Position numbers and translations under genes: made by a program
Shown: piece after piece, positions 1 to 37,809 of the stretch
Layout: each line of letters opens with the position of its first letter
How positions within the stretch are numbered: the stretch's first letter is position 1
The notes under the pieces: model-generated
Seen by the model: the letters and a program-made list of their open reading frames with translations, nothing else
Databases searched by the model: none
Told to the model about the DNA's origin: nothing
Origin: a virus
Lineage: Duplodnaviria > Heunggongvirae > Uroviricota > Caudoviricetes
Reading direction: 5' to 3' (one strand)
Virus record (IMG/VR): IMGVR_UViG_2602041644_000008
Coordinates: 1-37,809 of that record
DNA: 37,809 nt

Positions 1-516
1 ATGAAATTTAAAAAATGTCTTCTGCCTGTGGCAATGTTAGCGTCATTCACTCTGGCAGGATGCCAGTCAAATGCTGATGATCATGCCGCCGATGTTTATC
101 AAACCGATCAACTGAATACCAAACAAGAAACTAAAACCGTTAATATTATTTCCATTCTTCCCGCAAAAGTTGCCGTAGACAACTCCCAAAATAAACGGAA
201 CGCACAAGCCTTCGGCGCGCTTATTGGTGCAGTCGCTGGCGGTGTAATCGGCCACAACGTGGGGTCTGGCAGCAATTCCGGAACGACGGCAGGTGCAGTT
301 GGCGGCGGAGCTGTTGGCGCGGCAGCGGGTTCTATGGTGAATGATAAAACCTTAGTGGAAGGTGTTTCTCTAACGTATAAGGAAGGCACCAAAGTGTATA
401 CCTCTACCCAGGTGGGTAAAGAGTGCCAGTTTACGACAGGTTTAGCCGTTGTTATTACCACGACGTATAACGAAACGCGTATTCAGCCAAATACGAAATG
501 TCCTGAAAAGAGCTAA
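1..516 (+). CDS. Host outer-membrane lipoprotein with glycine-zipper (YcfJ/SlyB-like) domain
   Basis: Signal peptide with lipobox (LAGC); Gly/Ala-rich zipper segment GAVAGGVIGHNVGSG typical of 17-kDa surface antigen/YcfJ-like lipoproteins; lies outside the phage gene block. Confidence 0.6.
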   Translation: MKFKKCLLPVAMLASFTLAGCQSNADDHAADVYQTDQLNTKQETKTVNIISILPAKVAVDNSQNKRNAQAFGALIGAVAGGVIGHNVGSGSNSGTTAGAVGGGAVGAAAGSMVNDKTLVEGVSLTYKEGTKVYTSTQVGKECQFTTGLAVVITTTYNETRIQPNTKCPEKS

Positions 517-531
517 TGATCAGGAGGAGTC

Positions 532-1071
532 ATGAAGAAAGTTTTTCTTTGCGCCATCTTAACCTCCTTAAGCTATCCGGCTATCGCCTCATCATTGCAG
601 GATCAACTCTCTGCTGTCGCAGAAGCGGAACAGCAAGGTAAAAATGAAGAGCAAAGGCAGCATGACGAATGGGTCGCGGAGCGCAACAGGGAAATCCAGC
701 AAGAGAAGCAACGTCGCGCAAACGCCCAGGCCGCCGCTAACAAAAGAGCGGCAACGGCAGCGGCAAATAAGAAAGCTCGTCAGGATAAACTGGACGCCGA
801 AGCCACTGCGGACAAAAAACGCGATCAAAGTTATGAAGATGAGCTACGCAGCTTAGAGATTCAGAAACAAAAACTGGCGCTGGCGAAAGAAGAAGCCCGC
901 GTTAAGCGAGAAAACGAATTTATCGATCAGGAACTGAAGCACAAAGCTGCGCAAACCGATGTGGTGCAATCTGAAGCTGACGCAAACAGGAATATGACTG
1001 AGGGCGGTCGCGATCTGATGAAAAGCGTGGGCAAAGCAGAAGAGAACAAATCGGACAGCTGGTTTAATTAA
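532..1071 (+). CDS. Host secreted coiled-coil protein of unknown function
   Basis: RBS AGGAGG 7 nt upstream; N-terminal signal peptide; charged Ala/Lys/Glu/Gln-rich coiled-coil body; followed by a strong terminator. Confidence 0.55.
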   Translation: MKKVFLCAILTSLSYPAIASSLQDQLSAVAEAEQQGKNEEQRQHDEWVAERNREIQQEKQRRANAQAAANKRAATAAANKKARQDKLDAEATADKKRDQSYEDELRSLEIQKQKLALAKEEARVKRENEFIDQELKHKAAQTDVVQSEADANRNMTEGGRDLMKSVGKAEENKSDSWFN

Positions 1072-1110
1072 TCGATGTAAGTAACTTCAAGCCTATAATT
1101 CTTGAAGATA

Positions 1111-1142
1111 AAAAACCCTCTGTAGTAACAGAGGGTTTTGTT
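1111..1142. terminator. Bidirectional rho-independent terminator at the host/prophage boundary
   Basis: Stem CCCTCTG/CAGAGGG (1116-1122/1129-1135), loop TAGTAA, flanked by A5 upstream and T4 downstream. Confidence 0.6.
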
Positions 1143-1267
1143 CATTCATAGTGCAGGGATCAAAATCATTCCCACTCAATTATTTACGATACACATAAAC
1201 AATTGACTGATAACAACTTTCTTCCACATGATTTTCACCGTACCGTTTTATATACCGTCACCGGAAA

Positions 1268-1765
1268 TCAGTGCCACGATTTTTGCTTCTTCAGTGAATC
1301 GTATTGCTGTTCGCAGGATTCTCCTGCAATCCGATACTTTTCAGCCTCAGCTGCTGTTGCGTTGTAAACTCGGTTGCTTTCTTCAAGCATGTCGGCGAGC
1401 ACACCGATGACCTTGCTGGCTGGCGTGCCAGTGGGGAAAGATCCGGTATAGTGTTCGGCGAGTCGCTTGGTTTTGTCAAGCTCGGCGCGCAGGCTGTCAG
1501 CAGCGGCATTAGCATGCTCAGCATCAACACGCGCCACATCGATACGGGATTGTGCTTCACGTTCAATTTGTGTTTTCTCCTGATCACGTTGTGACCTGGC
1601 CTTATCATCAGCCTGTTTCTGATCTTCCTGTGCCTGCGCATACCCGGCGTCGTACTGACGACTGCCGTGTGCATTCCAGGCTACAACTCCTGATATGACC
1701 AGAACAGCAAGCATCGCCATGATAACCAACTGTTTCCAGTATGCTTTTGCGAATGCCCAGATCAT
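1268..1765 (-). CDS. Rz-like i-spanin
   Basis: Immediately downstream of the endolysin, overlapping its stop; N-terminal TM helix then charged coiled-coil periplasmic domain; typical size. Confidence 0.6.
1291..1539 (-). CDS. Rz1-like o-spanin embedded in the Rz +1 frame
   Basis: Alternative frame inside Rz encodes [17 protein letters not shown] (lipobox LLTAC) followed by a Pro-rich peptide; exact start codon uncertain (candidates 1539, 1524, 1509). Confidence 0.35.
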   Translation of the reverse strand: MWRVLMLSMLMPLLTACAPSLTKPSDSPNTIPDLSPLARQPARSSVCSPTCLKKATEFTTQQQLRLKSIGLQENPANSNTIH

Positions 1766-2391
1766 ACCGCCAGCACCTTACTGGCAGTGATGTATCGCGC
1801 GCGCCGGTCATCAATGCCGTTCCGGCCACCATTGATAAGCAGAGTTACACGTGCAATATCTCCGGTATACTTCATGCAGCCTTTGCTGGAGAAGAACCAG
1901 GCCGCGCTACGAGCCGCGTATTCGTCCTGTGCCAGCAGTTCAGGATTCTCCAGCAGGTCAACTTTCAGACCGTTTCCGCAGTCACGATAGTTATTCAAAC
2001 CGGTAATCTGGATAAGCCCGCGCCCACGGTAATTCCAGCCATCGCCGGGAGCATTGTTACCCATGCGTTTGCTGTATACCAGATTTGCGATCGCGCGCTG
2101 GCGCTCAAGTGGCAATGGTGGTTCACCAGCGCGGCGCCCCAGTGCATTAGCCTGTCCCTGGGTGAGGCGTCCAGTCCGGACAAAGCTTGCCAGTCCGGTA
2201 ACGCTGTAGTTGAAATTCTCCTGCAACCTAGTGAACCCCCCAGACTCATGCCCAACTTGAGCAATAAACATTGCCTGATCTTCTGCTTTGCTGATACCAA
2301 ACTCTTTCATCGCAGAAGTTATATGCGAGAACCAGCGAGCGGCCAGCGCCTCGCTAATACCAGCAGCTCGCTGGAATTGTTTAATCTCCAT
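1762..2391 (-). CDS. Endolysin, glycoside hydrolase family 19 (chitinase-like)
   Basis: Motifs [12 protein letters not shown] and [12 protein letters not shown] characteristic of GH19 phage endolysins; 209 aa; between holin-like genes and Rz. Confidence 0.8.
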
Positions 2392-2689
2392 GTTTAGACC
2401 TCGTTATTTTGAAAATCTGAACGACGTTACCGCGCGTTTTAATAACCGCAGCAAGCATGACAGCGTTGATAATGACCTCAGATAAATCCACAGCCATTGG
2501 CGTGCGTAACCAGATTGCATAGACGACACGAACTGGAATACTGGCTGCAGCAACAATCAGGAAATAAGCAAGCCATCCCCCCCATCTTCGGTGTTGTGAA
2601 CCGTTACGCCGGAAAGTGACAACGCGAATTGCTATGCCAGTACAAATAACTGCATTGGTGATAAGCAAAAAAAACTCATGCGTTACCAT
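2381..2689 (-). CDS. Putative holin/antiholin-like membrane protein
   Basis: 102 aa, two to three hydrophobic helices; directly upstream of and overlapping the endolysin start. Confidence 0.4.
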
Positions 2690-3080
2690 CGTCTTTTCTC
2701 CCCGGAATTAACTCGCGTGGATTATCGGAACGGTGATAGAGCCAGATGCCAATTCGTACTGCGACGATTGCTGACACAAATGCGCCAGCAGAGAAAACAA
2801 TCCCTTTCTCGAAAGAGTCCTGCGTGATGGTAGGTATCAGGCTGGCTATGCCGATAAGAATTGATGCTGCTGGTTTGTAGAAAAGAAGTCCGCAGAGAAA
2901 ACTAAGCATCGACAAGAGTACGCGACGACGAATTGGGTACTCTACCGCAGAGGTAACAAAAATTACCGCGCCAGCCAAAGCTCCCAAAGCAACCTCAGGA
3001 GGCACTCCTGCTATCACCGCCGCCAGAGAACTCATGCTAAGCCACTGATTTAATGTTTCACTGGTTAGTTGAGCTGACAT
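2676..3080 (-). CDS. Putative holin-like membrane protein
   Basis: About 134 aa from the ATG at 3080 (SD GGTGG upstream); three hydrophobic segments; first gene of the lysis cassette. Confidence 0.4.
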   Translation of the reverse strand: MSAQLTSETLNQWLSMSSLAAVIAGVPPEVALGALAGAVIFVTSAVEYPIRRRVLLSMLSFLCGLLFYKPAASILIGIASLIPTITQDSFEKGIVFSAGAFVSAIVAVRIGIWLYHRSDNPRELIPGRKDDGNA

Positions 3081-3301
3081 ATTTTCCACCATTTATATGC
3101 ATAACGACCCCCTAAATAGTAAAACATCATGCATGATAAACCATTTGTGGTTTTTTGTTACCCTGACATCGTCAATCCCCTGCCTTTGATGTCGATAATA
3201 AGGCTCGCCTTTTACATAACTCTGAACAGATTGCAGTACAGAAATGATTTAAAATATAGAGGCTTAGTTGAATTCCGCGCCATCAAATGGCGCGGTAGCA
3301 G

Positions 3302-3586
3302 TCAAATATAGAAATAAACACCAAAACAAACAGTAACAGGAACAACAAAGTCAAACAGGCTTCCAACATCCCATACGCGCGGATCAAAACCGCCCCACCA
3401 CGGCATGTTCATACGCTTGCCATGCCCGAACATTTCAATCCAGCGATATTCTGCCTGGGTGTGTTCACGCGCAATGAAGAACGTACAACCAGCTATCGCT
3501 CCATAAGCCCAGTTTCCGGTAAAAAGGCCAATCAGTACCTGCGAAGCCACAGCACAAAACGCATGAAGGAAAGGTGTTATATCCAT
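3302..3586 (-). CDS. Small integral membrane protein of unknown function
   Basis: Start at 3586 has a good SD (AGGAG, 5-nt spacer); 94 aa with hydrophobic helices; sits between tailspike and lysis cassette. Confidence 0.4.
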   Translation of the reverse strand: MDITPFLHAFCAVASQVLIGLFTGNWAYGAIAGCTFFIAREHTQAEYRWIEMFGHGKRMNMPWWGGFDPRVWDVGSLFDFVVPVTVCFGVYFYI

Positions 3587-3620
3587 TATCGCTCCTTTAA
3601 CATAAGGATAAATAAACACT

Positions 3621-5936
3621 TCATAAAATAGATTTCGTCTTTGTAACAATAATATCTACAAAATCACCTGCAGATATAGCTGATGGTACTGTATCTGCAA
3701 GAGTAATCTTTTCTGAAGAGATGTTTTGCACATCTAATAATTTATTTTCAACCCCATCCGTATATACCAATTTGACATCACTGAATGGAGGGTAATAAGT
3801 GACTGTTCCTTGGTATACATATATTTCAATGCCTGAAATTGATTTCACTACATACCTGCCCCTTACAAGATTAATTTTGAGTTCAGATAAATCGGTTTTA
3901 TAACAGGTAATTCCTGAACCAATGTTAGCCATACTAATATCAGTATCACTATAATAAGTAATTGCTTTTCCTTGTTTTAAGGTGAAGTTATCTTTGCTTT
4001 TCCTTGGCAAGGATGTGCTATTTTTGTAATATCTACCAGTTAAGCATAGCCATGAAAATGCAGTATTCGCTACATTACCACCAGAATACACAGCTAAACG
4101 AATTGCACTAACTGGAACCCCTTCATTATTAATCCTGATCTTAATGGAAGAAATGTTAGCAACAGTAGCATATCTATGGTTAGATGAATCCCATTGCATA
4201 GAAGAAGTTATTGCTTCTGTTTGTGAAGTTATGACATTCCCATCTCCATCTAATGCATACAGGTAAATGCGAAACGATGCCGTATCTGCTGAGAATGTAA
4301 ACATATCACCATTTCTTACTGGTACATCTCCAGATTCCCATAACAACCCAAAATTCCGCATAAAAGCAAACTTAGAAGAAACTAGGTGACGGATATTATA
4401 TAAACCATCTACATCTGTTTGATATGCTAATACACCAACTTCTCCATTGTTGGCACTGGATATAAATGGGGTGTTAGCATTTAAAGAAAACAATGTTACT
4501 TCATCGGATATATTTTCCTGAACATGAAATACTGCATTCCCCTTGCCATTATCAGTTACCTCTACATAAGTGTAAGGTGATGGATTGTATGGTTCATTTG
4601 TATAGTAAGGAGAACTTAACCATGAAGCCTCAATTGAGTTATTCCACGTATATTCACCAAAGTTAATTATCAACTGTTGGTTAGTTGGGGATGATGGATA
4701 TCGTTCAAAACGAAACCCGTAGAAGTAATTGTTATCACCTCTTTGAATATCAATTTTACCTGCCCCCTCCATAGTTCCACCATAAAACTTATTGTGGTTA
4801 TGATGATATGGATTATCAGCGAAAATTATATTATTCGTACGATTCAGATAAAAATAGTTTTCATTTATCCATCCGTTCTCAACTCCAAGAAAATGAATTG
4901 TATCGACCTTTTTCAGGTTAAAGGTTGAGTATGCTATTGAATAATCCGTCGATGCCACCGAAGCATTATAATTTGCATATAACTGTAAGTAGTCGCAACG
5001 CTCAATGTTTATATGCTGCCCTTTTGCCCCGATAATACGAATATCCGGTGTCGTTTCAGATGAAATACCAGAATTTCTGATAATCGTTCCGAAGTTTTGT
5101 CTTGGGTTGTTAGGGTTTGATGCATTCCCGCCAAGCAATACCCCTATTCCTGAGTGGGATATGGTAAAAACAGCATTGGTCATTTCGAGGCTGACATTAC
5201 GAAGATTTAATGTCTCCGTAATAATAAAATTACCTTCCGCTCGTAATGTTCTGGATGATTCTCGTGCATATTCTGCAGCCAGGATCAATGCAGATGTATC
5301 ATCTGTTATACCATCGCCTTTTGCCCCAAAATCGCAAACACTAACGGTGTCTCTCATCTTATCCTGGAACGTTCGGTATACTGCTCCAGAACCATACTGA
5401 ATAAACCAACCAAAACCACCAACAACCCCGGCGATTGCAGCATCGACATAATTACGCATTGAGCGATTATTTACAGCGTCCTGCTCAAGTGATGGATCTG
5501 CAAGGTTAGAAATTTTGTTTTGCTTTGCATCGTAATATTTTGCAAGCAAAGATGGTTTCATCAATGCACGTCTGAACCACCCAAAACATTGCTGGATCAG
5601 CATCGTCAGGTAGTCAAAAGCATCTTCATGCACTTCGGGGAAAAATTTTCCCTGATTGCGAAGATCTGTCTCCTGCACTACATCAAGCACACGATCTATC
5701 GTAATTCGCCAGCCAGCAGCAAGCGGAGACGGCAGAACCACTGAACCGCCACTATAAGTGCCCGCCCCAGTTACCGTATAACCGGTATCCAGAACCAATT
5801 CTGTTACGTTCCCGTTCAGGTCAGACACCTGAACAACCAGGTCTGATTTTCTGAAAATTCGAAAAGTATACGGAAACGATGTCGTAACGCCGTTACCTGT
5901 GTATTCGTTGTGGTCAACTTCGGTTGAGACCGTCAT
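3621..5936 (-). CDS. Tailspike protein with beta-helix (pectate-lyase-like) depolymerase domain
   Basis: N-terminus (YTGNGVTTSFPYTFRIF) resembles podovirus tail-fiber/tailspike particle-attachment domains; central motif CDFGAKGDGITDDTSAL is the hallmark of pectate_lyase_3 tailspikes; markedly AT-rich. Confidence 0.8.
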   Translation of the reverse strand: MTVSTEVDHNEYTGNGVTTSFPYTFRIFRKSDLVVQVSDLNGNVTELVLDTGYTVTGAGTYSGGSVVLPSPLAAGWRITIDRVLDVVQETDLRNQGKFFPEVHEDAFDYLTMLIQQCFGWFRRALMKPSLLAKYYDAKQNKISNLADPSLEQDAVNNRSMRNYVDAAIAGVVGGFGWFIQYGSGAVYRTFQDKMRDTVSVCDFGAKGDGITDDTSALILAAEYARESSRTLRAEGNFIITETLNLRNVSLEMTNAVFTISHSGIGVLLGGNASNPNNPRQNFGTIIRNSGISSETTPDIRIIGAKGQHINIERCDYLQLYANYNASVASTDYSIAYSTFNLKKVDTIHFLGVENGWINENYFYLNRTNNIIFADNPYHHNHNKFYGGTMEGAGKIDIQRGDNNYFYGFRFERYPSSPTNQQLIINFGEYTWNNSIEASWLSSPYYTNEPYNPSPYTYVEVTDNGKGNAVFHVQENISDEVTLFSLNANTPFISSANNGEVGVLAYQTDVDGLYNIRHLVSSKFAFMRNFGLLWESGDVPVRNGDMFTFSADTASFRIYLYALDGDGNVITSQTEAITSSMQWDSSNHRYATVANISSIKIRINNEGVPVSAIRLAVYSGGNVANTAFSWLCLTGRYYKNSTSLPRKSKDNFTLKQGKAITYYSDTDISMANIGSGITCYKTDLSELKINLVRGRYVVKSISGIEIYVYQGTVTYYPPFSDVKLVYTDGVENKLLDVQNISSEKITLADTVPSAISAGDFVDIIVTKTKSIL

Positions 5937-6040
5937 GTTAAATCTCCAGATAGTCGCAGCACCCGTTGCGCCGCATATCTGGTTATTCTATTACCCAAAA
6001 AACCATATATGGATAGAAAGACTGTGAATATGAATAGATA

Positions 6041-6055
6041 TTACCTTTCAGGTAA
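6041..6055. promoter_or_regulatory. Operator-like palindrome TTACC-TTTCA-GGTAA (copy 1 of 13)
   Basis: Perfect inverted repeat with A/T flanks, intergenic between the tailspike start and the small antirepressor-domain gene. Confidence 0.6.
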
Positions 6056-6092
6056 TTTGCAAAACGTGCTGGATAGCAAACAAATTATTTGC

Positions 6093-6112
6093 TACTGTAT
6101 AAATATACAGTT
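6093..6112. promoter_or_regulatory. LexA (SOS) box
   Basis: TACTGTATAAATATACAGTT versus consensus TACTGTATATATATACAGTA (CTGT-N8-ACAG intact); 21 bp upstream of the ATG at 6133. Confidence 0.65.
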
Positions 6113-6132
6113 ATTGCATGGAGAAGATTAAG

Positions 6133-6390
6133 ATGCAGCAGTATCACTATCCACTGGAAGACGGATTTACCGAAAGGATTCACACGCCGGGAGGCGTCAG
6201 GTCACTGGTGGAGGGATCGCACTTGATGAAATTACTCCGGGATCTCGATAAGGATGGATTTAATGTCGATGGCCCACTTGCCGAACTGACTGCACTGATT
6301 AACTACGTCACCAGCTCACAGATGTCTATGCAGGATCTGCAAACACATCTCGACTATTGTGCCGAACAATTACGAAAACAAACCACATAA
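6133..6390 (+). CDS. Stand-alone antirepressor C-terminal domain protein (candidate SOS-induced antirepressor)
   Basis: SD GGAG upstream of the ATG at 6133; 85 aa; clearly alignable with the C-terminal ~80 aa of the BRO-N antirepressor at 7536-8228 (IHTPGGV..LMKLL..DG..V.GPLAELT...Y......L.DLQTH). Confidence 0.55.
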   Translation: MQQYHYPLEDGFTERIHTPGGVRSLVEGSHLMKLLRDLDKDGFNVDGPLAELTALINYVTSSQMSMQDLQTHLDYCAEQLRKQTT

Positions 6391-6396
6391 AGAAAA

Positions 6397-6412
6397 GGCC
6401 GCTAGAGCGGCC
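6397..6412. terminator. Bidirectional terminator between convergent genes
   Basis: GGCCGC-TAGA-GCGGCC hairpin with T-rich flanks on both strands; overlaps the stop of the minus-strand gene. Confidence 0.5.
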
Positions 6413-7140
6413 TATCGTTTCGCTTTGTGCTCGTCCCAGCACGTTTTGCACCATGCCATTAAGCCATCCGCATTTTGATTATTAGGGTAAAAGCTGGTTC
6501 GTTTTCTGCGGACATTACAAATTGGGCACCACTTCATATGGCGTGTATTCTTTGGACCATCGAGACACCTTGCACACCACTTAGTCAATCCATCTGGATT
6601 TTTTGACGATTTCCTGAATTTTTCATATGGAAGGTTTATTCTGCATCGCAAGCACTGCTTGCTACCACTTGAAACTCTGTTAGCTGATTCTTCTTTTGGC
6701 GGCGATACAGAAGGTATTCTTGCTGGCTCTGATACTGCCTGAGGTGCTTTTTTAGATGACTGAGACGATATGTCATCACCAGGGAATCGTCCATGATATG
6801 CCGGACGCGTTGACACTCCAGGTGGAAGCTCTGCTGTAAATGGCTTTGGCTGAATCAGTTGCCTCTCTTTTGCTAACTCCTGCTGTTTATAATATGTCTG
6901 GATTACCGCACTATCATAAGCAGGAGGTGCGGAAATATTAGGCGCATTACCTCCAGTTTTTTGAAACTGAGTAGAGGTGTGTTCTATCACCTGTGTACGA
7001 TTAATCGTTATCTCCCCATCTTCGGTCTTTATCGTTTTGTTATGATTAACGACCGTACGATCAGAGATCTTAGTCTTGTTCTGGTTGATAACATAAATAA
7101 TCACCGCAACCACACCAACAACTATCCAGAAAACTTCCAT
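6412..7140 (-). CDS. Membrane-anchored protein with two C-terminal zinc-ribbon-like repeats
   Basis: N-terminal TM helix, Pro/Ser-rich linker, then two repeats of C-x2-C ... DGL-x3-WC-x2-C; AT-rich gene; no family recognised. Confidence 0.5.
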   Translation of the reverse strand: MEVFWIVVGVVAVIIYVINQNKTKISDRTVVNHNKTIKTEDGEITINRTQVIEHTSTQFQKTGGNAPNISAPPAYDSAVIQTYYKQQELAKERQLIQPKPFTAELPPGVSTRPAYHGRFPGDDISSQSSKKAPQAVSEPARIPSVSPPKEESANRVSSGSKQCLRCRINLPYEKFRKSSKNPDGLTKWCARCLDGPKNTRHMKWCPICNVRRKRTSFYPNNQNADGLMAWCKTCWDEHKAKR

Positions 7141-7160
7141 TGCTTTTCCTCACAATAACA

Positions 7161-7175
7161 TTACCTTAAAGGTAA
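7161..7175. promoter_or_regulatory. Operator-like palindrome TTACC-TTAAA-GGTAA (copy 2)
   Basis: Perfect inverted repeat 21 bp upstream of the minus-strand gene start (7140). Confidence 0.6.
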
Positions 7176-7253
7176 TATCTTGCTTTCAGGTGATCAAGCG
7201 TTAAACGCAATCAACCAAATAAGGTTGATTTTAATATTTCTTCGCGTTTATCA

Positions 7254-7268
7254 TTACCTTTTAGGTAA
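7254..7268. promoter_or_regulatory. Operator-like palindrome TTACC-TTTTA-GGTAA (copy 3)
   Basis: Perfect inverted repeat at the start of the structured leader upstream of the antirepressor. Confidence 0.6.
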
Positions 7269-7535
7269 ATTTACATCGCACTCCTCTTGTGCCATAGTAA
7301 TTGGGCACTGGCAAAATCCAGTGCCGGGATTGGTCTCCCGGATTACTACAGAGGCACATATGCCGCATAAGCGGTTTTTTTATGTGTAAAGCGCACCTAT
7401 TCTATGGTGAGCTGTGTGGGGGCACCGAAAGGTGCGCCGGGTTCCTTTGTAGCCGGTAAGACCAACTCTGCACAGTTCACCACCATCTGATTGGTCTCAG
7501 CGGTGGTGATTAACCTAACTACAAAGGTGATCGCC

Positions 7536-8228
7536 ATGAATACCAAACCTTCCATCTTTTCCTTTGAGTCATCCTGCCAGATCCGTATGTTCATGATTGA
7601 CGGAGAACCTTGGTTTGTCACCAAAGATGTGTGCAATGCTTTGAATATTGATGTTACACAAGCGAGAAAACTTGATAAAAAAGGCTGGAACAAAAAGGGG
7701 CTGTATTCAATACAGACCCCTGGTGGAATACAAGAACTATCCATCGTTTCAGAATCAGGTCTCTACATCCTTATTCTGCGTTGCAAAGAGGCAATGACAG
7801 AGGGAACGAGAGCGTTCAGATTTCTTGAATGGGTTACAGGTGAGGTTCTTCCTCAGATCCGCCGCACCGGAAGTTACATTAAAAACTCGCTCCCGCAGGA
7901 AGAACGCATAAAGATGGTTGCCGACCAGGTAGCCAACGCCACAGCATCAGCAATGATGCAGGCAATGAAGATAGAGAACAAAACCTACAGTGCCCCACTG
8001 AAGCCCGGCTACCGTAGCCTGATTCATTCTCCGTCTGGTGTTCTCGGCCTGACGGAGAACTCACTGCTGATGAATCTGCTGAACCAGTTACAGGAAGACG
8101 GGCACGATGTATCGGGCGCGGCGGCGGAGCTGACCACCATGTTCTGCTACATCGTCGGTGTGAGCAAATGCCTGCGTGATATCCAGACCCACGCGGAGTA
8201 CATCAACGACAAAGCAGGATTCTTCTGA
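7536..8228 (+). CDS. Antirepressor with N-terminal BRO-N domain and C-terminal antirepressor domain
   Basis: SD AAGGTGA before the ATG at 7536; N-terminal region (IRMFMIDGEPWFVTKDVCNAL ... GLYILILRCKEA ... FRFLEWV) matches the BRO-N fold pattern; C-terminal domain paralogous to the small gene at 6133-6390. Confidence 0.65.
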   Translation: MNTKPSIFSFESSCQIRMFMIDGEPWFVTKDVCNALNIDVTQARKLDKKGWNKKGLYSIQTPGGIQELSIVSESGLYILILRCKEAMTEGTRAFRFLEWVTGEVLPQIRRTGSYIKNSLPQEERIKMVADQVANATASAMMQAMKIENKTYSAPLKPGYRSLIHSPSGVLGLTENSLLMNLLNQLQEDGHDVSGAAAELTTMFCYIVGVSKCLRDIQTHAEYINDKAGFF

Positions 8229-8236
8229 CGGGCGGC

Positions 8237-8258
8237 GGCACAGGGATGTGCCTTTAAA
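8237..8258 (+). terminator. Putative terminator downstream of the antirepressor
   Basis: GGCACA-GGGA-TGTGCC hairpin followed by TTTAAATAATT. Confidence 0.4.
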
Positions 8259-8300
8259 TAATTCTGTACAGATTGCAGACCGGGGGTGAATAGCGTACTA

Positions 8301-8315
8301 TTACCTTAAAGGTAA
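8301..8315. promoter_or_regulatory. Operator-like palindrome TTACC-TTAAA-GGTAA (copy 4) with adjacent promoter
   Basis: Perfect inverted repeat directly after a candidate -35 TTGCAG / 17 bp / -10 TACTAT; 43 bp upstream of the 8358 cassette. Confidence 0.6.
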
Positions 8316-8357
8316 ACCTGTTTTTATTTTATACCTGTAACTTACCGGAGATTAAAG

Positions 8358-8684
8358 ATGACAAAACTTGGATTCGTGATGAGAGGTCCGGTAAGAAGCG
8401 GAACTCATGCAAAGCGTAGCAAGAGTCGTATTTTTACTGGTAAGGTTGTAGCACGTAAATCAGCTATTGGCTCGTTCAATAGTGAAAATGCGGCATTGCG
8501 CCATATTTTTATCAGCACAAAGCCAAGAGCATCCGCTGATGTGCATACAATGTCTATTCCTATCACAAAGAATATCAAGCGGATAAAAAAGCTCTCATCT
8601 GCAGAATCAAAAGAGATATCTTTCCGCCAGCTTAACTCATTAGAAACGCATATGAAGGAAGAGGAATTCGATGTTTTTGAGTGA
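8358..8684 (+). CDS. Small basic protein, putative antitoxin/partner of the YafO-like gene
   Basis: SD GGAG 8 nt upstream; 108 aa, Lys/Arg-rich N-terminus, acidic C-terminus; 14-nt overlap with the downstream gene (translational coupling). No homolog recognised. Confidence 0.4.
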   Translation: MTKLGFVMRGPVRSGTHAKRSKSRIFTGKVVARKSAIGSFNSENAALRHIFISTKPRASADVHTMSIPITKNIKRIKKLSSAESKEISFRQLNSLETHMKEEEFDVFE

Positions 8685-9183
8685 GTATAGCGGGAAGGTT
8701 ATACCTACTGGTGAGTTTAAAACTGATGACTTTCTGATTTCGCTAAAAGATGCTTTTAAACAACACTGGCGTCATGGTCATCATCCTGATCTGGGAAAAG
8801 ATACTCTTTTTGAAAGACCAGACGAAGTATTAGGCTTCCATCTCAGAAAGGTTCATGTCAATATTGGTGAATATGCATCATATTCATACTCATGTACTGA
8901 ACAGTGTTGGGATGAGTGGTCATATGGATTGATTGATGAACAAGGAAATTACAGGCCAAAACCAACCAGTAACGCATATCTCATATATGCAGTCAATGAA
9001 ATAAGAGATGCAGCCTTACTAGCTTATTGGGACCCGCCCGCACACACCAAAGCTAACGCAAAAGTTTGGATGGATTCCGTATTGAATTTCACAAAATTAT
9101 TTCATGAACGAACTAATACAGCTCCACTTAGTAGAAATGTTTATCCGTGGGATTATTCGTACAAATCCAAAAAGCCTGCATAG
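8671..9183 (+). CDS. YafO-family toxin-like protein (putative ribosome-dependent mRNA interferase)
   Basis: Strong SD (GGAAGAGGAA); segments LGKDTLFE, LRKVHVNI and YLIYAVNE...ALLAYWDPPAHTKA resemble recalled YafO motifs (GRDALYD, ERVAHIHL, HLVYCQG...WLLIAILKPEPHKLA). Recall-based; needs HMM confirmation. Confidence 0.45.
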   Translation: MFLSEYSGKVIPTGEFKTDDFLISLKDAFKQHWRHGHHPDLGKDTLFERPDEVLGFHLRKVHVNIGEYASYSYSCTEQCWDEWSYGLIDEQGNYRPKPTSNAYLIYAVNEIRDAALLAYWDPPAHTKANAKVWMDSVLNFTKLFHERTNTAPLSRNVYPWDYSYKSKKPA

Positions 9184-9264
9184 TAGTTTTTTATGGACGA
9201 AACAAAAGTCAGTGCTACACTCATTGACGCCACATTGAGGTGGCTTATAGATGGAAATTTCACA

Positions 9265-9426
9265 ATGAAAAAAGCATTTGCTGCACTGTTCGTTTTGTTG
9301 TCTCTGGTAGCTTCAACTCAGGCCTTTGCCGGTCGTTGTCAGCACGACAGCGATACTGCCGCTGACGGCTCCCGCTGCGGTGGGCGTTCTGCGGATTCCC
9401 GCCCGGGCGGCGGTGGCATTCGTTAA
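9265..9426 (+). CDS. Small secreted Cys-containing peptide
   Basis: MKKAFAALFVLLSLVASTQAFA signal peptide, then ~31-aa Gly/Arg/Asp-rich mature peptide with two Cys; weak RBS. Confidence 0.3.
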   Translation: MKKAFAALFVLLSLVASTQAFAGRCQHDSDTAADGSRCGGRSADSRPGGGGIR

Positions 9427-9432
9427 AAACAA

Positions 9433-9448
9433 GGCCGCGAAAGCGGCC
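9433..9448. terminator. Bidirectional terminator
   Basis: GGCCGC-GAAA-GCGGCC hairpin with T-rich tracts on both strands; between convergent genes. Confidence 0.55.
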
Positions 9449-9455
9449 TGTTTGA

Positions 9456-10307
9456 TCACTGTGCAGTTTTCGCTGATCGATTTTCAGCTCTAAATTCAAG
9501 AACCGTTTCAATATTTCTTTCCTTCAGCATATCAATAACATTTTTATTCACTTGACTATCACTGGTTAATAACTGGTAAACGTTGCTTCTCTCTTTATCA
9601 GAGTTTTCTTTAACAGCTGCTTTGCATGCCAAATGCTTATTGAAATTTTCTACATCGCTAGTACAGGAATTTACGGCTGCTGATGAAATATCAGACGCTG
9701 AAGAAACACCATCATCCAAACGTTTTATAGCATTTTCTATACATGAGTTAAGGGAATAAACGACAACTGAGCGATACCCTTCAGACGCACACCATTCTAA
9801 ATTTCTTGAAGGATCGAGTGGTTTTACTTCGCTGGATTGAATTAACTTGTCAAAAACTGACTTATATTCAATCTGTTTTTTATCTATAGCCCATACTTCA
9901 GTAGCTGATTTATAATTCCCCGTATGCCTATTAACATCAAATCCATGTTTTATAAGCAAATCTGCCCATGAAAGATTTATTGATTCATTGTTATGAGGCC
10001 ATTTTCCTGTCAGAACCGCCCCCATAGACCCCATATATCCGCCATATGATGGTATAGCACCATGGCTCAGTAACTTCTCAGCAACCACAGGGCAATTAAT
10101 TACATAAGAGGCGTAAAGCCCATTCCATAAAGCCCCTCTATAGTAATCGCCACGATTAGGTTCTTTTAAGTCGATAGCCTTTGATAATTGTTCACACGTT
10201 TTGCATGCATCAAAGTTATCCTTATTGCATTGCAATGAACTGGCAGCTGTAGGATTTACAGAGACTATTGAAAGCACTATGCCAAAAAACAAATTTATTT
10301 TTTTCAT
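9456..10307 (-). CDS. Secreted Cys-rich protein of unknown function
   Basis: Sec-type signal peptide; about ten Cys; AT-rich; start overlaps the stop of the upstream internal virion gene, so it is in the late operon. Confidence 0.5.
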   Translation of the reverse strand: MKKINLFFGIVLSIVSVNPTAASSLQCNKDNFDACKTCEQLSKAIDLKEPNRGDYYRGALWNGLYASYVINCPVVAEKLLSHGAIPSYGGYMGSMGAVLTGKWPHNNESINLSWADLLIKHGFDVNRHTGNYKSATEVWAIDKKQIEYKSVFDKLIQSSEVKPLDPSRNLEWCASEGYRSVVVYSLNSCIENAIKRLDDGVSSASDISSAAVNSCTSDVENFNKHLACKAAVKENSDKERSNVYQLLTSDSQVNKNVIDMLKERNIETVLEFRAENRSAKTAQ

Positions 10308-10308
10308 C

Positions 10309-13300
10309 CTATTTCATCTGCTCTTCAACTTTATTTAGTAATGGTGATATCGCCCACAGATTCTGAAAAGGTAGCATTTTACGGACAGCGTGGGTTTGCT
10401 GGCTGTCAAATTCTCCGTTAAGTACACCATTCGCAACCGTCGCGGCATCACCGCCAAGATCAAAGGTAGGACCAAGTAAAGCACCAATAGTATTACGACT
10501 CTGAAACCTTGATACCGGAGGCGCACCAAACATCGCGCCAAGACCAAACCTACCGCCGCTTATGTTCTCAACGGTATTCAGCGGCTCAGAGAGCCAGCCA
10601 AGCATTCCGCCCCGGTCGATCCCCTCTTTCACAAGGTTATTCCAGCTGTAGTCGATATCGCGACCGCTTAACTTCTGTTTCATCATATAGACCATTGAGC
10701 CAAGCGCAATCGTGCCAAGCGCACCAAGATAGAATGCAGCATCGCCCTGCTGGATACCAGATACTAGCACCCTGTTATGCTGTGCGAAGATAAACGTTTT
10801 GAACTGCGTGATCATCTTCCAGCCTTCTTTACTAAAAAACAGCGGTGTATCACCTACGCCAGGCGTTACAATCACTGAGTCTACATCTTTCAGCACTGCA
10901 GACTGGAAAATCTCTCTAGCGAAACGGTCATCCCACAGATGACTATGCCCGGTTAACAGCCCGTCCATATCCTCTCCGTGCTTCCCGAATTGCTCCCCGA
11001 TTCGGCGCAGAACATCTTCATTGATGCCGACCTGTGCCATCTTCCGCATTTCACTTTTGGAGAGCGTGCCACCAGCAGAAACTTGGCGAGCCGCGTCAAG
11101 TATCCTCGACTGCACTATCATCCCGGACCATGATTTAAGTGCGCTGTTCCACTGATTCATCAGCGTCCAGTTACCGAATTTCTGCGTCATCCAGTTCAGG
11201 CCTCGCTCAGCGGCGCTTCTCCGGCTATAGGGGTCAGTAAGATCCGCTATAGCCTTTGTACGCGTAGACAGGACATAATCAAGCCCAACGGCCATTTCTC
11301 GCAAATCCCTGGTTGCAATCTTCACTGAGTCCATATTTTTAAGCATGCTTACCATTGGTCCGAGAGATTTTCTCAGGCCATGCTGCATCATCGGTCGCAT
11401 CAGATCAGTTGCAGCGGAGACGGTCATTCCACCAAGCAAACGGAGGAAGTTAATATTCCTAGCAACTCGCCCGGCACGAACAAAGAAACTGCGTGGATCT
11501 TGAGGTGCGCCGTAAGTACCAAGCAGTCGGTCACGCATAGCCGTAATATCCCTAATATCAGCCTCCCGTTGCTTCTCAAGAGCTGCACGTCGTTTAGGTG
11601 TTTTAGCCTCTTTTATTAGCCGGGTATATTCCTCACTAACCTGACGGATTTGCTCCCCCATATCTTTACGGCCAAACTGCGCAGTCAGCTCAATTTCTGG
11701 CGCCACCTGCCGGAGATAACTTTCCATGATGTAGTTAACATCTGATTCAAGAAAATCTTCTATACGCTCATCAGGAATAAGCAGCGTTCGGCTTTTAGTG
11801 AAACCAGCCCGACCAACGAGTCTCTCTGGGATAATATCGGCTGGTACAAGCCCGGAAGGTGCGCCTATTATTTTATTCACGATCTCGTCAGCAGCGTCCT
11901 CTGCTTCCTCTCGGGATAGAGGCTCCATCTGCTTCAGTGCTCGCTCGCGGCTTGCATTCAGCCTTGTGGTTGAATTTGCCCGTTTTTGCAGTCGGCGAAG
12001 CTCAGAACGATATTTCCGTGGATTATCCAGCAACTCCATATGGCGCTGATAGACAGGAAGCTCACTCTTTGCCTGCGCTATATCATCAAGGCGAGTTTTA
12101 AGGTCAGAGCTTTCTTTCATCATTCTTGCCTGAAGTTTTTCTGATGAAGTCTCGGCCAACTCTTTTTCTATTCTTGTAAGACGCGCCTGTGTGTCAGTCT
12201 CCTGAGATATAAGCCTATTTCGTTTATCCAGTTCTTCCATGAGTAGAATTTTTTTACCAGACCATTTCTCCGCTTCAGCGATTTCACTAGCGAGAGCATC
12301 AGCGCGCAGTGCTGATTCCTCTGCAGTTTTTAGCAATGAATTTATCTTTTCAATTCGCTGACCTGCTTTGTCAGCACCTTTGGCACTAATCCCTTGTATC
12401 CAGTTGGCAATTCGCCCTCTGAATTCCGTGCGGTCGGAAAGTATCTTATCGAACTTATAAATGCGGGGAAGATAACTTTTCGCCGTCACGACATCGATAT
12501 CCTCAGGAAGGATCCCCAATTCCTGCATACGGGCTTTTGTGGTCTCAAAAATGGGGCGGATTCTGGCGGCTGCTTGTGAAACCTCAGGAATATCACTCTG
12601 ATCACCACGGCGCATAGCCATGCCAACAGCTTCATTGAAATCAATAAAGTTCATCCTCTTCACGCCGCGGGCGCTGACAGATTTGCTGTACTGCTGGTAA
12701 GCATCACGAGTAGCTTCCATCTGCTTATAAAGCATGGCGTCGTATTGCTTAATCTTAGTCTCGACTGCCGTAAACGTAGCCAACCCCTCATCATTTTTGG
12801 CGAAGAAATAGTTATTTTCGGCAAGCTGCTGGTTAATCTGACGGGAAACAAGAGATGGTGATTGCGCCAAGCGGCCAGCAGGAGTGACACTCAACGTTTT
12901 GTTAGCAAGTCCAAGTCCAGCGAGCTGTTCCTGATCGAGTGTGGTATTGAAAACCTGAGCTGCACCAATGCTTTGAGGAGAATCCATACCTCGCAAATGA
13001 TTACCTACTGAGTTAACCACTGCCTCGCGCGCGCTAGGTCCAGCAAGTAGCTGTGCACCAGCACCAAGGATCCCACCAACGAGAGCATCAACAACAACGT
13101 TCGATACGCTCTCCATCGGTGAGCGAGCTTCCTGAGTGGCCTGCAATGCGGCCTCTGAAGCAACACTGCCAGCAGCATTGGCTAAAGCAAAACGTCCGGC
13201 TGTTTCTGCAATACGACCGCCACGAACGACAGCGCCGAACGGAATAAACATAGAAATCGCATTGAATGGATCTGCTAATCTCATTGCTACAGAAGAGACT

Positions 13301-13698
13301 GTACCAGCAAATCCCAAGCCTGAATTGTATTCCATGTCAGCTCTCTGCTGATCGATTCGATGTTTAATTGCCATTGTTTCTTCAGGCGAACCGGAGTTGA
13401 TAAACGAATCTGCAAAATCTTCATAGCCTTTAATATCTGCTGCATCGTTATCAAATGGGTTATATCCTTCAACCCTGTCAAACTGACTGAAAGGAGCACT
13501 GGCAATAAAGCTACCCAGCGTGTTATCTATACGAAATGCTGCTTGTCTAGACCTTTGAACGCGTTGATCACTGGTAAATGGGTTCACAGCAGAAAGCAAA
13601 GAAGGTGTTTCCATATAGAAATTACTGTCATCAGGTGCTGCTATTTGCTGAATATCCTCGCCAAGCAACTCTTTAGGATCCTGTTCATATATCGGCAT
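10309..13698 (-). CDS. Internal virion/DNA-ejection protein (T7 gp16-like by position)
   Basis: 1129 aa, last and largest of the internal-protein series after the tail tubular genes; start overlaps the upstream stop. Confidence 0.55.
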   Translation of the reverse strand: MPIYEQDPKELLGEDIQQIAAPDDSNFYMETPSLLSAVNPFTSDQRVQRSRQAAFRIDNTLGSFIASAPFSQFDRVEGYNPFDNDAADIKGYEDFADSFINSGSPEETMAIKHRIDQQRADMEYNSGLGFAGTVSSVAMRLADPFNAISMFIPFGAVVRGGRIAETAGRFALANAAGSVASEAALQATQEARSPMESVSNVVVDALVGGILGAGAQLLAGPSAREAVVNSVGNHLRGMDSPQSIGAAQVFNTTLDQEQLAGLGLANKTLSVTPAGRLAQSPSLVSRQINQQLAENNYFFAKNDEGLATFTAVETKIKQYDAMLYKQMEATRDAYQQYSKSVSARGVKRMNFIDFNEAVGMAMRRGDQSDIPEVSQAAARIRPIFETTKARMQELGILPEDIDVVTAKSYLPRIYKFDKILSDRTEFRGRIANWIQGISAKGADKAGQRIEKINSLLKTAEESALRADALASEIAEAEKWSGKKILLMEELDKRNRLISQETDTQARLTRIEKELAETSSEKLQARMMKESSDLKTRLDDIAQAKSELPVYQRHMELLDNPRKYRSELRRLQKRANSTTRLNASRERALKQMEPLSREEAEDAADEIVNKIIGAPSGLVPADIIPERLVGRAGFTKSRTLLIPDERIEDFLESDVNYIMESYLRQVAPEIELTAQFGRKDMGEQIRQVSEEYTRLIKEAKTPKRRAALEKQREADIRDITAMRDRLLGTYGAPQDPRSFFVRAGRVARNINFLRLLGGMTVSAATDLMRPMMQHGLRKSLGPMVSMLKNMDSVKIATRDLREMAVGLDYVLSTRTKAIADLTDPYSRRSAAERGLNWMTQKFGNWTLMNQWNSALKSWSGMIVQSRILDAARQVSAGGTLSKSEMRKMAQVGINEDVLRRIGEQFGKHGEDMDGLLTGHSHLWDDRFAREIFQSAVLKDVDSVIVTPGVGDTPLFFSKEGWKMITQFKTFIFAQHNRVLVSGIQQGDAAFYLGALGTIALGSMVYMMKQKLSGRDIDYSWNNLVKEGIDRGGMLGWLSEPLNTVENISGGRFGLGAMFGAPPVSRFQSRNTIGALLGPTFDLGGDAATVANGVLNGEFDSQQTHAVRKMLPFQNLWAISPLLNKVEEQMK

Positions 13699-16445
13699 TA
13701 TTTGCCCCCTGCGTATATATTGCTCGGAAGGTAATTGGCTGAACCATAACCGAATGGTTTGGTCAGATCTGGAGGAGTATATCCATCTTTATTGCTGAAC
13801 TGCGGCAGCGGATTGCCTTCTCTCCGCACTCTAGCCTCATCAACACGCTGTTGCTGGAACTGAATGGTTTGCCTGTACATTGGAGATGTCAGCTGATCCG
13901 GCTTGAAACGAACAGGGAGACCATTTTCTCCAATATAATTTCTCGGTTCTATCGCTCCGTTTGCGTCAGGCTGTAAAACCATAACAGCATAACTCCTATC
14001 CCTTGCCGTAAGGCCATCAGAAACAAGTATTAAGTCCGTATCACTGCGAGGACCGCCAAAGGATTTTGATTTAAGCTCGCGTTTTTCCTGCTCCCACTGC
14101 CCCTGTATCCAGTTACCAGCACCATTATTTACTCCGTACAATGCCTCAGGTGCATACTTCATAACCTCTGCTTTGCCATTAACCGTAGAAACTCCCCAGG
14201 TGGTTCTGATCATGGCATTGGTCATTTTCTCAGCCTGTTCTGCATCGCCACCTGTCTGTACAAAGTTAGCATCGTAAATTGTCTGGTAATCTCGCTGATA
14301 GGCCGCATTTGATTTTCCTGGATCGGTAATATCCGGAGACCACGAACCAAAGGAAGTCAGACTGCTGGCGTTATTTTGTGCAGCAGTTGCCCTCGCCGCG
14401 ACATATTTTTTGTCTCGCATGGCAGTGGAAAGCATCTGTTTCATTCGGTCATCCTGTTGGAACACCTGGCTGTAAGCCATATCAACAGCCTTATCCTCCG
14501 GCACTCCAGCGCGGGAATAATCGTAAACCTTGCCGTAAAATGCCATCGTACTTTTATCAAGTGTTGCCGCTGCCGCCGGATTATTATCGAATAACTGACC
14601 GTAGAATTTTGCCATCGGGACAACCAGCGCAGGATCTCTTGATGTTGCTCCACTGTTAAGCATTGTTTTAACCTGAGTTGGTATCATGCCGCTTTTAGTT
14701 GTGACGGTGACCAGTGTATTGATGCTCTGCGGATCAGATATGGAAAACGAAGGCGCGATATCCTGCGCGAAATAACGGTCTACCGCTGCCTGATTGTTTT
14801 TGTCGTTCGGGTCCAGCGGGAAGTTATTTTGCATTGAAGACACGAACCTGTTTCTTCCCTGCTGAATCTCCCACTCCCTATCCATCTCTTTAAATTTGGC
14901 CTGCATTTTCTCCCAGCGTTGCTGGTTAGCTGCAAATCCAGGAGCGTTTGGATCCTGTGGACGTAAACGTTCAAGAATGTCTTGTCGTCCTTCTGGAGTG
15001 AGGTCTTTAGCGGCACCAATGACACCTCCATATTGTATCTGCGCCTGCATATCCTTCCACTTCATAGCGCCAATGCGCGGACCATTGGCCCGGATAAAAT
15101 CGTCCTCAGAAGGTAACTTCTCAGGTTTCAATCCTTCATCAAGGGCTGAATATGCATCTTTAACTACGGTGCTAAGCTGGTCCGCATACTGCTGGCGGTA
15201 CTGATTTCTCAGCTCATTAGCCTGCCTCAATGCCTGTATTTGCATTTGAGGGCTCATAGCATCAAATGCCGCATTGCCCGTATAACGCTTAGGTGAATCA
15301 AGGTTAGTTAGACCAAGGGCTGCCGAGATACCAGTTTCAAGCTGTTCGGTGCTATAAGGCATACTGCCATTTTCGTGTTTAATAATCCCAGCACATAAAG
15401 CAGCTAGTGTCTTTGGGTTAGAGATATCAAGCTGATCATTCTCCCCAACACCAAGCTCACCACACAATGCCCTAATATAAGCATCAGTATTATTACCATC
15501 ACTAGCCGGAGCATAGCGATTAACAATCTCGCTAACGGTGTCATAGCCTTGACGCTGGTAAGACAACATATTTTTACCCAACGCGCGGATTCCATGCTCA
15601 GGGGTAGCAAACGTTGCAAAACGTCCATCGCTACCGATCTGACCTTCCCACGGGTTAGATTTGCTCGCTTCAATATTACCAGGGTTATTATTACGTAAAC
15701 CACGAGCATCCAATGAATTACCATGTGATATTGCACGACTCACACCATCAAGATCCCCTGGCTCTCCATTAACCTGAAGAAACTCGTTGTATTTTTGAGC
15801 GATATTTCCTATCCATGCTTGCTGCCCCATTTGTTCCTTGAGCTGAGTTTTCTGCTGAACACGCCACTCATCAGGAAGCCCATGCGCATCAGCGTATTGA
15901 TCAATAGATTCAAATCGCTGCTTGGCTAAATCGACAAATGCTTGGTTATCGCTATATAGCCCCGCAGACTGAGTGACAGCCAATGCATTTCCTGACAAAT
16001 ACGTTTGATCTTGGAATTGCTGAAACTGCCCAACTTCATATCGACGTGCCTGATTGTAATAAGACTGCATAGACTGCTGGAGTTGAAAGGATAATTTATT
16101 CCTTTCCTCACTTTCAGGAATTGAGCCTAATAATGCCTGAGCCCTTTCCTGCATATTTTTCATAACAGCGTCACTCTGACCAAGAGCGTTTTTACCCTGT
16201 TTAGAAATCAGCCCACTTTCAGGGTTGTTAATCTGGTCATCTGCAAATTGGTTAAATTGCAGTAACGCCTCCTGGGCCATAGCAACATTCGCTTTCTGCC
16301 TGGCTTCACCATATGCCACCGCATACTGATCTGCGACATTCGCCAGCACCTGACCTGCTTGAGGAACATCGAAGATCTGAAAACCACCGGTTTGCACACC
16401 ACGACTTTGCACCTGGCGTCCGGATGTAGTAGGAACAACAGGCAT
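13698..16445 (-). CDS. Internal virion/DNA-ejection protein (T7 gp15-like by position)
   Basis: 915 aa, T7-like position; contains a conserved-looking globular segment (RGLRNNNPGNI...GRFATFATPEHGIRA) that may be cell-wall-active. Confidence 0.55.
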   Translation of the reverse strand: MPVVPTTSGRQVQSRGVQTGGFQIFDVPQAGQVLANVADQYAVAYGEARQKANVAMAQEALLQFNQFADDQINNPESGLISKQGKNALGQSDAVMKNMQERAQALLGSIPESEERNKLSFQLQQSMQSYYNQARRYEVGQFQQFQDQTYLSGNALAVTQSAGLYSDNQAFVDLAKQRFESIDQYADAHGLPDEWRVQQKTQLKEQMGQQAWIGNIAQKYNEFLQVNGEPGDLDGVSRAISHGNSLDARGLRNNNPGNIEASKSNPWEGQIGSDGRFATFATPEHGIRALGKNMLSYQRQGYDTVSEIVNRYAPASDGNNTDAYIRALCGELGVGENDQLDISNPKTLAALCAGIIKHENGSMPYSTEQLETGISAALGLTNLDSPKRYTGNAAFDAMSPQMQIQALRQANELRNQYRQQYADQLSTVVKDAYSALDEGLKPEKLPSEDDFIRANGPRIGAMKWKDMQAQIQYGGVIGAAKDLTPEGRQDILERLRPQDPNAPGFAANQQRWEKMQAKFKEMDREWEIQQGRNRFVSSMQNNFPLDPNDKNNQAAVDRYFAQDIAPSFSISDPQSINTLVTVTTKSGMIPTQVKTMLNSGATSRDPALVVPMAKFYGQLFDNNPAAAATLDKSTMAFYGKVYDYSRAGVPEDKAVDMAYSQVFQQDDRMKQMLSTAMRDKKYVAARATAAQNNASSLTSFGSWSPDITDPGKSNAAYQRDYQTIYDANFVQTGGDAEQAEKMTNAMIRTTWGVSTVNGKAEVMKYAPEALYGVNNGAGNWIQGQWEQEKRELKSKSFGGPRSDTDLILVSDGLTARDRSYAVMVLQPDANGAIEPRNYIGENGLPVRFKPDQLTSPMYRQTIQFQQQRVDEARVRREGNPLPQFSNKDGYTPPDLTKPFGYGSANYLPSNIYAGGK

Positions 16446-17020
16446 CAGTAACCTCCTATTTTGAATCGGGAGTCAGAATTCATAAAACCTGAGTTAGATA
16501 ACATTGGCGTCCCACCACTAGATGTACTTCCTTTAGAGAACGGACTCCACGTCCCACCAAACATCTGGTACGCACCGTATGCCTTCAGAGGCGCAGTGAG
16601 TAAAGTTGTTGCTGCTCCCACATTCCCCTGTTTACGGGCTGAACTGGCTTCTGCTTTATAGTTGGCAGCCTGAACCTGATAACCGTAAGCCTCGCGTTGC
16701 GCGTTATTCACCGTCGTCAGAGAATCAAGAGCGCCAAACTGGGCAGTGTCGCCAAATATATCCAGCGCGTTACCTGTAGATAAATCAGCGCCGGTAGCCC
16801 CCATTGTCGCCGCCTGTGTACCAAGCCGCTGTCGGGTCTCTCTGCGCCGTTGCTCAGCTTCAGCGTTACCTCTGTTTATTGCATCATTTGCCTGAGCTGT
16901 GGCTATATCTGCGTTCGCTTCTGCAACCTTCGAGGCATACTTTCCCTGTTGGTACTGGGTGTATGCCTGAATGCCACTCATGGCGAGCATTGCGCCACCA
17001 GCAATAACCGGATCGCACAT
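16445..17020 (-). CDS. Internal virion protein (T7 gp14-like by position)
   Basis: 191 aa, Ala/Gln-rich; translationally coupled to neighbours. Confidence 0.45.
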   Translation of the reverse strand: MCDPVIAGGAMLAMSGIQAYTQYQQGKYASKVAEANADIATAQANDAINRGNAEAEQRRRETRQRLGTQAATMGATGADLSTGNALDIFGDTAQFGALDSLTTVNNAQREAYGYQVQAANYKAEASSARKQGNVGAATTLLTAPLKAYGAYQMFGGTWSPFSKGSTSSGGTPMLSNSGFMNSDSRFKIGGY

Positions 17021-17484
17021 TATTTTCTCTCCATGTGAAATCTGTGGAAATTAAGACCAAGAGCACCATAAGGCGCGGCTTCTTCAAGCCTGAATCCAAG
17101 CCAGTGCAGCCATGCTTTGGCAACATGGTTTCGCTCGTCGACATAGTTTTCCAGGCGCGGATAAACTGCCAGCATCTGCTGCAATACAGGGCGGCAGTGG
17201 CGAAGAAATGTCTTCTGATATTTTTCGATACGGCTGGTTCCGACCAGCCAGGGCGTACCATTGCCACCGATCATTGACGCCGGAGATACGCCAAACATGG
17301 TTACCAGTTCTCCGTTCGCAAATCCTGACCAGGCCATAGTCGCAGTACGCAGACCAACACGCAGCGCATCTTCGGTAGTCATCAGTGATACCGCATACAG
17401 TTCGTCAATATCAGCCTGACGAACATCCGGCAAAATCATCTGAAGATGCTCTTCGGTTGCGGGAATAATTTGAACACCGATCAT
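17020..17484 (-). CDS. Internal virion protein (T7 gp13-like by position)
   Basis: 154 aa, immediately after tail tubular B. Confidence 0.4.
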   Translation of the reverse strand: MIGVQIIPATEEHLQMILPDVRQADIDELYAVSLMTTEDALRVGLRTATMAWSGFANGELVTMFGVSPASMIGGNGTPWLVGTSRIEKYQKTFLRHCRPVLQQMLAVYPRLENYVDERNHVAKAWLHWLGFRLEEAAPYGALGLNFHRFHMERK

Positions 17485-19955
17485 CAGAATCCCCCAACAG
17501 TAAGGCGAGGAATAACGGCAAGAACAGACAGCGGCAACGGATCAAGCTGACGGATTTTTACACGTCCGTTTTTGCCCCAGTTACTGTCCAGTTTCACTTC
17601 TACTTTTCCGGTAGCATCATCAACAGGATCATCGTAGAACTCGAATTCACGCTGTGGATATTCGTACCATTTACCGCCGGGCGTAGTCGCCCAGATGCCG
17701 CGACTGGCATTCACAACCAGAGTAACGGAGGGGATCACCTGTTTTTTGTCCAGCAGCGTTTCCTGTCCGTTAATGTTGATATCCAGTGTTTCGAATTCAG
17801 CAGTTATTGGCAGGCCGATGTGCACTACAGCCCCCGGAGATTCCAGCGTGACGGCACCTCCGGAAACCACTTTCTGTGGTTCCACGTTCGCATCAGAGAG
17901 AATGTTTACGGTCTGGCCTTCAAGATGAGACAGGCCTCCAAATGTCCGGCGCGCCATCTGCCAGTTCGTGGTGGCCACATTCCTGAGGGATGGCGGGACG
18001 TTCCTGTTAGCACGAACCACTACAGCGGTGTTGCTGGTTACAGAAATAATGTCGCAACGTAATTCTTTTGACACTTCATCGCCAGTATCAGGATCAGTTC
18101 CGGTATAAGGGAACTGTAGTTGCGCGCCGACATCACTACTGGTGAAGTACGCACCACCAGAAACACTGATTGTATATTCCGCATGGTAATCCCATTCACC
18201 AGAACCACCAGTGATGGTCATCGTTCTGTCAGACGTATTTCTTCCATCATAGCTAAGGCCAGAATCAACAAAGAAAGCATCTTCATCGCTGGTAAATAAA
18301 CGGCTGGACAGTCGCTCGATGTATCTCACTGTTTGCCCGTTAACGGTTCGGTTAACGACGAAATACACCGCATCTTCATTGCCTTCGCTGATACTGCATG
18401 TGCTTTCATATTTTCCGGTACTGGATTGTGGTGCCCATGCAAAAACCTGCTGATCACGCAAATAGGTCATCACCAGTAATTTACCGTCATCACGAATGCA
18501 GAAGGCACTGGAGTAAGGGACAATCGAGAAGCACCAGTCAACAATGCTGTGCTTCTGAAAAAGATGATTGGCAAGGATGGTCAGGTCGTTCCCCTGATAG
18601 CCGTCAACATCGAATGAGTAGGCCAGATCACGGACAACGCTGCCTTTCTCCTGGACGAACAGAGCAATATTCGCCACGGCAATTGGCGGGACGTTGCTTG
18701 AGCCATTTGATCCCTGAGAGCTGAATGCAAATGATGATGGGGTTAACACTTTGTTCTGGTCGCCGGTGATGACGTACTCACCTCCGGAAGTCAGCGCCAC
18801 CAGAGAACCAACATCAATCAGGTGACGGATCTCATTAACCTGACGCCCGGCATAGGTGTAGATAATTCTGTCGTCATCCTGCGTAGGATTGCTTTTGCCA
18901 AAATCCTTATAATCCCCGGTACGGCTGGCCCAGATAGTCTGAGGGAACGCAGTCGATGCGGCGAAGTAAAGACGTTGTTGATAATAAACAACAGTGCCAG
19001 GATAACCATTAACACTGTTCCAGGCATATTTAGCCCATTTATAGCTGGCATTATCCTCGCCAACGACCTGCGAAGGGATATAGGAAATCACCTCGGCAGT
19101 TGCAGTAGTTCCATTTGCAGCAGTGATACGGGCAATGCCAAAACCACTGTGCAGATATTCCCACTCAATGCCGGTATCATCATCACCGGATCCGCCCCAG
19201 CCATCCCATGATGTGCCTTCTGTATGCGAAGGGCGCAAAGTGCCTGTTTTACCTGCTGTAACAGCGCGATAGTAGTTACTGTCTGCACGGCGAACATCGT
19301 CAATCGACGTACTCTTACTGGTTTCCCATACCGGCACTGAATCCACTGCAGGCTGTTCCAGATAGAACAATTTGCCTACCTGCTCCGAGCCAAAAATAGA
19401 GGCGCTTGCCGTTAACGTAATTGTCCCGGTGCTGGCGCTGGCATAAACCGTCACTGACTCGTCAATATTGATATCTTCAAATGGTCCGTTCTTCGTTACC
19501 ACATCAACCAGTTGCCAGTTGTCATGCGCATAGCGACGCAACTCTTTCGGCGGGTATGCCGGATGAACCAGCGTAAGCACGTCTGCGCTTTGCGTGAATT
19601 TAATTCGGAACAGATCGGCTTCAGTATATGGCGTGGCAATTTCATAAATAACATTGCTGCTGTTCAGCACCAACGCACCATCTTTGATAACGCGCATGTA
19701 CTGGTGTCCGAACTCCAGAGCATAGGTCTGAACCGTCGAGAACTGGAACGGGATCAGGCGGCATTTCCGATTTTGGTATTTGGCGGCACCGACAAAACGC
19801 GTACCAGGTCGATTCTCAACGCCGCCATACTGCCGCACGATAAAGTTATCGCACTTGCGCAATGCTACCTGGTACTTCGCCATGTCAATACGCCCGTACA
19901 ACGACGGTCCAATCTCACCACCGGCAAAACTGGGCTGGATCCAACTGATAGCCAT
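17484..19955 (-). CDS. Tail tubular protein B (T7 gp12-like nozzle)
   Basis: 823 aa (T7 gp12 is ~794 aa) directly after a ~200-aa tubular-A-like gene; beta-rich composition. Confidence 0.6.
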   Translation of the reverse strand: MAISWIQPSFAGGEIGPSLYGRIDMAKYQVALRKCDNFIVRQYGGVENRPGTRFVGAAKYQNRKCRLIPFQFSTVQTYALEFGHQYMRVIKDGALVLNSSNVIYEIATPYTEADLFRIKFTQSADVLTLVHPAYPPKELRRYAHDNWQLVDVVTKNGPFEDINIDESVTVYASASTGTITLTASASIFGSEQVGKLFYLEQPAVDSVPVWETSKSTSIDDVRRADSNYYRAVTAGKTGTLRPSHTEGTSWDGWGGSGDDDTGIEWEYLHSGFGIARITAANGTTATAEVISYIPSQVVGEDNASYKWAKYAWNSVNGYPGTVVYYQQRLYFAASTAFPQTIWASRTGDYKDFGKSNPTQDDDRIIYTYAGRQVNEIRHLIDVGSLVALTSGGEYVITGDQNKVLTPSSFAFSSQGSNGSSNVPPIAVANIALFVQEKGSVVRDLAYSFDVDGYQGNDLTILANHLFQKHSIVDWCFSIVPYSSAFCIRDDGKLLVMTYLRDQQVFAWAPQSSTGKYESTCSISEGNEDAVYFVVNRTVNGQTVRYIERLSSRLFTSDEDAFFVDSGLSYDGRNTSDRTMTITGGSGEWDYHAEYTISVSGGAYFTSSDVGAQLQFPYTGTDPDTGDEVSKELRCDIISVTSNTAVVVRANRNVPPSLRNVATTNWQMARRTFGGLSHLEGQTVNILSDANVEPQKVVSGGAVTLESPGAVVHIGLPITAEFETLDININGQETLLDKKQVIPSVTLVVNASRGIWATTPGGKWYEYPQREFEFYDDPVDDATGKVEVKLDSNWGKNGRVKIRQLDPLPLSVLAVIPRLTVGGF

Positions 19956-20560
19956 CAGGACAACCTCGCAATGGTAAACTCGTCAACCGGTGGCTGTGGT
20001 TCCTGTGATTCATTCTGGCTATGCGAGCCAGCACTCAGAATCACGCGATTGTACATATTGAGGGCAAACGTACCGAGGTCTGCCTTCCCAGTCAGCGCCA
20101 TGTTAATAGCTGCCGCAAGACGCCAGGCCAACGCCTCCATAAAAATGGCATCAAACATGTTCACATCTGAAACGCGAGAGACATACTTGAGCCATGCCTG
20201 CGGCTGGTCTGTGTAGATCAACTTTCCTGTTCCGTTGGTGTCTGCACCAACTTCGTACTGAACGCGCATTGCTGCTGTTGGATTGCGTACACCAGGAAGC
20301 ATAATTTCAGTAATGCGCAGACAATCGGACGGGTACTGGTACGCATATTCCCAGTCAGGCGGTGGATTGCTCGTATCTGCAAGCGCCACGCGTTTGGTAG
20401 CAAAGTTCCAGTCAAAATCAGAAAGCACAGCATCACGGCAGGCCTCAAAGTGCAGCGAACATTCCCCCGCTTCCTTGCTGGCTTCCGTCAGGCTGTTAAT
20501 ACTGCGGCTGTTGCCAATATTGGACAGCGCACGATTGCAGATCTCTACTACAGAGGCCAT
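19955..20560 (-). CDS. Tail tubular protein A (T7 gp11-like adaptor)
   Basis: 201 aa; position and size match gp11; N-terminal region loosely resembles gp11. Confidence 0.55.
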   Translation of the reverse strand: MASVVEICNRALSNIGNSRSINSLTEASKEAGECSLHFEACRDAVLSDFDWNFATKRVALADTSNPPPDWEYAYQYPSDCLRITEIMLPGVRNPTAAMRVQYEVGADTNGTGKLIYTDQPQAWLKYVSRVSDVNMFDAIFMEALAWRLAAAINMALTGKADLGTFALNMYNRVILSAGSHSQNESQEPQPPVDEFTIARLS

Positions 20561-20573
20561 AAGTTTCTATACT

Positions 20574-20598
20574 CCTGCAATAAAGGGGCCGAAGCCCC
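20574..20598 (-). terminator. Intra-operon terminator/attenuator between head and tail genes
   Basis: On the minus strand GGGGC-TTCG-GCCCC followed by TTTATT. Confidence 0.4.
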
Positions 20599-20616
20599 TT
20601 GTCTGATTCGCGAGGC

Positions 20617-20961
20617 TTACACGCCCAGTTCTTTACGCTTATCTGCGATCTTCTTGCGTAGCGTTTCGGCTTTGGCGTTATGGTGTGGCTTCTCGTTAAA
20701 GAGCAATTCGTACTCTTCACGGAGCTTATCCAGTTCACCATCATCTGACACATCGTTGATGATTTTGGTGCTGGTTGCTGCCATTGACACCTTTCCTGCA
20801 ACTTTTGCTTTTGCCTGTCTGGCTGCATCGTTAACAGGTTCCAGTGCGCTACCAGGCTCACCTTCGTATTCGATTTCTGCCCCCTCCGGCCACAGAGTGT
20901 TATGGATATGAGAGAGGCGCAGAACGCGGTATCTTGGTTTCTCACCTGACATCGATATCAC
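20617..20961 (-). CDS. Hypothetical head-associated protein
   Basis: 114-aa ORF in the structural operon with charged C-terminus. Confidence 0.4.
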   Translation of the reverse strand: MISMSGEKPRYRVLRLSHIHNTLWPEGAEIEYEGEPGSALEPVNDAARQAKAKVAGKVSMAATSTKIINDVSDDGELDKLREEYELLFNEKPHHNAKAETLRKKIADKRKELGV

Positions 20962-20962
20962 C

Positions 20963-21400
20963 TTAACCAGTTACTTTTGAGCGGATCGGGTACGGCGTAT
21001 TGGCATCAACATCCAGACTGATACCCGCAGTGAATTTGCCAGCCGTTAGTGGGCCAGTTGCGACGGAGTAGTTAACACGCAGATATCGCTGAACACCGGC
21101 AGGCACCTTTGCAGAAACAACTCGTTTACCTGCTGTCAGGGCGGTCTTTGCCAGTGCGCCACTATCATAAATAGTGGTCCATGAGCTGTTATTCTCACTC
21201 GTCTGCAACTGGATGTTTACAGTTGCCTCACCACTTGCCGTGGCGGCTTCGTTAACCAGCACCCAAAACTCAAGCGGATAACCCACGCCGATATCACGAC
21301 GTTTTCCGTCAATTGGACCGAGATCGATTACGTCAGTAGAAGCCGCGGTATTCGTAACCGCCTGAGCTTCGGAGAACATCAACAGTTTGTCGGTGATCAT
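20963..21400 (-). CDS. Hypothetical structural protein (possible capsid decoration protein)
   Basis: 145 aa, beta-rich, directly downstream of the capsid gene. Confidence 0.4.
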   Translation of the reverse strand: MITDKLLMFSEAQAVTNTAASTDVIDLGPIDGKRRDIGVGYPLEFWVLVNEAATASGEATVNIQLQTSENNSSWTTIYDSGALAKTALTAGKRVVSAKVPAGVQRYLRVNYSVATGPLTAGKFTAGISLDVDANTPYPIRSKVTG

Positions 21401-21451
21401 CTTCTTTCTCCATTAGTGGGTCTGTTACGACCCACAGGTTAATAACAGGCG

Positions 21452-22438
21452 TTACACCACGCGGGCTTCTGTTTCCAGAAGCGCATCAGTTTCACGGATT
21501 GGTACACCACGGAATGAAGTCCACCACTCGCCTTCTGTCTCTTTTACGCTGATCGCCAGAGATGTTTTCTCCAGAGATTGCAGATCAAGAGCCTGGCCTA
21601 CAGTGCGGTTCATGTAGAACACCGGGCGACCCATGCCACGATTTGGAATGCGATGCAGTGCTTTAACCATCAACTTCGCAATATTTGCGGCAGAGGATGG
21701 TTCTGAAAGATTGCTGACATCGATGTTTGCAATGCGAACAACATAACGCCAGTCACGCAGAGCAAGTCCGTTATCCCATTTGTAATGGGTACGGTAGCCT
21801 TCGTACTTGCCGCCATTAGCATCTTCCAGTGTCACCTGGCCTTTATCTTCCATCTGAATGCCAGCCTTCTGCCCTTTCGGGAAGATGCCATGCACGGTGT
21901 TTTCGCCCCACACCACTAACCAGATTGAGGTGTTATCTGTACCCGTGCCACCAGCATCAATGATGTTCTGAGCATTACCTGCAGACAGGCTGGAATAGCG
22001 GGAGGACAGTCCCATAAACTGCTGAGGGTTAACGCTGGAATCACCATAAAACAGCGTCTGCGCCATCTGCTGATTCATCGCTTCAATAAATGCGCGGTCT
22101 TCAGACAGGCGGAATTCGGCGGTATTGCCGTTCAGATCAGCCAGTGACTTATCGACTTCAGCATAGGTTTCCAGCATGCCCACGGAATCGGTTACCTGCA
22201 CTGTGGTTGATTTGCTTGGCTGTACGCCATAGTTCAGCAAACGCCAGGTAGCTGAAGGTAAACCAGAACGAATGGTGGTTTTGTGTCCGGTAGGAAGGTT
22301 CCCTTCGACAAAAGGCATATCCTGAAGGATCGGGTTAGTTTGACCGAGAAGCTCGATAATCTTATCGACTTTCCCATCTGGATCGACGCGCTTACCCCAG
22401 TCAGCCAGCGTTAGCGCAGTTAAGCCTTTAACAGCCAT
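21452..22438 (-). CDS. Major capsid protein
   Basis: 328 aa immediately after the scaffold gene; composition and position typical of HK97-fold coat proteins. Confidence 0.7.
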   Translation of the reverse strand: MAVKGLTALTLADWGKRVDPDGKVDKIIELLGQTNPILQDMPFVEGNLPTGHKTTIRSGLPSATWRLLNYGVQPSKSTTVQVTDSVGMLETYAEVDKSLADLNGNTAEFRLSEDRAFIEAMNQQMAQTLFYGDSSVNPQQFMGLSSRYSSLSAGNAQNIIDAGGTGTDNTSIWLVVWGENTVHGIFPKGQKAGIQMEDKGQVTLEDANGGKYEGYRTHYKWDNGLALRDWRYVVRIANIDVSNLSEPSSAANIAKLMVKALHRIPNRGMGRPVFYMNRTVGQALDLQSLEKTSLAISVKETEGEWWTSFRGVPIRETDALLETEARVV

Positions 22439-22452
22439 TGTTATTTCCTCTC

Positions 22453-23154
22453 TTATTTGCCATAGAGCACTTCGGCCGCACTACGCTGGCCTTCATTACC
22501 ACCGGTGACCATGCCATCTTCAGACATCGCCTTTCCGATTTTCACGAACGTTTTGACCAGATCAGGGTGATTACCCAGCCCGGTGGTGTTCAGATATTCT
22601 TTGAGTTCAGGTGTCCCGAACTGGTCAAGCGCACGCTGTGCGGCGCTAAGGTTAGAAATCAACTTGTCGCCACCGATTTCTTTGTCAGCTTTTACATCAG
22701 CAGCCCACTGCTCGGTTGTTTTCTGCCAGGCTTCTGCCTGGCGCTGCTGAACACCTGCCAGAATCTTCGGATAAGCATCAACCAGCTTTTGCGCTTGCTC
22801 GTTGGTCAGGTTAAGTTCTCGCGCCACCGGCTCGAATTCCTTCAACGCTTCTGTATCCAGCTCTACGCCTTCGGCAGCCTGAAACTCGTACTTCTCCGGC
22901 GCACCATCCGGTTTATCGCCGTCCTTTTTTTCACCCTGCTTATCGCTTTCAGGCTTTTTGTCATCAGCAGGTTTATCGCCATCAGCAACAGGTTGCGGCT
23001 TATCACCTTCTTGTTGTGATGGATCACCAACTGGAGCATGGTTATCACCTGCAGGCGCTGACGGTTCTGACGCAGCCGGAGCTGCTCCACCATCGACTGG
23101 TTGCTCATTGCAAAGACGGCGATACAGCAAACGCTCAAATAAATTCATGATCAC
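22453..23154 (-). CDS. Scaffolding protein
   Basis: Acidic, Pro/Asp/Lys-rich low-complexity N-terminal half plus helical C-terminal half; between portal and capsid. Confidence 0.6.
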   Translation of the reverse strand: MIMNLFERLLYRRLCNEQPVDGGAAPAASEPSAPAGDNHAPVGDPSQQEGDKPQPVADGDKPADDKKPESDKQGEKKDGDKPDGAPEKYEFQAAEGVELDTEALKEFEPVARELNLTNEQAQKLVDAYPKILAGVQQRQAEAWQKTTEQWAADVKADKEIGGDKLISNLSAAQRALDQFGTPELKEYLNTTGLGNHPDLVKTFVKIGKAMSEDGMVTGGNEGQRSAAEVLYGK

Positions 23155-23447
23155 TCCTGTTCACTGGCCTCTTTGGCCATCTTCAAATACTGTTCAGGGC
23201 AATGCGCCATAACGCGCTGAAACAGTTCCAGCGCCAGATTGCGTTGCCCCTCATTAAATGCCATTGCCATAGCGTCCATCGGTGAGATAGCGGAAAACAC
23301 ACGGCCTTTCTCCAGCACCGACCAGACAACGCGACGCCCCTGTTCACTGCTCATGACAAAGCGAATGTCATCAATTTCACGCTGCGCCATGTCACGTTGC
23401 TTACGGGCGTTTTCTTCTTTCAGTTGATCGTCTTCGTAATCTGTCAT
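23151..23447 (-). CDS. Small head-morphogenesis protein of unknown function
   Basis: 98 aa, charged; overlaps portal stop and scaffold start. Confidence 0.45.
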   Translation of the reverse strand: MTDYEDDQLKEENARKQRDMAQREIDDIRFVMSSEQGRRVVWSVLEKGRVFSAISPMDAMAMAFNEGQRNLALELFQRVMAHCPEQYLKMAKEASEQE

Positions 23448-25123
23448 TGTGATTGCCCACCCTGACCACTAACTGCATTCGCCATAGCTGACAAAACACT
23501 CGGATCCGAAGTTTTAGCTTCGCTTAGCGTCTTGGCACCCTGTGCCGCCGCCATCCCCATCGCCATCATTTGTTGCTGCTGTTGCTGCTGTGCCCGTTGC
23601 TGGCGAGCCTGCTCAACCTGTTCCTGCGGAACAATGACGGTTGGAGACACTCCGGACATATCAGCGAATGCATCGATCGCCTGATCAACGTTGAGTTTGT
23701 CGAGAGCTTCTGGTTTCGCTTGCGCAAGTTGACCAATGAAGTTGACCGTAGACGCCAGACTGGACAGGCCGATAGACTTCTGCGCCTGAGCCATGACGGA
23801 AATGTATTCGACCTTCAGGGGCATACCTTCCATCGCGTCAGGCGGTGGCGGCAGCATGTTTTTACGCACCATCATCGAGAAAGAGCGGTCAATGAGAGGA
23901 TTAAGACATTCGTCGTTCAGACGCTCCAGAACCGGCCCCAACATCAGAAGTTTTTCTTCTTTCATTTCGATCACCGCTTCAACAGGCATCGAGCGGGTAT
24001 TGATGTTCTGCAACATCATGAACAGATCGACAAAGTAGGCGCTGTTAATGATTTGACGAGTGTCCTGAATGTCTGCTACCAAATCTGCTGTACTGGGGTT
24101 AACCAGATAAGCAGGCCTGAAGCCATCCTGACCAGTAATCTGATCGATATACGTGATGTCGCCAGGAAGAAGGGAGGCGCGCTGATTCTTGAGGGAAATC
24201 GGAGCAACCATCGGCGGATTGGTGGCTTTATCAATCAACTGCGACTTGCGCTTCTGGAGAAGCTGCAATGCCTTAACAGGTCCAAGCGCCAGCATACCCG
24301 GGCATGATGATCCATAAACATCTTCGCCGTTAACTTCCCAGCGCGGAGCCATAATTGGAAACTCATCGAATCCGGACTCACGCAACAACTTGTCGTTATC
24401 GCCACCAACCTCGTAATAAACCGATTTGAATGGCTTGTTCTTGCTATCCAGCTTCGATGTATCGCGGTCAATGTTCGGGTAAACCGAATGCATCACTTCA
24501 ATCCACTTCTCGTAGGTGCCGCTTTCCCACATGCTTTTTACGGATTCGCTGACGTTATTTAGCCCGAACTCCTGAACAAGCTGACGAACAGTCATAGAGA
24601 ACTTGCGAAAACAGGTGTCCACACTGCCACGAGGTGAGTTAGCCAGGTAGTAACTGCCTATCGGGAATGGCATTGTGCGAATGATGTCCTCGTCATCCTC
24701 CAGCACTGCCATTGCACCAGTGCTGTATGTGCCGAGGCTTCCGTATAACTGCGGCAGCGACTGATAGAGATTCGACTTATTGAACATATCGTTCATGCGG
24801 TTCTGCACCGCCTCAAGCCACAACTTAACAGGGCCATAATCCATCATTTCAGGATCTGGCGTAGCCAGGCGAAACCACGGACGCGCGGGGCTTGTGATGC
24901 CTGACATCATGCCGCTGGCGAGAGTGCGCGCCGCCATAGTCCCGGTCGAATCAATAATGCGTGTATTGCGTCGATCGTTACGGTTGACCTCAGAAGTCAG
25001 AAAGCGGGAACCACGCGGGTTGATGTAATCACTCAACTCGCGCCAGTGCGGCTCGAACGACTGACGCTCGCTTTCAAGTTGTGCGAACTGTTTGTTCAAT
25101 CGCTCTTTAGTTGTTTCCGCCAT
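23444..25123 (-). CDS. Portal (head-to-tail connector) protein, podovirus type
   Basis: 559 aa with Gln/Ala-rich C-terminal tail typical of T7-type connectors; placed between terminase and scaffold. Confidence 0.7.
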   Translation of the reverse strand: MAETTKERLNKQFAQLESERQSFEPHWRELSDYINPRGSRFLTSEVNRNDRRNTRIIDSTGTMAARTLASGMMSGITSPARPWFRLATPDPEMMDYGPVKLWLEAVQNRMNDMFNKSNLYQSLPQLYGSLGTYSTGAMAVLEDDEDIIRTMPFPIGSYYLANSPRGSVDTCFRKFSMTVRQLVQEFGLNNVSESVKSMWESGTYEKWIEVMHSVYPNIDRDTSKLDSKNKPFKSVYYEVGGDNDKLLRESGFDEFPIMAPRWEVNGEDVYGSSCPGMLALGPVKALQLLQKRKSQLIDKATNPPMVAPISLKNQRASLLPGDITYIDQITGQDGFRPAYLVNPSTADLVADIQDTRQIINSAYFVDLFMMLQNINTRSMPVEAVIEMKEEKLLMLGPVLERLNDECLNPLIDRSFSMMVRKNMLPPPPDAMEGMPLKVEYISVMAQAQKSIGLSSLASTVNFIGQLAQAKPEALDKLNVDQAIDAFADMSGVSPTVIVPQEQVEQARQQRAQQQQQQQMMAMGMAAAQGAKTLSEAKTSDPSVLSAMANAVSGQGGQSQ

Positions 25124-25137
25124 TTCAATGACTCCGG

Positions 25138-25344
25138 TTACTGACCAAGCAGCGTTTTACCGCTGGTATTAGCGGTTGATGTGTCACCCTGAGAACCGGT
25201 AAGCAGCGTAGAACTACGACCAGCAGCAGCGCGACGGCGACGTGTTTCTTCGTCGCGGGCATCAACAACGGCGGCATCCTGCTCCTGTGGTGCTGCCTGA
25301 ACTTCTGGTGTTGCAGGCACTGATGGTGAGCTACCCATGCACAT
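25138..25344 (-). CDS. Small low-complexity ORF upstream of portal (uncertain)
   Basis: 68 aa, Ala/Thr/Arg-rich; SD GGAG ~10 nt upstream; may be 5' leader instead. Confidence 0.25.
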   Translation of the reverse strand: MCMGSSPSVPATPEVQAAPQEQDAAVVDARDEETRRRRAAAGRSSTLLTGSQGDTSTANTSGKTLLGQ

Positions 25345-25433
25345 ATCAATGACTCCGTACGCAATTAAATTATTACCAATTTAACCACATATGATTTATT
25401 TATCGTAGATAATTGACATTTAACGCACGAGTT

Positions 25434-25448
25434 ATTACCTTTCAGGTA
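25434..25448. promoter_or_regulatory. Operator-like palindrome TTACC-TTTCA-GGTAA (copy 5)
   Basis: Perfect inverted repeat ~90 bp upstream of the portal-side operon; TTGACA hexamer 17 bp upstream on the plus strand. Confidence 0.55.
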
Positions 25449-25771
25449 AGCAAAGAGTTCATTCCGGTTATTAACCTGACTGGCTTGTCGTTAAATTGAA
25501 CAGGTGGAGTGAGCTTTTATTTTGAGCAGTACGGCGTATGGCACATGCGCCGATAGCGGTCTGGATACGTTTAAGGGGTACCCTCCCTTGCTCGGGCAAA
25601 CGAACCAGGTAGCCGGAATGTGCAAGTCGAGCGGTTTTATTCCGCGCACGGGGATTCACCATCCCGGCGATTCGGTGTGACGCCTCGGAAGAGACGAGGG
25701 TACAACGATGAGAGCATTTATGGAGCCGCGACAAAGTGTGGCGCCTTAACAGGCTAAGTGCTCTCAGCGTT

Positions 25772-25848
25772 GTGGCATTAGCTCAGTTGGACAGAGCAAC
25801 CGCCTTCTAAGCGGTTGGTTGCAGGTTCGAATCCTGCATGCCACGCCA
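25772..25848 (+). tRNA. tRNA-Arg (anticodon UCU)
   Basis: 77 nt; acceptor stem GTGGCAT/ATGCCAC, D-stem GCTC/GAGC, anticodon stem ACCGC/GCGGT with loop CTTCTAA (anticodon TCT), T-arm GCAGG-TTCGAAT-CCTGC, discriminator G and encoded CCA. Confidence 0.85.
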
Positions 25849-25891
25849 GAATCACGCCTAAGGACCGTGATGCCAGAAGTTCCAGGTGCTT

Positions 25892-25934
25892 GGCGGTGAC
25901 AGTTTCCCTTGAAGGACTATCACCGCCCTTTTTA
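25892..25934 (+). terminator. Terminator downstream of the tRNA
   Basis: GGCGGTGA ... TCACCGCC stem followed by CTTTTT. Confidence 0.5.
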
Positions 25935-26046
25935 CAGCAGGACGCCATTGCGATGACTTCATGCTGTAAACCCGTACAGCCACGGAAGGCATAACTCATT
26001 GCTTCCAGTTCGCCCGGTTCGCCGGGCATTTTTTTAAGGTGAGATT

Positions 26047-26403
26047 ATGAACGACCAGCAAATCGAAAAAGAAATCGTTGAGAAAGGCAAAACCGCTCCG
26101 CGAGTTACGCCTCAATATATCGAAAGCATCATTCTTGAAGAGCATTTCTTTACTGCTTATGACGGCATTCGTGCTGCCAATATGGGCGTTGGCGATACGT
26201 GGACAGCGCATAAATCTACAGACCTCCTTACTTTCTGCGTACTGGTGCTGAAGAATGGCTTCACCGTCACCGGAGAGAGCGCATGTGCAAGCCCGGAAAA
26301 CTTTGATGCAGAAATTGGTCGGAAGATTGCCAGGCAGAATGCTGTAAACAAAATCTGGATGCTTGAAGGTTACTTGCTGAAGCAGAAGTTAAGCGAGCAA
26401 TAA
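26047..26403 (+). CDS. Small phage accessory protein (possibly Gp49-like)
   Basis: 118 aa on the strand opposite to the flanking terminase/portal genes; family assignment from recall only. Confidence 0.45.
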   Translation: MNDQQIEKEIVEKGKTAPRVTPQYIESIILEEHFFTAYDGIRAANMGVGDTWTAHKSTDLLTFCVLVLKNGFTVTGESACASPENFDAEIGRKIARQNAVNKIWMLEGYLLKQKLSEQ

Positions 26404-26407
26404 CACC

Positions 26408-26419
26408 GTGACATGTCAC
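26408..26419. repeat. 12-bp perfect palindrome GTGACATGTCAC (copy 1)
   Basis: Exact palindrome between the small plus-strand gene and the terL 3' end; identical to copy at 28673-28684. Confidence 0.6.
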
Positions 26420-26423
26420 AAAC

Positions 26424-26450
26424 AGCCAGCCTATGAGCTGGCTTTGTTTT
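26424..26450. terminator. Terminator (plus strand; weaker on minus)
   Basis: AGCCAGC-CTATGA-GCTGGCT followed by TTGTTTT. Confidence 0.55.
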
Positions 26451-26493
26451 ATCCTCACCAGAGGATATCAACGACATTATCCCCACCAGCGGA

Positions 26494-27969
26494 TTAAGCA
26501 TAGGGATCGTAATCTGTAATGGCCTTGCCTTGCTGGTTCTGCTGACCTGGAATTCGCAGACGCTTCGACACAGGGAAAGCAAACGTCAGCAATAGCGCAT
26601 CGCCTTTACCCGGCGAACGCCCAAGCCGCTCCTTGATATCTTCCTTCGGTTCGATAACGATTTTACCGTCCACTCGAACTTTGTACTCTGCCGCCGACAG
26701 GTCGTCCGCTGTTTCCTGGTCATCAAGCATCCCGCCCAGCCTCAGCCATGTCTTGCATGAGTTGAACATCTCCCCACGCTTGTTGAGCATCTGCGGGTCA
26801 GTAGACGCGCCACCGAACGGAACAAGTTGCCATGTGCGCCCCCAACCGTCACCGATTGACTTCAGACCGGTACCGTAACCAAAGTCGATGAACACTGCGT
26901 CAGCCTGATACAGGTCTTCAAAGTCAGCGATACGCTTCGCCATAATCAGATCGTCGGTAGTCTTGTTGCCAGTCCACAGCACCTTACTGTGTAGCCCCTG
27001 CCGCAGGTATATCACCGCGTCATCAACGCCTGAATATGCCGGGTCAACACCGATTATCACCGGAGCATGCGCCACCTGCGCAGCGGTTACCACCCGTTTC
27101 ATTGCCTCATCAGTAAGACCGGTAGGGATAAACTGCAATTCAGATGCATCAGGGAATATGCCGCGCACACGGATTTTAACGAAGTCGCTGTCTTCCCCGT
27201 AGTCATCAACCCATTTCTGCAACTGCTGTTTGTTAGTGCCTTCCACCGTCCGGCTGTCAATCTGCGCAGTTTTCCAGCGGTGTTTATATTTGCGGAAACA
27301 TTCGCGGAAACGCCCGGTGTTACGTGTAGGGTTTCCGAACGCCACCCAGATAATCTCAGTGTCTTCGTCCGTAAGCGCACCCTCAGCAACTTCCCACACC
27401 AGATCCGCAATGTTCGACGCTTCATCGAATACCACGATGATGCGTTTGCGCTCGTTGTGTAGTCCGGCGAATGCCTCAGTGTTGTGCTCAGACCAGGGTA
27501 TTGCGTCAGCCCGCCACCGCTTGTCGTGCCCAGGGTCATTGCTGTACATCGCGGTAGCGGTACAGGTAAACCAGTCTTTCGTGATAGCAAGGTTAGACCA
27601 CTTGATAATTTCCGGCCAGGTCTTCGTTCGTAGCTGGTTGTCGGTGTTAGCGGTCACCACAACCTTACAATCCTCGCAAGTGGACATGCCCCAGTTGATC
27701 AGCATTGAGATGAATGCGGATTTACCAATACCGTGACCAGAAGCGCGTGCCAGCATAAGCGGCTGATAGCGCGTCTCTGGATTCTGCAGGTGATCACGTA
27801 TCTCTCGGAACGCATCAGCCTGCCACTGACGTGGGCCGGTGGCATGTGCCAGTTCAGTCCCCTCTTCCCCCCACGGGAACGCATAGAGAGCATAGCCAAG
27901 CGGATCGTGAGTGAACCCTGCAATATCCTCGATCAACTGCTCTTCAGGAGATAACGCTGTATCTGTCAC
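26494..27969 (-). CDS. Terminase large subunit
   Basis: 491 aa; Walker A-like GHGIGKS near the N-terminus; acidic nuclease-type C-terminal half; follows terS with a 4-nt overlap. Confidence 0.8.
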   Translation of the reverse strand: MTDTALSPEEQLIEDIAGFTHDPLGYALYAFPWGEEGTELAHATGPRQWQADAFREIRDHLQNPETRYQPLMLARASGHGIGKSAFISMLINWGMSTCEDCKVVVTANTDNQLRTKTWPEIIKWSNLAITKDWFTCTATAMYSNDPGHDKRWRADAIPWSEHNTEAFAGLHNERKRIIVVFDEASNIADLVWEVAEGALTDEDTEIIWVAFGNPTRNTGRFRECFRKYKHRWKTAQIDSRTVEGTNKQQLQKWVDDYGEDSDFVKIRVRGIFPDASELQFIPTGLTDEAMKRVVTAAQVAHAPVIIGVDPAYSGVDDAVIYLRQGLHSKVLWTGNKTTDDLIMAKRIADFEDLYQADAVFIDFGYGTGLKSIGDGWGRTWQLVPFGGASTDPQMLNKRGEMFNSCKTWLRLGGMLDDQETADDLSAAEYKVRVDGKIVIEPKEDIKERLGRSPGKGDALLLTFAFPVSKRLRIPGQQNQQGKAITDYDPYA

Positions 27970-28562
27970 TGATTACCATCCTGACGTTCTTTGAGTCGCT
28001 TCCTGGCTGCCGCTATGCGATCAGCAATTGTCACATTCACATTAACATCCAGGCGTTCTTTGAACGCGTTGACATCAACATGCTTACCAATCAGCTCAAG
28101 GTTCTTCACCTTGTCAGGCCATTTAATTTTTTTGAGGATTGTCTCTATCGAATCCTCGTTCATGTTCATGATGGTCGATGACAGATCAAAGCCACTAAGC
28201 GTAGTGCGCCAGATTTTCGGCCACTCACGGATTGGTTTAAGGCTCCCATCGTCGTTGAGGATGTCGATCACGTCCATCTGGTCGATCTCCACCAGGCGCA
28301 TGAGAACGTAATCAGCACTGACGCGCATTCGTTTGTTGCGCTCCTCCATCAACTCGGCAATCCGTTTTTGAATGCGTTCATCGCGCATCATGACACTGGC
28401 TTTAACTGCCGCTGTATTTGGGGAGAATCCTGCGTTAATCGCTGCCTGAGTTTGGTTTTCAGGCGTTTTGATGTATGACTGGCAATAAGCCTCCTGCATT
28501 GTTGTTAGTGGCTTAAATTGCGTTGATTTGCGTTTATAGGTTTTAGGTTCAGCAGGCATCAT
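27966..28562 (-). CDS. Terminase small subunit
   Basis: Helical DNA-binding N-terminal region and oligomerisation-like C-terminus; start set at ATG-ATG (28562/28559) after SD GGTGG; the upstream TTG-initiated extension in the ORF track is low-complexity. Confidence 0.6.
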   Translation of the reverse strand: MMPAEPKTYKRKSTQFKPLTTMQEAYCQSYIKTPENQTQAAINAGFSPNTAAVKASVMMRDERIQKRIAELMEERNKRMRVSADYVLMRLVEIDQMDVIDILNDDGSLKPIREWPKIWRTTLSGFDLSSTIMNMNEDSIETILKKIKWPDKVKNLELIGKHVDVNAFKERLDVNVNVTIADRIAAARKRLKERQDGNQ

Positions 28563-28602
28563 AACCACCGTGGTAATAGTTACCGTTGTGGTAATAGTAC
28601 CA

Positions 28603-28631
28603 TGCAAAATAAAGCCGCCATAGTTGGCGGC
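28603..28631 (-). terminator. Terminator immediately upstream of terS (tR-prime-like)
   Basis: On the minus strand GCCGCCA-ACTA-TGGCGGC followed by TTTATTTTG. Confidence 0.45.
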
Positions 28632-28672
28632 AGTATTCAAAATCCATCAAATTCATCATGCATAATCTACTC

Positions 28673-28684
28673 GTGACATGTCAC
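28673..28684. repeat. 12-bp perfect palindrome GTGACATGTCAC (copy 2)
   Basis: Identical to copy at 26408-26419; ~45 bp upstream (in transcription direction) of the terS-proximal terminator. Confidence 0.6.
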
Positions 28685-29028
28685 ACTATTAATTTCGTTT
28701 CATGCCAGCCTTTAGTCACCCAGCATTGCGAGTCACCATTACACGGGCATGAATTAACGGGAACTCTCTCGCCGCACTTACCGCAAAGTTTTCTGCTGAT
28801 CGATTTTATACGCCCGCGCACACGTGCATCATCCTGGCGGATCAGCAGCGCGATGTACTCGGCCATTTCATAGGGATCGCGACCAGGGCGCCGGGCGGCG
28901 CAGTTCCGCGCCAGCATTTCCTGCTCCTGCTTATCCAGCACCAGTTCAATTTTGCGCTCACCGGCGGCGGACTGCCGAGCGCGCTGCGCGGCTTTGCGTT
29001 CTGCGGGGGATTTAGCCACGAATCGCAC
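28681..29028 (-). CDS. Small protein with C-terminal zinc-ribbon (CGKCG...CPCNGDSQC)
   Basis: 115 aa, basic N-terminal half, Cys cluster at C-terminus; last nin-region gene before terS. Confidence 0.4.
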   Translation of the reverse strand: MRFVAKSPAERKAAQRARQSAAGERKIELVLDKQEQEMLARNCAARRPGRDPYEMAEYIALLIRQDDARVRGRIKSISRKLCGKCGERVPVNSCPCNGDSQCWVTKGWHETKLIV

Positions 29029-29133
29029 TCCACGCCAGATTGATTAATGACTCCCAGGCAATATAAACCCGGATACCAGCAGCCAGGCCGAAACCAATCA
29101 CCATGGCATAAAGCAGAGCGTTGCACTTGTTCA

Positions 29134-29904
29134 TTACTTCACCTCCTGCGGTGGTTCCGGTAGCGGCATCCAGTGGGTTGCTTGCTCAATACCATTACCC
29201 GGCTTAATCGTTGCATCTCCGCGCCGAAAGGTGCTTCCGGTATAGCGTGCGGAGCATATTAGCGGTTCAACCAGAGAGCTATCGAAATTCACCGAAATAA
29301 GCACGTTCTGGCCCTTTTCAGGCATTCGCTCACTACAGCTTATCCAACCATCCGGAGTTACCGGAGTTGGTCCATCGAATTCGGGCATGTCAGGACCTTT
29401 TCTGATAGCTTTAGCCAGCTCCAGCGGGTCATCGTAAAGCCAGTCGCCAGTTTGTGGGTGATTTGCTTCTGCAAGCTGCGCAGCCCATTCAAGACCATCT
29501 TTTTGACCTTGGAGATAATCAAGTGGCAACTCTTCATGATTACTTGCAGGTTCGGCACCATGAAGCATGGCGGCGCGGCAGGCGTTCCAGCCTCTCACCT
29601 CTGCAATAGCGGCAACAGCATCAACCGCGTACATGCTAAGAGGATTAGGCATTGGTTTTTCTTCCGGTACTACTGGCACTGGAGGGGTGGCGTAGAGTGG
29701 AACTCCTCCCCCTCCACCAGAAAATTCATTGCGAGCGTTATACTCACGACCATCTGCGTCATCACGCATCCACGCCACCGCTTCTGCTTCCAGCGATGCC
29801 AGTGCGATTTCATAAGCCCGACGCTCAATATTGTCTCGGACGTCCAGGCTGCCTATACGCTCTCTGATTTCTTTAATCAGTTCTTTGTCGGTTAAAGTGG
29901 TCAT
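29134..29904 (-). CDS. DUF551-like phage protein
   Basis: C-terminal WISCSERMPE...HWMPLPEPP motif recalled as typical of DUF551. Confidence 0.45.
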   Translation of the reverse strand: MTTLTDKELIKEIRERIGSLDVRDNIERRAYEIALASLEAEAVAWMRDDADGREYNARNEFSGGGGGVPLYATPPVPVVPEEKPMPNPLSMYAVDAVAAIAEVRGWNACRAAMLHGAEPASNHEELPLDYLQGQKDGLEWAAQLAEANHPQTGDWLYDDPLELAKAIRKGPDMPEFDGPTPVTPDGWISCSERMPEKGQNVLISVNFDSSLVEPLICSARYTGSTFRRGDATIKPGNGIEQATHWMPLPEPPQEVK

Positions 29905-30416
29905 GCTGCGTTTCCTTCTTTCTTATTAACAATTACACCGTCATATATTTCATTAAGGTGTCCTCTTAGCTCCATGCGCCTTAATGCAGATAACATGTAA
30001 TCGCATTCAACCTGCTTATTCCCAGTAAATGGCTTATCGTCAGGATTACCCCAACAGCAATTACCCCTGGGCCATCCATGTACTTTCCGTACTCTTCCGT
30101 TAACAACGTGAAGTAATCCCCAGCCGGGAGGTAAATCCTCAACTGAAATAATTTCCGGCTCACTAATAAAGAATCGCCAGTCGCCCATGCCAAGTGAGGG
30201 ATTTTTACGGAAACGCTTTTTTCTATCTGCCAACAAGTCAGCACGAGAACACTTCGCCTCTATCAGGCATGATGCTGAATTTCTGAATCCCATAGCATCT
30301 GGCTGTTCTCCGGTACTGGTTACAGCAACAAAGCGGTCATGAAAGCAAACCTTGAACCCGTTGCGCTTAAGGAACTTGTACGCAATCTGACAGAGTTCGT
30401 GGTGTGTTAACGCCAT
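29901..30416 (-). CDS. PD-(D/E)XK-type nuclease-like protein
   Basis: Start at 30416 with SD AAGGAAAG; motif PDAMGF...LIEAKCS fits the D...(D/E)xK signature. Confidence 0.4.
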   Translation of the reverse strand: MALTHHELCQIAYKFLKRNGFKVCFHDRFVAVTSTGEQPDAMGFRNSASCLIEAKCSRADLLADRKKRFRKNPSLGMGDWRFFISEPEIISVEDLPPGWGLLHVVNGRVRKVHGWPRGNCCWGNPDDKPFTGNKQVECDYMLSALRRMELRGHLNEIYDGVIVNKKEGNAA

Positions 30417-30452
30417 ATCACTTTCCTTTCCCATGTTGTCATGTGTTAGTCC

Positions 30453-30716
30453 TTATCCTGCTGTGCTTTCAACTGATGAGGGGAATAAAATCTTTTCATC
30501 AAATCCGGCATTCATATCATGGACAGCAACACACCAATCCATCGACGAACGATTATCAAGAGCCTCCATGATTTCATCCATGCGGCGCAGGTCATACAGG
30601 TAAATGCTTTTATCGCCAATGGTGTAAAAACCAATTTTTTTCGGTGATGGGCAGCGATCAAGAACGTCCTGTAATTCGCTCAACCATGCTTGTTCTTTTT
30701 TTGTCAAAGTTGCCAT
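30453..30716 (-). CDS. Hypothetical nin-region protein
   Basis: 87-aa ORF closely packed in the minus-strand operon. Confidence 0.4.
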   Translation of the reverse strand: MATLTKKEQAWLSELQDVLDRCPSPKKIGFYTIGDKSIYLYDLRRMDEIMEALDNRSSMDWCVAVHDMNAGFDEKILFPSSVESTAG

Positions 30717-30717
30717 A

Positions 30718-31212
30718 TCACTCTCCTTTGATGCGAATGCCAGTGGTACTCATTCTCCTGATTTCCCAGAGCACACGAGGAACACCACCGTTTCCGACCG
30801 GATCGCGCTTACTCCGCATGGCGACGCTTGATTCCGCCCAGCTTTTTCTTGGAGGAAGCTCTTTCACACGAACAAAACCAGCTGCGCGAAGAGATGCTCC
30901 TGATTCATCTGCCTGGGTGTACGTAATACAACGTTGATAACCCATAGCCTTTGCTGCCCGCCAGACAGCACCATAAAGCGCGCTGTTAGCGTTGCGTTCT
31001 CCTGTGGTACATGTGCGATTTACTTCAAGCGTTAATCCATCGTCCAAATGTCGTGCAACAGGTCGACCAGCTGTCGCCACACCTATCAATTCTCCGGCAT
31101 TATTTCTCAGACCAATGCTGAATTTATGCCCCACTGGTGGTTTATTGTGTCGGTGGTGCTGTGCGATAAATTCCTGCGCCGCTTTCAGCGTTATAGGTGA
31201 AATGACCATCAC
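30718..31212 (-). CDS. Hypothetical nin-region protein
   Basis: 164-aa ORF with overlapping start/stop junctions; no family recognised. Confidence 0.4.
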   Translation of the reverse strand: MMVISPITLKAAQEFIAQHHRHNKPPVGHKFSIGLRNNAGELIGVATAGRPVARHLDDGLTLEVNRTCTTGERNANSALYGAVWRAAKAMGYQRCITYTQADESGASLRAAGFVRVKELPPRKSWAESSVAMRSKRDPVGNGGVPRVLWEIRRMSTTGIRIKGE

Positions 31213-31901
31213 TCAGACTCCTCCTTGATGCCAGCGGCGCGGGAATCATTCCATCGCTTTACTTCTTCACGAATTACGTCAATGCATTCTTTCGAATCCA
31301 TTAGGTAATCTTCATCAAAAAGACGTTCCTGTTCGTTTTCTATCGCAACAATGATTGCTTCAACTAATTTTTGTGCCTGAGAATCACTTTCTAACTCTGC
31401 AATGCGCTTCTCTGCGGCTTCCAACTTCTCGCGCATATCGTCAACGTACTCGACCAGAGAACCGCCAGCAGGAATTTCGCACTCCTCGACCAGTTGGAAG
31501 TAGATATCAGCTGCGGCCCGTGTGTTGCTATGCCTAGCGTCGCCCATCTCACCTTCACGAAGAGCATCGCGTTCGGCGGTAAGATTGGCTATTTTGCTGT
31601 CTTTGCCTTCCAGCTCAACGCGCAGCTTCCCTACCGTTAGCGCAATATCCTCGTTCTCCTGATCGCGGGATTTGATGTATTGCTGGTTCCTTTCCCGTTC
31701 ATCCAGTAGTGCCAAAGCAACCTTTGGATTAAAGGCAGCAATAAATTCAGCGTTGTTTTTCAGAACGTGTTGCGCAATGGCCTGACCACTTAGTCGGACC
31801 TTATAACCACGTGCGCCACGGTGTGGTTTATATGAGTCCCAGTCTCCCCACGTTGCTTTTTCTGCCTTTTCACGCAGTGCCTGATAGTTAATGTTGGTCA
31901 T
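31209..31901 (-). CDS. Coiled-coil phage protein (Ea22-like?)
   Basis: N-terminus INYQALREKAEKATWGDW followed by long charged coiled-coil. Confidence 0.4.
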   Translation of the reverse strand: MTNINYQALREKAEKATWGDWDSYKPHRGARGYKVRLSGQAIAQHVLKNNAEFIAAFNPKVALALLDERERNQQYIKSRDQENEDIALTVGKLRVELEGKDSKIANLTAERDALREGEMGDARHSNTRAAADIYFQLVEECEIPAGGSLVEYVDDMREKLEAAEKRIAELESDSQAQKLVEAIIVAIENEQERLFDEDYLMDSKECIDVIREEVKRWNDSRAAGIKEESE

Positions 31902-31902
31902 A

Positions 31903-32202
31903 TCACATCACCCTGAAGCCGTTGCATTTACGTAAAAAATCGCAGATATAGCCCTTCATTTTTTCGTGCCAATCTCGATCATTCCCATTGCACCAACCAT
32001 CAGGTGGAGTCCAGTTTTCTATCAGAGCAGCCATTTTCTTTGCTTTCGCCGGAGTAGCTGTTGCGGTATCGCAGTAATGACGAGTGTCAACCAACGTATC
32101 CATACCATCGATATCAAGTACGCAAAACCATGTGTGATTCGGAATTCCTACAGGTGGTATTTGTTGCCCACGTCGACGTTTATCAATAAGATATACACTC
32201 AC
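31903..32202 (-). CDS. Hypothetical protein
   Basis: 99-aa ORF in operon context. Confidence 0.35.
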   Translation of the reverse strand: MSVYLIDKRRRGQQIPPVGIPNHTWFCVLDIDGMDTLVDTRHYCDTATATPAKAKKMAALIENWTPPDGWCNGNDRDWHEKMKGYICDFLRKCNGFRVM

Positions 32203-32768
32203 TGGTTACCTCCTTTGCGAAGCTCTGCGGCGATATCTTCGAGAACGCCATCAGAGAATGAGCGGTCAAAATCGCCTTCCGGCGCATTAGCCATAAACTC
32301 AGTAGAGGTAAGAATCATCCGGGCAATATCCGCGGCGTTCTTCGCAGTATCATCAATAAAACCAGCTTCCCAGGCAGCCAGCATTCTGTTCGCCACAAAG
32401 TAAGCGCCCTCCTTGCGTGCTTCAGTCTTCACTTCAGCTAGGAAAGCATCGGTGGCTGGAATGGGCTTTTGTGGTGATATAGCAATGCGAATTGTCTCAA
32501 GGTCTGGAGCTGTTTCCGCTGTTGGCACCTTGATATAACCCGTCTGCACCCCATTCATGATGAACCTGCGACGGTCATCACATATCGCCTTAAGCCCCGC
32601 ATTCTCCGCTGCCAGCGCATTAGCACGCACCAGTTGCACTTCCAGTTGCGTTGCCAAATCGCTGATCAGCTTTGTCACACTGCGCATATCAACGGCACCA
32701 CATTCTGCTTTCAGTTCCGAAGCCATCTCATGCCCGGCGGCAACTAACCCTTTGATATTACTTTCCAT
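32199..32768 (-). CDS. Hypothetical protein
   Basis: 189-aa ORF in operon context. Confidence 0.4.
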   Translation of the reverse strand: MESNIKGLVAAGHEMASELKAECGAVDMRSVTKLISDLATQLEVQLVRANALAAENAGLKAICDDRRRFIMNGVQTGYIKVPTAETAPDLETIRIAISPQKPIPATDAFLAEVKTEARKEGAYFVANRMLAAWEAGFIDDTAKNAADIARMILTSTEFMANAPEGDFDRSFSDGVLEDIAAELRKGGNQ

Positions 32769-32829
32769 CTTTACCCTCGCTTATCCACATAACTTATTGA
32801 TTACACTGATAACTAAAAAGATCGTCGAT

Positions 32830-33174
32830 TCAGAACTCTTCGATGTTCCAGCCACCACCTGCTTTCTTTGGCTTAACCGTTACCCCGATGATTCGGAACG
32901 GATACTGATCTGCGGCGACTTTGGTTTTCACCCTGGCGTCGTCGGTCCAGAAACCTTTCACTTCGTGCAGTTCCATCTCGCCGGTGGCGAGCATCACAGC
33001 AAAATCGGGCGTATAGAACGTGTTGTCAGCTAACCGCAACTTGATACCCTCGAATCGATACCAGGCGATTTCCCCTGCACGTTTACGCTGCTCAAGGTGC
33101 TGGCAATACGCAGATTCTGTTTTGTTCATCTGGCCTGTTTTGAGTCGACCAAGAGCCTGCATCTGTTTTCTCAT
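32830..33174 (-). CDS. DUF1064-like protein (PD-(D/E)XK fold likely)
   Basis: Motif YTPDFAV...GEMELHEVKG; first gene after the replication module. Confidence 0.4.
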   Translation of the reverse strand: MRKQMQALGRLKTGQMNKTESAYCQHLEQRKRAGEIAWYRFEGIKLRLADNTFYTPDFAVMLATGEMELHEVKGFWTDDARVKTKVAADQYPFRIIGVTVKPKKAGGGWNIEEF

Positions 33175-33177
33175 GAT

Positions 33178-33192
33178 TTACCCATGAGGTAA
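33178..33192. promoter_or_regulatory. Operator-like palindrome TTACC-CATGA-GGTAA (copy 6)
   Basis: Perfect inverted repeat 4-18 nt upstream of the 33174 start codon. Confidence 0.55.
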
Positions 33193-33239
33193 TTAAAAAC
33201 CACATAAGACACGAAATCAATAGATCTTAGAACATTTTA

Positions 33240-33254
33240 TTACCTAGCAGGTAA
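33240..33254. promoter_or_regulatory. Operator-like palindrome TTACC-TAGCA-GGTAA (copy 7)
   Basis: Perfect inverted repeat with A/T flanks, between the P gene end and the nin region. Confidence 0.55.
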
Positions 33255-33291
33255 TTATCAAGACGTAAAAAAATGCGCTATCGCGCTGGTA

Positions 33292-34092
33292 TTACTTGAT
33301 AAATCCTGCCGCCTTTCCCCGCCTGTATTCCTCCATCAGCCACTGCGCCGGTGTTATTCCCCCCAGGGTAGCGGCGTTAGGCATACACCCGAAACTTCGC
33401 CCTGGTGGATGGTAAACGCCTCTCCCTGTGTCCGGAGGCGTACTCATGGGTTCTGGCTTTGCCTGTATGCTGATCACCGGATCGGGTATCTGCTGTCCGG
33501 AAGCCACCTTTTTCGCCCAATCATCAAGCAGCCTGCGCGCGTGTTTCTCAACCTCAATCTCGCTAAGCTGGCGCTGATACATTGCACGGCGGGTATCACA
33601 TACGACCCAGTACATAACCGGATGCCGCCACGGGAATCTTTCGGGACCACCAGGATATAAACTTTTTTCCTTGCTGTACCGGTGAAACTCCGCCATCACA
33701 TCGTCAATGGTGACGCCAAGAACCATCTTGCTGTCTTTACACCACTTGATAAATTGCCCTGGCGACGGCCAGAACGGAGATTCACTGGCGCGGGCGTGGC
33801 GCATACCAGCAGAAACCTGTTCACGGGTTCGGATCCCCCCTTCGGCAAACGCAGCAATCCACTGCTGTTTTGCAGCAACTTCCTGCTCTGGCGTCTTCAG
33901 GTTGGTTACCACTGCCGCCGGAAACAGTTGTTTCAACTGTTTGAAAAGGGCATCAACAAGCCTCTCTGCTGACATGTTCACTACGTTGTCATTGTTGGTG
34001 TACTGATGCTCATAACCTGACATGCGAGAAAGGGCTTCTCCGTCACGGTTTTGTATCGCGGTAAAAACGTTGTTCACAAGAAATCCTCCCAT
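33292..34092 (-). CDS. Replication protein P-like (helicase loader)
   Basis: Extended similarity to recalled lambda P: FPAAVVTNL...QWIAAFAEGGIRTREQVSAGMRHARASESPFWPSPGQFIKWCKD versus lambda FPASLANRD...QWVLAFRENGITTMEQVNAGMRVARRQNRPFLPSPGQFVAWCRE. Confidence 0.75.
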   Translation of the reverse strand: MGGFLVNNVFTAIQNRDGEALSRMSGYEHQYTNNDNVVNMSAERLVDALFKQLKQLFPAAVVTNLKTPEQEVAAKQQWIAAFAEGGIRTREQVSAGMRHARASESPFWPSPGQFIKWCKDSKMVLGVTIDDVMAEFHRYSKEKSLYPGGPERFPWRHPVMYWVVCDTRRAMYQRQLSEIEVEKHARRLLDDWAKKVASGQQIPDPVISIQAKPEPMSTPPDTGRGVYHPPGRSFGCMPNAATLGGITPAQWLMEEYRRGKAAGFIK

Positions 34093-34889
34093 GCTTCAGG
34101 GCTGTTCCAGTGCGGAACGTTGTTATCAGGTAATGTTGATTGCTTCTGTCTGCTAATCTGCAGCCGCCTTGCCAGCTTCTGCTCCCACTGTGCCTGATGG
34201 TATGCCCTACCCTCAGCCATCCAGTAAATTCTGAACTCTGCAAGTTCCTGTGCCGTTGGCAGACTGTCCAGGTAGATCCCCTGCAATGAGCTTTTCCGAA
34301 GAAAGTCATCTGATGGCTGCCATTGTTCATGCATGACAAATTTGCCTAATTGCCCTGGCCCACCAGGAGGAACAAAGTTATTCATCACGGCGTTGTTTGC
34401 GCCGGGGTCATGATGCACAGAATCCCCGTTTTTTGTCCTGCTCTCCCTCTCTTGGTTAAATGACTGGTTATATGACTGGTTCTGGATCCCGTTTTTGGGA
34501 TCATTCAACATCCCGTTTTTGGGATCATTCAACATCCCGTTTTTGGGTATATTCCCGTTTTCGGGAACATTACCGTTTTCGGGTTCATTACCCCCTTCCC
34601 GGTTGCCTTTAATGTTCCCGTTTTTGGTTATATTAAGAGAGAAAACCCGCACTCTTTTCGTCGCTCCCTTTCTCTCTCCGGTATCTGAAATAAGCCCCAT
34701 TTTCATGAGCGATATAAGCCCGGCCTGCACGGTTTTTTTATTCAGGCAAGTGTCTTTAACGAGGCGTTCTATGCTGGGGTAGCAGAGGTTATATTCATCG
34801 GCTCTGTCAGCCATCGAGAGCAGTATGAGCTTTAATGACGAGCTACCTGGATCTGTCTCCCAGGCCCAATCTGTTGCATGTCTGCTCAT
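34074..34889 (-). CDS. Replication initiator, lambda O-like, with internal origin iterons
   Basis: SD GGAG before the ATG; N-terminal winged-helix-like region; repetitive peptide (NGNVPENGNIPKNGMLNDPKNGMLNDPKNG) encoded by the iteron array; directly upstream of P. Confidence 0.6.
   Translation of the reverse strand: MSRHATDWAWETDPGSSSLKLILLSMADRADEYNLCYPSIERLVKDTCLNKKTVQAGLISLMKMGLISDTGERKGATKRVRVFSLNITKNGNIKGNREGGNEPENGNVPENGNIPKNGMLNDPKNGMLNDPKNGIQNQSYNQSFNQERESRTKNGDSVHHDPGANNAVMNNFVPPGGPGQLGKFVMHEQWQPSDDFLRKSSLQGIYLDSLPTAQELAEFRIYWMAEGRAYHQAQWEQKLARRLQISRQKQSTLPDNNVPHWNSPEAWEDFL
34486..34631. repeat. Origin iteron array inside the O-like gene
   Basis: Four good and two degenerate copies of ATCCCGTTTTTGGGAT-like dyad units at 18-24 bp spacing. 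Confidence 0.6.
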
Positions 34890-34904
34890 GATTAATCTCC
34901 GCTA

Positions 34905-35105
34905 TCAGCTTGAATGTTGTGGGGAGGAATTAATCATGATCTGCTTAATCTCTGCCCTGATACGACGGTTTGATTCCATGGTGCACTCAACACAGTGTCC
35001 GTTGTAAACCCAGCGTTCACTGTCATGTCCGTGCTTACATGGTTTTCCGGTGTAGTAGCGTTTAAGTCCGCGCTTTGCGGCATCAATACGTGTAATGATT
35101 TCCAT
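34905..35105 (-). CDS. Small Cys/His-containing protein at the cII position (function unknown)
   Basis: ORF between cro-like gene and O; start ambiguous (35174, 35135 or 35105); motif CKHGH...C-x2-C. Confidence 0.3.
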   Translation of the reverse strand: MEIITRIDAAKRGLKRYYTGKPCKHGHDSERWVYNGHCVECTMESNRRIRAEIKQIMINSSPQHSS

Positions 35106-35185
35106 GGTAAGCCCTGTTATTAGTATTGGGATTACGGTCATTTTGTGCTGACACAAAAAAAAGATCAACCACATTTGGTTATTTA

Positions 35186-35200
35186 TTACCTTTGAGGTAC
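35186..35200. promoter_or_regulatory. Operator-like site TTACC-TTTGA-GGTAC (copy 8, one mismatch)
   Basis: Directly downstream (minus sense) of the cro terminator and upstream of the replication genes. Confidence 0.45.
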
Positions 35201-35209
35201 GAATAGATA

Positions 35210-35233
35210 TGAAAAGACCGCCGGGTGGCGGTC
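35210..35233 (-). terminator. tR1-like terminator downstream of cro
   Basis: On the minus strand GACCGCC-ACCC-GGCGGTC followed by TTTTCAT. Confidence 0.55.
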
Positions 35234-35255
35234 TACAGAGGGTTGTAGCTGGATA

Positions 35256-35486
35256 TCATGAGTAGAAGAAGTATGCCAGTTCTGCTTTTGAGTGCAGCCA
35301 TTGTCTTGATTTACAGGCTTTAAAAAGCCCATTCATCAATACCTTACCTGGCATTTTGCGCTTACCTGTTAAGTGAGTCTGGATATAGTGACTCGTCGTT
35401 CCGGCTTCCTGTGCGAAGGCTTCACGCTCATCCGGAGTAAGTGCAAGCCAGTGCTTTTTGAAATCGAAATGTCCGTTATCGCTCAT
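35256..35486 (-). CDS. Cro-like transcriptional regulator
   Basis: 76 aa, HTH-like segment; divergent from the repressor gene across an operator-rich region. Confidence 0.55.
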   Translation of the reverse strand: MSDNGHFDFKKHWLALTPDEREAFAQEAGTTSHYIQTHLTGKRKMPGKVLMNGLFKACKSRQWLHSKAELAYFFYS

Positions 35487-35522
35487 AGCTATTGCCTGAT
35501 ATTTATTTCAGATAATAAATAT

Positions 35523-35537
35523 TCACCTATAAGGTAA
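35523..35537. promoter_or_regulatory. Operator TCACC-TATAA-GGTAA (OR-like site 1, copy 9)
   Basis: In the cro/repressor intergenic region; lies in the spacer of a candidate cro promoter (minus strand TTGATT / 17 bp / GAATAT). Confidence 0.55.
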
Positions 35538-35553
35538 CAAAAATCAAGGATAG

Positions 35554-35568
35554 TTACCCATGAGGTGC
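35554..35568. promoter_or_regulatory. Operator TTACC-CATGA-GGTGC (OR-like site 2, copy 10, imperfect)
   Basis: Adjacent (2-bp gap) to site 3. Confidence 0.45.
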
Positions 35569-35570
35569 AT

Positions 35571-35585
35571 TTACCTGTTGGGTAA
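35571..35585. promoter_or_regulatory. Operator TTACC-TGTTG-GGTAA (OR-like site 3, copy 11)
   Basis: Perfect inverted repeat 56 bp upstream of the repressor start codon. Confidence 0.55.
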
Positions 35586-35640
35586 TATTGCTTTAAATTG
35601 AATCATCTTCTGATTCAGATATGAGGCGATTTTCCAGAAA

Positions 35641-36225
35641 ATGAAAAGTATCCAGGACGTCCGCAGGCAAAATCTCAACGACTTGATCGACCGTGAATTC
35701 AATGGTGTTCAGACGCGGATGGCTGAAAAACTTGGAACTCAGGCAAATCTGGTAAACCGCTGGGCTCTTGGCAAGAAGGTTATCGGCGACCAGGTTGCGC
35801 GAAAAATTGAAGCTGCCGCCAATAAACCCCGTAACTGGCTTGATATCGATCGCTCGCTTTCTCAGGAAGGTTTTCAGCCTGTCGGACCAAGCGACATTGG
35901 TCAACTGGCGGCTCACAACCTGGAACGCTGGATGAGCGAAAGCCGCGACCTTTCAACGCAGGGAAAACTTCACCGCGCATCCGGCGTCGCCCAGGTAACA
36001 ATCAGCCGCCTGTTAAACAATGAGGTCAGCGTTTCCATTTCCACCCTGGAGAATGTTGCATCCGCATTTGGGCGTCACGGATATGAATTACTGATTCACC
36101 CGCACGACCCCGCGACTATCAACTATGACCGCTCGCGCTACGCATTGTTACCTGAAACAGAGAAGGCAAAGATCGAAAGTTACATTGAATTTGTCATCAA
36201 CCAGAACGAAAAAAACAAACAATAA
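35641..36225 (+). CDS. Prophage repressor candidate, tandem HTH (XRE-type), no autocleavage domain
   Basis: 194 aa with two HTH-like segments (QTRMAEKLGTQANLVNRWALG and SGVAQVTISRLLNNEVSVSISTLENVA); no Ala-Gly/Ser-Lys protease signature seen; divergent from cro; followed by a terminator. Confidence 0.55.
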   Translation: MKSIQDVRRQNLNDLIDREFNGVQTRMAEKLGTQANLVNRWALGKKVIGDQVARKIEAAANKPRNWLDIDRSLSQEGFQPVGPSDIGQLAAHNLERWMSESRDLSTQGKLHRASGVAQVTISRLLNNEVSVSISTLENVASAFGRHGYELLIHPHDPATINYDRSRYALLPETEKAKIESYIEFVINQNEKNKQ

Positions 36226-36247
36226 AATCATATTTTTCAGTAAGTAA

Positions 36248-36272
36248 GCCGCCTTCTGGCGGCTTTTTTATT
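36248..36272 (+). terminator. Rho-independent terminator after the repressor gene
   Basis: GCCGCC-TTCT-GGCGGC followed by TTTTTTATT. Confidence 0.65.
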
Positions 36273-36282
36273 GCCTATTTGA

Positions 36283-36297
36283 TTACCTAACGGGTAA
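36283..36297. promoter_or_regulatory. Operator TTACC-TAACG-GGTAA (OL-like site, copy 12)
   Basis: Perfect inverted repeat with A/T flanks just after the repressor terminator. Confidence 0.55.
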
Positions 36298-36344
36298 TTT
36301 TTTTAACTCATATCTATTGACATCAAACCAGATACGCATAATTA

Positions 36345-36359
36345 TTACCTCAACGGTAA
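36345..36359. promoter_or_regulatory. Operator TTACC-TCAAC-GGTAA (OL-like site, copy 13) overlapping pL-like promoter
   Basis: TTGACA at 36317-36322, AT-rich -10 region, operator at the predicted start site; 20 nt upstream of the first early-left ORF. Confidence 0.55.
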
Positions 36360-36378
36360 CAGACCGAGGTAACAAGTT

Positions 36379-36531
36379 ATGCAGTGGAAAATCATCAACG
36401 GTTGGTACTGCGTTACTGCATGCGGATTCATGAGCTGGAAGTTCCGCACCTTACAGGAAGGCATTAAGTGGGCTTTCGTCAGCAAAGAAGCTCGCGATGT
36501 GGCCAACGATAACGAGATATGGGAGGGCTGA
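36379..36531 (+). CDS. Small early-left ORF (50 aa, uncertain)
   Basis: SD GAGGT 8 nt upstream; stop overlaps the next gene's RBS; below the ORF-track length cutoff. Confidence 0.3.
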   Translation: MQWKIINGWYCVTACGFMSWKFRTLQEGIKWAFVSKEARDVANDNEIWEG

Positions 36532-36533
36532 TA

Positions 36534-36833
36534 ATGAACGTTAATCAGCAGAAAAATCTTCAAAAAATCATGCTGGCATTCGACAAGGACTACCGCCTGT
36601 CAGAACAGCTATATGACCGACAAGTTGAACTGATTGAGAGTATCCGGCTTCATCAACTGGCATCAACTTTCGACGTTGTAACAGTTAAAGGCGTTCGCCA
36701 GGAAGTACTGGAGGCCGCTAAAGACAGTCCAGAGTTCGAAGAACTGATGGATTCCTACCGGCGCGAGGCAATGGCAATTATCGCCCGCTGGGATCTGGCT
36801 GATCAGCTTGATGGGCAGAGGGACGCGGCATGA
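36534..36833 (+). CDS. Hypothetical early protein
   Basis: SD GGAGGG upstream; 99 aa; coupled to the downstream gene by ATGA overlap. Confidence 0.45.
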   Translation: MNVNQQKNLQKIMLAFDKDYRLSEQLYDRQVELIESIRLHQLASTFDVVTVKGVRQEVLEAAKDSPEFEELMDSYRREAMAIIARWDLADQLDGQRDAA

Positions 36834-37036
36834 AACCAACACTCCTCTCATTGCTGCGAGGTGGAAAACACAGCATCCGAGATATGGCAAAGATTCTTGG
36901 TATCTCAAGATCGAAGGTTTCTTGGTTCATCGCTGAGCTTGAACGTCGCAAATGGGTAGAGGTAACCAGGAGCGCAATATATTTCCACGATGGAACCAGA
37001 TCCAACAAGCAGAACGAATACAAGGTTAAGTTATGA
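36830..37036 (+). CDS. Small HTH DNA-binding protein
   Basis: 68 aa; HTH-like segment MAKILGISRSKVSWFIAELERRKWV. Confidence 0.45.
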   Translation: MKPTLLSLLRGGKHSIRDMAKILGISRSKVSWFIAELERRKWVEVTRSAIYFHDGTRSNKQNEYKVKL

Positions 37037-37581
37037 ATACTGGCATCTATTTCGACATCAGCAATGAGGACTACCACGCCGGTGACGGCGTGAGTAAGTC
37101 GCAACTAGACATGGTTGCCAAGAATCCGGCGCTTCTTAAATGGGTTCAGGCAGCACCAGAAGACGAAGAGAAAAAGTCTGCACTGGATATGGGAACCGCA
37201 TTGCACTGTCTGCTTCTGGAGCCTGGAGAGTTCGACAAACGCTTCATTGTTTCACCGAAATTCGATCGTCGGACGAAACAAGGTAAAGCTGACGAAGAGG
37301 CATTTCTTCGTGATGTGGCGGATATGGGGATTACGGTACTTGATGCCGAGCAGTGGCGGAAACTGGAGCTGATGCGTGATAGCGCAATGGCTCACCCGGC
37401 GGCACGCTGGATGCTGGAAGCACCTGGTTACTGCGAAGCATCAATGTACTGGAACGATGAAGATACTGGTGAGTTGTGCCGCATTCGTCCAGACAAATGG
37501 CTGAACGAGCACAACGTGATCGTCGACGTGAAAAAGGTTGCAGATATGGACCGTTTTGCATGTCAACGCCACGATGTTTGA
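37033..37581 (+). CDS. RecE/exonuclease VIII-like PD-(D/E)XK nuclease, probably truncated by IS insertion
   Basis: N-terminus GIYFDISNEDYHAGDGVSKSQL and IVDVKK motif fit the recombination-exonuclease family; ORF stops a few codons after the catalytic motif where IS-derived sequence begins. Confidence 0.45.
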   Translation: MNTGIYFDISNEDYHAGDGVSKSQLDMVAKNPALLKWVQAAPEDEEKKSALDMGTALHCLLLEPGEFDKRFIVSPKFDRRTKQGKADEEAFLRDVADMGITVLDAEQWRKLELMRDSAMAHPAARWMLEAPGYCEASMYWNDEDTGELCRIRPDKWLNEHNVIVDVKKVADMDRFACQRHDV

Positions 37582-37620
37582 CCGTTATTTGCCATTTTCA
37601 TGCCCGCTAAGATACTTTCG

Positions 37621-37809
<189 letters not shown>

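Follow-up and report, generated by a model that had tools for sequence, protein, structure and literature searches.

A secreted two-domain protein encoded after the ejection genes of a temperate podovirus: a candidate periplasmic superinfection-exclusion factor

Why would a gene for an exported, cysteine-rich protein close the operon that encodes the internal virion proteins of a tailed phage? The question is raised by a 283-aa reading frame which a temperate podovirus carries between its last ejection-protein gene and its tailspike gene, in a stretch of 37,809 nucleotides (the window) that makes up the IMG/VR record IMGVR_UViG_2602041644_000008. The features of the locus that bear on this question are collected in Table 1.

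Table 1. Features at and around the 283-aa gene, in window coordinates
Feature	Positions	Strand	Basis or remark
CDS, secreted two-domain protein, phrog_6118 member	9456..10307	minus	283 aa
Signal peptide, ~residues 1-22/23	10239..10307	minus	hydropathy and homolog N-termini
N-terminal domain, ~residues 25-165, putative divergent ankyrin-like, 4 invariant Cys (27, 35, 38, 72)	9813..10235	minus	
C-terminal helical domain, ~residues 166-283, motif LDDGVSSASDIS, 4 invariant Cys (173, 189, 215, 228)	9459..9812	minus	
Junction: TAG stop of the 1129-aa gene (10311..10309) and 1-nt spacer	10308..10311	minus	sequence read
Intrinsic-terminator hairpin, common to the convergent genes	9432..9449	.	terminator scan and RNA fold
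Convergent 53-aa secreted peptide gene sharing the terminator	9265..9426	plus	phrog_14503, phrog_3117 matches
1129-aa gp16-like internal virion (ejection) protein	10309..13698	minus	phrog_342 ('internal virion protein'), phrog_16310
gp15-like (915 aa) and gp14-like (191 aa) ejection proteins, which complete the conduit module	13698..17020	minus	gene order, Pfam

The frame is a genuine gene of an E. coli prophage, and it is conserved. It is more than a chance frame because it matches the phrog_6118 profile (E 5.5e-200, positions 1-283 of 283; a family that carries no functional annotation), has homologs of 39-99% identity in Escherichia, Klebsiella, Serratia, Morganella and Providencia, and shows a dN/dS of 0.095-0.185, indicative of purifying selection; no diversifying selection was seen in any segment (omega 0.09-0.28). 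About 2% of complete E. coli genomes carry the gene, ExPEC and APEC lineages included, and among deposited phages (tblastn, 50,697 phage records) the full-length protein occurs only in EC.W1-9, which also has the same ejection proteins and the preprint on which contains no proteomics; IHE3034 and SBF22 are among the natural lysogens. Neither the protein nor the stand-alone homologs of either of its domains matched Pfam, NCBIfam or PADLOC, the PADLOC-DB anti-phage defence profiles gave 0 families at E<=0.1, and a literature search on its RefSeq accession found nothing. The gene is AT-rich, as an earlier note on this DNA had said, with a GC content of 36.9% versus 47.8% for the window and 48.2% for the upstream 1129-aa gene (GC3, 28% versus 44%), and it stays at 35-40% GC in every lineage, whatever the GC content of the phage.

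In the N-terminus of the protein, MKKINLFFGIVLSIVSVNPTAA followed by SS, a basic n-region, a hydrophobic core of 12 residues and a cleavage site of the A-x-A-like kind can be recognized, and an equivalent N-terminus is present in every homolog. It is also the only hydrophobic segment, with a Kyte-Doolittle maximum (15-residue window) of 2.0 at residues 3-20 and values of <=1.08 elsewhere, so the classical signal peptide of the earlier note is upheld as a single N-terminal signal of the Sec type. Signal peptidase I probably cuts the precursor after TAA or AAS, at A22 or S23. A lipoprotein, like the receptor-blockers of the T5 Llp, Cor and Ltp type, was considered and rejected because the lipobox ([LVI][ASTVI][GAS]C) is absent at the cleavage site of the protein and its homologs; the position before the first Cys is occupied by Q in the proteins of E. 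coli, Klebsiella and Serratia, by K in those of Morganella and Providencia, and by E in two homologs from metagenomes. The mature part contains all of the Cys residues (27, 35, 38, 72, 173, 189, 215 and 228), which number eight rather than the ten or so claimed earlier, and none of them varies anywhere in the family, even between E. coli and Providencia (39% identity). The description of the product as exported and Cys-rich therefore stands, and these features suggest a periplasmic location, in which the eight Cys may form disulfide bonds.

Expression of the gene is best considered from its two ends. At the 5' end the upstream gene stops with TAG (10311..10309), a single G follows, and the ATG then occupies 10307..10305, so the two genes are adjacent across a 1-nt spacer (TAGGATG) and do not overlap as had been claimed. 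No Shine-Dalgarno sequence stands at a functional spacing before the ATG, and expression by termination-reinitiation is therefore a plausible route. The gap to the upstream gene is 1 nt in E. coli and Klebsiella; in Morganella and Providencia it measures 11-31 nt and the gene has a Shine-Dalgarno-like sequence of its own, so the translational coupling proposed earlier is plausible in the first two genera but is not conserved. A frameshift or read-through fusion to the 1129-aa protein was rejected, since an in-frame TGA lies 3 codons 5' of the ATG, the spacer varies between 1 and 31 nt, and a signal peptide internal to a fusion would be pointless. Promoter scans, all of them consensus scans, found no sigma-70-like site on either strand of positions 9000-10800 (0 sites versus 3.9 expected by chance), only weak matches under relaxed settings (at most 8 of 12), and no promoter upstream of the Morganella homolog. 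The position that the earlier note assigned to the gene, in the late operon, is thus correct in that it closes the ejection-gene operon on the same strand, and the 1-nt gap points to its expression with that operon.

At the 3' end, the hairpin GGCCGC-TTTC-GCGGCC starts 6 nt past the stop codon and has a T-run on each strand, the weaker of the two on the plus strand; the flanking 55 nt fold at -18.4 kcal/mol (minus strand) and -22.8 kcal/mol (plus strand), and an equivalent hairpin lies 3' of the Klebsiella and Morganella homologs. With T-runs on both strands between convergent genes, this agrees with the bidirectional terminator recognized earlier. The convergent 53-aa peptide gene, which is context only for the 283-aa gene, occurs in ~500 E. 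coli genomes, and a Klebsiella equivalent was seen.

The neighborhood on the other side is that of a T7-like internal-virion series, of which the 1129-aa gene is the last member and the 191-aa protein a match to Pfam T7_gp14 (E 4.4e-8); the order of these ejection genes is kept in all related loci. All of the full-length homologs examined, from five genera, lie directly after an ejection gene of ~1130 codons, and their divergence (85/61/41/39% identity) tracks that of their ejection proteins (90/79/55/51%). Simple linkage could explain both the synteny and the tracking divergence.

The occupancy of this slot is variable. In E. coli, the ejection gene was found in 120 genomes and the 283-aa ORF in only 106, and the two exceptions examined, E. 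coli SJ2D and CS5L, have other cargo in the slot. In two Klebsiella phages, Kp4865-1 and ST512-KPC3phi13.3, the ejection protein is ~93% identical over the 499 C-terminal residues that were compared, and the slot is filled by an unrelated gene for a cytoplasmic product of 204 aa. In these phages as in SJ2D and CS5L, the other cargo is flanked by the same ejection and small-peptide genes. In most relatives examined the slot holds other envelope-targeted proteins. The identical slot in phiV10, the type Uetakevirus, is filled by p21, which starts 9 nt past the last virion structural gene; a terminator comes next, and beyond it lies a Bro-N antirepressor region. Unlike the 283-aa protein, p21 is an unrelated, tiny (46-aa) integral membrane protein with two transmembrane helices.

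Presence or absence between conserved flanks, a deviant GC content and a downstream terminator are moron traits that the 283-aa gene displays; an own promoter directly upstream is one that the consensus scans did not find. Lambda lom and bor are classical late-operon morons that encode envelope-targeted proteins, and they share with the 283-aa gene its deviant GC, its terminator, its place at the end of a structural operon and its variability among close relatives. Classical morons also carry their own promoter, whereas none was found for the 283-aa gene, and its co-inheritance with the ejection module down to 39% protein identity is longer than that of typical recent cargo. Judged from these genome comparisons, the gene is accessory (moron-type) cargo of an epsilon15/phiV10-like temperate podovirus.

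This variability also bears on whether the protein is packaged with the internal proteins as a virion or ejection component. We consider this very improbable: nothing favors it but the place of the gene, which comes last in the internal-virion series, while a cleavable export signal is hard to reconcile with capsid assembly in the cytoplasm and eight invariant Cys imply folding in an oxidising compartment. The protein has no match to gp14/15/16 profiles and is not conserved across phages that share the module. As far as sequence can tell, it is not a virion part, because close relatives with a ~93% identical ejection protein carry unrelated cargo in its place, and the earlier doubt that it belongs to the virion is borne out.

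Structure prediction, suggested in the earlier note as a check, divides the protein into a C-domain modeled with pLDDT >90 and an N-domain with moderate confidence only (55-85). The N-domain was assessed for ~33-residue tandem repeats, the ...LLxxGAxxN... signature, and an ankyrin profile or fold; ankyrin repeat binders are the top structural and profile matches of the protein, and nothing enzymatic was found. The C-domain has homologs among secreted proteins of 110-165 aa that stand alone (hhalign 98.8%) and had no relatives in Pfam, NCBIfam or PDB; three C-domain-only proteins gave no match by tblastn against deposited phages. In the light of the model, the 283-aa protein is a fusion of two unannotated secreted modules, one putatively ankyrin-like and one helical ('LDDGxSxASDIA').

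On its own, the C-domain fills the slot after the ejection genes of two prophages, one from Morganella and one on a metagenomic contig, and a C-domain gene adjoins, in the opposite orientation, the giant internal-protein gene of a BPP-1-like phage. It is also the distal gene of a repressor operon in three unrelated phages. In the first (L022), it overlaps the stop of an S24 cI-like repressor gene and is followed by a terminator. In the second (L023), it overlaps an HTH_3-like gene that is divergent from a cro-like gene, both HTH_3 matches being below the Pfam cut-off; an exact-pattern scan of the metagenome collection to extend this contig to its structural genes gave no match. In the third (L041), which has a T7_gp14 ejection module, it lies 4 nt past an Arc/Mnt-like gene that is divergent from an arc-like/Rha antirepressor pair. 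Such homologs are presumably made in lysogens, and the 283-aa gene itself may also be expressed in the lysogen.

These locations bear on a second alternative, that the protein serves the lytic cycle of its own phage as a late periplasmic accessory, which might set lysis timing as a periplasmic superinfection sensor, in the manner of the T4 antiholin RI, or prepare the envelope for lysis in some other way. It would account for a gene that closes a late structural operon after a gap of 1 nt and for which no promoter was detected, and the long vertical inheritance of the gene together with the structural module suggests that it serves the phage itself. However, two holins, a GH19 endolysin and a spanin form a lysis cassette at another place, positions 1268..3092 of the window, and related prophages have this cassette with or without the 283-aa gene; close relatives with unrelated cargo in the slot, deposited phage genomes among them, remain phages; and the C-domain homologs in repressor operons point to lysogenic expression. 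We regard this alternative as unlikely, and the lysis or ejection accessory proposed in the earlier note gained no positive support.

The reading that we prefer, with a rough probability of 0.45, is that the 283-aa gene encodes a soluble periplasmic superinfection-exclusion protein directed against the ejection-protein conduit of incoming phages and located in the position of P22 sieA. Of the earlier proposal, a receptor-masking exclusion factor of the periplasm, the exclusion part is thus the one best supported by gene context (C-domain genes in repressor operons, and the P22 sieA slot). Receptor masking is disfavored as the leading idea because E. coli copies that are 99.5-100% identical in DNA occur in prophages with three unrelated tailspikes, which makes the gene independent of tailspike type. 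The protein also has no outer-membrane features and reads as soluble. Late expression makes the benefit of exclusion less obvious.

In P22, sieA is flanked by gene 16, the last of the ejection genes, and by the tailspike gene 9; SieA blocks DNA injection, and escape mutations map to the ejection proteins gp16 and gp20 (PMC10883804). SieA is likewise accessory, being present in 22/66 P22-like phages, and it acts at the envelope with ejection proteins as its genetic target (PMC10883804). The 283-aa gene shares with it both the slot between the last ejection gene and the tailspike gene and the vicinity of an antirepressor (immI-like) region. SieA differs in being a polytopic inner-membrane protein; it has a FxRYPxEAxxFNK motif in the cytoplasm, and its gene has a promoter. 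The 283-aa protein would instead be soluble, with a single signal peptide that is cleaved off, and no promoter was detected for its gene. The ejection proteins also differ, being of the P22 type in the phage of SieA and of the T7 type in that of the 283-aa protein. No homology was found: the motif is absent, and the 283-aa protein had no match in a P22-like phage by tblastn of 50,697 phage records.

T4 Spackle (Sp) and P1 Sim, both periplasmic exclusion proteins, are small soluble or periplasm-facing proteins with a signal peptide, and both act after adsorption on penetration or DNA entry; Spackle, which is expressed in the lytic cycle of a virulent phage, binds the incoming, virion-borne gp5 lysozyme. 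The 283-aa protein is predicted to share the signal peptide and the soluble or periplasm-facing state, and no sequence or fold similarity to either was detected. Streptococcus phage TP-J34 Ltp and HK97 gp15 are prophage proteins that block DNA injection (PMC10883804). They are located outside the cytoplasm or at the membrane, and the 283-aa protein is likewise prophage-encoded and would be extracytoplasmic. Ltp differs in being a lipoprotein, from phages of Gram-positive hosts, and gp15 in belonging to a siphovirus and residing in the inner membrane; the 283-aa protein has no lipobox and no homology to either. Ltp consists of two small helical repeat domains, which makes it, like the predicted product, a two-module binder. 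Across these comparisons, no sequence or structural similarity to any characterised exclusion protein was detected.

A third alternative keeps the periplasmic binder and changes its purpose, making it a lysogenic-conversion or fitness factor that protects or modifies the envelope of the lysogen. It might, for example, inhibit an incoming peptidoglycan hydrolase, a T6SS or bacteriocin toxin or host lysozyme, or, once released, target a eukaryotic host. Such a role would fit the architecture of a secreted binder that is presumably rich in disulfides and is no enzyme, the moron hallmarks (35-40% GC in every lineage, the terminator and presence/absence polymorphism) and the presumed production of the C-domain homologs in lysogens. 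N-domain homologs occur in chromosomal contexts that do not look like phage, and many carriers, among the complete genomes listed, were isolated from humans or poultry. A general envelope role does not, however, predict the strict association with ejection genes that is seen for full-length and C-domain-only genes (one podovirus type in five genera, and the BPP-1-like phage), no likeness to known lysozyme inhibitors or T6SS immunity proteins emerged from PDB, Pfam, NCBIfam and PADLOC searches, and a Sec signal by itself leaves the protein inside the cell. We therefore judge a fitness role to be the less probable purpose, though one to be taken seriously.

Under the preferred superinfection-exclusion model, the precursor would be exported by Sec and cut by signal peptidase I, and its eight Cys would presumably be disulfide-bonded in the periplasm. 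The mature protein of ~29 kDa would then present two non-enzymatic binding modules, the ankyrin-like N-domain and the helical C-domain, that could attach to the gp14/gp15/gp16-type conduit of a related podovirus during its entry, at a part exposed to the periplasm. By blocking conduit assembly or function, this binding may keep phage DNA from the cytoplasm and so exclude superinfecting phages after adsorption; both the binding target and the exclusion phenotype are proposed here from gene context and architecture. A bolder and rather doubtful extension is that the protein is the founder of a new class of soluble, disulfide-locked periplasmic anti-ejection proteins, in which two independently mobile binder modules each trap a part of the T7-type gp14/15/16 conduit that incoming podoviruses expose to the periplasm, and the C-module is a widespread, previously unrecognised exclusion domain in the cI or mnt operons of temperate phages.

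If the exclusion model is true, a soluble periplasmic blocker of phages with T7-type ejection would constitute a second, mechanistically different example, formed of two domains that are families without a Pfam, NCBIfam or PADLOC entry. It would also offer a tool for studying assembly of the gp14/15/16 conduit in the periplasm, because a binder combined with escape mutants would map its exposed surfaces. In addition, the 283-aa gene could affect the host range of therapeutic podoviruses, because it is carried by a measurable share of complete E. coli genomes and by prophages of Klebsiella, Serratia, Morganella and Providencia.

In the window, the 283-aa secreted protein matches PHROG 6118 (function unknown) from end to end (E 5.5e-200), and a search of 5.8 billion proteins recovered 22 relatives, which occur in Escherichia, Klebsiella (84-89% identity), Serratia (about 60%), and Morganella and Providencia (39-41%). 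Two E. coli alleles give a dN/dS ratio of 0.185 and the E. coli-Klebsiella comparison one of 0.095, and in no segment of the ORF is it near 1; by these comparisons the ORF is a genuine gene under constraint.

The window begins within yfgH and yfgI of E. coli, from which it passes into a prophage. The structural module of this prophage is of the epsilon15/phiV10 kind and includes a T7-type internal-virion series, in which the 191-aa protein matches Pfam T7_gp14 and the 1129-aa protein matches phrog_342 ('internal virion protein'). Of 5426 complete E. coli genomes, 106 carry the ORF, in each case chromosomally. The DNA of the ORF is 99.5-100% identical to prophage copies (e.g. SBF22, IHE3034, APEC O18) and to that of phage EC.W1-9, placed in Uetakevirus by its authors; only one deposited phage genome carries the ORF. 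EC.W1-9 is itself near-identical to integrated E. coli prophages, and its preprint describes a phage without an integrase gene that is safe for therapy, but the GenBank record disagrees, as it annotates integrase WYA78259.1.

The upstream ejection gene and the ORF meet at the junction TAGGATG, in which one base, G, separates the upstream TAG (10311..10309) from the ATG, so the genes are adjacent and the start-stop overlap described in an earlier note on this DNA is replaced by a 1-nt spacer. No Shine-Dalgarno sequence lies at a useful spacing before the ATG of the window copy, for which it is therefore reasonable to infer coupling by termination-reinitiation. The AT-richness that had been noted is borne out (36.9% GC and 28% GC3, vs 47.8% GC for the window and 48.2% GC and 44% GC3 for the upstream gene), as is the bidirectional terminator, a hairpin between convergent genes that has T-runs on both strands, the plus-strand one being weaker.

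Coordinates of the ORF, its modules and the features discussed with it
Feature	Coordinates	Strand	Remarks
Tailspike gene	3621..5936	-	Mosaic; N-terminal 165 or so residues common to many tail-spike families
90-aa gene	6118..6390	+	Divergent from tailspike gene
242-aa gene	6412..7140	-	Accessory region between antirepressor and tailspike
245-aa Bro-N antirepressor gene	7491..8228	+	
108-aa ORF	8358..8684	+	Upstream of and overlapping 170-aa gene
170-aa YafO-like toxin gene	8671..9183	+	Pfam YafO_toxin E 9.5e-4 (below cut-off); RefSeq: YafO family toxin
53-aa secreted peptide gene	9265..9426	+	Convergent with 283-aa ORF, terminator in common
GC-rich hairpin	9432-9449		Starts 6 bases past ORF stop; between ORF and 53-aa gene
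283-aa ORF	9456..10307	-	Read from window sequence
1129-aa ejection-protein gene	10309..13698	-	Directly upstream of 283-aa ORF
N-module	about residues 25-165		Four invariant Cys
C-module	about residues 166-283		All-helical, pLDDT above 90 in predicted model
Hairpin and remnant, contig L026 (IMGVR_UViG_2645728082_000015)	4350..4517		Between ejection gene and homolog
Switch region, contig L041 (JAEHJW020001822.1)	9200..10240		
EC.W1-9 integrase gene (PP445227.1)	2173..3423		

The sole hydrophobic stretch of the 283-aa protein is an N-terminal signal-type segment, MKKINLFFGIVLSIVSVNPTAA followed by SS, and all relatives have a signal peptide, in agreement with the export proposed earlier. The protein has eight Cys, not about ten, so that the earlier observation stands in essence and needs amending on two small points, this count and the overlap. 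All eight are invariant among relatives, as are GDYYRGALWNGLY, WPH and LDDG.S.ASD. The residue preceding the first Cys is Q, K or E among homologs, so a lipoprotein reading was rejected.

An exhaustive profile search of 1.84 billion representative proteins revealed two fused modules in the protein, each of which also occurs as a stand-alone small secreted protein. The N-module is found alone in proteins of about 160 aa, chiefly from environmental metagenomes; its profile matches PDB ankyrins (E 7e-5), its other matches are nearly all ankyrin proteins, and hhalign against a DARPin consensus gave 70% probability across two repeats. Pfam Ank models do not match it, and it is predicted to be a divergent ankyrin-like repeat domain. 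The C-module has the motif LDDG(V/I)S(P/S)ASDI(A/S) flanked by the conserved Cys pair C189/C215, plus a family-specific Cys pair. Its homologs include secreted proteins, 110-165 aa long, that stand alone (hhalign 98.8%); no relatives of it were found in Pfam, NCBIfam or PDB. Fold searches with the whole protein gave no significant match, and no catalytic features are apparent in either module. Both domains are families so far without annotation, and on our reading the protein would be a periplasmic, non-enzymatic, two-module binder.

All full-length homologs with readable context (four places shown in Klebsiella, two in Serratia, three in Morganella, one in Providencia and four IMG/VR contigs) directly follow, after 1-31 nt, an ejection gene of approximately 1130 aa that has the same orientation. 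The divergence of the 283-aa protein parallels that of its 1129-aa neighbour, as the respective identities to the window proteins are 85% and 90% in Klebsiella, 61% and 79% in Serratia, 41% and 55% in Morganella, and 39% and 51% in Providencia, and homolog GC is constant at 35-40% while that of the phage locus ranges from 39% to 53%. The gene has a history of long vertical co-inheritance with lastingly deviant composition, and recent insertion is excluded as an account. In contig L026, a terminator-like hairpin and a ~100-nt non-coding remnant, a diverged duplicate of an ejection-gene 3' end, separate the ejection gene from the homolog; they are a recombination scar and suggest that the cargo gene can move with that upstream stretch.

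Despite this linkage the protein is accessory and dispensable for the virion. In Klebsiella phages Kp4865-1 and ST512-KPC3phi13.3 the ejection protein shows about 93% identity, as compared over its C-terminal 499 residues, and the position occupied by the ORF holds an unrelated 204-aa protein without a signal peptide, encoded 9 nt past the ejection-gene stop and ahead of the same small convergent gene. E. coli strains SJ2D and CS5L have other cargo: a secreted protein of 146 aa with 4 Cys, encoded on the opposite strand, and a cytoplasmic protein of 149 aa. The ejection gene occurs in 120 E. coli genomes vs 106 for the ORF. Moreover, a capsid that assembles in the cytoplasm would not readily be expected to package a protein with a cleavable export signal and eight conserved Cys, so a role as a virion component, which the earlier note had considered unusual for such a protein, is highly improbable. 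The gene shows three of the four classical features of a moron, the exception being a promoter of its own.

The E. coli copies of the ORF (99.5-100% DNA identity) reside in prophages with three tailspikes whose receptor-binding parts are unrelated (the window 771-aa spike, the IHE3034 endosialidase and the EC.W1-9 'eliminase'), so the protein is unlikely to work through any one surface receptor and the receptor masking once suggested loses its footing. These prophages are otherwise near-identical, and the C-terminal receptor-binding part of the window spike (33-39% GC) is wholly unlike those of the other two. Most of the related prophages examined have an 83-98-aa equivalent of the 90-aa gene ahead of their tailspike gene, and the 90-aa protein shares a domain (phrog_450, phrog_15539) with the C-terminus of the Bro-N antirepressor. 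The 242-aa protein combines a membrane anchor at its N-terminus with a Cys-rich, zinc-ribbon-like region at its C-terminus; its profile matches are to phrog_6762 and, weakly, to endonuclease VII/HNH and Lar-like families. Also in the accessory region, the 108-aa and 170-aa genes (8358..9183) are a possible toxin-antitoxin pair. The 53-aa protein (signal peptide, then GRCQHDSDTAADGSRCGGRSADSRPGGGGIR) is encoded in about 500 of 5426 E. coli genomes, far more commonly than the ORF; it matches phrog_14503 and is annotated elsewhere as 'transmembrane anchored protein'. In NCBIfam its match to HxsA3, a His-Xaa-Ser repeat protein, is weak and below threshold (E 0.02). HxsA is the periplasmic effector of HXS defence, which blocks DNA entry (PMC13128918).

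The most informative evidence comes from the contexts of stand-alone modules. A C-module-only gene occupies the same post-ejection-gene position in a Morganella prophage and a metagenomic prophage contig, and in a BPP-1-like phage (Mtd, bAvd and RT genes) such a gene adjoins a 1879-aa internal-protein gene in opposite orientation and is therefore transcribed independently. In three unrelated temperate phages (L022, L023 and L041) the C-module gene takes the distal position in a repressor operon. The L022 copy shares ATGA with the end of an S24-peptidase cI-like repressor gene, so that start and stop codons overlap; this repressor gene is divergent from a YdaS/Cro-like gene, and a strong terminator follows. 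The L023 copy overlaps a gene that matches HTH_3 weakly and is divergent from a small cro-like gene, whose HTH_3 match is equally weak (both below the Pfam cut-off). In L041 it lies 4 nt past an Arc/Mnt-type ribbon-helix-helix gene, as second gene of an mnt-like operon; the same phage encodes a nozzle protein and an ejection module of T7_gp14 type. The L041 switch is laid out like P22 immI: an arc-like gene plus a Rha antirepressor gene on one strand are divergent from the Arc/Mnt-like gene on the opposite strand, across inverted repeats that are read as putative operators. Genes co-transcribed with cI or mnt are expressed in lysogens, as established for lambda cI-rexAB and P22 mnt. An N-module-only gene directly follows the tail genes of another phage-like element, and others lie in mobile or uninformative contexts.

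The ORF lies between the last ejection gene and the tailspike gene, beside the antirepressor region, the slot of sieA in P22-like phages, whose product blocks DNA injection and from which escape maps to ejection proteins gp16 and gp20 (PMC10883804). Other envelope-targeted proteins fill this slot in most relatives examined, including phiV10 p21 (46 aa, two transmembrane helices, then a terminator), an N-terminally anchored 187-aa protein in TL-2011b, a 227-aa secreted protein in Morganella, and small polytopic membrane proteins in Serratia and Providencia. Because the protein is virion-dispensable, is inherited with the ejection module of one class of podoviruses and is encoded in a slot used for sieA and for other envelope-targeted proteins, and because its C-module, the core module, is under repressor-operon control in other temperate phages, we favour, at a probability of roughly 0.45, a soluble periplasmic superinfection-exclusion protein, the part of the earlier exclusion proposal that survives. 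It would bind the periplasm-exposed gp14/15/16-type conduit of incoming related phages, or a partner that the conduit needs, and would thereby stop DNA entry. The export signal, the modular architecture, the synteny, the dispensability and the contexts of the homologs are established by the analysis, while the target, the phenotype and the expression timing are inferences. A serious rival, though rather unlikely, is that the protein serves lysogen fitness in general, by inhibiting in the periplasm a hydrolase or toxin of external origin.

The main weakness of the exclusion reading is that no promoter was detected for the full-length gene: 9000-10800 contains 0 consensus sites (3.9 expected by chance), a relaxed scan gave only weak matches, and no promoter was detected upstream of the Morganella gene. 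The 1-nt gap to the 1129-aa gene suggests that the ORF just closes the late operon as its last cistron. Were the protein made only late, exclusion would be less obviously useful, and a role in the phage's own late periplasmic events (e.g. lysis timing or superinfection sensing), improbable at present, would gain weight.

The exclusion proposed for the 283-aa protein would resemble the mode of action of P22 SieA, T4 Spackle, P1 Sim and TP-J34 Ltp, but the protein belongs to none of these families, shows no similarity to them in sequence or fold, has no lipobox and, unlike SieA, has no transmembrane segments. As a prophage accessory gene that would act at the envelope, the gene is of a kind already known, and a secreted cargo gene in this slot will not astonish a specialist. 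A soluble anti-ejection protein for T7-type conduits, if true, would be new, and it is directly testable with the existing phage EC.W1-9.

Follow-up and report, generated by a model that had tools for sequence, protein, structure and literature searches.

A probable late tail-and-ejectosome operon with an alternative distal cassette in an Escherichia coli prophage of the phiV10/epsilon15 type

The stretch of DNA analyzed here (the window) is 37,809 nucleotides long. Its minus strand carries, between positions 10309 and 20560, six open reading frames (ORFs) of 201, 823, 154, 191, 915, and 1129 amino acids (20560-19955, 19955-17484, 17484-17020, 17020-16445, 16445-13698, and 13698-10309, respectively, in the ORF list), and at 5 of 5 internal junctions neighboring genes overlap by 1 nucleotide (TGATG or TAATG). 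The initial annotation had noted these overlapping starts and stops and a parallel in size and order with T7 gp11-gp16, and both descriptions agree with the ORF list, the T7 proteins measuring 196, 794, 138, 196, 747, and 1318 amino acids in order. Since the reading frames extend to 1129 codons and are unbroken and translationally coupled, chance cannot explain the run. The only ORFs in the window above 700 amino acids are those of the tailspike, the nozzle, and the 915- and 1129-residue proteins. A G+C-rich hairpin, read from the sequence (AAGGGGC-TTCG-GCCCCTT; minus strand, 20583..20600), lies directly upstream of the adaptor gene; it is kept in phiV10 and obtained no terminator score in a terminator scan. 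The operon is closed by a strong intrinsic-terminator hairpin (minus strand, 9432..9449) with a 7-pair stem, 6 pairs being G-C, followed by TGTTTTT; this lies within DNA common to the AST20 prophage, just outside the exchanged block described below.

Over its full 10.25-kb length the six-gene region is 99.2% identical in nucleotide sequence to phage EC.W1-9 (PP445227), which is collinear with the window over 9187-26035 and has the same six genes and the following 283-residue ORF. EC.W1-9 differs in the tailspike and some early genes, and its record labels all six proteins "hypothetical protein." The nearest known relatives had been guessed to be epsilon15 and phiV10 (genus Uetakevirus), and the guess holds: the first four genes are 97.9% identical to phiV10 and about 75% identical to epsilon15 at the nucleotide level, and both phages share the genome architecture as well as the adaptor, nozzle, and gp13-like genes and most of the gp14-like gene. 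The phiV10 backbone is matched at 97-98% identity in the head, tail-proximal, replication, and immunity blocks; of the prophage DNA in the window, roughly 36.6 kb, the aligned blocks together cover about 20 kb. Collinearity and identity thereby place the element among temperate podoviruses of the phiV10/epsilon15 type. That it is a temperate prophage, as first proposed, is confirmed by chromosomal yfgH-yfgI at window positions 1-1071; the integration site adjoins yfgI in the E. coli chromosome, with guaA on the other side. The proposed lambdoid regulation is reasonable, with a CI-type HTH repressor divergent from a small ORF in the cro position, near DnaT-like and lambda-P-family replication genes. 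The GH19 endolysin seen earlier (minus strand, 1762-2391) scores 38.3 bits with Pfam Glyco_hydro_19 (cut-off 25.5), and the cassette of holin, GH19 endolysin, and spanin is sited elsewhere in the phage than the six genes. A complete sister prophage has an integrase and a repressor and lacks an RNA polymerase.

Two features might indicate that the prophage is a decaying remnant, with an operon intact by chance or an inactivation that is recent and located elsewhere. The integrase end lies outside the window, and the capsid staple gene of the epsilon15 gp10 type, present in phiV10 as p13, is absent at 20560-20568 and gave no tblastn match window-wide. However, every structural ORF is full length, an integrase adjoins guaA in sister prophages inserted at this site, and of 5426 complete E. 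coli genomes 120 carry the 1129-residue gene at 95-100% identity. In addition EC.W1-9, a sewage phage whose record presents it as an isolate, shares the operon and is likewise without the staple gene. Together these observations make a remnant highly improbable. The deposition of EC.W1-9, at 98-99% identity, as an isolated phage also argues for functional virions.

The portal (559 residues; minus strand, 23444-25123) is of the T7 gp8 type, matching Pfam PF12236 Head-tail_con with E 2e-186 and 620 bits (cut-off 27), whereas its match to P22_portal in the Pfam search is negligible (E 4.2). The Gln-rich C-terminal tail remarked on in the initial annotation is visible in the translation, which ends ...QARQQRAQQQQQQQMM... 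The 201-residue protein (19955..20560) is a gp11-like tail adaptor of the "tail tubular protein A" type (phrog_394 "tail protein," E 1.7e-86) and matches the Carin-1 connector 8ck1_E both in a single-sequence search (E 2e-25) and in a profile search (E 1e-41). In Foldseek its AF2 model (pLDDT 82) retrieves 8ck1_E (TM 0.84), the LME-1 adaptor (TM 0.65), and KP32 TTPA. There is no sequence-level signal to T7 gp11 by BLASTP or by hhalign of the family profile against the single gp11 sequence; the model matches T7 gp11 (7box, 7ey7, 6r21) at E 4e-6 to 1e-4, probability 1.00, and TM 0.53-0.58, the best being 7box_M (E 4e-6, TM 0.56-0.58). As modeled, the protein has the gp11 adaptor fold.

The 823-residue protein (17484..19955) is a tail nozzle, putatively gp12-like and of the "tail tubular protein B" type (phrog_376 "tail protein," E 0). 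It matches the Carin-1 "Tail Nozzle" 8ck1_A at E 2e-217 (44% identity by tblastn) and the LME-1 nozzle 9efk_M at E 5e-16, and all of its listed homologs are at least 82% identical. BLASTP against T7 gp12 gave E 0.35 and the PHROGs of the two proteins differ, and the link to gp12 is an indirect one, through the Carin-1 and LME-1 nozzles and the published statement that the nozzle and adaptor of LME-1 resemble those of T7 in structure and are closest to those of Carin-1 (PMC12407071). Carin-1 (Cobetia, 8ck1) and LME-1 (Legionella, 9efk) have other hosts but offer the closest solved tail structures among the tail proteins compared. The functional partner of adaptor and nozzle is the 771-residue tailspike (minus strand, 3621..5936), which has a virion-attachment N-terminal domain. 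Its residues 1-180 match the D1 domain of Carin-1 Dpo31 (E 9e-35), a chain also contained in the 8ck1 tail complex, and the N-terminus matches many tailspike PHROGs, in line with the resemblance to podovirus adaptor-binding domains noted at the outset.

The 154-residue protein (17020..17484) is a small gp13-like internal virion or assembly protein; it belongs to phrog_308 "internal virion protein" (E 1.6e-62), into which T7 gp13 falls too (E 1.1e-42), and its match to Pfam Phage_T7_Gp13 is sub-threshold (13.6 bits, cut-off 25). The 191-residue protein (16445..17020; phrog_418) is a gp14-like core protein and putative outer-membrane pore former, scoring 33.7 bits with Pfam PF24072 T7_gp14 (cut-off 27) over protein residues 1-167 and profile positions 1-182 of 187; in sister prophages this allele carries the PGAP name "virion core protein, T7 gp14 family." The 1129-residue protein (10309..13698) is a gp16-family internal virion protein (phrog_342 "internal virion protein with endolysin domain," E 4e-233). 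Its alignment begins at profile position 192, whereas T7 gp16 matches the same profile over positions 4-1227, and the N-terminal GH23 lytic transglycosylase is absent, with no SLT match in Pfam or PHROG searches. In Vibrio podophages, internal virion proteins share about 40% identity with the 1129-residue protein, and TL-2011b gp38 shares 36%; weaker matches occur in Pelagibacter, Alteromonas, and Mesorhizobium podophages. The protein has hydrophobic segments at residues 197-219 and 988-1006, the latter inside a weak, non-significant BLASTP alignment (E 1.2) to a T7 gp16 region containing that protein's hydrophobic segment (1136-1154); the basic C-terminal residues of T7 gp16 are not conserved.

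The 915-residue protein (13698..16445), in the gp15 position, is a long helical scaffold into which a predicted peptidoglycan hydrolase domain is inserted. It is matched end to end by phrog_1044, and no sequence-level signal to T7 gp15 was found by BLASTP or by hhalign of the family profile against the single gp15 sequence. The only PDB matches of its AF2 model (pLDDT 76, pTM 0.45) in Foldseek at E<=1e-3 are T7 gp15 structures (7k5c_A, 7eyb_A, and 6yt5_A; E 5e-5 to 9e-4, probability 1.00, TM 0.18-0.25), the next matches having probabilities below 0.25; a gp15-like fold is thus supported, at low TM and a model pTM of 0.45. The insert (15249..15707, minus strand; residues about 247-399) has no match in Pfam or NCBIfam and is predicted to be an Enc34-type (PHA02564) peptidoglycan glycosidase. 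It matches the Enc34 endolysin catalytic domain (7q47) at E 1.9e-16 (profile 1e-27) and the Gp29 N-terminus (9vvp) at E 1e-36. Glu-358 (KHENGS) aligns with the catalytic Glu of Enc34 (RHENGS) and does not vary across 34 homologs; Tyr-323 and the aromatic residue 311 are likewise conserved, corresponding to the catalytic Glu and conserved Tyr/aromatic residues described for Enc34 (PMC8943055).

The predicted hydrolase is therefore carried by the protein in the gp15 position and not by the gp16 homolog, in contrast to T7, where a GH23 transglycosylase occupies the gp16 N-terminus. Placement on the gp15-position protein has been described as part of a pervasive mosaicism of ejection proteins, and in the SP6-like phages K1E/K1-5, a likeness known from the literature alone, lysozyme activity resides on gp15-like proteins (PMC8954989). 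In TL-2011b, whose gp37 is collinear with the 915-residue protein, the hydrolase slot is filled not by an Enc34-type domain but by Pfam SLT (GH23; 30.2 bits, residues 263-342).

Database labels could be taken to mean that the 915- and 1129-residue proteins serve in lysis, as tape measures, or otherwise outside ejection: "endolysin" and "tail length tape measure protein" are attached to phrog_1044, phrog_873, and phrog_2276, and PGAP calls the 1129-residue protein a "DUF919 family protein" (Pfam DUF919, 23.4 bits, cut-off 21). These endolysin and tape-measure matches, however, are confined to the hydrolase domain (residues about 194-411), and DUF919, a 62-residue baculovirus family, covers only residues 530-575 of a protein that aligns as a whole to the T7 gp16 family. 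The phage has its separate holin, GH19 endolysin, and spanin cassette, and an ejection role agrees with the position of the two genes, with their translational coupling, and with the gp15 fold matches, so that a different function is very unlikely.

The T7-like tail and ejection set of the initial annotation is upheld by the adaptor fold, phrog_308, T7_gp14, the gp15 fold matches, and phrog_342, and indirectly for the nozzle, although the homology to T7 that was to be sought by BLASTP did not appear, since none of the six proteins gave a significant pairwise match to its T7 counterpart. The 154-, 191-, 915-, and 1129-residue proteins correspond by homology to T7 gp13, gp14, gp15, and gp16, and the evidence supports a T7-type relationship at the profile or fold level only, with the nozzle connected through Carin-1 and LME-1. 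Gene order, similar sizes, portal family, adaptor fold, the gp13 and gp16 PHROGs, the gp14 Pfam family, and the gp15 fold matches are shared with T7 (Autographiviridae), whereas the present phage is temperate and has tailspikes in place of fibers. It differs from Autographiviridae also in having no ORF in the window large enough for a phage RNA polymerase and in a lifestyle that is not strictly lytic.

The absence of pairwise similarity to T7 would also agree with a P22-type set, whose ejection proteins (gp7/gp20/gp16) are dispersed in the head and do not form a stacked core as in T7, in which case "T7-like" would be a misnomer. Trees in a review place the epsilon15 gp14- and gp16-like proteins nearer to those of P22, and the same review terms epsilon15 gp15 and gp16 "small," but it also reports a T7-like core stack in epsilon15 (PMC8954989). 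We consider the P22 type unlikely, given the T7 gp8 family of the portal, the gp11 fold of the adaptor model, the 191-residue protein above the T7_gp14 cut-off, the membership of the 1129-residue protein in the PHROG of T7 gp16 itself, and sizes of 915 and 1129 residues that are T7-like and not P22-like.

The distal part of the operon lies in an exchangeable 7.1-kb distal-ejectosome cassette (minus strand, 9452..16538) that has no blastn similarity to phiV10 or the AST20 prophage. It is the only large block of this kind, is flanked on both sides by DNA of 97-99% identity, and is collinear with EC.W1-9. It comprises the C-terminal tail of the gp14-like gene, the 915- and 1129-residue genes, and the 283-residue ORF. 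The junction falls at codon 160 of the gp14-like gene: the protein is identical to phiV10 p17 through ...GGTWSPF (residue 160) and unrelated beyond, residues 1-160 being of the backbone type and 161-191 of the cassette. The cassette takes the place of phiV10 p18, p19, and p20 (837, 600, and 824 residues; epsilon15 gp15, gp16, and gp17), giving products of 915, 1129, and 283 residues and a two-protein T7-like layout in place of a three-protein set. Relatedness is limited to the N-terminal half of p18, Enc34-type domain included (44% identity over residues 1-499 of the 915-residue protein), and p19 and p20 show no similarity to the 1129-residue protein. Residues 489-900 of the 915-residue protein are instead 29% identical (E 1e-43) to the Vibrio phage CKB-S2 protein that precedes the gp16-family gene. 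The homologs of this C-terminal half and of the 1129-residue protein are thus adjacent genes in CKB-S2, and TL-2011b, which shares the backbone, has the same two-protein layout (905 and 1004 residues), which together argue for co-inheritance of the cassette. The cassette occurs in the 120 E. coli genomes given above and is a common exchangeable alternative.

The last gene of the block, the 283-residue ORF (minus strand, 9456..10307), encodes a protein with an N-terminal signal peptide whose translation begins MKKINLFFGIVLSIVSVNPTAASS. Its GC content is 0.41, compared with 0.46-0.51 for its neighbors. Among phage records it occurs in EC.W1-9 only; 55 representative relatives were found among 1.84 billion proteins, and there was no match in Pfam, NCBIfam, or PADLOC. 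It is probably not a virion protein but a moron.

Homology assigns the 201-residue protein as the portal-binding adaptor and the 823-residue protein as the nozzle, and the tailspike docks on both through its D1-like N-terminal domain. By analogy with T7 and epsilon15, the 191-, 915-, and 1129-residue proteins would make up an internal core that is packaged on the portal. Engagement of O-antigen by the tailspike may then open the nozzle gate and release the core proteins, as the internal core of epsilon15 exits to form a trans-periplasmic tube (PMC12391199; PMC8954989). The gp14-like protein would enter the outer membrane and the 915-residue protein would build the periplasmic tube, its Enc34-type domain cutting peptidoglycan locally with the predicted catalytic Glu-358, whereas the 1129-residue protein may complete the tube and reach the inner membrane through its hydrophobic segments to form a DNA conduit. 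The gene for the 283-residue secreted protein would ride in the cassette as a passenger.

The six genes very probably form the late tail-and-ejectosome operon of an E. coli-integrated temperate podovirus of the phiV10/epsilon15 type, with an alternative cassette as its distal part. The system is of a known kind, an ordinary tail and DNA-ejection cluster; what is new is the exchangeable distal cassette with its junction at codon 160 of the gp14-like gene. The close match in size to T7 arises from this distal cassette, which phiV10 and epsilon15 lack, and a phage bearing it looks more T7-like at its distal genes than these reference phages do.

The six open reading frames of 10309-20560 predicted in the initial annotation are all present in the ORF listing, all on the minus strand, and encode proteins of 201 (20560-19955), 823 (19955-17484), 154 (17484-17020), 191 (17020-16445), 915 (16445-13698), and 1129 amino acids (13698-10309). 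The overlap of start and stop codons described for most of them is a 1-nt overlap (TGATG or TAATG) at each internal junction, and the resemblance to T7 in size and order is borne out by comparison with T7 gp11-gp16, which measure 196, 794, 138, 196, 747, and 1318 aa in the identical order. A seventh minus-strand ORF of 283 aa (10307-9456) follows the 1129-aa gene, a member of the gp16 family, after a 1-nt spacer, and directly behind it lies the sole strong terminator of the region in a terminator scan (9449-9432, minus strand). A G+C-rich hairpin (AAGGGGC-TTCG-GCCCCTT, 20583-20600, minus strand) that is kept in phiV10 separates the head-accessory genes from the adaptor gene; it received no terminator score in the same scan. 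In T7, the T-phi terminator sits just upstream of gene 11.

Comparison with phage genomes by megablast places the element in the epsilon15/phiV10 group of temperate podoviruses, as had been guessed, with 99.2% identity to Escherichia phage EC.W1-9 across the whole region, about 98% to phiV10 and several O157 typing phages in the first 4 kb only, and about 75% to epsilon15. In the deposited record of the nearly identical EC.W1-9, each of the six proteins is named hypothetical. Window positions 1-1071 hold the chromosomal genes yfgH (1-516) and yfgI (532-1071), which have matches in 5422 of the 5426 complete E. coli genomes, and similarity to phage sequences sets in at 1164, indicating that the element is an integrated prophage; this integrated state is shown here, as are the operon structure and the homologies described below. 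The att site should lie within 1072-1163, and the integrase end is beyond the 3' end of the window. In the sister lysogen AST20, a complete phiV10-type prophage occupies the identical site and ends with an integrase beside guaA. The immunity and replication genes of the window comprise an HTH_3 repressor divergent from a small ORF in the cro position, a DnaT-like initiator, and a lambda-P-family protein, which makes the proposed temperate, lambdoid-style regulation reasonable. A tRNA-Arg gene (anticodon TCT, 25772-25848, plus strand) separates the terminase gene from the portal gene and is encoded on the other strand than the structural genes, and the AST20 prophage annotation includes the same tRNA-Arg. 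Between the tailspike gene and the ejection operon, 6118-9426 contains mostly small plus-strand ORFs, including one for a BRO-N-type protein, named here after the sister prophage annotation; this block differs between related prophages, and the small ORFs of this moron region gave no match in PADLOC.

Pairwise BLASTP of the six proteins with T7 gp11-gp16 produced no significant match, the best E values being 0.002 for a C-terminal stretch of gp15 and 0.35 for the nozzle against gp12, so any relationship to the T7 proteins is at the profile or fold level only; at that level the proposed correspondence is supported, for the nozzle only indirectly. The 201-aa protein belongs to phrog_394 ("tail protein") and also matches the "connector" chain of Carin-1 (8ck1_E), to which its AlphaFold model (29 homologs, pLDDT 82) aligns with a TM-score of 0.84. 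The fold search also matched this model to the LME-1 adaptor, to tail tubular protein A of KP32, and to the T7 gp11 adaptor (7box, 7ey7, and 6r21; E 4e-6 to 1e-4, probability 1.00, TM about 0.55). When the family alignment was compared by hhalign with T7 gp11 as a single target sequence, the probability was 0.1%. For the 823-aa protein, sequence homology to the nozzles of Carin-1 ("Tail Nozzle", 8ck1_A; 44% identity, E 2e-217) and LME-1 (E 5e-16) is strong. The LME-1 study describes these tail proteins as unlike those of T7 in sequence but similar to them in structure (PMC12407071), and the link of the 823-aa nozzle to T7 gp12 is indirect. The listed nozzle homologs are all at least 82% identical, which makes the alignment too shallow for a useful model; more divergent relatives of the nozzle include those of Carin-1, Ab31, CP2, HTVC010P, and KL4. 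The portal is of the T7 gp8 family (PF12236, E 2e-186) and its translation ends in the poly-Gln tail noted initially; the GH19 endolysin (1762-2391) scores 38.3 bits against a cut-off of 25.5, and the suspected adaptor-binding N terminus of the tailspike is homologous over residues 1-180 to domain D1 of Carin-1 Dpo31 (E 9e-35). This N-terminal attachment domain alone is shared. The receptor-binding part of the 771-aa tailspike, at about 3584-5295, has a very low GC content (0.36-0.39). Neither phiV10 nor EC.W1-9 has a counterpart of this part, but its identity to the AST20 prophage is 97%; it shows a weak pectate-lyase-like match and looks like a serotype-specific swap.

The 154-aa protein and T7 gp13 share phrog_308, and the 191-aa protein exceeds the gathering cut-off of Pfam T7_gp14 (33.7 versus 27 bits). 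For the 915-aa protein, the AlphaFold model (34 homologs, pLDDT 76) has three confident PDB matches, all to T7 gp15 (7k5c_A, 7eyb_A, and 6yt5_A; E 5e-5 to 9e-4, probability 1.00), and its remaining matches are to generic helical repeats with probability <0.25. The TM-scores to T7 gp15 are low, at about 0.2, making this link weaker than those of the other proteins; such values are to be expected when a helical protein is hinged and carries an inserted domain. At the sequence level no link to T7 gp15 was seen, with an hhalign probability of 1.4% for the family alignment against the single T7 sequence. The 1129-aa protein shares phrog_342 with T7 gp16 (E 4e-233 and 0, respectively) and is further related to internal virion proteins from podophages of Vibrio, Pelagibacter, Alteromonas, and Mesorhizobium. 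It has hydrophobic segments at 197-219 and 988-1006, the latter within a non-significant local BLASTP alignment (E 1.2) to a T7 gp16 region with a hydrophobic segment of its own. None of the eight proteins tested matched NCBIfam. RefSeq/PGAP labels the 1129-aa protein (10309-13698; 12001-15390 of sequence L006) as "DUF919 family protein". The underlying Pfam match covers only 46 residues (530-575, 23.4 bits) of a 62-residue baculovirus family, and the name is probably a spurious label that has spread to 120 genomes.

The alignment of the 1129-aa protein to the gp16 family starts only at profile position 192, indicating that the N-terminal transglycosylase of T7 gp16 is missing. [quoted passage not shown] The Enc34 enzyme is a muralytic member of the PHA02564 family with an all-helical lysozyme-like fold, a catalytic Glu, and conserved Trp and Tyr residues (PMC8943055). 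Glu-358 in the motif KHENGS aligns with the glutamate of RHENGS in Enc34 and is invariant in all 34 aligned homologs, and Tyr-323 and an aromatic residue at 311 are also conserved. This domain is detected by no Pfam or NCBIfam model. K1E and K1-5 are known examples of a gp15-position protein that carries the hydrolase, an arrangement that a review calls typical mosaicism (PMC8954989). The 905-aa gp37 of TL-2011b (5111-7828 of sequence L007) is collinear with the 915-aa protein and contains Pfam SLT at residues 263-342 (30.2 bits). A single slot in the otherwise collinear gp15-position scaffold is occupied by SLT/GH23 in TL-2011b and by the Enc34-type PHA02564 domain here and in phiV10.

In a blastn map against phiV10, EC.W1-9, and the AST20 prophage, a 7.1-kb block (9452-16538) is flanked by sequence of 97-99% identity; the block itself is collinear with EC.W1-9 and has no blastn similarity to phiV10 or AST20. 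Its left junction falls inside the gp14-like gene, whose product is identical up to residue 160 (...GGTWSPF) and then diverges completely, with a tail of 31 residues here versus 21 in phiV10, and its right junction is just before the shared terminator. The phiV10 equivalent consists of p18 (837 aa), p19 (600 aa), and p20 (824 aa). Identity of the 915-aa protein to p18 (44%) is confined to its residues 1-499, and neither p19 nor p20 resembles the 1129-aa protein. In Vibrio phage CKB-S2, the protein that precedes the gp16-family gene is homologous in its C-terminal part to residues 489-900 of the 915-aa protein (E 1e-43), indicating that the C-terminal half of the latter and the gp16-family protein travel together. 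TL-2011b has a third version of 905 and 1004 aa. Among the 5426 complete E. coli genomes, the nozzle gene is matched in 534, phiV10-type p19-p20 in 324, and the 1129-aa gene in 120. Proteins related to the 915-aa protein over the full length are encoded by prophages of Klebsiella, Salmonella, Serratia, Yersinia, Providencia, Proteus, and Pectobacterium. A tentative joint reading, which we consider rather unlikely to hold in full, is that the distal half of the ejectosome is a plug-in cassette with at least three versions (phiV10-type, the present one, and TL-2011b-type) on a 97-99% identical backbone. The cassette would comprise the gp14-like C-terminal tail, the gp15-position protein with its interchangeable Enc34-type or SLT slot, and the gp16-family protein; the codon-160 junction would mark the interface between the conserved and exchangeable core, and the choice of cassette would set which envelopes or ejection-blocking exclusion systems can be passed. 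The position of the junction within the gp14-like tail suggests that this tail may contact the gp15-position protein.

The 283-aa ORF (9456-10307) lies within the swapped block in a stretch of low GC content (0.41) and encodes a clear signal peptide. Its representative relatives number only 55 among 1.84 billion proteins; roughly the first 125 residues are seen again in proteins of 160-170 aa and as repeats in very long proteins, and Pfam, NCBIfam, and PADLOC gave no match. A role as an extra virion protein is unlikely because of the signal peptide, the low GC content, and its absence from Klebsiella phages that share the 1129-aa gene. The protein is possibly a periplasmic moron, for example one for superinfection exclusion.

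At 20560-20617, between the p12-like and adaptor genes, the epsilon15-gp10-type "capsid staple" gene (phiV10 p13, 324 bp; 8134-8457 of sequence L001) is cleanly missing, and no staple homolog is found anywhere in the window or in EC.W1-9; the Bbp16-type cement gene is retained (20963-21400). The staple gene is present in 433 complete E. coli genomes versus 534 with the nozzle gene, so about a fifth of such prophages may lack it. Coupling of this loss to the alternative cassette was tested and rejected, as strain SBF22 carries both the staple gene and the alternative cassette.

From T7 and epsilon15, as described in PMC8954989 and PMC12391199, we infer the following course of ejection. The adaptor would form a ring on the portal with the nozzle as a gated tube below it, and the tailspikes would dock via the D1-like domain. 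The packaged gp14-, gp15-, and gp16-like proteins would make up an internal core, the gp13-like protein would serve as a small factor, either internal or for assembly, and the core would exit after engagement of the O-antigen. The gp14-like protein would then form the outer-membrane pore and the 915-aa protein the periplasmic tunnel, its Enc34-type domain cutting peptidoglycan, while the 1129-aa protein would complete the tunnel and reach the inner membrane via segments 197-219 and 988-1006.

The system would work like the T7 tail and ejectosome, and it shares most of the family features tested. The absence of an RNA polymerase-sized ORF and the temperate, integrated lifestyle place the element outside the Autographiviridae. 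The element belongs with the epsilon15/phiV10 group, two of whose features it does not have: distal proteins of the p18-p20 type and a capsid staple of the gp10 type. That temperate podoviruses of the epsilon15 type carry a T7-like set of tail and ejection genes was already known: phiV10 p14-p17 bear the names "tail protein" and "internal virion protein" in RefSeq, and the PGAP name "virion core protein, T7 gp14 family" is in use. What is new here is annotation-level detail and a clear account of a distal-ejectosome cassette that is exchangeable and whose hydrolase slot is itself interchangeable; this extends the mosaicism already recognized among podovirus ejection proteins and introduces no new principle. 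Six "hypothetical" proteins, one of them mislabeled "DUF919 family protein", can be re-annotated as adaptor, nozzle, and ejection proteins, in EC.W1-9 as well as in prophages from 120 of the complete E. coli genomes. Prophages that are otherwise nearly identical and vary solely in the distal cassette and its hydrolase domain constitute a natural swap series, which could address which contacts between ejection proteins must co-vary and whether the cassette affects host range.

Follow-up and report, generated by a model that had tools for sequence, protein, structure and literature searches.

Several described RNA systems resemble the RNA reported here. In phages HK022 and HK639, put RNAs of about 70 nt and two stems lie just 3′ of a repressor-controlled early promoter, where the nascent RNA binds its own polymerase and, as a cis-acting processive antiterminator, confers resistance to terminators. 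The C4 RNA of P1/P7, the CI RNA of P4 and MALAT1-mascRNA are regulatory RNAs obtained from a longer transcript through the tRNA-processing machinery; RNase P makes the 5′ end of C4 and CI and the 3′ end of MALAT1, in which a tRNA-like module is fused directly to the RNA. GOLLD and ROOL are large (about 580-800 nt), ornate and conserved non-coding RNAs of phages and prophages, found mainly in other bacterial groups and often adjoining tRNA genes. In the Qin prophage of E. coli K-12 (dicB operon), the repressor gene is followed by the early-left operon, with untranslated RNA modules and a terminal DicF hairpin/terminator.

Here we describe a structured RNA encoded in a window of 37,809 nucleotides (positions 1 to 37,809 of IMG/VR record IMGVR_UViG_2602041644_000008), which is a phiV10/epsilon15-like prophage. 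Like put, this RNA lies in the transcribed leader just 3′ of a repressor-controlled early promoter, in the window as in lambdoid phages without an obvious N gene, is co-oriented with it, and has conserved loops that suggest a host machine as partner. In contrast to put, it spans 165-245 nt, with seven helices, one supported pseudoknot and one putative pseudoknot, and it also occurs in P1, Uetakeviruses and a Klebsiella Lastavirus. With C4, CI and MALAT1 it would share an origin by tRNA processing, and with MALAT1-mascRNA the direct fusion to a tRNA or tRNA-like module. Because this module adjoins the RNA on its 3′ side, RNase P would form the 3′ end of the RNA, as in MALAT1, rather than its 5′ end, as in C4 and CI. 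The region 25450-25771 resembled the C4 clan neither in sequence nor by model, and GOLLD and ROOL are far larger and gave no Rfam match to the window. A genuine C4 RNA lies elsewhere in the window, at 7400-7487. We propose that the locus encodes a cassette of early RNAs: enzymes of tRNA processing would excise the first of them, which would persist as a stable RNA and act on a conserved factor of the host, an explanation in which our confidence is about evenly balanced.

Results

A reading made from the sequence only had placed a unit of opposite strand between the terminase and portal genes, and this unit is real: terL (26494-27969) and portal (23444-25123) are on the minus strand, as is a 68-aa gp3 homologue (25138-25344) between portal and the plus-strand unit. 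The operator copy and the TTGACA noted at its 5′ edge were also found. The palindromic repressor operator ATTACCTTTCAGGTAA (25434-25449) overlaps the -10 region of a candidate sigma-70 promoter (25413-25441, plus strand), with TTGACA at 25413-25418, a 17-nt spacer and TACCTT at 25436-25441. This promoter, predicted to be functional from its motifs, was not listed by a simple consensus scan because its -10 hexamer is weak; clearer promoters are found at the equivalent place in lambdoid relatives (TTGACC-17-GATACT in L071, TTGACA in L009). The ATTACCTTnnAGGTAA palindrome is present in six copies in the window, at 6040, 7160, 7253, 8300, 25434 and 36344, and in epsilon15 a binding site annotated 'repressor, lysogeny' stands at the position equivalent to the operator of the window. 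From the predicted transcription start, a leader of about 80 nt (25450-25528, plus strand) extends to the first helix of the RNA; it is kept among Uetakeviruses, epsilon15 included (match to query positions 45-127).

Three terminator-like hairpins on the plus strand (25892-25933, 26012-26035 and 26424-26450) agree with the earlier statement that the small gene of the unit has terminators of its own. The first belongs to a DicF-like element described below. The second, GCCCGGTTCGCCGGGC followed by T7 (26012-26035), is an intrinsic terminator directly 5′ of the ribosome-binding site of the small gene, and epsilon15 has a terminator annotated at the matching place; the third (26424-26450) closes the unit and is matched by an annotated terminator in phiV10. 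The description of 25450-25771 as GC-rich did not hold, since its GC content of 0.55-0.58 is not distinctive against roughly 0.50-0.59 in the flanking genes; in composition, the AT-rich promoter region 25350-25450 (GC 0.33) alone stands out. Nor is the unit an insertion that only this phage has. Lambdoid and P1-like phages share the cassette of which it is the Uetakevirus form, and in which the structured RNA is followed by a tRNA or tRNA-like domain and then by a DicF-like hairpin.

The tRNA-Arg with anticodon UCU (25772-25848, plus strand) was called by ARAGORN and matched Rfam RF00005 over the full length of the model (73.2 bits, gathering score 29); its CCA end is encoded, and the tRNA is genuine. 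Codon supply, the role suggested for it, is plausible: AGA and AGG are used 7.5 and 6.0 times per 1000 codons in the ORFs of the window and make up 22% of its Arg codons. In E. coli, AGA and AGG stand at about 2 and 1 per 1000 codons. The 118-aa gene (26047-26403, plus strand) encodes a protein that matched PF13876 (Phage_gp49_66) at 118.7 bits (cut-off 27; E=1.6e-34) over model positions 1-82 of 82, and its close homologues are labelled 'Gp49 family protein' in RefSeq. The paper on Acb4 (anti-CBASS 4) defined that family as PF13876, and 8 of 8 homologues tested there bound 3′3′-cGAMP. Against Acb4 of the Bacillus phage SPO1 (PDB 9e4w) the match was weak (E=0.006), and the window protein differs from it by an N-terminal extension beyond the aligned region. 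Judged by this domain match, the product is a member of the Acb4 anti-CBASS sponge family and may, as a tetramer, sequester the cyclic dinucleotides of CBASS. The tRNA, presumably for the decoding of rare AGA/AGG codons, and the Acb4-family gene are the known and ordinary parts of the island. Anti-defence neighbours of the structured RNA vary, with Acb4 here and Tad2-like proteins in L084 and L044; the Acb4-like and Tad2-like proteins show no similarity to each other.

Of the proposals made for the stretch upstream of the tRNA, that it may hold an RNA was right, although this is not a tRNA leader, a degenerate tRNA or a short sRNA. A degenerate tRNA was searched for in 25450-25771 with ARAGORN and the tRNA model, and nothing was detected there. 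Instead, the stretch encodes an RNA of 243 nt (25529-25771, plus strand) with helices P1-P7 and the pseudoknots PK1 and PK2, which belongs to a widespread new family. Covariance model R1, built from 29 sequences that include the window, scored 158 bits at 25529-25721, the sole copy in the window. The features by which we propose to recognize the family, namely P1, P2, P5, PK2 and P6 together with the invariant GGUAGCCGGAAUGUGCAAG and GGCG-N4-GGUGUGAC, are all present in the window.

In the P1 hairpin (25532-25552), CGGCGU (25532-25537) pairs with GCGCCG (25547-25552) around the loop AUGGCACAU. The pair 25536/25548 is G-C in 16 members and A-U in 12, and the remaining P1 pairs show one-sided changes or none. 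The putative pseudoknot PK1 (25541-25623), proposed by RNAalifold, would join GCACAU (25541-25546) to AUGUGC (25618-25623). Its six pairs (6/6) are invariant in the 29 sequences and, because neither strand varies, draw no support from covariation; the rival pair 25538/25546 of upper P1 does not form in 5 of the 29 members, and rare PK1 variants (a C-to-U change in L015 and an A-to-G change in L158) retain wobble pairing. P2 (25557-25615) is formed by CGG-UCUG (25557-25563) and CAGG..CCG (25606-25615) and has two compensated pairs, one changing from C-G to U-A in 9/29 members and the other from G-C to A-U in 2/29; it surrounds the variable P3 domain (25564-25605), an insert of about 25 to 45 nt among members. 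The invariant 19-mer GGUAGCCGGAAUGUGCAAG (25608-25626) was found as exact matches in at least 120 IMG/VR contigs and in 24 species-representative genome contigs, and single-base variants were the only ones recovered when the search was anchored elsewhere in the element. P4 (GCGG UUUUAUU CCGC, 25631-25645), a hairpin predicted in minimum-free-energy folds, differs in length and sequence among members. P5 (25651-25654 with 25662-25665, loop UUCACCA) has compensatory changes in three of its four pairs, and the covariation-supported PK2 joins CACC (25657-25660) to GGUG (25674-25677), its pair 25657/25677 changing from C-G to A-U in 3 members. The P6 hairpin CCUCG-GAAGAGA-CGAGG (25683-25699) has three compensated pairs. 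Additional P6-like hairpins repeat around the element in a Stenotrophomonas phage and some other loci. The long closing hairpin P7 (25702-25773), predicted in folds, has a base helix of ACAACGAUGAGAGCA (25702-25716) with UGCUCUCAGCGUUGU (25759-25773), and its final two bases are the first two of the tRNA-Arg. P7 was found in 46 of 63 distinct units; its base helix occurs in 34 distinct variants, most of the best-fitting ones pairing at 15/16 positions, with compensated blocks.

We further examined whether the fold as a whole stands against controls. Among the 29 diverse members, standard pairs occupy 95.8% of pair cells, as compared with 27-46% when the partners are slid, and the covariation score is 0.240, as compared with 0.02-0.06 in the slid controls. 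Both-sided changes were found at 10 pairs, in 63 cells. In 500 shuffles, the values observed for paired percentage, both-sided cells and covariation score were never attained; as many both-sided pairs were attained in 2/500, and the count of further pair types was unremarkable. About 98 pair cells (the sum of per-pair counts over the 29 members) are G-U on the tRNA strand and would be A-C mismatches on the opposite strand, which places the RNA fold on the plus strand. These results show that the seven-helix fold, with one covariation-supported and one putative pseudoknot, is real, as is its strand.

The same data bear on the idea that the element is a DNA-level site (a recombination boundary, an origin or a packaging site) or a gene for a small protein. 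It does lie at mosaic joints between phage modules, and hypothetical ORFs are annotated across it in some GenBank records (mEp460_037, Tyrion). However, the compensatory changes include many G-U pairs that exist on one strand only, and this argues for folding as RNA over a site in DNA. As to coding, no convincing ORF had been seen in 25450-25771 before, and we found that no frame is conserved across family members, that indels and length differences are not multiples of three, that several members have stops in all six frames, and that variable columns show no 3-periodicity. The small-protein reading is effectively refuted, and the DNA-level and coding explanations as a whole are highly improbable.

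The RNA matches no described family and constitutes a large non-coding family of its own. Rfam 15, including the C4 clan, GOLLD, ROOL, Y RNA, tmRNA, ribozymes and riboswitches, gave no match in 25450-25771 at E<=10, nor, at E<=1, any over the element itself in nine related loci, and ARAGORN called no tmRNA. Weak Rfam matches to DicF and RyhB in the region and the nine related loci were at chance level, and the tRNA was the only true match. Pas sRNAs were considered and are unrelated to the structured RNA. Its conserved 12-/14-mers were not found printed in the papers searched; a preprint of 2026, in which non-coding elements are mined with a language model, might cover this RNA.

Its size, pseudoknots and highly conserved unpaired nucleotides recall large ribozymes and aptamers, and there are alternative pairings around P1 and PK1, as might be expected if a self-cleaving ribozyme, or a sensor like a riboswitch, processed or gated the early transcript. 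Yet no known model of these classes matches, and no consistent expression platform exists across loci, P6 being followed variously by P7, a gene, boxA or a tRNA. The genes downstream are mutually unrelated, unlike the functionally related genes of riboswitch regulons. A ribozyme or sensor is, in our judgment, quite improbable.

The family is present in 86 GenBank phages, in at least 120 IMG/VR contigs and in 24 species-representative genome contigs, of which 22 belong to twelve Enterobacterales genera and 2 to Bacillota MAG bins (one of these two, L141, was not confirmed by the covariance model). It was also found in Stenotrophomonas phages. Among complete E. coli genomes, 1840 of 5426 (34%) carry the element, and none of the 25 E. 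coli matches listed has an annotated feature on it. Carriers include P1, Stx-converting phages, lambdoids of the CPS-53/mEp460 type and O157 typing phages. The single-stranded segments are invariant across P1, lambdoids, Uetakeviruses and a Klebsiella Lastavirus, and since these are unrelated phage types, a conserved host partner is favoured over a phage protein.

The contexts of the element are always early, repressor-controlled units. In lambdoids and in the window, copies of the operator and promoter lie 30-100 nt upstream of it; in P1, it is within the C1-controlled ban operon. It is always co-oriented with the genes downstream and is promoter-proximal except in P1 and SopranoGao. What follows P6 differs by locus: some loci, such as L071, lack P7 and the tRNA-like module, with a gene starting about 30 nt after P6, and the ban gene of P1 begins about 70 nt 3′ of P6. 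No second copy was detected, either in the window or near the rightward operon in relatives, apart from a tandem pair in L028 and weak P6-like repeats.

The boundaries of the RNA adjoin tRNAs or tRNA-like structures in independent architectures. In 10 distinct, diverged unit types, the first base of tRNA-Arg, 4 nt into a GUUGUGG motif, falls exactly at the P7 foot. Phages of the P1 family have a tRNA(CAT) whose end lies about 10 nt upstream of helix P1. In many lambdoids, a non-decoding acceptor/T-arm minihelix with a near-CCA tail occupies the position of the window's tRNA; since neither ARAGORN nor the Rfam tRNA model called these domains, we term them tRNA-like, and possible RNase P substrates, on their shape alone. 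The ends of the structured RNA coincide with tRNA-processing sites at the P7 foot, at the tRNA(CAT) of the P1 family and at the minihelix. In L071 and P1, where a gene follows close after P6, RNase P cannot make the 3′ end.

Another view is that the RNA is a passive structured leader or scaffold, inactive in itself, which only shields the 5′ end of the early transcript from RNase E or Rho, or helps to mature the tRNA and the DicF-like RNA. The element lies at the 5′ end of long untranslated stretches, which might otherwise be open to Rho and RNase E, and a tRNA leader was among the first proposals for the region. Such a role would call for neither pseudoknots nor a seven-helix architecture nor an invariant single-stranded segment of 19 nt, all of which are nevertheless kept across phages of Enterobacterales and Xanthomonadales, and the element is present without a downstream tRNA or sRNA in L071 and P1. 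We consider a passive leader improbable.

Next to the tRNA lies a hairpin, P9 (AUCACG-CCUAAGGAC-CGUGAU, 25851-25871, plus strand); 26/63 distinct units carry the motif ATCACG(5-10 nt)CGTGRT just after their tRNA or tRNA-like domain. P9 is succeeded by the DicF-like hairpin and its U-run (25881-25933, plus strand), the first terminator of the unit, whose terminator hairpin has a predicted energy of -18 kcal/mol. This segment aligns with dicF of K-12 by position and at the level of the stem only; its loop and 'seed' sequence are unlike those of K-12 dicF, and 25881-25928 scored 14.7 bits with the Rfam DicF model (RF00039), below the gathering score of 48. DicF-like terminator hairpins stand 3′ of the element in 29 of the 63 distinct units. 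The similarity to Qin extends further: in K-12, the ydfC-dicF spacer has a P7-like helix and about 100 nt that hardly differ from the post-P7 domain of L064/L001-type units. Qin differs in that this post-P7/DicF part is present and the P1-P6 core is absent (Qin being the K-12 prophage examined).

Discussion

Taken together, these findings suggest an early RNA cassette, and we infer the following course of events. When the repressor leaves the operator at 25434-25449, host RNA polymerase would transcribe the unit against the direction of the structural genes. The predicted transcript holds, in this order, the leader of about 80 nt, the 243-nt RNA, tRNA-Arg(UCU), the small hairpin, the DicF-like hairpin/terminator, the second terminator and the Acb4-family gene. 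A cut by RNase P at 25771/25772 would produce both the 5′ end of the tRNA and the 3′ end of the structured RNA, at the foot of P7. The structured RNA would be released as a stable molecule, and would be a gene in its own right. It would act early in lytic growth, in trans, on a conserved component of the host, for which the transcription elongation complex is the leading single candidate, and would form part of an operon for host takeover and anti-defence.

The main rival is a cis-acting processive antiterminator like put, and co-orientation and the promoter-proximal site suit a leader that acts in cis no less well than an RNA gene standing on its own. On this account, the RNA would allow genes behind DicF-like and other terminators to be expressed, and might stay on the polymerase after the RNase P cut; put activity is itself independent of the tether to the transcript (PMC9378689). 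The lambdoid element occupies the position of putL, just 3′ of the early-left promoter and operator, and the first genes downstream, as far as sampled, included no N-like gene. Between the element and the Acb4-like gene of the window stand two intrinsic terminators, with no promoter detected there, and the DicF-like terminators noted above recur in other units. An rrn-type boxA, UGCUCUUUAACAA, lies directly 3′ of P6 in some loci, invariant loops would suit binding to a conserved host machine, and the first hairpin has ACGGCG...CAUGCGUCG in common with putL.

Several observations speak against antitermination in cis, beginning with the differences in size and helix number from put. Beyond the short resemblance in the first hairpin, BLAST and motif searches gave no similarity to put; homology was also tested with model R1, which found nothing in HK022 (L010, L011) or HK639 (L132) at E<=10. 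The annotation of HK639 (L132) includes a putL-like RNA. The ban operon of P1 has a single strong terminator, in its dicF-like region; since the element is about 2.1 kb downstream of this terminator, it cannot help polymerase past it. In epsilon15-type phages, the RNA core and the tRNA are deleted, yet the gene behind the terminator is intact, so that the RNA is not an obligatory cis element for that gene. Enrichment of intrinsic terminators downstream is clear in units with a tRNA, but for many lambdoid units a strict scan, which misses hairpins with four U only, detected none over the next 1.2 kb. Finally, with one copy of the element per phage, nothing would serve the rightward operon. We judge a put-like mechanism rather unlikely.

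The proposal of a released RNA can be taken one step further. The family may represent a new class of phage RNA effector, pseudoknotted and of about 165-245 nt, that is the first product of repressor-controlled early operons in many temperate phages, is released by RNase P through a tRNA or tRNA-like module and acts in trans on a host machine; such an effector might, for example, disarm a defence system, reprogramme RNA polymerase, Rho or RNases, or protect the tRNA pool. We advance this only tentatively, as a possible reading.

In summary, a role in the earliest steps of lytic growth is suggested for this RNA because it would be the first product transcribed after derepression, has invariant loops and is fused to a tRNA or tRNA-like module, and also because its neighbours are DicF-like RNAs and anti-CBASS or anti-Thoeris-like genes. 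Some of the most closely studied genomes, such as those of P1, Stx-converting phages and E. coli, would gain a gene that their annotation lacks. The family offers an entry point to how the early operon is run in lambdoid phages without N, and may explain the placement of phage tRNAs and the origin of the DicF precursor region. Compact and highly conserved, the RNA lends itself well to structure determination and to the pull-down of its partner. If the effector reading is true, this RNA would be the RNA-based counterpart of the protein anti-defence genes of the operon, Acb4 and Tad2-like.

Results

On the plus strand, between terL (26494-27969) on one side and the genes for a 68-aa gp3 homologue (25138-25344) and portal (23444-25123) on the other, all three on the minus strand, we found a separate unit, as the sequence-only reading had described. 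It holds a tRNA-Arg with anticodon TCT (25772-25848), the single tRNA called by ARAGORN in the whole window and scored at 73.2 bits by the Rfam tRNA model, and a 118-aa ORF (26047-26403; PF13876, Phage_gp49_66, E=1.6e-34). The terminators proposed for the unit were recovered as terminator-like plus-strand hairpins at 25892-25933, 26012-26035 and 26424-26450. At its 5' edge, where an operator and TTGACA had been reported, we located the palindrome ATTACCTTTCAGGTAA (25434-25449), one of six ATTACCTTnnAGGTAA copies in the window, and TTGACA (25413-25418) 17 nt ahead of TACCTT, a spacing by which the operator overlaps the -10 region. The remaining ATTACCTTnnAGGTAA copies adjoin the isrK/C4 immunity region and other early promoters. 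The sole part of the description to fail was that of a GC-rich stretch: GC at 25500-25800 was 0.55-0.58, about equal to that of the flanking genes.

The isrK (74.7 bits) and C4 antisense RNA (78.2 bits) genes stand in tandem at 7305-7487, preceded at 7160 and 7253 by the same operator as at 25434. This part of the Uetakevirus prophage is thereby an immI (c4-icd-ant) region of P1 type, and the pair is also present in mEp460. A 24-nt unit, ATCCCGTTTTTGGGATCATTCAAC, recurs at 34486-34635 as three to four direct repeats, with related copies; these resemble iterons, and a replication origin may lie here.

E. coli uses AGA and AGG at roughly 2 and 1 per 1000 codons. In the window ORFs these codons reached 7.5 and 6.0 per 1000 and together made up 22% of Arg codons, so that codon supply, as suggested earlier, is a reasonable role for the tRNA. 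They were concentrated in tail and early genes (18-37 per 1000), whereas head, portal and terminase genes (20963-28640) had almost none; any benefit of the tRNA would thus be uneven across the genome. The PF13876 gene is named 'Gp49 family' in RefSeq relatives. The family has been defined as Acb4, whose tetramers sponge up the cyclic dinucleotides of CBASS, with binding of 3'3'-cGAMP by 8/8 tested homologues (Chang et al., bioRxiv 10.1101/2024.12.30.630793), and the window protein matched Acb4 (PDB 9e4w) weakly, at E=0.006. Nothing in the annotated parts of the island is out of the ordinary: a tRNA for codon supply and a gene of the anti-CBASS family Acb4, in an early, repressor-controlled unit.

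The region was 92-98% identical to phiV10, O157 typing phages 9 and 10 and related Uetakevirus prophages, where RefSeq gives the order terminase, Gp49 family protein, tRNA-Arg, hypothetical protein, portal. The counterpart of 25450-25771 carried no annotation in the records shown, except for one record's tRNA-Arg overlapping the 3' edge. The 245 bases immediately 5' of the tRNA also matched, at about 80-83% identity, unannotated intergenic DNA of dissimilar phages: between a CI-like repressor gene and yfdP in CPS-53/mEp460-type lambdoid prophages, and between tRNA-Ile(CAT) and ban in phage P1 and P1-like plasmids. A sensitive search found the element in 86 GenBank phages, including P1, P7, D6, SJ46, RCS47, mEp460, mEp390, cdtI, Ayreon, Stx2c and Stx2a converting phages, Klebsiella phages and one Stenotrophomonas phage. 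An invariant 19-mer, GGTAGCCGGAATGTGCAAG (window 25608), occurred in more than 120 IMG/VR contigs, a lower bound, and in 24 species-representative genome contigs, 22 across twelve Enterobacterales genera and two from Bacillota MAG bins. Of 5426 complete E. coli genomes, 1840 contained the core of the element, with 2474 occurrences in all, 554 of them on plasmids; none of the 25 matches listed had an annotated feature beneath it.

No Rfam 15 family matched 25450-25771 at E<=10; nine related loci likewise gave no match on the element at E<=1. After dereplication of the hits at 95% identity to 40 sequences, 29 of these, the window among them, were aligned and used to build a covariance model, R1. 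With R1 the window scored 158 bits, in a single copy at 25529-25721, and the related loci tested 115-181 bits, bar a few truncated copies; epsilon15-type remnants scored 41 bits. One of the two Bacillota contigs (L141) was not confirmed. No searched locus held a second significant copy except viral contig L028, with two tandem same-strand copies (3977-4155 and 4784-4960) about 800 nt apart. R1 found no match at E<=10 in HK022 or HK639, including the HK639 annotated "putL-like antiterminator RNA", and any likeness to put is confined to the first hairpin, where a short string is shared. In the literature searched, the conserved 12- and 14-mers did not appear; a very recent report might be an exception. 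A ribozyme or riboswitch is a less likely reading of the element.

The element at 25529-25771 is a structured RNA, which bears out the suggestion that the non-coding stretch holds an RNA. Helix P1 pairs 25532-25537 with 25547-25552, and P2 (25557-25563 with 25606-25615) encloses the variable domain P3. P4 (25631-25645) is a variable hairpin; P5 (25651-25654 with 25662-25665) has the loop UUCACCA, whose CACC (25657-25660) forms pseudoknot PK2 with GGUG (25674-25677). P6 (25683-25687 with 25695-25699) carries the loop GAAGAGA, and P7 (25702-25773) is a long closing hairpin. Across the 29 sequences, standard pairs filled 95.8% of cells, vs 27-46% with the 3' partners slid by 1-3 columns; both-sided changes affected ten pairs and 63 cells, and the covariation score was 0.240, vs 0.02-0.06 in the slid controls. 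None of 500 shuffles came up to the real alignment in paired percentage, in the number of cells changed on both sides or in covariation score; 2/500 matched the number of both-sided pairs, and the count of further pair types was unremarkable. PK2 changed from CACC/GGUG to AACC/GGUU in three members. The P7 base helix occurred in 34 distinct variants, most of the best-fitting ones pairing 15/16 positions, with compensated blocks. RNAalifold proposed a further, putative pseudoknot, PK1 (GCACAU 25541-25546 with AUGUGC 25618-25623), whose strands are both invariant and hence beyond covariation testing; the local pair competing with it was broken in 5/29 sequences. About 98 G-U pair cells, by our own sum of per-pair counts, fix the folded strand as that of the tRNA. 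From helix P1 through the DicF-like hairpin (408 nt) the folding z was -4.1. No reading frame was conserved across the family, in agreement with the lack of a convincing ORF reported before. A site acting at the DNA level is a less likely explanation. Taken together, this is a widespread and strongly supported structured RNA family, unannotated in all records examined and outside every known class tried.

P7 was present in 46/63 distinct units. A genuine tRNA-Arg(UCU) followed in 10/63, starting 4 nt into a conserved GUUGUGG, and at least 17/63 had a tRNA-like module at this position, directly after GTTGTGG in L017, L019, L008, L148, L074 and other loci. In order, the module comprises an acceptor-like helix of 7 bp (UGUGGUG/CACCACA), a D-like hairpin (GCGCA-GGCUGA-UGCGC), an insert that varies (25-140 nt in these loci), a T-like hairpin (GCCGG-AGAUCAGCA-CCGGC) and, last, a tail resembling A-CCA. 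Three modules fold as cloverleaves, and the L017 copy has an anticodon-like loop, CUUUUAA; tRNA finders detected none of the modules. A hairpin AUCACG...CGUGAU came next in 26/63 units (window 25851-25871), and a DicF-like hairpin with U-run in 29/63 (window 25881-25933). K-12 DicF aligns with the latter in stems and flanks but differs in loop sequence, and the window hairpin, a candidate sRNA or a terminator, lies below the Rfam DicF threshold (14.7 vs 48 bits). In K-12 Qin, the spacer between ydfC and dicF (L171 5160-5440) has no P1-P6 core but does have a P7-like helix, GGUUGUGG and a stretch of about 100 nt that hardly differs from the domain behind P7 in L064/L001-type lambdoid units. Since this domain stands there without the core, K-12 DicF looks, by sequence, like the 3' module, the tail of a decapitated copy of the same cassette.

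Discussion

The element is co-oriented with its downstream sequence in all three settings. In lambdoid phages, which make up most loci, it lies just downstream of the CI-like repressor gene and on its strand, after the repressor gene's terminator and a copy of operator and promoter, and thus heads the early-left operon. In Uetakeviruses, including the window, operator and promoter precede the element, which runs against the late genes. In the P1 family it sits inside the C1-controlled ban operon, about 10 nt past tRNA(CAT) and about 70 nt before ban. The annotated 'dicF-like region' of P1 (L004 269-370) contains the only strong intrinsic terminator of this operon (332-360), some 180 nt past Pban; the tRNAs and the structured RNA lie further downstream. 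In epsilon15 (L006 1548-1634) and L165 (6960-7046), a deletion from inside P3 to the DicF-like hairpin removes RNA core and tRNA but spares helix P1, a single terminator and the Acb4-like gene. An 'RNaseIII' site is annotated at the deletion in the epsilon15 record, on the other strand.

Could the element be a put-like antiterminator acting in cis? It occupies the putL position in lambdoids, where the first downstream genes sampled included no N-like gene, two terminators stand between it and the Acb4-like gene in the window, boxA follows P6 in some loci, and put-type RNAs can remain on polymerase without a tether (PMC9378689). Against this stand the strong terminator of the ban operon, upstream of the element, and the Acb4-like gene kept by epsilon15-type phages after loss of the core. 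We consider such a role less likely than that of an independent RNA, but the main alternative to it. In L090, L034, L047 and L160, a small hairpin followed by an rrn-type boxA (UGCUCUUUAACAA or a near variant), about 120-135 nt after the 19-mer, replaces P7; placed directly behind P6, the pair looks like a nut-like site. Extra P6-like modules (UGAC, stem, GAAAGA or GAAGAG loop, stem) occur up- and downstream of the element in Stenotrophomonas phage BUCT708 (L007 2370-2946) and downstream in L155 and L157, an arrangement that recalls repeats of protein-binding hairpins like boxB.

We prefer an independent RNA to a leader that acts purely in cis, because the element's ends fall on tRNA-processing sites in three architectures, among them one with non-decoding tRNA-like modules, which are most economically explained as cleavage signals; because its loops are identical in unrelated phages that share hosts but few proteins; because it is grouped with other RNA genes; and because of the same epsilon15-type losses and P1 terminator. 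A passive leader is also a less likely reading. The fixed P7-tRNA junction suggests that the tRNA is also a processing signal. Upon derepression, the unit would be transcribed from the operator-overlapped promoter, and an RNase P cut at 25771/25772 would release the tRNA and give the structured RNA its 3' end at the base of P7. For P1, 3' processing of the upstream tRNA would set the 5' side of the RNA. The freed RNA, with helices at both ends and invariant loops, may then act on a conserved host component. The gene slot holds Tad2-like proteins (PF11195) in sister loci L084 and L044, and RdgC, P1 Ban or proteins of unknown PHROGs in others. With contents that vary in this way, the unit has the look of an early operon for accessory and anti-defence functions, in which a conserved RNA comes first and variable proteins follow.

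What the first reader, a model, noticed from the sequence alone, without database searches (positions are those of the whole stretch)
26408..28684. Identical 12-bp perfect palindromes bracket the terminase genes; terminator and 11-bp direct repeats upstream of terS
GTGACATGTCAC occurs at 26408-26419 and 28673-28684, each next to a terminator hairpin, tightly flanking terS-terL. In the terS leader there is a terminator (28603-28631, minus strand) followed by two direct repeats of ACTATTACCAC right up to the SD. The layout resembles a late promoter with a terminator that needs antitermination (lambda pR'/tR' logic), with the palindrome as candidate regulator site. Alternatively the palindromes are recombination boundaries of an exchangeable terminase module.
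Basis: seen in the sequence. Interest (0 to 1): 0.55.

Follow-up and report, generated by a model that had tools for sequence, protein, structure and literature searches.

The report
Phage regulator's conserved 12-bp binding site
The two identical palindromes around the terminase genes are real and look like the DNA-binding site (GTGAC-NN-GTCAC) of a small uncharacterised phage protein encoded right next to one copy; this protein-plus-site pair recurs in several unrelated temperate phage groups and marks the borders of transcription units and swappable cargo genes.

Summary
Observation confirmed. GTGACATGTCAC occurs exactly twice in the window, at 26408 and 28673 (0.06 expected). The terminators and the 11-bp repeats are also real.

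The window is an epsilon15/phiV10-like (Uetakevirus) prophage. The upstream copy overlaps the TGA stop codon of a 115-aa gene (phiV10 p55, epsilon15 gp49, N15 gp46; PHROG 536). [quoted passage not shown]

- Of 79 relatives chosen by this protein alone, 76 have the exact 12-mer on the stop codon.
- In loci chosen by terL alone, 15 of 15 with the protein have GTGAC-NN-GTCAC; 0 of 32 without it do.
- The same half-sites, with a free 2-bp centre, sit at or near the gene's end in N15, phiKO2, three Vibrio phages, Pantoea AH07, two Yersinia P2-like phages and a Pseudomonas prophage.
- In Uetakeviruses further copies lie between a gene's stop and an intrinsic terminator, at junctions where cargo genes vary. 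Homology breakpoints pile up at both window copies.

Best reading: it is the protein's operator, a boundary element acting on RNA polymerase passage. The direction of the effect is unknown and no binding has been shown. A lambda pR'/tR'-type promoter is not supported. The half-sites equal E. coli matS, but the site is 12 bp, not 13.

The parts
28673..28684 (.). Palindrome copy J1 (GTGACATGTCAC). It overlaps the TGA stop codon of the p55 gene and lies 41 nt upstream (minus-strand direction) of the terminator that precedes terS.
   Evidence: The exact 12-mer is at this position in 76 of 79 p55-selected relatives. 34 homology segments start at 28671/2.
26408..26419 (.). Palindrome copy J2. It lies between the terminator hairpin downstream of terL and the stop codon of the convergent cargo ORF.
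   Evidence: Exact at this position in about 57 of 78 relatives. The adjacent hairpin differs in sequence between lineages while the 12-mer stays, and at least 15 different cargo sequences abut it. 18 homology segments start at 26398-26407.
28681..29028 (-). p55 gene (phiV10 p55 / epsilon15 gp49 / N15 gp46 family, PHROG 536). The 115-aa product has an N-terminal basic helix, a ribbon-helix-helix core and a C-terminal Cys4 segment. It is the proposed binder of the palindrome. The start may instead be the GTG at 29019, as most homologues are 112 aa.
28604..28631 (-). Intrinsic terminator between p55 and terS (stem-loop 28631-28614 plus T-run).
   Evidence: Conserved in most relatives.
28570..28598 (-). 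terS leader element. Two direct repeats ACTATTACCAC (28570-28580, 28588-28598) contain an invariant inverted repeat TTACC-N5-GGTAA (28580-28584 / 28590-28594), and are followed by the Shine-Dalgarno GGTGG.
   Evidence: The core is invariant in relatives down to 66% TerS identity, and it stays with terS whatever lies upstream. No covariation.
27966..28562 (-). terS (small terminase subunit).
   Evidence: Pfam PF03592, E 1.6e-29.
26494..27969 (-). terL (large terminase subunit).
   Evidence: 99% identical to the annotated phiV10 terL.
26424..26450 (+). Terminator hairpin next to J2. The T-run is on the plus strand; on the minus strand the tail is only moderately T-rich and runs into the palindrome.
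26047..26403 (+). Cargo ORF (N4 gp49 / Sf6 gp66 family). It is swapped as an ORF-sized unit between a conserved Shine-Dalgarno/ATG region and the palindrome.
   Evidence: Pfam PF13876, E 1.6e-34. Homology ends at 26035-26054 and resumes at 26398-26407.
9431..9449 (.). Junction J4 hairpin AAGGCCGCGAAAGCGGCCT. In 97-99 of 119 relatives the palindrome follows it directly; this window lacks it.
6395..6413 (.). Junction J3 hairpin AAGGCCGCTAGAGCGGCCT. In some relatives the palindrome follows it; this window lacks it.

Best explanation
The 12-mer is the cognate binding site (consensus GTGAC-NN-GTCAC) of the small ribbon-helix-helix (RHH) plus Cys4 protein encoded at 28681-29028 (p55).

Shown:
- The protein and the site form a conserved pair. 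The primary copy sits on the gene's own stop codon.
- In epsilon15-like phages further copies sit between a gene's stop codon and an intrinsic terminator, at the borders of transcription units. These are the same places where cargo genes are exchanged.

Inferred:
- A p55 dimer binds the two GTGAC half-sites.
- Its occupancy controls whether RNA polymerase passes these borders.

My committed guess for the mechanism is negative. p55 would act as a roadblock or insulator that reinforces the adjacent terminators. It would also limit its own synthesis by stalling polymerase before its stop codon, as LacI does at O3 at the end of lacI (from my own knowledge). At J1 it would gate read-through from the early operon into terS-terL. 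At J2 it would separate terL from the convergent cargo gene.

Rough probabilities: protein-site pairing about 0.75; a transcription-boundary function about 0.45; a negative rather than positive effect about 0.6 given that function.
For: - Site on the stop codon: 76 of 79 p55-selected IMG/VR loci have the exact 12-mer there. Within +-5 kb the only other copy is the one after terL.
- Co-occurrence in terL-selected genomes: 15 of 15 p55-positive loci carry GTGAC-NN-GTCAC (23 sites in 194 kb). 0 of 32 p55-negative loci do (0 sites in 372 kb).
- Not a coding constraint: the site persists 9 nt past a TAA stop in lambdoid prophages that carry p55 but no related terminase.
- Unrelated phage types keep the pair, with p55 at 35-50% identity and flanks that cannot be aligned: N15 and phiKO2 (GTGACTGGTCAC on the TGA), Pantoea AH07, Vibrio PE002B, VPHZ6 and K308, Yersinia P2-like phages (two copies 33 bp apart near cos), and a Pseudomonas prophage.
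- Half-sites are invariant and the centre is free, the pattern expected for a dimeric DNA binder.
- Precedent: the RHH protein ArtA, which has a basic N-terminal arm, binds a 10-bp site as a single dimer (PMC2777438).
- Boundary position: the arrangement 'gene stop - site - terminator' holds at J1, J2 and J4, and sometimes at J3.
Against: - No binding data exist.
- The site is physically linked to the gene, so part of the co-occurrence is hitch-hiking. The p55-positive versus p55-negative contrast in the terL set is confounded by phylogeny.
- Exceptions: L209 has p55 but no site. L192 has the site deleted. Aeromonas Ahp2 has a 1-mismatch site.
- The predicted beta-strand residues differ between lineages that share the same site (KIELVL versus TVTLRL). 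Recognition would therefore have to come from the conserved N-terminal basic helix, or from another factor.
- For the negative mechanism: it is unclear why a phage would block passage from terL towards the portal gene. This window also lacks the site at J3 and J4 although the terminators are there.
- In Vibrio K308 and N15 the site abuts a ribosome-binding site rather than a terminator.
Confidence: 0.55

Rival explanations
1. p55 would be the late-gene regulator of epsilon15-like phages and act like lambda Q. It would load at the palindrome and let RNA polymerase read through the terminator in front of terS, and through the terminators at J2, J4 and J3. The polymerase would come either from a weak promoter whose -35 is the GTGACA half-site or from the early operon.
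For: - p55 is the last gene of the early-right operon and directly precedes terS, the position Q holds in lambdoid phages. No Q-like or other late regulator was found by Pfam or PHROGs in the window.
- A strong terminator follows the site.
- In most lineages p55 lies 0.03-3 kb upstream of terS or the lysis genes.
- Every terminator that a single late transcript would have to cross has a site next to it in most relatives.
- Weak -35/-10 match.
Against: - The promoter match is weak and not conserved. The DNA after the site is hypervariable.
- No RHH protein that I know of is an antiterminator; nearly all are repressors (my own knowledge).
- N15/phiKO2 and P2-like phages carry the pair but have their own late regulators: q in immB per PMC4997575, Ogr from my own knowledge.
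- At J2 the site lies after the hairpin in the late direction.
- This window lacks the site at J3 and J4.
Confidence: 0.2
2. The palindrome is primarily a recombination joint: a short conserved linker or target at which cargo cassettes and islands are exchanged between phages. Protein binding would be secondary, or would act by stalling replication forks.
For: - Homology breakpoints pile up at 28671/2 (34 loci) and 26398-26407 (18 loci).
- At least 15 cargo alleles abut J2 and at least 8 abut J4, starting within 0-4 nt of the site.
- L017, L026 and L030 join the J3 flank, the hairpin and the site to what is J4 cargo elsewhere. This implies gain or loss of the 3-kb island through the repeated hairpin-plus-site module.
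Against: - No recombinase or nuclease is linked to the site, and p55 has no catalytic fold.
- Breakpoints cluster just as strongly at plain gene borders: 29010 (64), 26050 (28), 26490 (22).
- The site is kept where nothing varies (N15/phiKO2, the Yersinia cos region).
- The half-site/centre pattern points to protein recognition. 12 bp is too short for ordinary homologous recombination.
- The terminase module itself is not the exchanged unit.
Confidence: 0.13
3. The protein-site pair serves DNA packaging, for example by marking or protecting the pac/cos region for terminase.
For: - One copy lies close to the packaging start in three lineages: 111 nt before terS here, 19 nt before the terS ATG in Vibrio K308, and 230-330 bp from the G+C-rich putative cos in Yersinia P2-like prophages.
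Against: - The N15 and phiKO2 site is about 7 kb from cos.
- The J2, J3 and J4 copies and the lambdoid-prophage copies have no link to packaging.
- The site travels with p55, not with any terminase type.
- The element that does stay with terS is the TTACC-N5-GGTAA repeat, not the palindrome.
Confidence: 0.07
4. The site is a matS mimic bound by host MatP or another host factor such as SlmA, and the link to p55 is coincidental.
Against: - The spacing is 2 bp, not 3, in every lineage; no 13-bp version was seen.
- The site occurs in a Pseudomonas prophage, and to my knowledge that genus lacks MatP.
- Prophages avoid true matS.
- The site tracks p55.
Confidence: 0.03

Closest known systems
MatP / matS of E. 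coli (Ter macrodomain organiser)
   Different: The site is 12 bp (2-bp centre, any bases) and matS is 13 bp (R-N-Y centre). There is no sequence homology (hhalign probability 0.1). p55 has one N-terminal helix where MatP has a four-helix bundle, and a Cys4 C-terminal segment where MatP has a coiled coil. p55 is phage-encoded and its primary site lies on its own stop codon.
Lambda Q with its binding site at pR' and terminator tR'
   Same: The regulator gene is the last gene of the early operon. Its DNA site lies immediately downstream of the gene, followed by a terminator and then the late (terminase) genes.
   Different: p55 has no homology to any Q family (Pfam finds none). No conserved promoter overlaps the site. 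The site also occurs at 3' ends of convergent units and in phages that have their own late regulators. The RHH fold is not known to me in antiterminators.
Phage and plasmid RHH repressors (P22 Arc and Mnt, CopG, pSK41 ArtA)
   Same: Small RHH proteins that recognise short symmetric or repeated operators. ArtA has an N-terminal basic extension and binds a 10-bp ACATG-containing site as one dimer (PMC2777438).
   Different: Those operators overlap promoters upstream of the regulated genes. Here the site lies at the 3' end of the regulator's own gene and next to terminators. p55 also has an added Cys4 segment.
lacI-O3 arrangement (operator at the 3' end of the repressor gene; roadblock, truncated mRNA, tmRNA tagging) - from my own knowledge
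   Same: The operator overlaps the end of the regulator's own coding sequence, so binding can stop both its own synthesis and read-through downstream.
   Different: Different protein fold. Nothing has been shown for p55.
Morons and mosaic 'linker' junctions of temperate phages (Hendrix/Juhala concept) - from my own knowledge
   Same: Cargo genes with their own terminators are inserted between conserved late genes, with sharp homology breaks at gene borders.
   Different: Here one identical 12-bp protein-type site recurs at up to four different junctions and is tied to one protein family. To my knowledge this is not part of the moron concept.

Membership tests
[quoted passage not shown] | Beta-alpha-alpha fold | tested here: met
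[quoted passage not shown] | A dimer binds a symmetric or repeated operator | not testable with these tools
   Inferred from invariant half-sites with a free centre and from two sites 33 bp apart in Yersinia prophages.
PHROG 536 ('transcriptional regulator') | Profile match over the full length | tested here: met
   E 1.2e-53, residues 5-114 of 115. The family name is an annotation, not a tested function.
MatP/matS system | 13-bp site GTGACRNYGTCAC | tested here: not met
   The site is 12 bp in every lineage. No GTGAC-N3-GTCAC occurs in the window, and only one unrelated hit was found in 47 loci.
MatP/matS system | Protein homologous to MatP (four-helix bundle, RHH, coiled coil) | tested here: not met
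   hhalign probability 0.1, using a MatP sequence verified against 4d8j. The model has a single N-terminal helix and a Cys-rich C-terminus.
Lambda Q-type late antitermination (pR'-qut-tR') | Q-family protein | tested here: not met
   No Pfam family matches p55. No Q family was found in the early region.
Lambda Q-type late antitermination (pR'-qut-tR') | Constitutive promoter overlapping the binding site | tested here: inconclusive
   Only a 9/12 match (GTGACA-18-CATGAT). Promoter-like hits are not above shuffles. The region is not conserved in relatives.
Lambda Q-type late antitermination (pR'-qut-tR') | Intrinsic terminator between the site and the late genes | tested here: met
   Hairpin 28631-28614 plus T-run.
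Site-specific recombination cassette system (integron-like) | A dedicated recombinase linked to the sites | tested here: not met
   No recombinase lies next to the sites. p55 is a 115-aa RHH protein. PADLOC, Pfam and PHROGs gave nothing of the kind.
Site-specific recombination cassette system (integron-like) | Sites at both ends of the exchanged units | tested here: inconclusive
   The island 6414-9449 is flanked by hairpin(+site) repeats in relatives. But the J2 cargo has the site at its 3' end only; its 5' border is the Shine-Dalgarno/ATG region.

The most novel reading that the evidence does not exclude
p55 and GTGAC-NN-GTCAC form a portable 'boundary element' system of temperate phages. 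A phage-encoded, MatP-like site-specific binder would mark the ends of transcription units. By stalling polymerases or replication forks there, it would both insulate cargo genes and create the hotspots at which cargo cassettes and islands are swapped. This would be a recombinase-free counterpart of an integron slot, shared by podo-, myo- and siphovirus-type phages.
Probability: 0.12. Interest if true: 0.85.

Novelty: new variant of a known kind. Interest (0 to 1): 0.6.

Why it matters
To my knowledge, late-gene control and the logic of cargo ('moron') slots in epsilon15/phiV10-like phages are not understood. These phages include serotype-converting prophages and prophages of O157 strains.

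This work links an uncharacterised protein family to a precise 12-bp site that can now be tested. The family has about 219 clusters at 50% identity and includes N15 gp46 and epsilon15 gp49. No paper in the searched library contains the 12-mer.

If the pairing holds, it provides:
- a new RHH specificity with matS-like half-sites;
- a handle on how these phages close or open transcription units around the terminase genes;
- a sequence marker for cargo junctions that could help annotate prophage accessory genes.

Tried and rejected
- Chance occurrence: rejected.
- Coding constraint from the p55 C-terminus: rejected. Only 4 nt of the site are coding, and the site persists 9 nt beyond a TAA stop.
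- Known RNA element: Rfam found nothing at either site or in the terS leader, at gathering threshold or at E <= 1.
- RNA hairpin as the functional form: unlikely. The stem bases are invariant, with no compensatory changes over Vibrio, Pseudomonas and enterobacterial lineages. The centre varies, the site occurs in either orientation relative to transcription, and it occurs in a region of the Yersinia prophage with no called genes.
- CRP/FNR-type site: rejected. The TGA...TCA spacing is 4, not 6 (my own knowledge of the consensus).
- Phage repressor operator: no copies lie in the immunity region.
- TerS as the binder: rejected as the main idea, because the site follows p55 into phages with unrelated terminases or none nearby.
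- Sequence homology of p55 to solved structures: none.
- Foldseek against the PDB: nothing.
- PADLOC defence models: nothing.
- Papers on vB_EcoP_ZX5 and on the Epsilon15 packaging apparatus: no information on pac, the late promoter or this site.
- About half of the IMG/VR 14-mer hits were irrelevant. They were coding 'RDMSQ' in proteins that I take, from memory, to be Q-like, or GTGAC-repeat arrays in other phages.
Full report
**What is there.**
The 12-mer GTGACATGTCAC occurs at 26408-26419 and 28673-28684 and nowhere else in the 37.8-kb window. This holds even with one mismatch; 0.06 copies are expected, and 0 of 100 shuffles reach 2. Relaxing to GTGAC-NN-GTCAC with one half-site mismatch still finds only these two.

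All late genes are on the minus strand. terS is at 27966-28562 (Terminase_2) and terL at 26494-27969. The window is an epsilon15/phiV10-like (Uetakevirus) prophage, about 95-97% identical to phiV10, TL-2011b, PAS61 and others over this region.

So is the hairpin at 26424-26443 with a plus-strand T-run. The direct repeats ACTATTACCAC lie at 28570-28580 and 28588-28598 and end at the terS Shine-Dalgarno sequence.

- The upstream copy (J1) overlaps the TGA stop codon of a 115-aa ORF (28681-29028, minus strand). This ORF is the last gene of the early-right operon, which runs O-like, lambda-P-like, Ea22, Mom-like, DUF551, then this gene.
- It is phiV10 p55 / epsilon15 gp49, PHROG 536 'transcriptional regulator'. 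It has no Pfam or NCBIfam family.
- The downstream copy (J2) lies 4 nt from the terL-side hairpin and 4 nt after the stop of a convergent plus-strand cargo ORF of the gp49/Sf6-gp66 family (26047-26403). That ORF belongs to a small island that also carries tRNA-Arg.

**The site is a family trait with strict positions.**
About half are epsilon15-like. In these the site falls into four junction classes, always in the order 'gene stop - site - intrinsic terminator':
  - J1, the p55 stop codon (41 cases);
  - J2, after the terL hairpin (15);
  - J4 (8) and J3 (3), next to GGCCGC...GCGGCC hairpins that in this window lie at 9431-9449 and 6395-6413.
- That scan is biased by construction, so I built three unbiased samples.
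- Selected by p55 protein alone (80 IMG/VR loci): 76 of 79 evaluable have the exact 12-mer overlapping the stop codon, and one more has intact half-sites. The only other copy within +-5 kb is J2, exact in about 57 of 78.
- Selected by terL alone (47 species genomes): all 15 loci that encode a p55 homologue carry GTGAC-NN-GTCAC (23 sites in 194 kb). None of the 32 loci without p55 does (0 in 372 kb). This contrast is confounded by phylogeny, because the p55-positive loci have terL at 75% identity or more.
- Selected by the conserved left flank of J4: 97-99 of 119 loci have the site directly after the hairpin, with at least 8 different cargo sequences beyond it. This window belongs to the 15 that have another junction and no site.

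**The site is not a by-product of coding or of flanking homology.**
- Only 4 nt of J1 are coding.
- In lambdoid prophages that carry p55 in their int-xis-side early region, with no related terminase nearby, the stop codon is TAA and the palindrome follows 9 nt later.
- At J2 the neighbouring hairpin has different sequences in different lineages (GCCAGC... or GCCCGC...) while the 12-mer is unchanged. At least 15 unrelated cargo sequences start 0-4 nt beyond it.

**The protein-site pair recurs in unrelated phages.**
A tblastn search with a Yersinia homologue found the family in 161 phage records. I looked at eleven lineages. Ten have GTGAC-NN-GTCAC with perfect half-sites at or near the gene's stop codon, although the proteins are only 35-50% identical and the flanks cannot be aligned:
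- N15 gene 46 and phiKO2 gene 45: GTGACTGGTCAC on the TGA.
- Pantoea AH07: GTGACCTGTCAC.
- Vibrio PE002B and VPHZ6: GTGACAGGTCAC.
- Vibrio K308: two GTGACACGTCAC and one GTGACGCGTCAC in 36 kb, one of them 19 nt before the terS ATG.
- Yersinia P2-like 201.16: GTGACGCGTCAC on the TGA.
- Y. pseudotuberculosis P2-like prophage: GCTTGTGACATGTCACAAGC plus an imperfect copy 33 bp away, in the cos-containing gap between the gene and portal gene Q.
- A Pseudomonas prophage: GTGACGTGTCAC.
- Aeromonas Ahp2, the eleventh lineage, has a 1-mismatch version.

Chance expectation is about 0.0006 per 600 bp. The half-sites are invariant and the 2-bp centre is free, which is the signature of a dimeric sequence-specific DNA binder. 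Invariant 'stem' bases without compensatory change, together with occurrence in both orientations, argue against an RNA hairpin as the functional form.

**What the protein is.**
- The alignment of 36 homologues shows three conserved parts: an N-terminal basic helix ([ED]RKxAQRxR), a beta-alpha-alpha core (RKxELxLD ... RRPGRxPYxxxEYIxLLIRQD), and a C-terminal CxxC...C...C segment.
- The AlphaFold2 model (pLDDT 76.5) gives the matching helices.
- The family has about 219 clusters at 50% identity.

**Relation to matS.**
E. coli matS is GTGAC[AG]N[TC]GTCAC, 13 bp, and prophages avoid it (PMC3603311). MatP uses a central RHH plus an N-terminal helical domain to bind it (PMC12756933). The phage site has the same half-sites but is one base pair shorter in every lineage. 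The p55 family shows no sequence homology to MatP (hhalign probability 0.1; MatP sequence verified). It resembles MatP-matS in how it may work, but it is not a member of that family.

**Mosaic joints.**
When 95 unbiased relatives are aligned to the window, homology-segment ends pile up at 28671/2 (34 loci) and 26398-26407 (18 loci). These positions are 1-10 nt before each palindrome.
- What varies lies outside the terminase pair.
- Between J1 and terS, variants have nothing, a small extra gene, or a LexA-box promoter plus a gene.
- Beyond J2, the cargo ORF is swapped between a conserved Shine-Dalgarno/ATG region (26035-26054) and the palindrome.
- L017, L026 and L030 join the J3 flank, the hairpin and the site to what is J4 cargo elsewhere. 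The 3-kb island 6414-9449 therefore comes and goes through the repeated hairpin-plus-site module.
- Breakpoints are just as frequent at ordinary gene borders: 29010, 26050, 26490. The joints may thus be a consequence of the site's position, or of protein binding, rather than its purpose.

**The terS leader repeats.**
- The two ACTATTACCAC copies are shared by close relatives.
- Across the whole family (TerS down to 66% identity) the conserved core is an invariant inverted repeat TTACC-N5-GGTAA embedded in imperfect direct repeats, 10-45 nt before the start codon.
- The core stays with terS even when the upstream terminator and p55 are replaced by another gene. No covariation is seen, so nothing can be said about an RNA structure.
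- It is a separate, terS-linked element. It could be a translational or TerS/pac operator, but its function is open.

**How it most likely works.**
- Shown: the pairing of site and gene, the RHH fold, and the positions at unit borders.
- Inferred: a p55 dimer binds the half-sites and affects RNA polymerase passage.
- I favour a negative, roadblock or insulator action, for three reasons:
  - RHH regulators are, to my knowledge, nearly always repressors.
  - The site lies downstream of genes and just before terminators or ribosome-binding sites, not at activator positions.
  - An operator on the regulator's own stop codon recalls lacI-O3 autoregulation.
- The positive, Q-like reading remains viable. 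It rests on position (last early gene, no Q homologue found, terminator before terS, and a site near each terminator a late transcript must cross).
- Against the Q-like reading: the lack of a conserved promoter, the fold, and the presence of the pair in phages that have their own late regulators.
- Packaging, pure recombination and host MatP mimicry are less likely, for the reasons given under the rival explanations.

**Limits.**
- There are no binding or expression data.
- The site is physically linked to the gene, which inflates the co-occurrence.
- Exceptions exist: L209, L192 and Ahp2.
- Predicted beta-strand residues differ between lineages that share the same site.
- I found no paper containing the 12-mer, but the library lacks most subscription-journal papers, including the original phiV10 and epsilon15 genome papers.

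Noticed in passing
window 7305-7487: Rfam finds isrK (7305-7381, 74.7 bits) and C4 antisense RNA (7400-7487, 78.2 bits), both on the plus strand. This looks like a P1/P7-type c4 (immI-like) antirepressor control module. It sits inside the variable island between the J3 and J4 hairpins, between the internal-virion-protein genes and the tailspike gene.
   Followed up: no
window 25413-26046: The cargo island next to J2 has several parts: a good sigma-70-like -35 TTGACA at 25413; about 250 nt of G+C-rich sequence without a convincing ORF (25500-25770); tRNA-Arg(TCT) at 25772-25848; and a terminator at 26012-26027 that ends only 19 nt before the cargo ORF's ATG. There is no room for a promoter there, so how that ORF is expressed is unclear. 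Rfam finds nothing for the 250-nt stretch.
   Followed up: partly
L006, L007, L024, L035, L116, L122 (between the J1 palindrome and terS): Several relatives carry a canonical LexA box (TACTGTTTAAATATACAGTA) overlapping a TTGACT promoter, 6 nt after the palindrome, followed by an extra gene. This would be an SOS-controlled insert (possibly a Tum-like antirepressor) in the slot that is empty in this window.
   Followed up: no
L153 4783-7233 (also L136, L145, L159, L050; Salmonella PAT1): In several relatives terL is an 816-aa ORF. It has a roughly 325-aa in-frame insertion inside the Walker A loop (GHGIGK | ALRPDD...VTHN | SAFISM). This has the hallmarks of an intein. The window's terL lacks it.
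   Followed up: partly
window 6395-6413 and 9431-9449: Two near-identical hairpins (AAGGCCGC-NNNNN-GCGGCCT) in direct orientation flank a 3-kb island. In relatives each is followed by the palindrome, and some genomes lack the island with the joint exactly there. This window has lost the palindrome at both.
   Followed up: partly
window 28560-28690, minus strand: The terS leader RNA folds well beyond chance (-40.9 kcal/mol, z -3.9). A long stem pairs the sequence just after the palindrome (about 28671-28658) with the sequence just after the terminator's U-run, including part of the first direct repeat. The terminator hairpin is thus enclosed in a larger structure.
   Followed up: no
window 30718-31212: A Mom-like DNA-modification gene (PHROG 1384, E 4.4e-44; Pfam Mom below its cut-off) lies in the early operon, three genes upstream of p55.
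   Followed up: no
L011, L016, L021, L073, L114, L123 and L020, L029, L036, L055, L118: In other phages the 14-mer CGTGACATGTCACA is coding. It encodes R-D-M-S-Q near the N-terminus of proteins that I take, from memory, to be Q-like antiterminators. This looks like a coincidence, but these contigs often also encode a p55 homologue elsewhere.
   Followed up: no
L256 / L377 (Vibrio phage K308): K308 has three GTGAC-NN-GTCAC sites in 36.4 kb. Two of them lie 19 nt before a start codon (terS, and ORF 21373). The copy before terS is preceded by an extra GTCAC half-site.
   Followed up: partly

Follow-up and report, generated by a model that had tools for sequence, protein, structure and literature searches.

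Our analysis indicates that the segment between positions 34422 and 34638 of the window (the whole 37.8-kb stretch of DNA analysed here, 37,809 nucleotides) most likely serves an E. coli phage, a temperate podophage of the phiV10/epsilon15-like kind (genus Uetakevirus), as its vegetative theta-type origin, and that this origin very probably sits within that phage's initiator gene, in the middle part that encodes the linker. An origin inside an initiator gene is an ordinary, expected feature, and the textbook picture of lambda-type initiation is left unchanged. What our data provide is a predicted place for the so far unannotated origin of phiV10/epsilon15-like phages: the GenBank record of phiV10 carries no rep_origin feature, and in the open-access literature we found no origin described in phiV10, epsilon15 or HTH_36 initiators, an earlier description being possible. 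Since phiV10 serves as a reporter phage for the detection of E. coli O157:H7, its origin and minimal replicon matter for engineering.

Iterons within the initiator gene

Repeat search and TRF delineate six in-register dyad repeats of ATCCCGTTTTTGGGAT on the + strand (34486-34630), each with a core dyad ATCCC-N6-GGGAT (Table 1). With starts at 34486, 34510, 34534, 34552, 34570 and 34615 (+ strand), they are spaced by 24, 24, 18, 18 and 45 bp, all multiples of 3, and when compared by eye with the perfect 16-mer ATCCCGTTTTTGGGAT they show 0, 0, 2, 3, 4 and 4 mismatches, which bears out the initial annotation in its claim that four well-conserved and two degenerate dyad iterons lie in the O-like gene. 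Throughout the window, ATCCCGTTTTTGGGAT at three or fewer mismatches has four occurrences, every one of them within the array, while shuffled controls yield a mean of 0.34 and none of 100 shuffles reaches four.

The array (34486-34638) provides the codons for aa 84-135 of the minus-strand ORF 34074..34889, between HTH_36 (aa 18-67) and a DnaT-like domain (aa 180-265), and its iterons encode ...NGNIKGNREGGNEPENGNVPENGNIPKNGMLNDPKNGMLNDPKNGIQNQSYNQSFNQ..., the repetitive Asn/Gly/Pro-rich peptide that had been proposed from the letters. As in lambda-type origins, an array of at least four direct, predicted initiator sites with internal dyads (six copies here, two of them perfect) is found inside the initiator coding sequence and between its DNA-binding and partner-binding domains. 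A consensus scan also flagged + strand hairpins at 34496-34515 and 34520-34539 as terminators, antisense to the gene. Both consist of the GGGAT of one iteron paired with the ATCCC of the next, plus a T-run, and terminator-like sites in total are not above shuffles (4 vs 3.0); we rejected the two as terminators and consider both a by-product of the iteron dyads.

Table 1. Features of the predicted origin region and the surrounding early operon (window coordinates)
Feature	Position	Strand	Basis or remark
Lambda-P-type helicase loader gene	33292..34092	-	Pfam PF06992 1.5e-56; phrog_109
Replication initiator gene, 271 aa: N-terminal winged helix, repeat-encoded linker, DnaT-like C-terminal domain	34074..34889	-	
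DnaT-like C-terminal domain coding region (aa 180-265)	34095..34352	-	PDB sequence match
Strand-asymmetric run, 83% purine, 3% T on gene strand	34422..34457	-	
12-mer module; gene strand CAG AACCAGTCATAT AACCAGTCATTT AACCAAGAGAGG	34446..34484	-	TRF; family enrichment
Iteron 6, ATCCCGTTTTTGGGAT, perfect; final iteron ahead of 12-mer module	34486..34501	.	
Iteron 5, ATCCCGTTTTTGGGAT, perfect; within 24-bp unit of strain-variable copy number	34510..34525	.	
Iteron 4, ATCCCGTTTTTGGGTA	34534..34549	.	2 mismatches
Iteron 3, TTCCCGTTTTCGGGAA, perfect dyad in itself	34552..34567	.	3 mismatches
Iteron 2, degenerate, TTACCGTTTTCGGGTT	34570..34585	.	repeat search, TRF; 18-bp period
Iteron 1 (transcriptionally first), degenerate, TTCCCGTTTTTGGTTA	34615..34630	.	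4 mismatches to perfect copy
N-terminal winged-helix domain coding region (aa 1-89), presumed iteron-binding	34623..34889	-	
Intrinsic terminator between cro-like and replication genes, tR1-like position	35215..35234	-	8-bp stem, 6 GC pairs
Cro-like small regulator, first gene of initiator-containing operon	35256..35486	-	phrog_35 'transcriptional repressor' 2.6e-12
pR-like promoter candidate, TTGTTA-17-TATTAT, upstream of cro-like gene	35512..35540	-	consensus match only

The initiator, its helicase loader and the early operon

The protein encoded around the array matches HTH_36 (aa 18-67, 1.6e-10) and DnaT (PF17948, aa 184-252, 1.1e-15) in Pfam and phrog_1032 ('replication initiation protein', 3.2e-108) in PHROG. 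Searches by tblastn with its N-terminal domain retrieved 123 phage records, many of which are annotated as replication initiation or O-like, and its C-terminal domain aligns with residues 85-170 of E. coli DnaT (E 1.7e-20; PDB 9zbt, 4ou6, 2ru8). By analogy, the latter presumably contacts P and/or single-stranded DNA.

To call this gene 'O-like', as the initial annotation did, is apt with respect to position, architecture and a remote N-terminal similarity but not with respect to family, given that Pfam assigns HTH_36 plus a DnaT C-terminal domain rather than Phage_rep_O. We rejected membership in the lambda-O family: the initiator has no match to Phage_rep_O (PF04492), which both lambda O and P22 gp18 do match; BLASTP against lambda O found nothing; and an 11-sequence profile of the N-terminal domain, compared with lambda O by hhalign, reached only E 0.043 at a probability of 1%. 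Nor does Pfam find the DnaT-like C-terminal match in lambda O, and the initiator is without the P-interacting domain of lambda-O type. Matches to phrog_678 and phrog_345, shared by the initiator and lambda O, include the iteron-coded linker and amount to a remote link only. HHpred has been reported to see HTH_36 in lambda O (PMC5509034).

The downstream protein had been said to be strongly similar to lambda P, and so it is: PF06992 is matched with 191 bits vs a cutoff of 26 (E 1.5e-56), identity to lambda P amounts to 31% over 202 aa (E 9e-36) and the PHROG assignment is phrog_109 ('P-like helicase loader', 2.4e-92). Translation of the loader may start at ATG 34092 or, following the phiV10 annotation, at GTG 34077, which overlaps the initiator stop as GTGA. 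In analogy to lambda, the loader would deliver host DnaB to the initiator-origin complex.

At the other end of the operon, the cro-like gene faces a CI-like repressor gene (35641-36225, +), and transcription of the early operon from the pR-like candidate, if active, would pass through the origin. The phiV10 record also annotates a terminator corresponding to 35215..35234. An IS21-family fragment interrupts recE (recET) in this prophage copy, so the whole element may be defective even with its origin intact.

Repeats and strand asymmetry next to the array

The 12-bp direct repeat ATGACTGGTT x2, noted earlier beside the iterons, is real according to TRF (34453-34481, period 12, 2.4 copies, 94% matches). 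The accompanying description of the segment as moderately AT-rich did not hold, however: AT content is 56% (34441-34485) to 63% (34453-34482) vs 52% for the initiator gene, and the nearest-neighbour profile places only a modest duplex-stability minimum at 34448-34487 (z=1.4-1.6 relative to the whole window), with -48.7 kcal per 40 bp vs -43.0 in the lambda AT-rich tract. A second modest minimum occurs at 34607-34646 (z 2.1). With minima as modest as these, we dropped 'AT-rich DUE' as a description of the module. The segment stands out not by AT-richness but by a conserved 12-mer repeat, after which comes a strand with 83% purine. For strand asymmetry, this purine run ranks in the top 0.03% of all 36-nt windows, and a degenerate iteron-like ACAAAAAACGGGGAT (34422-34438) forms its end. 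Measured against the lambda unwinding tract, position and purine asymmetry match, with an AT content of only 56-63% and a stability z of only about 1.5.

The module at 34446-34484, seen as ATGACTGGTT x2, is the local form of a family-wide GAAYC-N7 x3 element, which we define in this analysis (rather than from the literature) as about three repeats, 11-13 bp apart, right after the last iteron. In the window it reads CAGAACC, then AACC and AACC at 12-bp spacing, with the full GAACC in the first copy only; the phiV10 module has one additional 12-bp unit. Across 67 loci, GAAYC 12-13-mers are about 10-fold enriched exactly past the last iteron, at a spacing of 11-13 bp (consensus CAGAAYCTAnCAA / AGAAYCTAnCA / AGAATCTAAAAA), and 49 of 60 clusters use two or more reading frames. 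They are present with or without P as partner and, more generally, whatever the iteron specificity, initiator C-terminal domain, helicase or loader, and the module, which the window shares, is common to predicted HTH_36-type phage and prophage origins in many proteobacterial genera.

Our comparative set points to a conserved candidate unwinding element, and by analogy we presume the 12-mer module to be an unwinding or helicase-entry site. The only component common to all GAAYC loci is the N-terminal winged-helix domain, which therefore may recognise the element. In its full form, the proposal that the three GAAYC 12-13-mers are a sequence-specific unwinding or helicase-entry element, recognised by the winged helix and plausibly as single-stranded DNA, is a tentative one that we consider somewhat less probable than its converse. 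An idea that the 12-mers are iteron half-sites was discarded as an explanation for the family in general: a likeness exists in some Acinetobacter loci (TACCAA) and none in Marinomonas or Pseudomonas loci. No description of the GAAYC element turned up in the literature we searched. Origins in hundreds of proteobacterial prophages could be predicted by a simple rule drawn from our comparative set: an HTH_36 initiator gene with an array some 270-480 nt from its start, then about three GAAYC 12-mers.

Conservation and variation among relatives

Outside the repeats, close homologues share 98-99% identity, yet they range from 263 to 311 aa in length, because the 24-bp unit is present in 2 to 8 copies and the 12-bp unit in 2 or 3. 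An IMG/VR search with a 6-sequence alignment returned near-identical phiV10-like loci only and was used for copy-number statistics alone; among its 80 loci, all 78 complete initiator genes contain at least one perfect and at least two loose cores, in varying copy number. The initial annotation had named absence of the repeats from close homologues as evidence against its reading, and they are kept in every one. They are also maintained in phiV10, phiv142-3 and PAS61, which are isolated plaque-forming phages.

Diversity among relatives came from a genome collection (59 species-representative genomes) plus 10 phages; these loci are phylogenetically related and many are from Acinetobacter, so that counts overstate independent support. 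With 28-87% N-terminal identity, distant relatives from Enterobacterales, Vibrio, Pseudoalteromonas, Marinomonas, Acinetobacter, Pseudomonas, Aeromonas and Desulfovibrionaceae carry 3-11 iterons, the first of them some 270-300 nt from the start of the gene. Arrays at this position were found in 9 of the 10 phage relatives and, of the 59 genome loci that could be used, in nearly all; L110 and L154, for example, are clear exceptions with just two repeats each. Iteron cores diverge along with the protein (ATCCCAAAATTGGGAT, GTACCGAAATTGGTAC, ACCCCnGCAGnAnATGC, GGGGCAGGAGCTGCCC). Spacings of 17 bp (GF-2, LESphi3) or 26 and 55 bp (EPP-1) also occur, and copies of the DNA motif fall into different frames, one encoding TQKR and another PKNG. 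No explanation at the peptide level accounts for this, so that selection acts on DNA rather than peptide. This argument rests on the relatives, since spacings in the window itself keep the frame.

A natural domain swap is seen in the sister phage ZX5: its initiator has a different N-terminal domain and a related DnaT-like domain (45% identity), its P is 81% identical, and the window iteron finds no match in it. Iterons thus travel with the initiator N-terminal domain. In ZX5, moreover, the N-terminal part of P varies together with the DnaT-like domain. A repeat search for an equivalent array in ZX5 gave short two-copy matches only; inspected by eye, the equivalent place has GTAACGC repeats, then GAGGAAGAGGAAGAGGAAGATATATATAAAA, which is suggestive of an array.

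Alternative explanations

Could the array be a slippage-prone, low-complexity coding repeat that provides the initiator with a flexible Asn/Gly/Pro-rich linker and has no role as DNA? The repetitive peptide, the in-frame spacings of the window and a copy number as free to vary among strains as that of a neutral linker all fit such a view, but a dyad is not needed for protein coding, relatives retain the motif across frames, and motif type follows the N-terminal DNA-binding domain rather than the linker or the C-terminal domain. Together with the proven or annotated origins that lambda and P22 have at the same position, this makes a mere linker exceedingly improbable. We also regard it as very unlikely that the array is a platform bound by the initiator or a different phage protein and used for roadblock autoregulation, handcuffing copy control, packaging or partition, with the origin elsewhere. 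Plasmid iterons do act in autoregulation and handcuffing as well (PMC5043065), and the adjoining DNA is not strongly AT-rich; set against this are the lack of any further motif copy in the window, the conserved, helically phased 12-mers and strand-asymmetric run that come right after the array, as unwinding regions do in lambda and P22, and a gene order and coupling to the helicase loader that match a lambda-type replication module. Moreover, in relatives with the array, conservation does not extend to other upstream genes, e.g. a 66-aa ORF.

A relic that no longer fires, be it in the whole lineage or in this IS-carrying prophage copy, would find a precedent in DopC/DopE, the HTH_36 + DnaT_C / P-like pair that was domesticated without origin function in Cellvibrionales and Oceanospirillales (PMC5509034), and the IS21-family fragment cutting recE would be in keeping with it. 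Unlike dopC, though, the window has intact iterons, two of them perfect, its initiator and P ORFs are full length, and plaque-forming phiV10, phiv142-3 and PAS61 maintain the array, all of which renders a defunct origin highly improbable.

Proposed mechanism

For a functional origin, the following scenario may be envisaged, in which binding, unwinding, P contact, DnaB loading and chaperone need are modelled on lambda and iteron plasmids. Initiator made from the early pR-like operon would bind the six dyad iterons (ATCCC-A5C-GGGAT) through its N-terminal winged-helix domain, probably as dimers, to form an O-some-like nucleoprotein complex on A-tract-bent DNA. The resulting strain might open the adjacent region, i.e. 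three AACC/GAACC 12-mers one helical turn apart and then the purine-asymmetric run, whereupon the DnaT-like C-terminal domain could hold single-stranded DNA and/or dock the N-terminal part of the P-like protein. The latter would deliver host DnaB, and release of P by host chaperones would allow bidirectional replication to begin.

Comparison with known origins

A resemblance to lambda ori inside O had been pointed out from the letters and is upheld by our data: iterons lie within the initiator gene, a second repeat element follows in the direction of transcription and a P-type loader comes next. As in ori-lambda (NC_001416, iterons 39034-39118 in gene O), the origin would occupy an interdomain linker of the initiator gene and contain several dyad iterons whose ATCCC...GGGAT arms flank a central A-tract (lambda iterons, ATCCCTCAAAACGAGGGA). 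In lambda and the annotated P22 origin, as in the window, iterons precede a repeat or asymmetric tract along initiator transcription, and lambda shares with the window the P-type DnaB loader gene with overlapping stop and start as well as a pR-like early promoter (a candidate here). The lambda AT-rich tract is likewise purine-asymmetric (PMC5043065). Differences from lambda include a 16-bp rather than 18-19-bp iteron core, six instead of four iterons, an HTH_36 rather than Phage_rep_O N-terminus and a DnaT-like C-terminus not detectably similar to that of lambda O. Furthermore, the tract here is 56-63% AT and built of AACC/GAACC 12-mers, whereas the A-rich tract of lambda is far less stable and GAACC is absent from lambda O.

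P22 also has its iterons in the initiator gene (gene 18; NC_002371, rep_origin 32840-32984), whose product gp18 likewise measures 271 aa; past the last iteron comes GAATCAGTCAAAC, similar to CAGAACCAGTCAT in the window, with A-rich repeats of about 12 bp thereafter. Unlike the window, P22 gp18 belongs to Phage_rep_O, its iterons are of TCGGTAAAAC type and its partner is gp12, a DnaB-like helicase, with no P-type loader. In iteron plasmids (RK2 oriV, with a DUE of 13-mers) arrayed initiator sites lie beside an unwinding element made up of about 12-13-bp repeats, as we presume for the window. Repeat sequence, number and arrangement matter in RK2-type DUEs, one strand of which the initiator binds (PMC5043065). 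Plasmid Rep proteins, in contrast, are of a different family and bind as monomers, and their origins are intergenic, usually with DnaA boxes, and none of these traits was seen in the window.

The closest protein-pair architecture is that of DopC/DopE in Cellvibrionales and Oceanospirillales, where a protein composed of HTH_36 and a DnaT C-terminal domain precedes one that resembles lambda P (Brezellec et al. 2017, PMC5509034). The pair in the window is identical in architecture, but dopC is without iteron-like repeats and away from the chromosomal origin, whereas the window holds the mobile phage-borne form with an intact array. That the phage-borne HTH_36 + DnaT_C / P-like pair still has iterons complements the published loss in its domesticated counterparts.

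Stx phages 933W and P27 have six-iteron origins, too, and natural variation in iteron number lengthens their initiators (Kozlowska et al. 2020, PMC7466680), which are true lambda-O homologues, unlike ours, with lambda-type iterons and an AT-rich tract. Binding at Stx-phage origins is strong only at the iterons nearest the unwinding tract and weaker at distal ones (PMC7466680), a gradient matched in the window by perfect proximal and degenerate distal iterons.

Results

The iteron array and the adjoining repeats

Within the linker-coding middle of the initiator gene, a 16-bp dyad core (ATCCC-N6-GGGAT type; + strand, ATCCCGTTTTTGGGAT) is repeated six times at spacings of 24, 24, 18, 18 and 45 bp, exactly as the initial annotation had described, with four copies well conserved and two degenerate. 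The motif is confined to the array: allowing up to 3 mismatches, the window has 4 matches where 0.34 are expected, and 0/100 shuffles reached 4 matches. Three GATC (Dam) sites, which belong to the two perfect iterons and their junction with the 12-mers, fall within 40 bp (window average 3.8 per kb); they could make origin firing responsive to methylation or SeqA. Two terminator-like hairpins, antisense to the initiator gene and each made up of GGGAT of one iteron, ATCCC of the next and a T5 run, are probably a by-product of the iteron dyads.

Features of the replication and immunity region and its surroundings
Feature	Position	Strand	Remark
Iteron	start 34486	+	0 mismatches
Iteron	start 34510	+	0 mismatches
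Iteron	start 34534	+	2 mismatches
Iteron	start 34552	+	3 mismatches
Iteron	start 34570	+	4 mismatches
Iteron	start 34615	+	4 mismatches
12-bp direct repeat	34453-34481		2.4 copies
GAAYC module	34446-34484		
GATC sites	34485, 34499, 34523		
Terminator-like hairpins	34496-34515, 34520-34539	+	
CI-like repressor gene	35641-36225	+	divergent
pR-like promoter candidate	35540-35512	-	
cro-like gene	35486-35256	-	
Intrinsic terminator	35234-35215	-	
66-aa ORF	35105-34905	-	
Initiator gene	34889-34074	-	271 aa
DnaT-like domain	34095-34352	-	
P-like gene	start 34092 or 34077, end 33292	-	
DUF1064 gene		-	after P-like gene
recE-like PDDEXK gene (DUF3799)	37033-37581	+	
IstB gene, C-terminal end	37621-37800	-	

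The direct repeat claimed beside the iterons is real; annotated as ATGACTGGTT x2, it reads CAG AACCAGTCATAT AACCAGTCATTT AACCAAGAGAGG on the gene strand. To call this segment moderately AT-rich is a weak label, since its 56-63% AT and stability minimum of z 1.4-1.6 leave it clearly less unstable than the lambda tract. On the gene strand, purines make up 83% of the 36-nt run that follows the 12-mers, which places it in the top 0.03% of the window; this recalls the AT-rich tract of lambda, which is purine-asymmetric (PMC5043065).

The 12-mers have a family-wide form, (C)AGAAYC-N7, which occurs about three times directly after the last iteron, often with a terminal A-run (for an Acinetobacter example, CACAGAATCTACCAAAGAATCTACCAGTAGAATCTAAAAATAAAAAA), and sits about 350-500 nt into the initiator genes of comparison loci L095-L155 and L005-L014. 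Across 67 non-identical loci, GAAYC density is 0.5-1.0 per 50 nt at this place vs about 0.09 elsewhere. At least two copies within 40 nt were found in 60/67 loci and at least three in 40/67, whereas flanking DNA, with about seven times more sequence, gave 16/67 and 2/67, respectively. Spacing is 12 bp (47 cases), 13 bp (32) or 11 bp (9), and in 49/60 clusters the copies fall in more than one reading frame. All 54 genome loci with a cluster have it within the initiator ORF, and 46 of the 50 loci with a downstream gene other than a P-like one also carry it. The module does not depend on which iterons, initiator C-terminal domain or helicase/loader partner a locus has; we infer that it is an unwinding or helicase-entry region. 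The annotated P22 origin has one GAATCAGTCAAAC followed by lambda-like ACAAAAGACAAT repeats; GAACC does not occur in lambda O. No earlier description of the module was found in the literature searched; it is the sole mildly novel result here.

The initiator and its loader

The downstream protein, previously noted as strongly similar to lambda P, proves a true homologue (PF06992 at 1.5e-56; 31% identity to lambda P, E 9e-36; phrog_109 'P-like helicase loader'). The 'O-like' label of the initiator stands in part: Pfam finds HTH_36 and DnaT-like domains instead of lambda O membership, and BLASTP gave no match to lambda O. PHROG assigns the protein to phrog_1032 'replication initiation protein' (3e-108). 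Three parts make it up: an HTH_36 winged helix (aa 18-67), a repeat-encoded low-complexity linker and a C-terminal domain with striking similarity to residues 85-170 of E. coli DnaT (PDB 9zbt, 4ou6, 2ru8; E 1.7e-20). Profile comparison with lambda O is weak (E 0.043), with the expected recognition-helix and wing regions aligned. Because the stretch matched by both proteins in phrog_678 and phrog_345 includes the iteron-encoded linker, homology to lambda O appears remote and unproven. By HHpred, the lambda O N-terminus was found to be HTH_36-like by Brezellec et al. 2017 (PMC5509034), who present DopC/DopE as a domesticated instance of this HTH_36 + DnaT_C / P-like architecture and found no iterons in dopC. 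The closeness of the C-terminal domain to DnaT is consistent with the idea that host dnaT and dnaC are derived from the genes of a phage initiator and its loader (PMC5509034).

Relatives and a domain swap

The 2.5 kb around the iterons are 97.7-98.5% identical to Escherichia phages phiV10, YDC107_2, phiv142-3 and PAS61, epsilon15-like temperate podophages of the genus Uetakevirus. Initiators of near relatives share 98-99% identity outside the repeats and vary in length between 263 and 311 aa; the 24-bp PKNGMLND unit varies from 2 to 8 copies (one fewer in BP9), and a third 12-bp unit is present in phiV10. Absence of the repeats from close homologs, named in the initial annotation as counter-evidence, was checked and not seen: at least one perfect 16-mer and at least two loose cores are kept in 78/78 complete initiator genes (from 80 IMG/VR loci; 73 distinct gene sequences). 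The 138-kb BP9 record (PP488543.1), classified as Vequintavirus, carries its phiV10-like immunity and replication segment near the end (133626-137102), and PH444 (115 kb) also matches; both records are possible assembly chimeras or induced-prophage contamination.

Further afield, the N-terminal 95 aa matched 123 phage records by tblastn, and a scan limited to a single genome for each species yielded 61 loci (59 usable). Iteron arrays of 3-11 copies, starting about 270-300 nt into the gene, were seen in ten phages and nearly all 59 usable loci, their cores diverging along with the protein. At 45-87% N-terminal identity, CC(C)-A/T-rich-GG(G) dyads are retained (ATCCCAAAATTGGGAT in Edwardsiella GF-2, AACCCAAATTTGGGTC in Acinetobacter Acb75, GTACCGAAATTGGTAC in Ab105-2phi); at about 28-32% the repeats are unrelated (ACCCCnGCAGnAnATGC x8 in Pseudomonas LESphi3, GGGGCAGGAGCTGCCC x3 in Stx phage Min27). 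The motifs do not keep to one reading frame: GF-2 reads one copy as ACC CAA AAA CGG GAT and the next as GAT CCC AAA ATT GGG, and spacings are 26, 33, 33 and 55 bp in EPP-1 and 17 bp in LESphi3. Peptide-level selection is thereby excluded as their cause.

In sister phage ZX5, and likewise in HEMP4 and TL-2011b, the initiator has been replaced. Only its DnaT-like domain is related (45% identity), and P, 81% identical overall, diverges over its first about 85 residues and shows about 99% identity starting at residue 89, placing a mosaic joint within the P gene (ZX5 593-2171 vs window 33292-34889). Since ZX5, with its other initiator N-terminus, has no iteron match at this locus, the iterons follow the N-terminal domain. 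What was exchanged comprises the initiator and the N-terminus of P; the mosaic joint suggests that initiator C-terminus and P N-terminus were swapped as one co-adapted unit. This fits lambda genetics, in which Furth, Dove and colleagues (1978) reportedly found that the C-terminus of O contacts the N-terminal part of P. At the position equivalent to the window origin (gene-strand nt about 335-420), the ZX5 initiator gene has GTAACGC / GCGTTAC repeats, then GAGGAAGAGGAAGAGGAAGATATATATAAAA, possibly an origin of its own that uses other initiator sites.

Discussion

The array is very probably a lambda-type origin, so that the initial annotation would be correct and its finding an ordinary one, albeit placed in a phage group without prior annotation of such an origin. 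By analogy, the lambda scheme is the most likely mechanism: initiator dimers would bind the iterons, the 12-mer and purine tract would open, the DnaT-like domain and/or the initiator would hold single-stranded DNA and dock P-DnaB, and host chaperones would release P. Lambda O binds A/T-rich single-stranded DNA, and the weak binding at distal iterons of Stx phages (PMC7466680) fits the gradient in the window from perfect proximal to degenerate distal copies.

That the array is a binding site with a role other than origin function is very unlikely given its unique location, the conserved module adjoining it and its coupling to a loader gene. Slightly less likely still is a relic origin, for two iterons are perfect and the array is kept in plaque-forming phages. 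Least probable to our minds are repeats acting at the peptide level alone, against which count the dyad symmetry of the motif and its frame shifts in relatives.

Just upstream of the initiator gene, the Cys/His-rich 66-aa ORF (KPCKHGHDSERWVYNGHCVEC) matches phrog_1081 (unknown function) and, weakly, the endonuclease VII family; it is kept in phiV10 and epsilon15 and absent from other relatives with iteron arrays. The recE-like gene ends after 182 aa and is directly followed by the C-terminal end of an IS21-family IstB gene (PF01695, 4.5e-14) that reaches the window edge. In phiV10 the corresponding position encodes a 586-aa RecET fusion, so the window prophage copy seems to have suffered an IS insertion in recET.

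Follow-up and report, generated by a model that had tools for sequence, protein, structure and literature searches.

Introduction

The closest described systems are the temperate podoviruses of the epsilon15 group (Uetakevirus), whose regulatory signals have been partly annotated in genome records. The record of Escherichia phage phiV10 (DQ126339.2) lists a hairpin between p41 and p42 (33078..33100) as 'putative rho-independent terminator', and it annotates neither an operator nor a promoter at this cro-p42 junction. The epsilon15 record (AY150271.2) labels several sites of the form TTACC-N5-GGTAA 'protein_bind: repressor', and there is no annotated repressor site between gp39 and gp40. The repressor (Rep) of Salmonella phage SPC32H (PDB 5D50) is a tetramer on DNA according to PMC9638917, which summarises Kim et al. 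2016. Transcript maps of Uetakeviruses were not found in the literature, and the ZX5 paper is without operator or terminator analysis.

The gene order of the locus studied here is like that of lambda and P22, with a repressor, divergent operators, cro, a termination signal, a small gene and O- and P-type genes, among them a P-family protein. In lambda, tR1 is a Rho-dependent terminator that leaks without N and is overcome by N at nutR. Repressors with many sites are known from other phages: P1 C1 has many dispersed operators under its control, and L5 gp71 binds about 30 sites. The stoperators of L5 are asymmetric and orientation-dependent, lie within transcription units and stop elongation. 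In the lac system, the auxiliary operator O2 assists O1.

In this study, we analysed a 37,809-nt stretch of DNA (the window; IMG/VR virus record IMGVR_UViG_2602041644_000008), with the focus on the junction between its immunity and replication genes. Our preferred reading, to which we assign a probability of about 0.55, is that positions 35133-35234 make up this junction and hold a terminator, an upstream Rep operator, a sigma-70 promoter and a vestigial core operator. Earlier records contain the hairpin (phiV10) and the operator family (epsilon15); we add the assignment of the site at 35186, the conserved promoter proposed behind it and the promoter design that it appears to share with other modules.

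The prophage and the order of its genes

The window was identified as a phiV10/epsilon15-type prophage. The phiV10 genome aligns across most of it, as an integrated prophage, and an insertion-sequence break is found at the right end. The region 34800-36600 is 98.7% identical to phiV10 and carries the same element, including the hairpin annotated there. This immunity region was found in 541 of 5,426 complete E. coli genomes (~10%). The features discussed below are listed in Table 1.

Table 1. Features of the immunity/replication junction and of the modules compared with it (positions in the window).
Feature	Position	Strand	Description
Lambda P-family replication protein	33292..34092	-	Pfam PF06992, E 1.5e-56
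O-position replication initiator	34074..34889	-	HTH_36 and DnaT domain (Pfam)
Small gene	34905..35105	-	66 aa; phiV10 p42/epsilon15 gp40 homologue; opens the replication module
Degenerate core-position operator	35126..35140	-	TGACC-GTAAT-CCCAA, 6/10; only the left half is recognisable
Candidate promoter P_rep, -10 CAAAAT	35140..35145	-	17-bp spacer 35146..35162; AAAAT invariant in 13 relatives
Candidate promoter P_rep, -35 TTGATC	35163..35168	-	17 bp downstream of the operator; GGTTGAT invariant in 13 relatives
Putative upstream Rep operator (auxiliary position)	35186..35200	.	minus strand GTACC-TCAAA-GGTAA; TTACCTTTGAGGTAC
U-rich tail and conserved block TTTCATATCTATTC	35201..35214	-	identical in 77/79 close relatives
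Terminator hairpin t_cro	35215..35234	-	AGACCGCC-ACCC-GGCGGTCT at 35234..35215
cro-position gene	35256..35486	-	76 aa; homologue of phiV10 p41 and epsilon15 gp39
OR	35523..35585	.	three operators, 35523-35537, 35554-35568 and 35571-35585, between the cro-like gene and rep
Repressor gene rep	35641..36225	+	194 aa; Pfam HTH_3
PL module	36246..36359	+	rep terminator 36246-36265; upstream operator 36283-36297; core operator 36345-36359
PL promoter hexamers	36317-36322; 36340-36345	+	-35 TTGACA; -10 AATTAT; 17-bp spacer
P3 module (after the P gene)	33178..33286	-	hairpin 33275-33286 followed by T7; operators 33240-33254 and 33178-33192
P3 hexamers	33215-33220; 33192-33197	-	-35 TTGATT (conserved); -10 TTTAAT

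The product of the cro-position gene matched PHROG 35 ('transcriptional repressor', E 2.6e-12) and gave a weak profile match to the immunity-repressor helix-turn-helix 8bny (E 0.22); its identity in other genera is 59-84%. The gene would play the Cro role, judging from its position. The product of the small gene belongs to PHROG 1081 and has a Cys/His motif. Neither Pfam nor NCBIfam gave a family for it, with lambda CII among the families covered, so that the label 'cII-position gene', given to it in an earlier note on this DNA, has no support from a family match. Iterons (tandem repeats) were found inside the O-position gene at 34453-34592.

Rep aligns over its full length with the SPC32H repressor (phmmer against PDB 5D50, E 4e-42), and NLVNRW is kept in its N-terminal helix-turn-helix. 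The operator motif TTACC-N5-GGTAA is identical to that of SPC32H and epsilon15, and the sites match in position: they precede terS and the portal-region gene, lie at OL and OR, and follow the replication genes. The arrangement of OR with three operators is common to all relatives compared. The order along the minus strand, from a terminator-type hairpin to an operator-type site, the small gene and the O/P-type genes, was found as the earlier note had described it.

The site at 35186 resembles the Rep operators

To place the site at 35186 among the Rep operators, we searched the whole window for TTACC-N5-GGTAA. With at most one mismatch, 16 matches were found against 0.67 expected. Exact copies number 11 (0.04 expected in mononucleotide shuffles) and one-mismatch copies 5 (1.15 expected in the same kind of shuffles). 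The exact copies sit between long ORFs, including around the rep-cro divergent region and PL. The exception, at 28580, falls inside a terS ORF call that begins at TTG, and we think that this start is too early. phiV10 and epsilon15 carry the motif at corresponding, dispersed positions, and all eleven of the other relatives examined use it as well.

The 35186 site reads TTACC-TTTGA-GGTAC on the plus strand and matches the motif at 9 of 10 positions. When scored with a weight matrix built from 59 exact sites, it comes 12th in the window, directly after the exact sites, and scores above the accepted OR site at 35523. phiV10 has the same 9/10 operator at 33112. The suggestion of an operator-like site after the terminator is thus borne out by motif match, rank and a Rep homologue encoded nearby (35641-36225).

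We then compared the site between relatives. All 13 genera-level relatives and 79/79 close relatives share the right half, GGTAA, without change. Among the latter, the left half is GTACC in 44, GCACC in 33 and TCACC in 2, with ACC constant. By the weight matrix, the equivalent site scores well in Tyrion, the Klebsiella phage (Kp4865), Pseudocitrobacter (L013) and the epsilon15 type, where it has two mismatches (ACACC). It is at about background level in BUCT554 and in the Erwinia, Buttiauxella and Scandinavium prophages and one Klebsiella prophage (L010, L012, L014, L015). Unlike this site, the PL, OR and P3 operators are near-perfect across all lineages, which suggests weaker or more variable selection on Rep control at the cro-side junction.

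The same variation would fit a different reading, in which the promoter behind the site is real and the 35186 site is a relic, or only its GGTAAT half is used, as an upstream promoter element or by an activator or a Cro-like protein. Other means would then silence the promoter in lysogens. The polymorphic left half, lost in several genera, next to an invariant GGTAA(T/C) points in this direction, and so do a stretch rich in A/T and the conserved A(A/T)CC-N6-GG between the site and the -35, a motif with similar counterparts in the PL and P3 spacers. We nevertheless consider this reading quite unlikely. In the window, the site has a 9/10 match and outranks an accepted OR site, and the variant left halves GCACC and TCACC also serve in OR, in the sites at 35554 and 35523, respectively. 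Moreover, BUCT554 is without this site and has a 9/10 operator at the core position, as if Rep control had been kept in another way.

Rep would, in our view, bind at 35186 and control the replication promoter, a proposal that we hold to be less secure than the promoter itself.

With one repressor and more than ten sites scattered over the genome, some of them before late genes, the system is similar to those of P1 C1 and L5 gp71. In contrast to the stoperators of L5, the sites in the window are symmetric 15-mers that lie in intergenic promoter regions in fixed register, so they do not belong to the stoperator type. Going by its helix-turn-helix architecture, Rep is probably no relative of C1 or gp71.

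A conserved hairpin follows the cro-position gene

The hairpin t_cro begins 21 nt past the stop codon of the cro-like gene. It has 8 pairs, 6 of them G-C, closed by a tetraloop, and folds on its own at -14.5 kcal/mol. The 163-nt intergenic RNA is more stable than its shuffles (z = -3.4), and t_cro is present in its minimum-energy structure. Downstream of the stem the sequence is TTTCATATCT, with the tail UUUCAUAUCU. The U-run consists of UUUU, including the last stem base, followed by CAUAUCU, with 5 T in the first 8 positions. This U-tract is weaker than those of the rep terminator (TTTTTATT) and the pre-terS terminator (TTTATTTT).

A hairpin was found at the equivalent place in 12/12 relatives scored, with energies from -9.8 to -15.4 kcal/mol; the hairpins of L014 and L015 were read from the alignment, outside this scoring. 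The stems differ between relatives, being GCCACC/GGTGGC in Scandinavium (L014) and GCCGCC/GGCGGC in most others. Within the 79 close relatives, stem substitutions always leave a G.U wobble pair, and the loop shows free variation. The presence of the hairpin in all relatives with altered stems, together with the wobble-only changes, indicates that the structure is under selection.

The tail is less uniform. The block TTTCATATCTATTC is identical in Tyrion, BUCT554, L010 and L013, and missing from the epsilon15 branch. The lineages with a U-tract are phiV10, Tyrion, BUCT554, Erwinia, Buttiauxella, Pseudocitrobacter and Scandinavium. The hairpin is kept and the U-tract is absent in the epsilon15, SPC32H, Citrobacter, Klebsiella and Kluyvera lineages, where the tails are UCUGCAUUUC (Kluyvera) or UCCUUCCUGC and UCCUGCCUCU (the other four). 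The tail of the phiV10 type can be given as UUUUCAUAU and that of the epsilon15 type as UCCUUCC. As a side observation, TCATATCTATT recurs immediately upstream of the PL -35 (36308-36318).

By its structure and its annotation in phiV10, the hairpin would terminate transcription. The earlier claim that a strong terminator ends the cro transcript holds for the hairpin itself, with its 8 bp and folding energy; a run of four U is too short to warrant 'strong'. Since the U-tract is missing in the epsilon15 branch, some phages of the family probably transcribe their replication genes by read-through from PR, and some read-through past t_cro is likely in the phiV10 type too.

This raises the question of whether the replication genes are transcribed mainly from PR. 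In such a scheme, the hairpin would be a partial terminator, or an RNA 3'-end or stability element, and TTGATC/CAAAAT would be a minor promoter at most. The 35186 operator would be an auxiliary site from which tetrameric Rep loops to OR and shuts PR, much as lac O2 supports O1, or it would block stray polymerases in the lysogen. The short U-tract in the window and its absence from epsilon15, SPC32H, Klebsiella and Kluyvera, where the hairpin is kept, are in keeping with this scheme, as is the location of the site at about -60, outside the promoter core. OR has three sites, an odd number if the repressor is tetrameric on DNA, as PMC9638917 describes. The distances from 35186 to OR sites are 337 and 368 bp, near whole helical turns. 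However, the phase to OR differs between branches (337 vs 341 bp), and our examination of helical phasing between the 35186 site and OR gave no clear signal. The scheme also leaves unexplained the invariance of TTGAT and AAAAT at fixed spacing across a replaced spacer, and the copying of the PL and P3 layout, both described below. We regard it as somewhat unlikely for the phage in the window; in phages of the epsilon15 branch, read-through from PR and transcription from an own promoter may coexist.

A candidate replication promoter lies behind the operator

To identify conserved elements, the spacer between cro and the small gene was aligned from 13 lineages: the phiV10 type, Tyrion, BUCT554, epsilon15, SPC32H, a Klebsiella phage, and prophages of Citrobacter, Erwinia, Kluyvera, Buttiauxella, Pseudocitrobacter, Scandinavium and Klebsiella. 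The mean column identity is 66%, and there are three invariant blocks, GGTAA, GGTTGAT and AAAAT. The first is the right half of the operator; the other two contain most of the -35 and -10 hexamers of a candidate promoter, P_rep. The predicted start of P_rep is near 35133, about 28 nt ahead of the ATG of the small gene. This puts the centre of the 35186 operator (35193) at about -60. P_rep matches the consensus at 8 of 12 positions, including TTG of the -35 and A2 and T6 of the -10, and is of average quality. It was not listed by the consensus scan because 8/12 falls under the 9/12 cut-off.

The IMG/VR collection gave a second test. TTGAT and CAAAAT were found in 79/79 phiV10-like loci, with a spacing of 16-18 bp. 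In 16 of these 79 loci, the spacer and the downstream sequence are different, joined exactly after the -35, and both hexamers are kept. This mosaic joint with an alternative replication module lies exactly at 35163, and it was also found in GenBank phages and E. coli genomes. It would be hard to account for a joint inside the promoter that preserves both hexamers if the promoter were not in use. Thus, a separate promoter for the replication module is well supported by these comparisons, and P_rep would be expected to fire.

The first base of the degenerate core-position operator is the last T of the P_rep -10, as at PL and P3. In BUCT554, the core-position site of the same promoter matches the motif at 9/10 (TTACC-GTAAT-AGTAA). 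The earlier note had proposed a separate promoter under repressor control. The invariance of the hexamers in 13 and 79 relatives speaks for its first part; control by the repressor is left in doubt by a site at -60 with a polymorphic left half.

The junction follows the order of the PL and P3 modules

We next compared the junction with the other early modules. At PL, 19 bp separate the upstream operator from the -35, and the -10 and the core operator share one T, the last of the former and the first of the latter. At P3, there are likewise 19 bp from the operator to the conserved CTATTGATT, followed by a 17-bp spacer and TTTAAT running into the core operator. The P3 terminator is annotated in the phiV10 record (35038..35057). 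In every relative, the operator pairs of PL and P3 are 61-63 bp apart, almost always 62, with a terminator just before them, and such a distance fits a tetrameric Rep. Ending the -10 on the first T of an operator is found at PL, P3, 7254, 8301, the terS promoter (TGGTACTAT, with an extended -10) and P_rep.

The P_rep junction has the same order of elements, with 59-60 bp from the operator to the core position. A second full operator 62 bp from 35186, as at PL and P3, was not found; there is a half-site (6/10) 60 bp downstream. Because of the shared order, the 35186 operator is most readily taken for the upstream operator of a third such promoter.

No antitermination system was found

The earlier note had seen no N-like antiterminator, and our searches agree. 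In Pfam, PHROGs and NCBIfam, no early-left or early-right ORF matched an antiterminator family, and no match to the Q family was obtained. boxA shows no enrichment and does not occur in the PR and PL transcripts, no nut site was recognised, and Rfam gave no match in 35050-35650, either at the gathering threshold or at E up to 1. Nor is an antiterminator among the features of the phiV10 genome, which is fully annotated. The first early-left products are members of PHROG 898 and PHROG 856 and a 68-aa winged-helix protein, and the first of them is not arginine-rich. No long leader was seen ahead of cro, which, together with the 21 nt from the cro stop to the hairpin, leaves hardly any space for an RNA of the nut or put kind. 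The put element of HK022 may be missing from Rfam; as an element of ~70 nt, it would not have room here.

Compared with lambda, the window has an intrinsic-type hairpin, no N, boxA or boxB, a conserved promoter after the terminator and a small gene without CII match. An unrecognised protein or RNA could still carry PR transcripts past the hairpin, in the style of N/nut, Q or HK022 put. The small early proteins of PHROG 898, 856, 1081 and 536 have no known function and could hide such a factor, and absence from profile libraries is not proof. Against this, neither family, boxA nor Rfam searches gave any lead, the RNA between cro and hairpin is short, and the first early-left product lacks the arginine-rich character. 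A conserved promoter downstream of the hairpin would also make antitermination unnecessary. We consider hidden antitermination very improbable.

A model for the junction

On the reading that we prefer, the intrinsic terminator hairpin would end, or at least attenuate, the short PR-cro transcript. About 15 bp beyond it, a Rep operator of moderate quality would occupy the upstream, auxiliary position. The sigma-70 promoter TTGATC-17-CAAAAT would then start the transcript of the small gene, the O/DnaT-type initiator and the P-type protein. The last T of its -10 would open the core-position operator, now reduced to its left half. In the lysogen, tetrameric Rep would probably damp P_rep. It could do so through the -60 site and the weak core half-site, through contact to OR over 337-385 bp, or by masking the A/T-rich stretch from -40 to -60. 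With a promoter of their own, the replication genes would probably not depend on antitermination at the cro hairpin.

The arrangement has likeness to lac O2/O3 and lambda OL-OR, where a weaker operator beyond the promoter core, distant stronger sites and a multimeric repressor are also combined. Here, in contrast to those looping systems, the 59-60 bp to the core position differ from the phage's own 62-bp standard, and looping is hypothetical.

More tentatively, Uetakeviruses might run their entire programme without antitermination, from terminator-bounded modules with promoters of fixed design, the replication promoter with its weak operators opening first or being the leakiest. We find this possible and still rather doubtful. 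In each, the -10 would end on the first base of a Rep operator, and three early modules would have a second operator 60-62 bp upstream, a spacing that suits a tetrameric repressor. The weak replication operators, degenerate at the core and polymorphic upstream, would set the order of derepression. The promoter spacer would double as a recombination joint for swaps of the replication module.

If the replication genes do have their own promoter behind a terminator, the wiring of induction and replication would be unlike that of lambda, with no N checkpoint, and one tetrameric repressor would gate several modules directly, the packaging genes included. This bears on how such prophages respond to antirepressors and to the SOS response, on the exchange of replication modules at the promoter spacer and on the reliability of early-operon annotation in podoviral prophages. 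The element itself, a terminator combined with an operator and a promoter, is ordinary phage regulation that had been only partly annotated before.

Other candidate elements

Several other candidates were examined, most of which were set aside. Minus-strand promoters that place the operator in their spacer (TTCATA-17-GGTAAT and variants centred on TTCGTA) have a -10 without A2 or T6, and their hexamers are not conserved. A plus-strand, PRE-like TCTACA-16-TATCAT (35232-35259) came from the scan; it is not conserved in Tyrion or BUCT554, polymorphic in close relatives and probably a chance match. A second terminator, AACCAAATGTGGTT followed by T8 (35155-35181), would have 4-5 weak pairs and is not in the minimum-energy fold. 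Its right arm is the -35 context. The palindrome ATCAACC-N6-GGTTGAT, a possible protein site, also occurs at 7209-7230; on the cro side, its left arm varies between relatives. After the P gene, TTGATA-16-TAAAAT (33261-33234) is the best consensus match for a promoter, but conservation does not extend to its -35 and is instead seen 41 bp downstream, at CTATTGATT.

Mosaic boundary, probable origin and operator spacing

We found a sharp mosaic boundary at position 35163 of the window, the minus-strand end of the -35 hexamer of the candidate replication promoter. Similarity to the window ends exactly at this position in TL-2011b, ZX5, HEMP4 and 16 of the 79 close phiV10-like loci from IMG/VR, as well as in some E. 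coli genomes, and beyond it these genomes carry a diverged replication module with its own spacer and TGTGCAAAAT. Within the O-position gene, encoding the replication initiator, we identified iteron-like tandem repeats, which begin with 24-bp units ATCCCGTTTTTGGGATCATTCAAC (2.6 copies, 100% match) and continue with 18-bp CCGTTTTCGGG-type units. This iteron stretch is the probable replication origin.

The operators of the prophage repressor Rep (putative TTACC-N5-GGTAA binding sites) occur as pairs both at the early-left promoter PL (36283/36345) and at the promoter that follows the replication genes (33178/33240). Their spacing is 61-63 bp centre to centre, nearly always 62 bp, and is kept in every relative examined (L002-L015). 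This distance, about six helical turns, would suit a repressor binding DNA in tetrameric form. We also found that a 10-11-mer, (TC)ATATCTATT(C), adjoins three Rep operators. One copy lies 3' of the cro hairpin, the terminator-type stem-loop (35201-35211, minus strand), another directly upstream of the PL -35 (36308-36318, plus strand), and the third beside the 6041 operator (6032-6041, minus strand). The PL copy is kept among relatives as TCAT(A/G)(T/C)CTATTGAC.

A perfect 7-bp inverted repeat, TGAATCA-TCTTC-TGATTCA, is located between the three OR operators and the start codon of rep, and it is partially conserved (TGAAT...ATTCA) in Tyrion and BUCT554. A second regulator of the rep promoter, for example the Cro-like protein, could bind there.

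Candidate antirepressor modules

Two RNAs, the Hfq-binding RNA isrK (74.7 bits) and the C4 antisense RNA (78.2 bits), were found side by side with Rfam. Together with the 245-aa ORF downstream, they look like an antisense-controlled antirepressor module of the P1/P7 immI type. The module is preceded by a promoter, TTGATT-18-TATCAT, whose end runs into the 7254 operator.

At a separate locus, a perfect LexA-box-like palindrome, CTGTATAAATATACAG, is located 8 bp ahead of a 90-aa gene, whose product belongs to PHROG 450 and weakly matches an antirepressor C-terminus. The small antirepressor of SPC32H is LexA-controlled; if this is indeed the case, the prophage may carry two antirepressor systems.

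Coordinates of features in the window
Feature	Position	Strand	Remark
Rep operator	6041-6055		40 bp upstream of LexA-box-like palindrome
LexA-box-like palindrome	6095-6110
90-aa gene	6118-6390	+
Rep operators	7161-7175 and 7254-7268		flank isrK/C4/245-aa ORF module
isrK and C4 RNAs	7305-7487
245-aa ORF	7491-8228		directly downstream of isrK/C4 RNAs; aligns with phiV10 Bro-N anti-immunity gene p23
TTGACA hexamer	25413-25418		upstream of tRNA-Arg
Rep operator	25435-25449		upstream of tRNA-Arg
tRNA-Arg (anticodon TCT)	25772-25848	+	strand opposite to late genes
Sf6 gene-66-like ORF	26047-26403		downstream of tRNA-Arg
terS upstream region	28557-28640
Terminator in front of terS	28631..28614
First operator before terS	28594..28580
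Second operator before terS	28576..28562
164-aa protein of early-right operon	30718-31212	-	matches PHROG 1384 (E 4e-44), 'Mom-like DNA modification protein'
Iteron-like repeats	34453-34592
Inverted repeat	35599-35617
recE-like gene	37033-

The terS region and other loci

The region upstream of terS contains, in order, the terminator, an extended -10 (TGGTACTAT) that runs into the first operator, the second operator and a candidate ATG at about 28562 or 28559. This layout would place the packaging and structural genes under direct gating by Rep. ORF calls (phiV10 p01) use a TTG start at 28640, which is probably wrong because the terminator and both operators would then fall inside the gene.

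The tRNA-Arg gene overlaps an 83-aa ORF equivalent to phiV10 p04, and its locus may be a small repressor-gated unit inside the late region. In the recE-like gene, encoding a PD-(D/E)XK exonuclease, phiV10 similarity stops at 37560. Past this point (about 37560-37809) lies a minus-strand ORF resembling, by eye, the C-terminal part of an IstB helper protein from the IS21 family, and the early-left operon appears to be interrupted by an insertion sequence.
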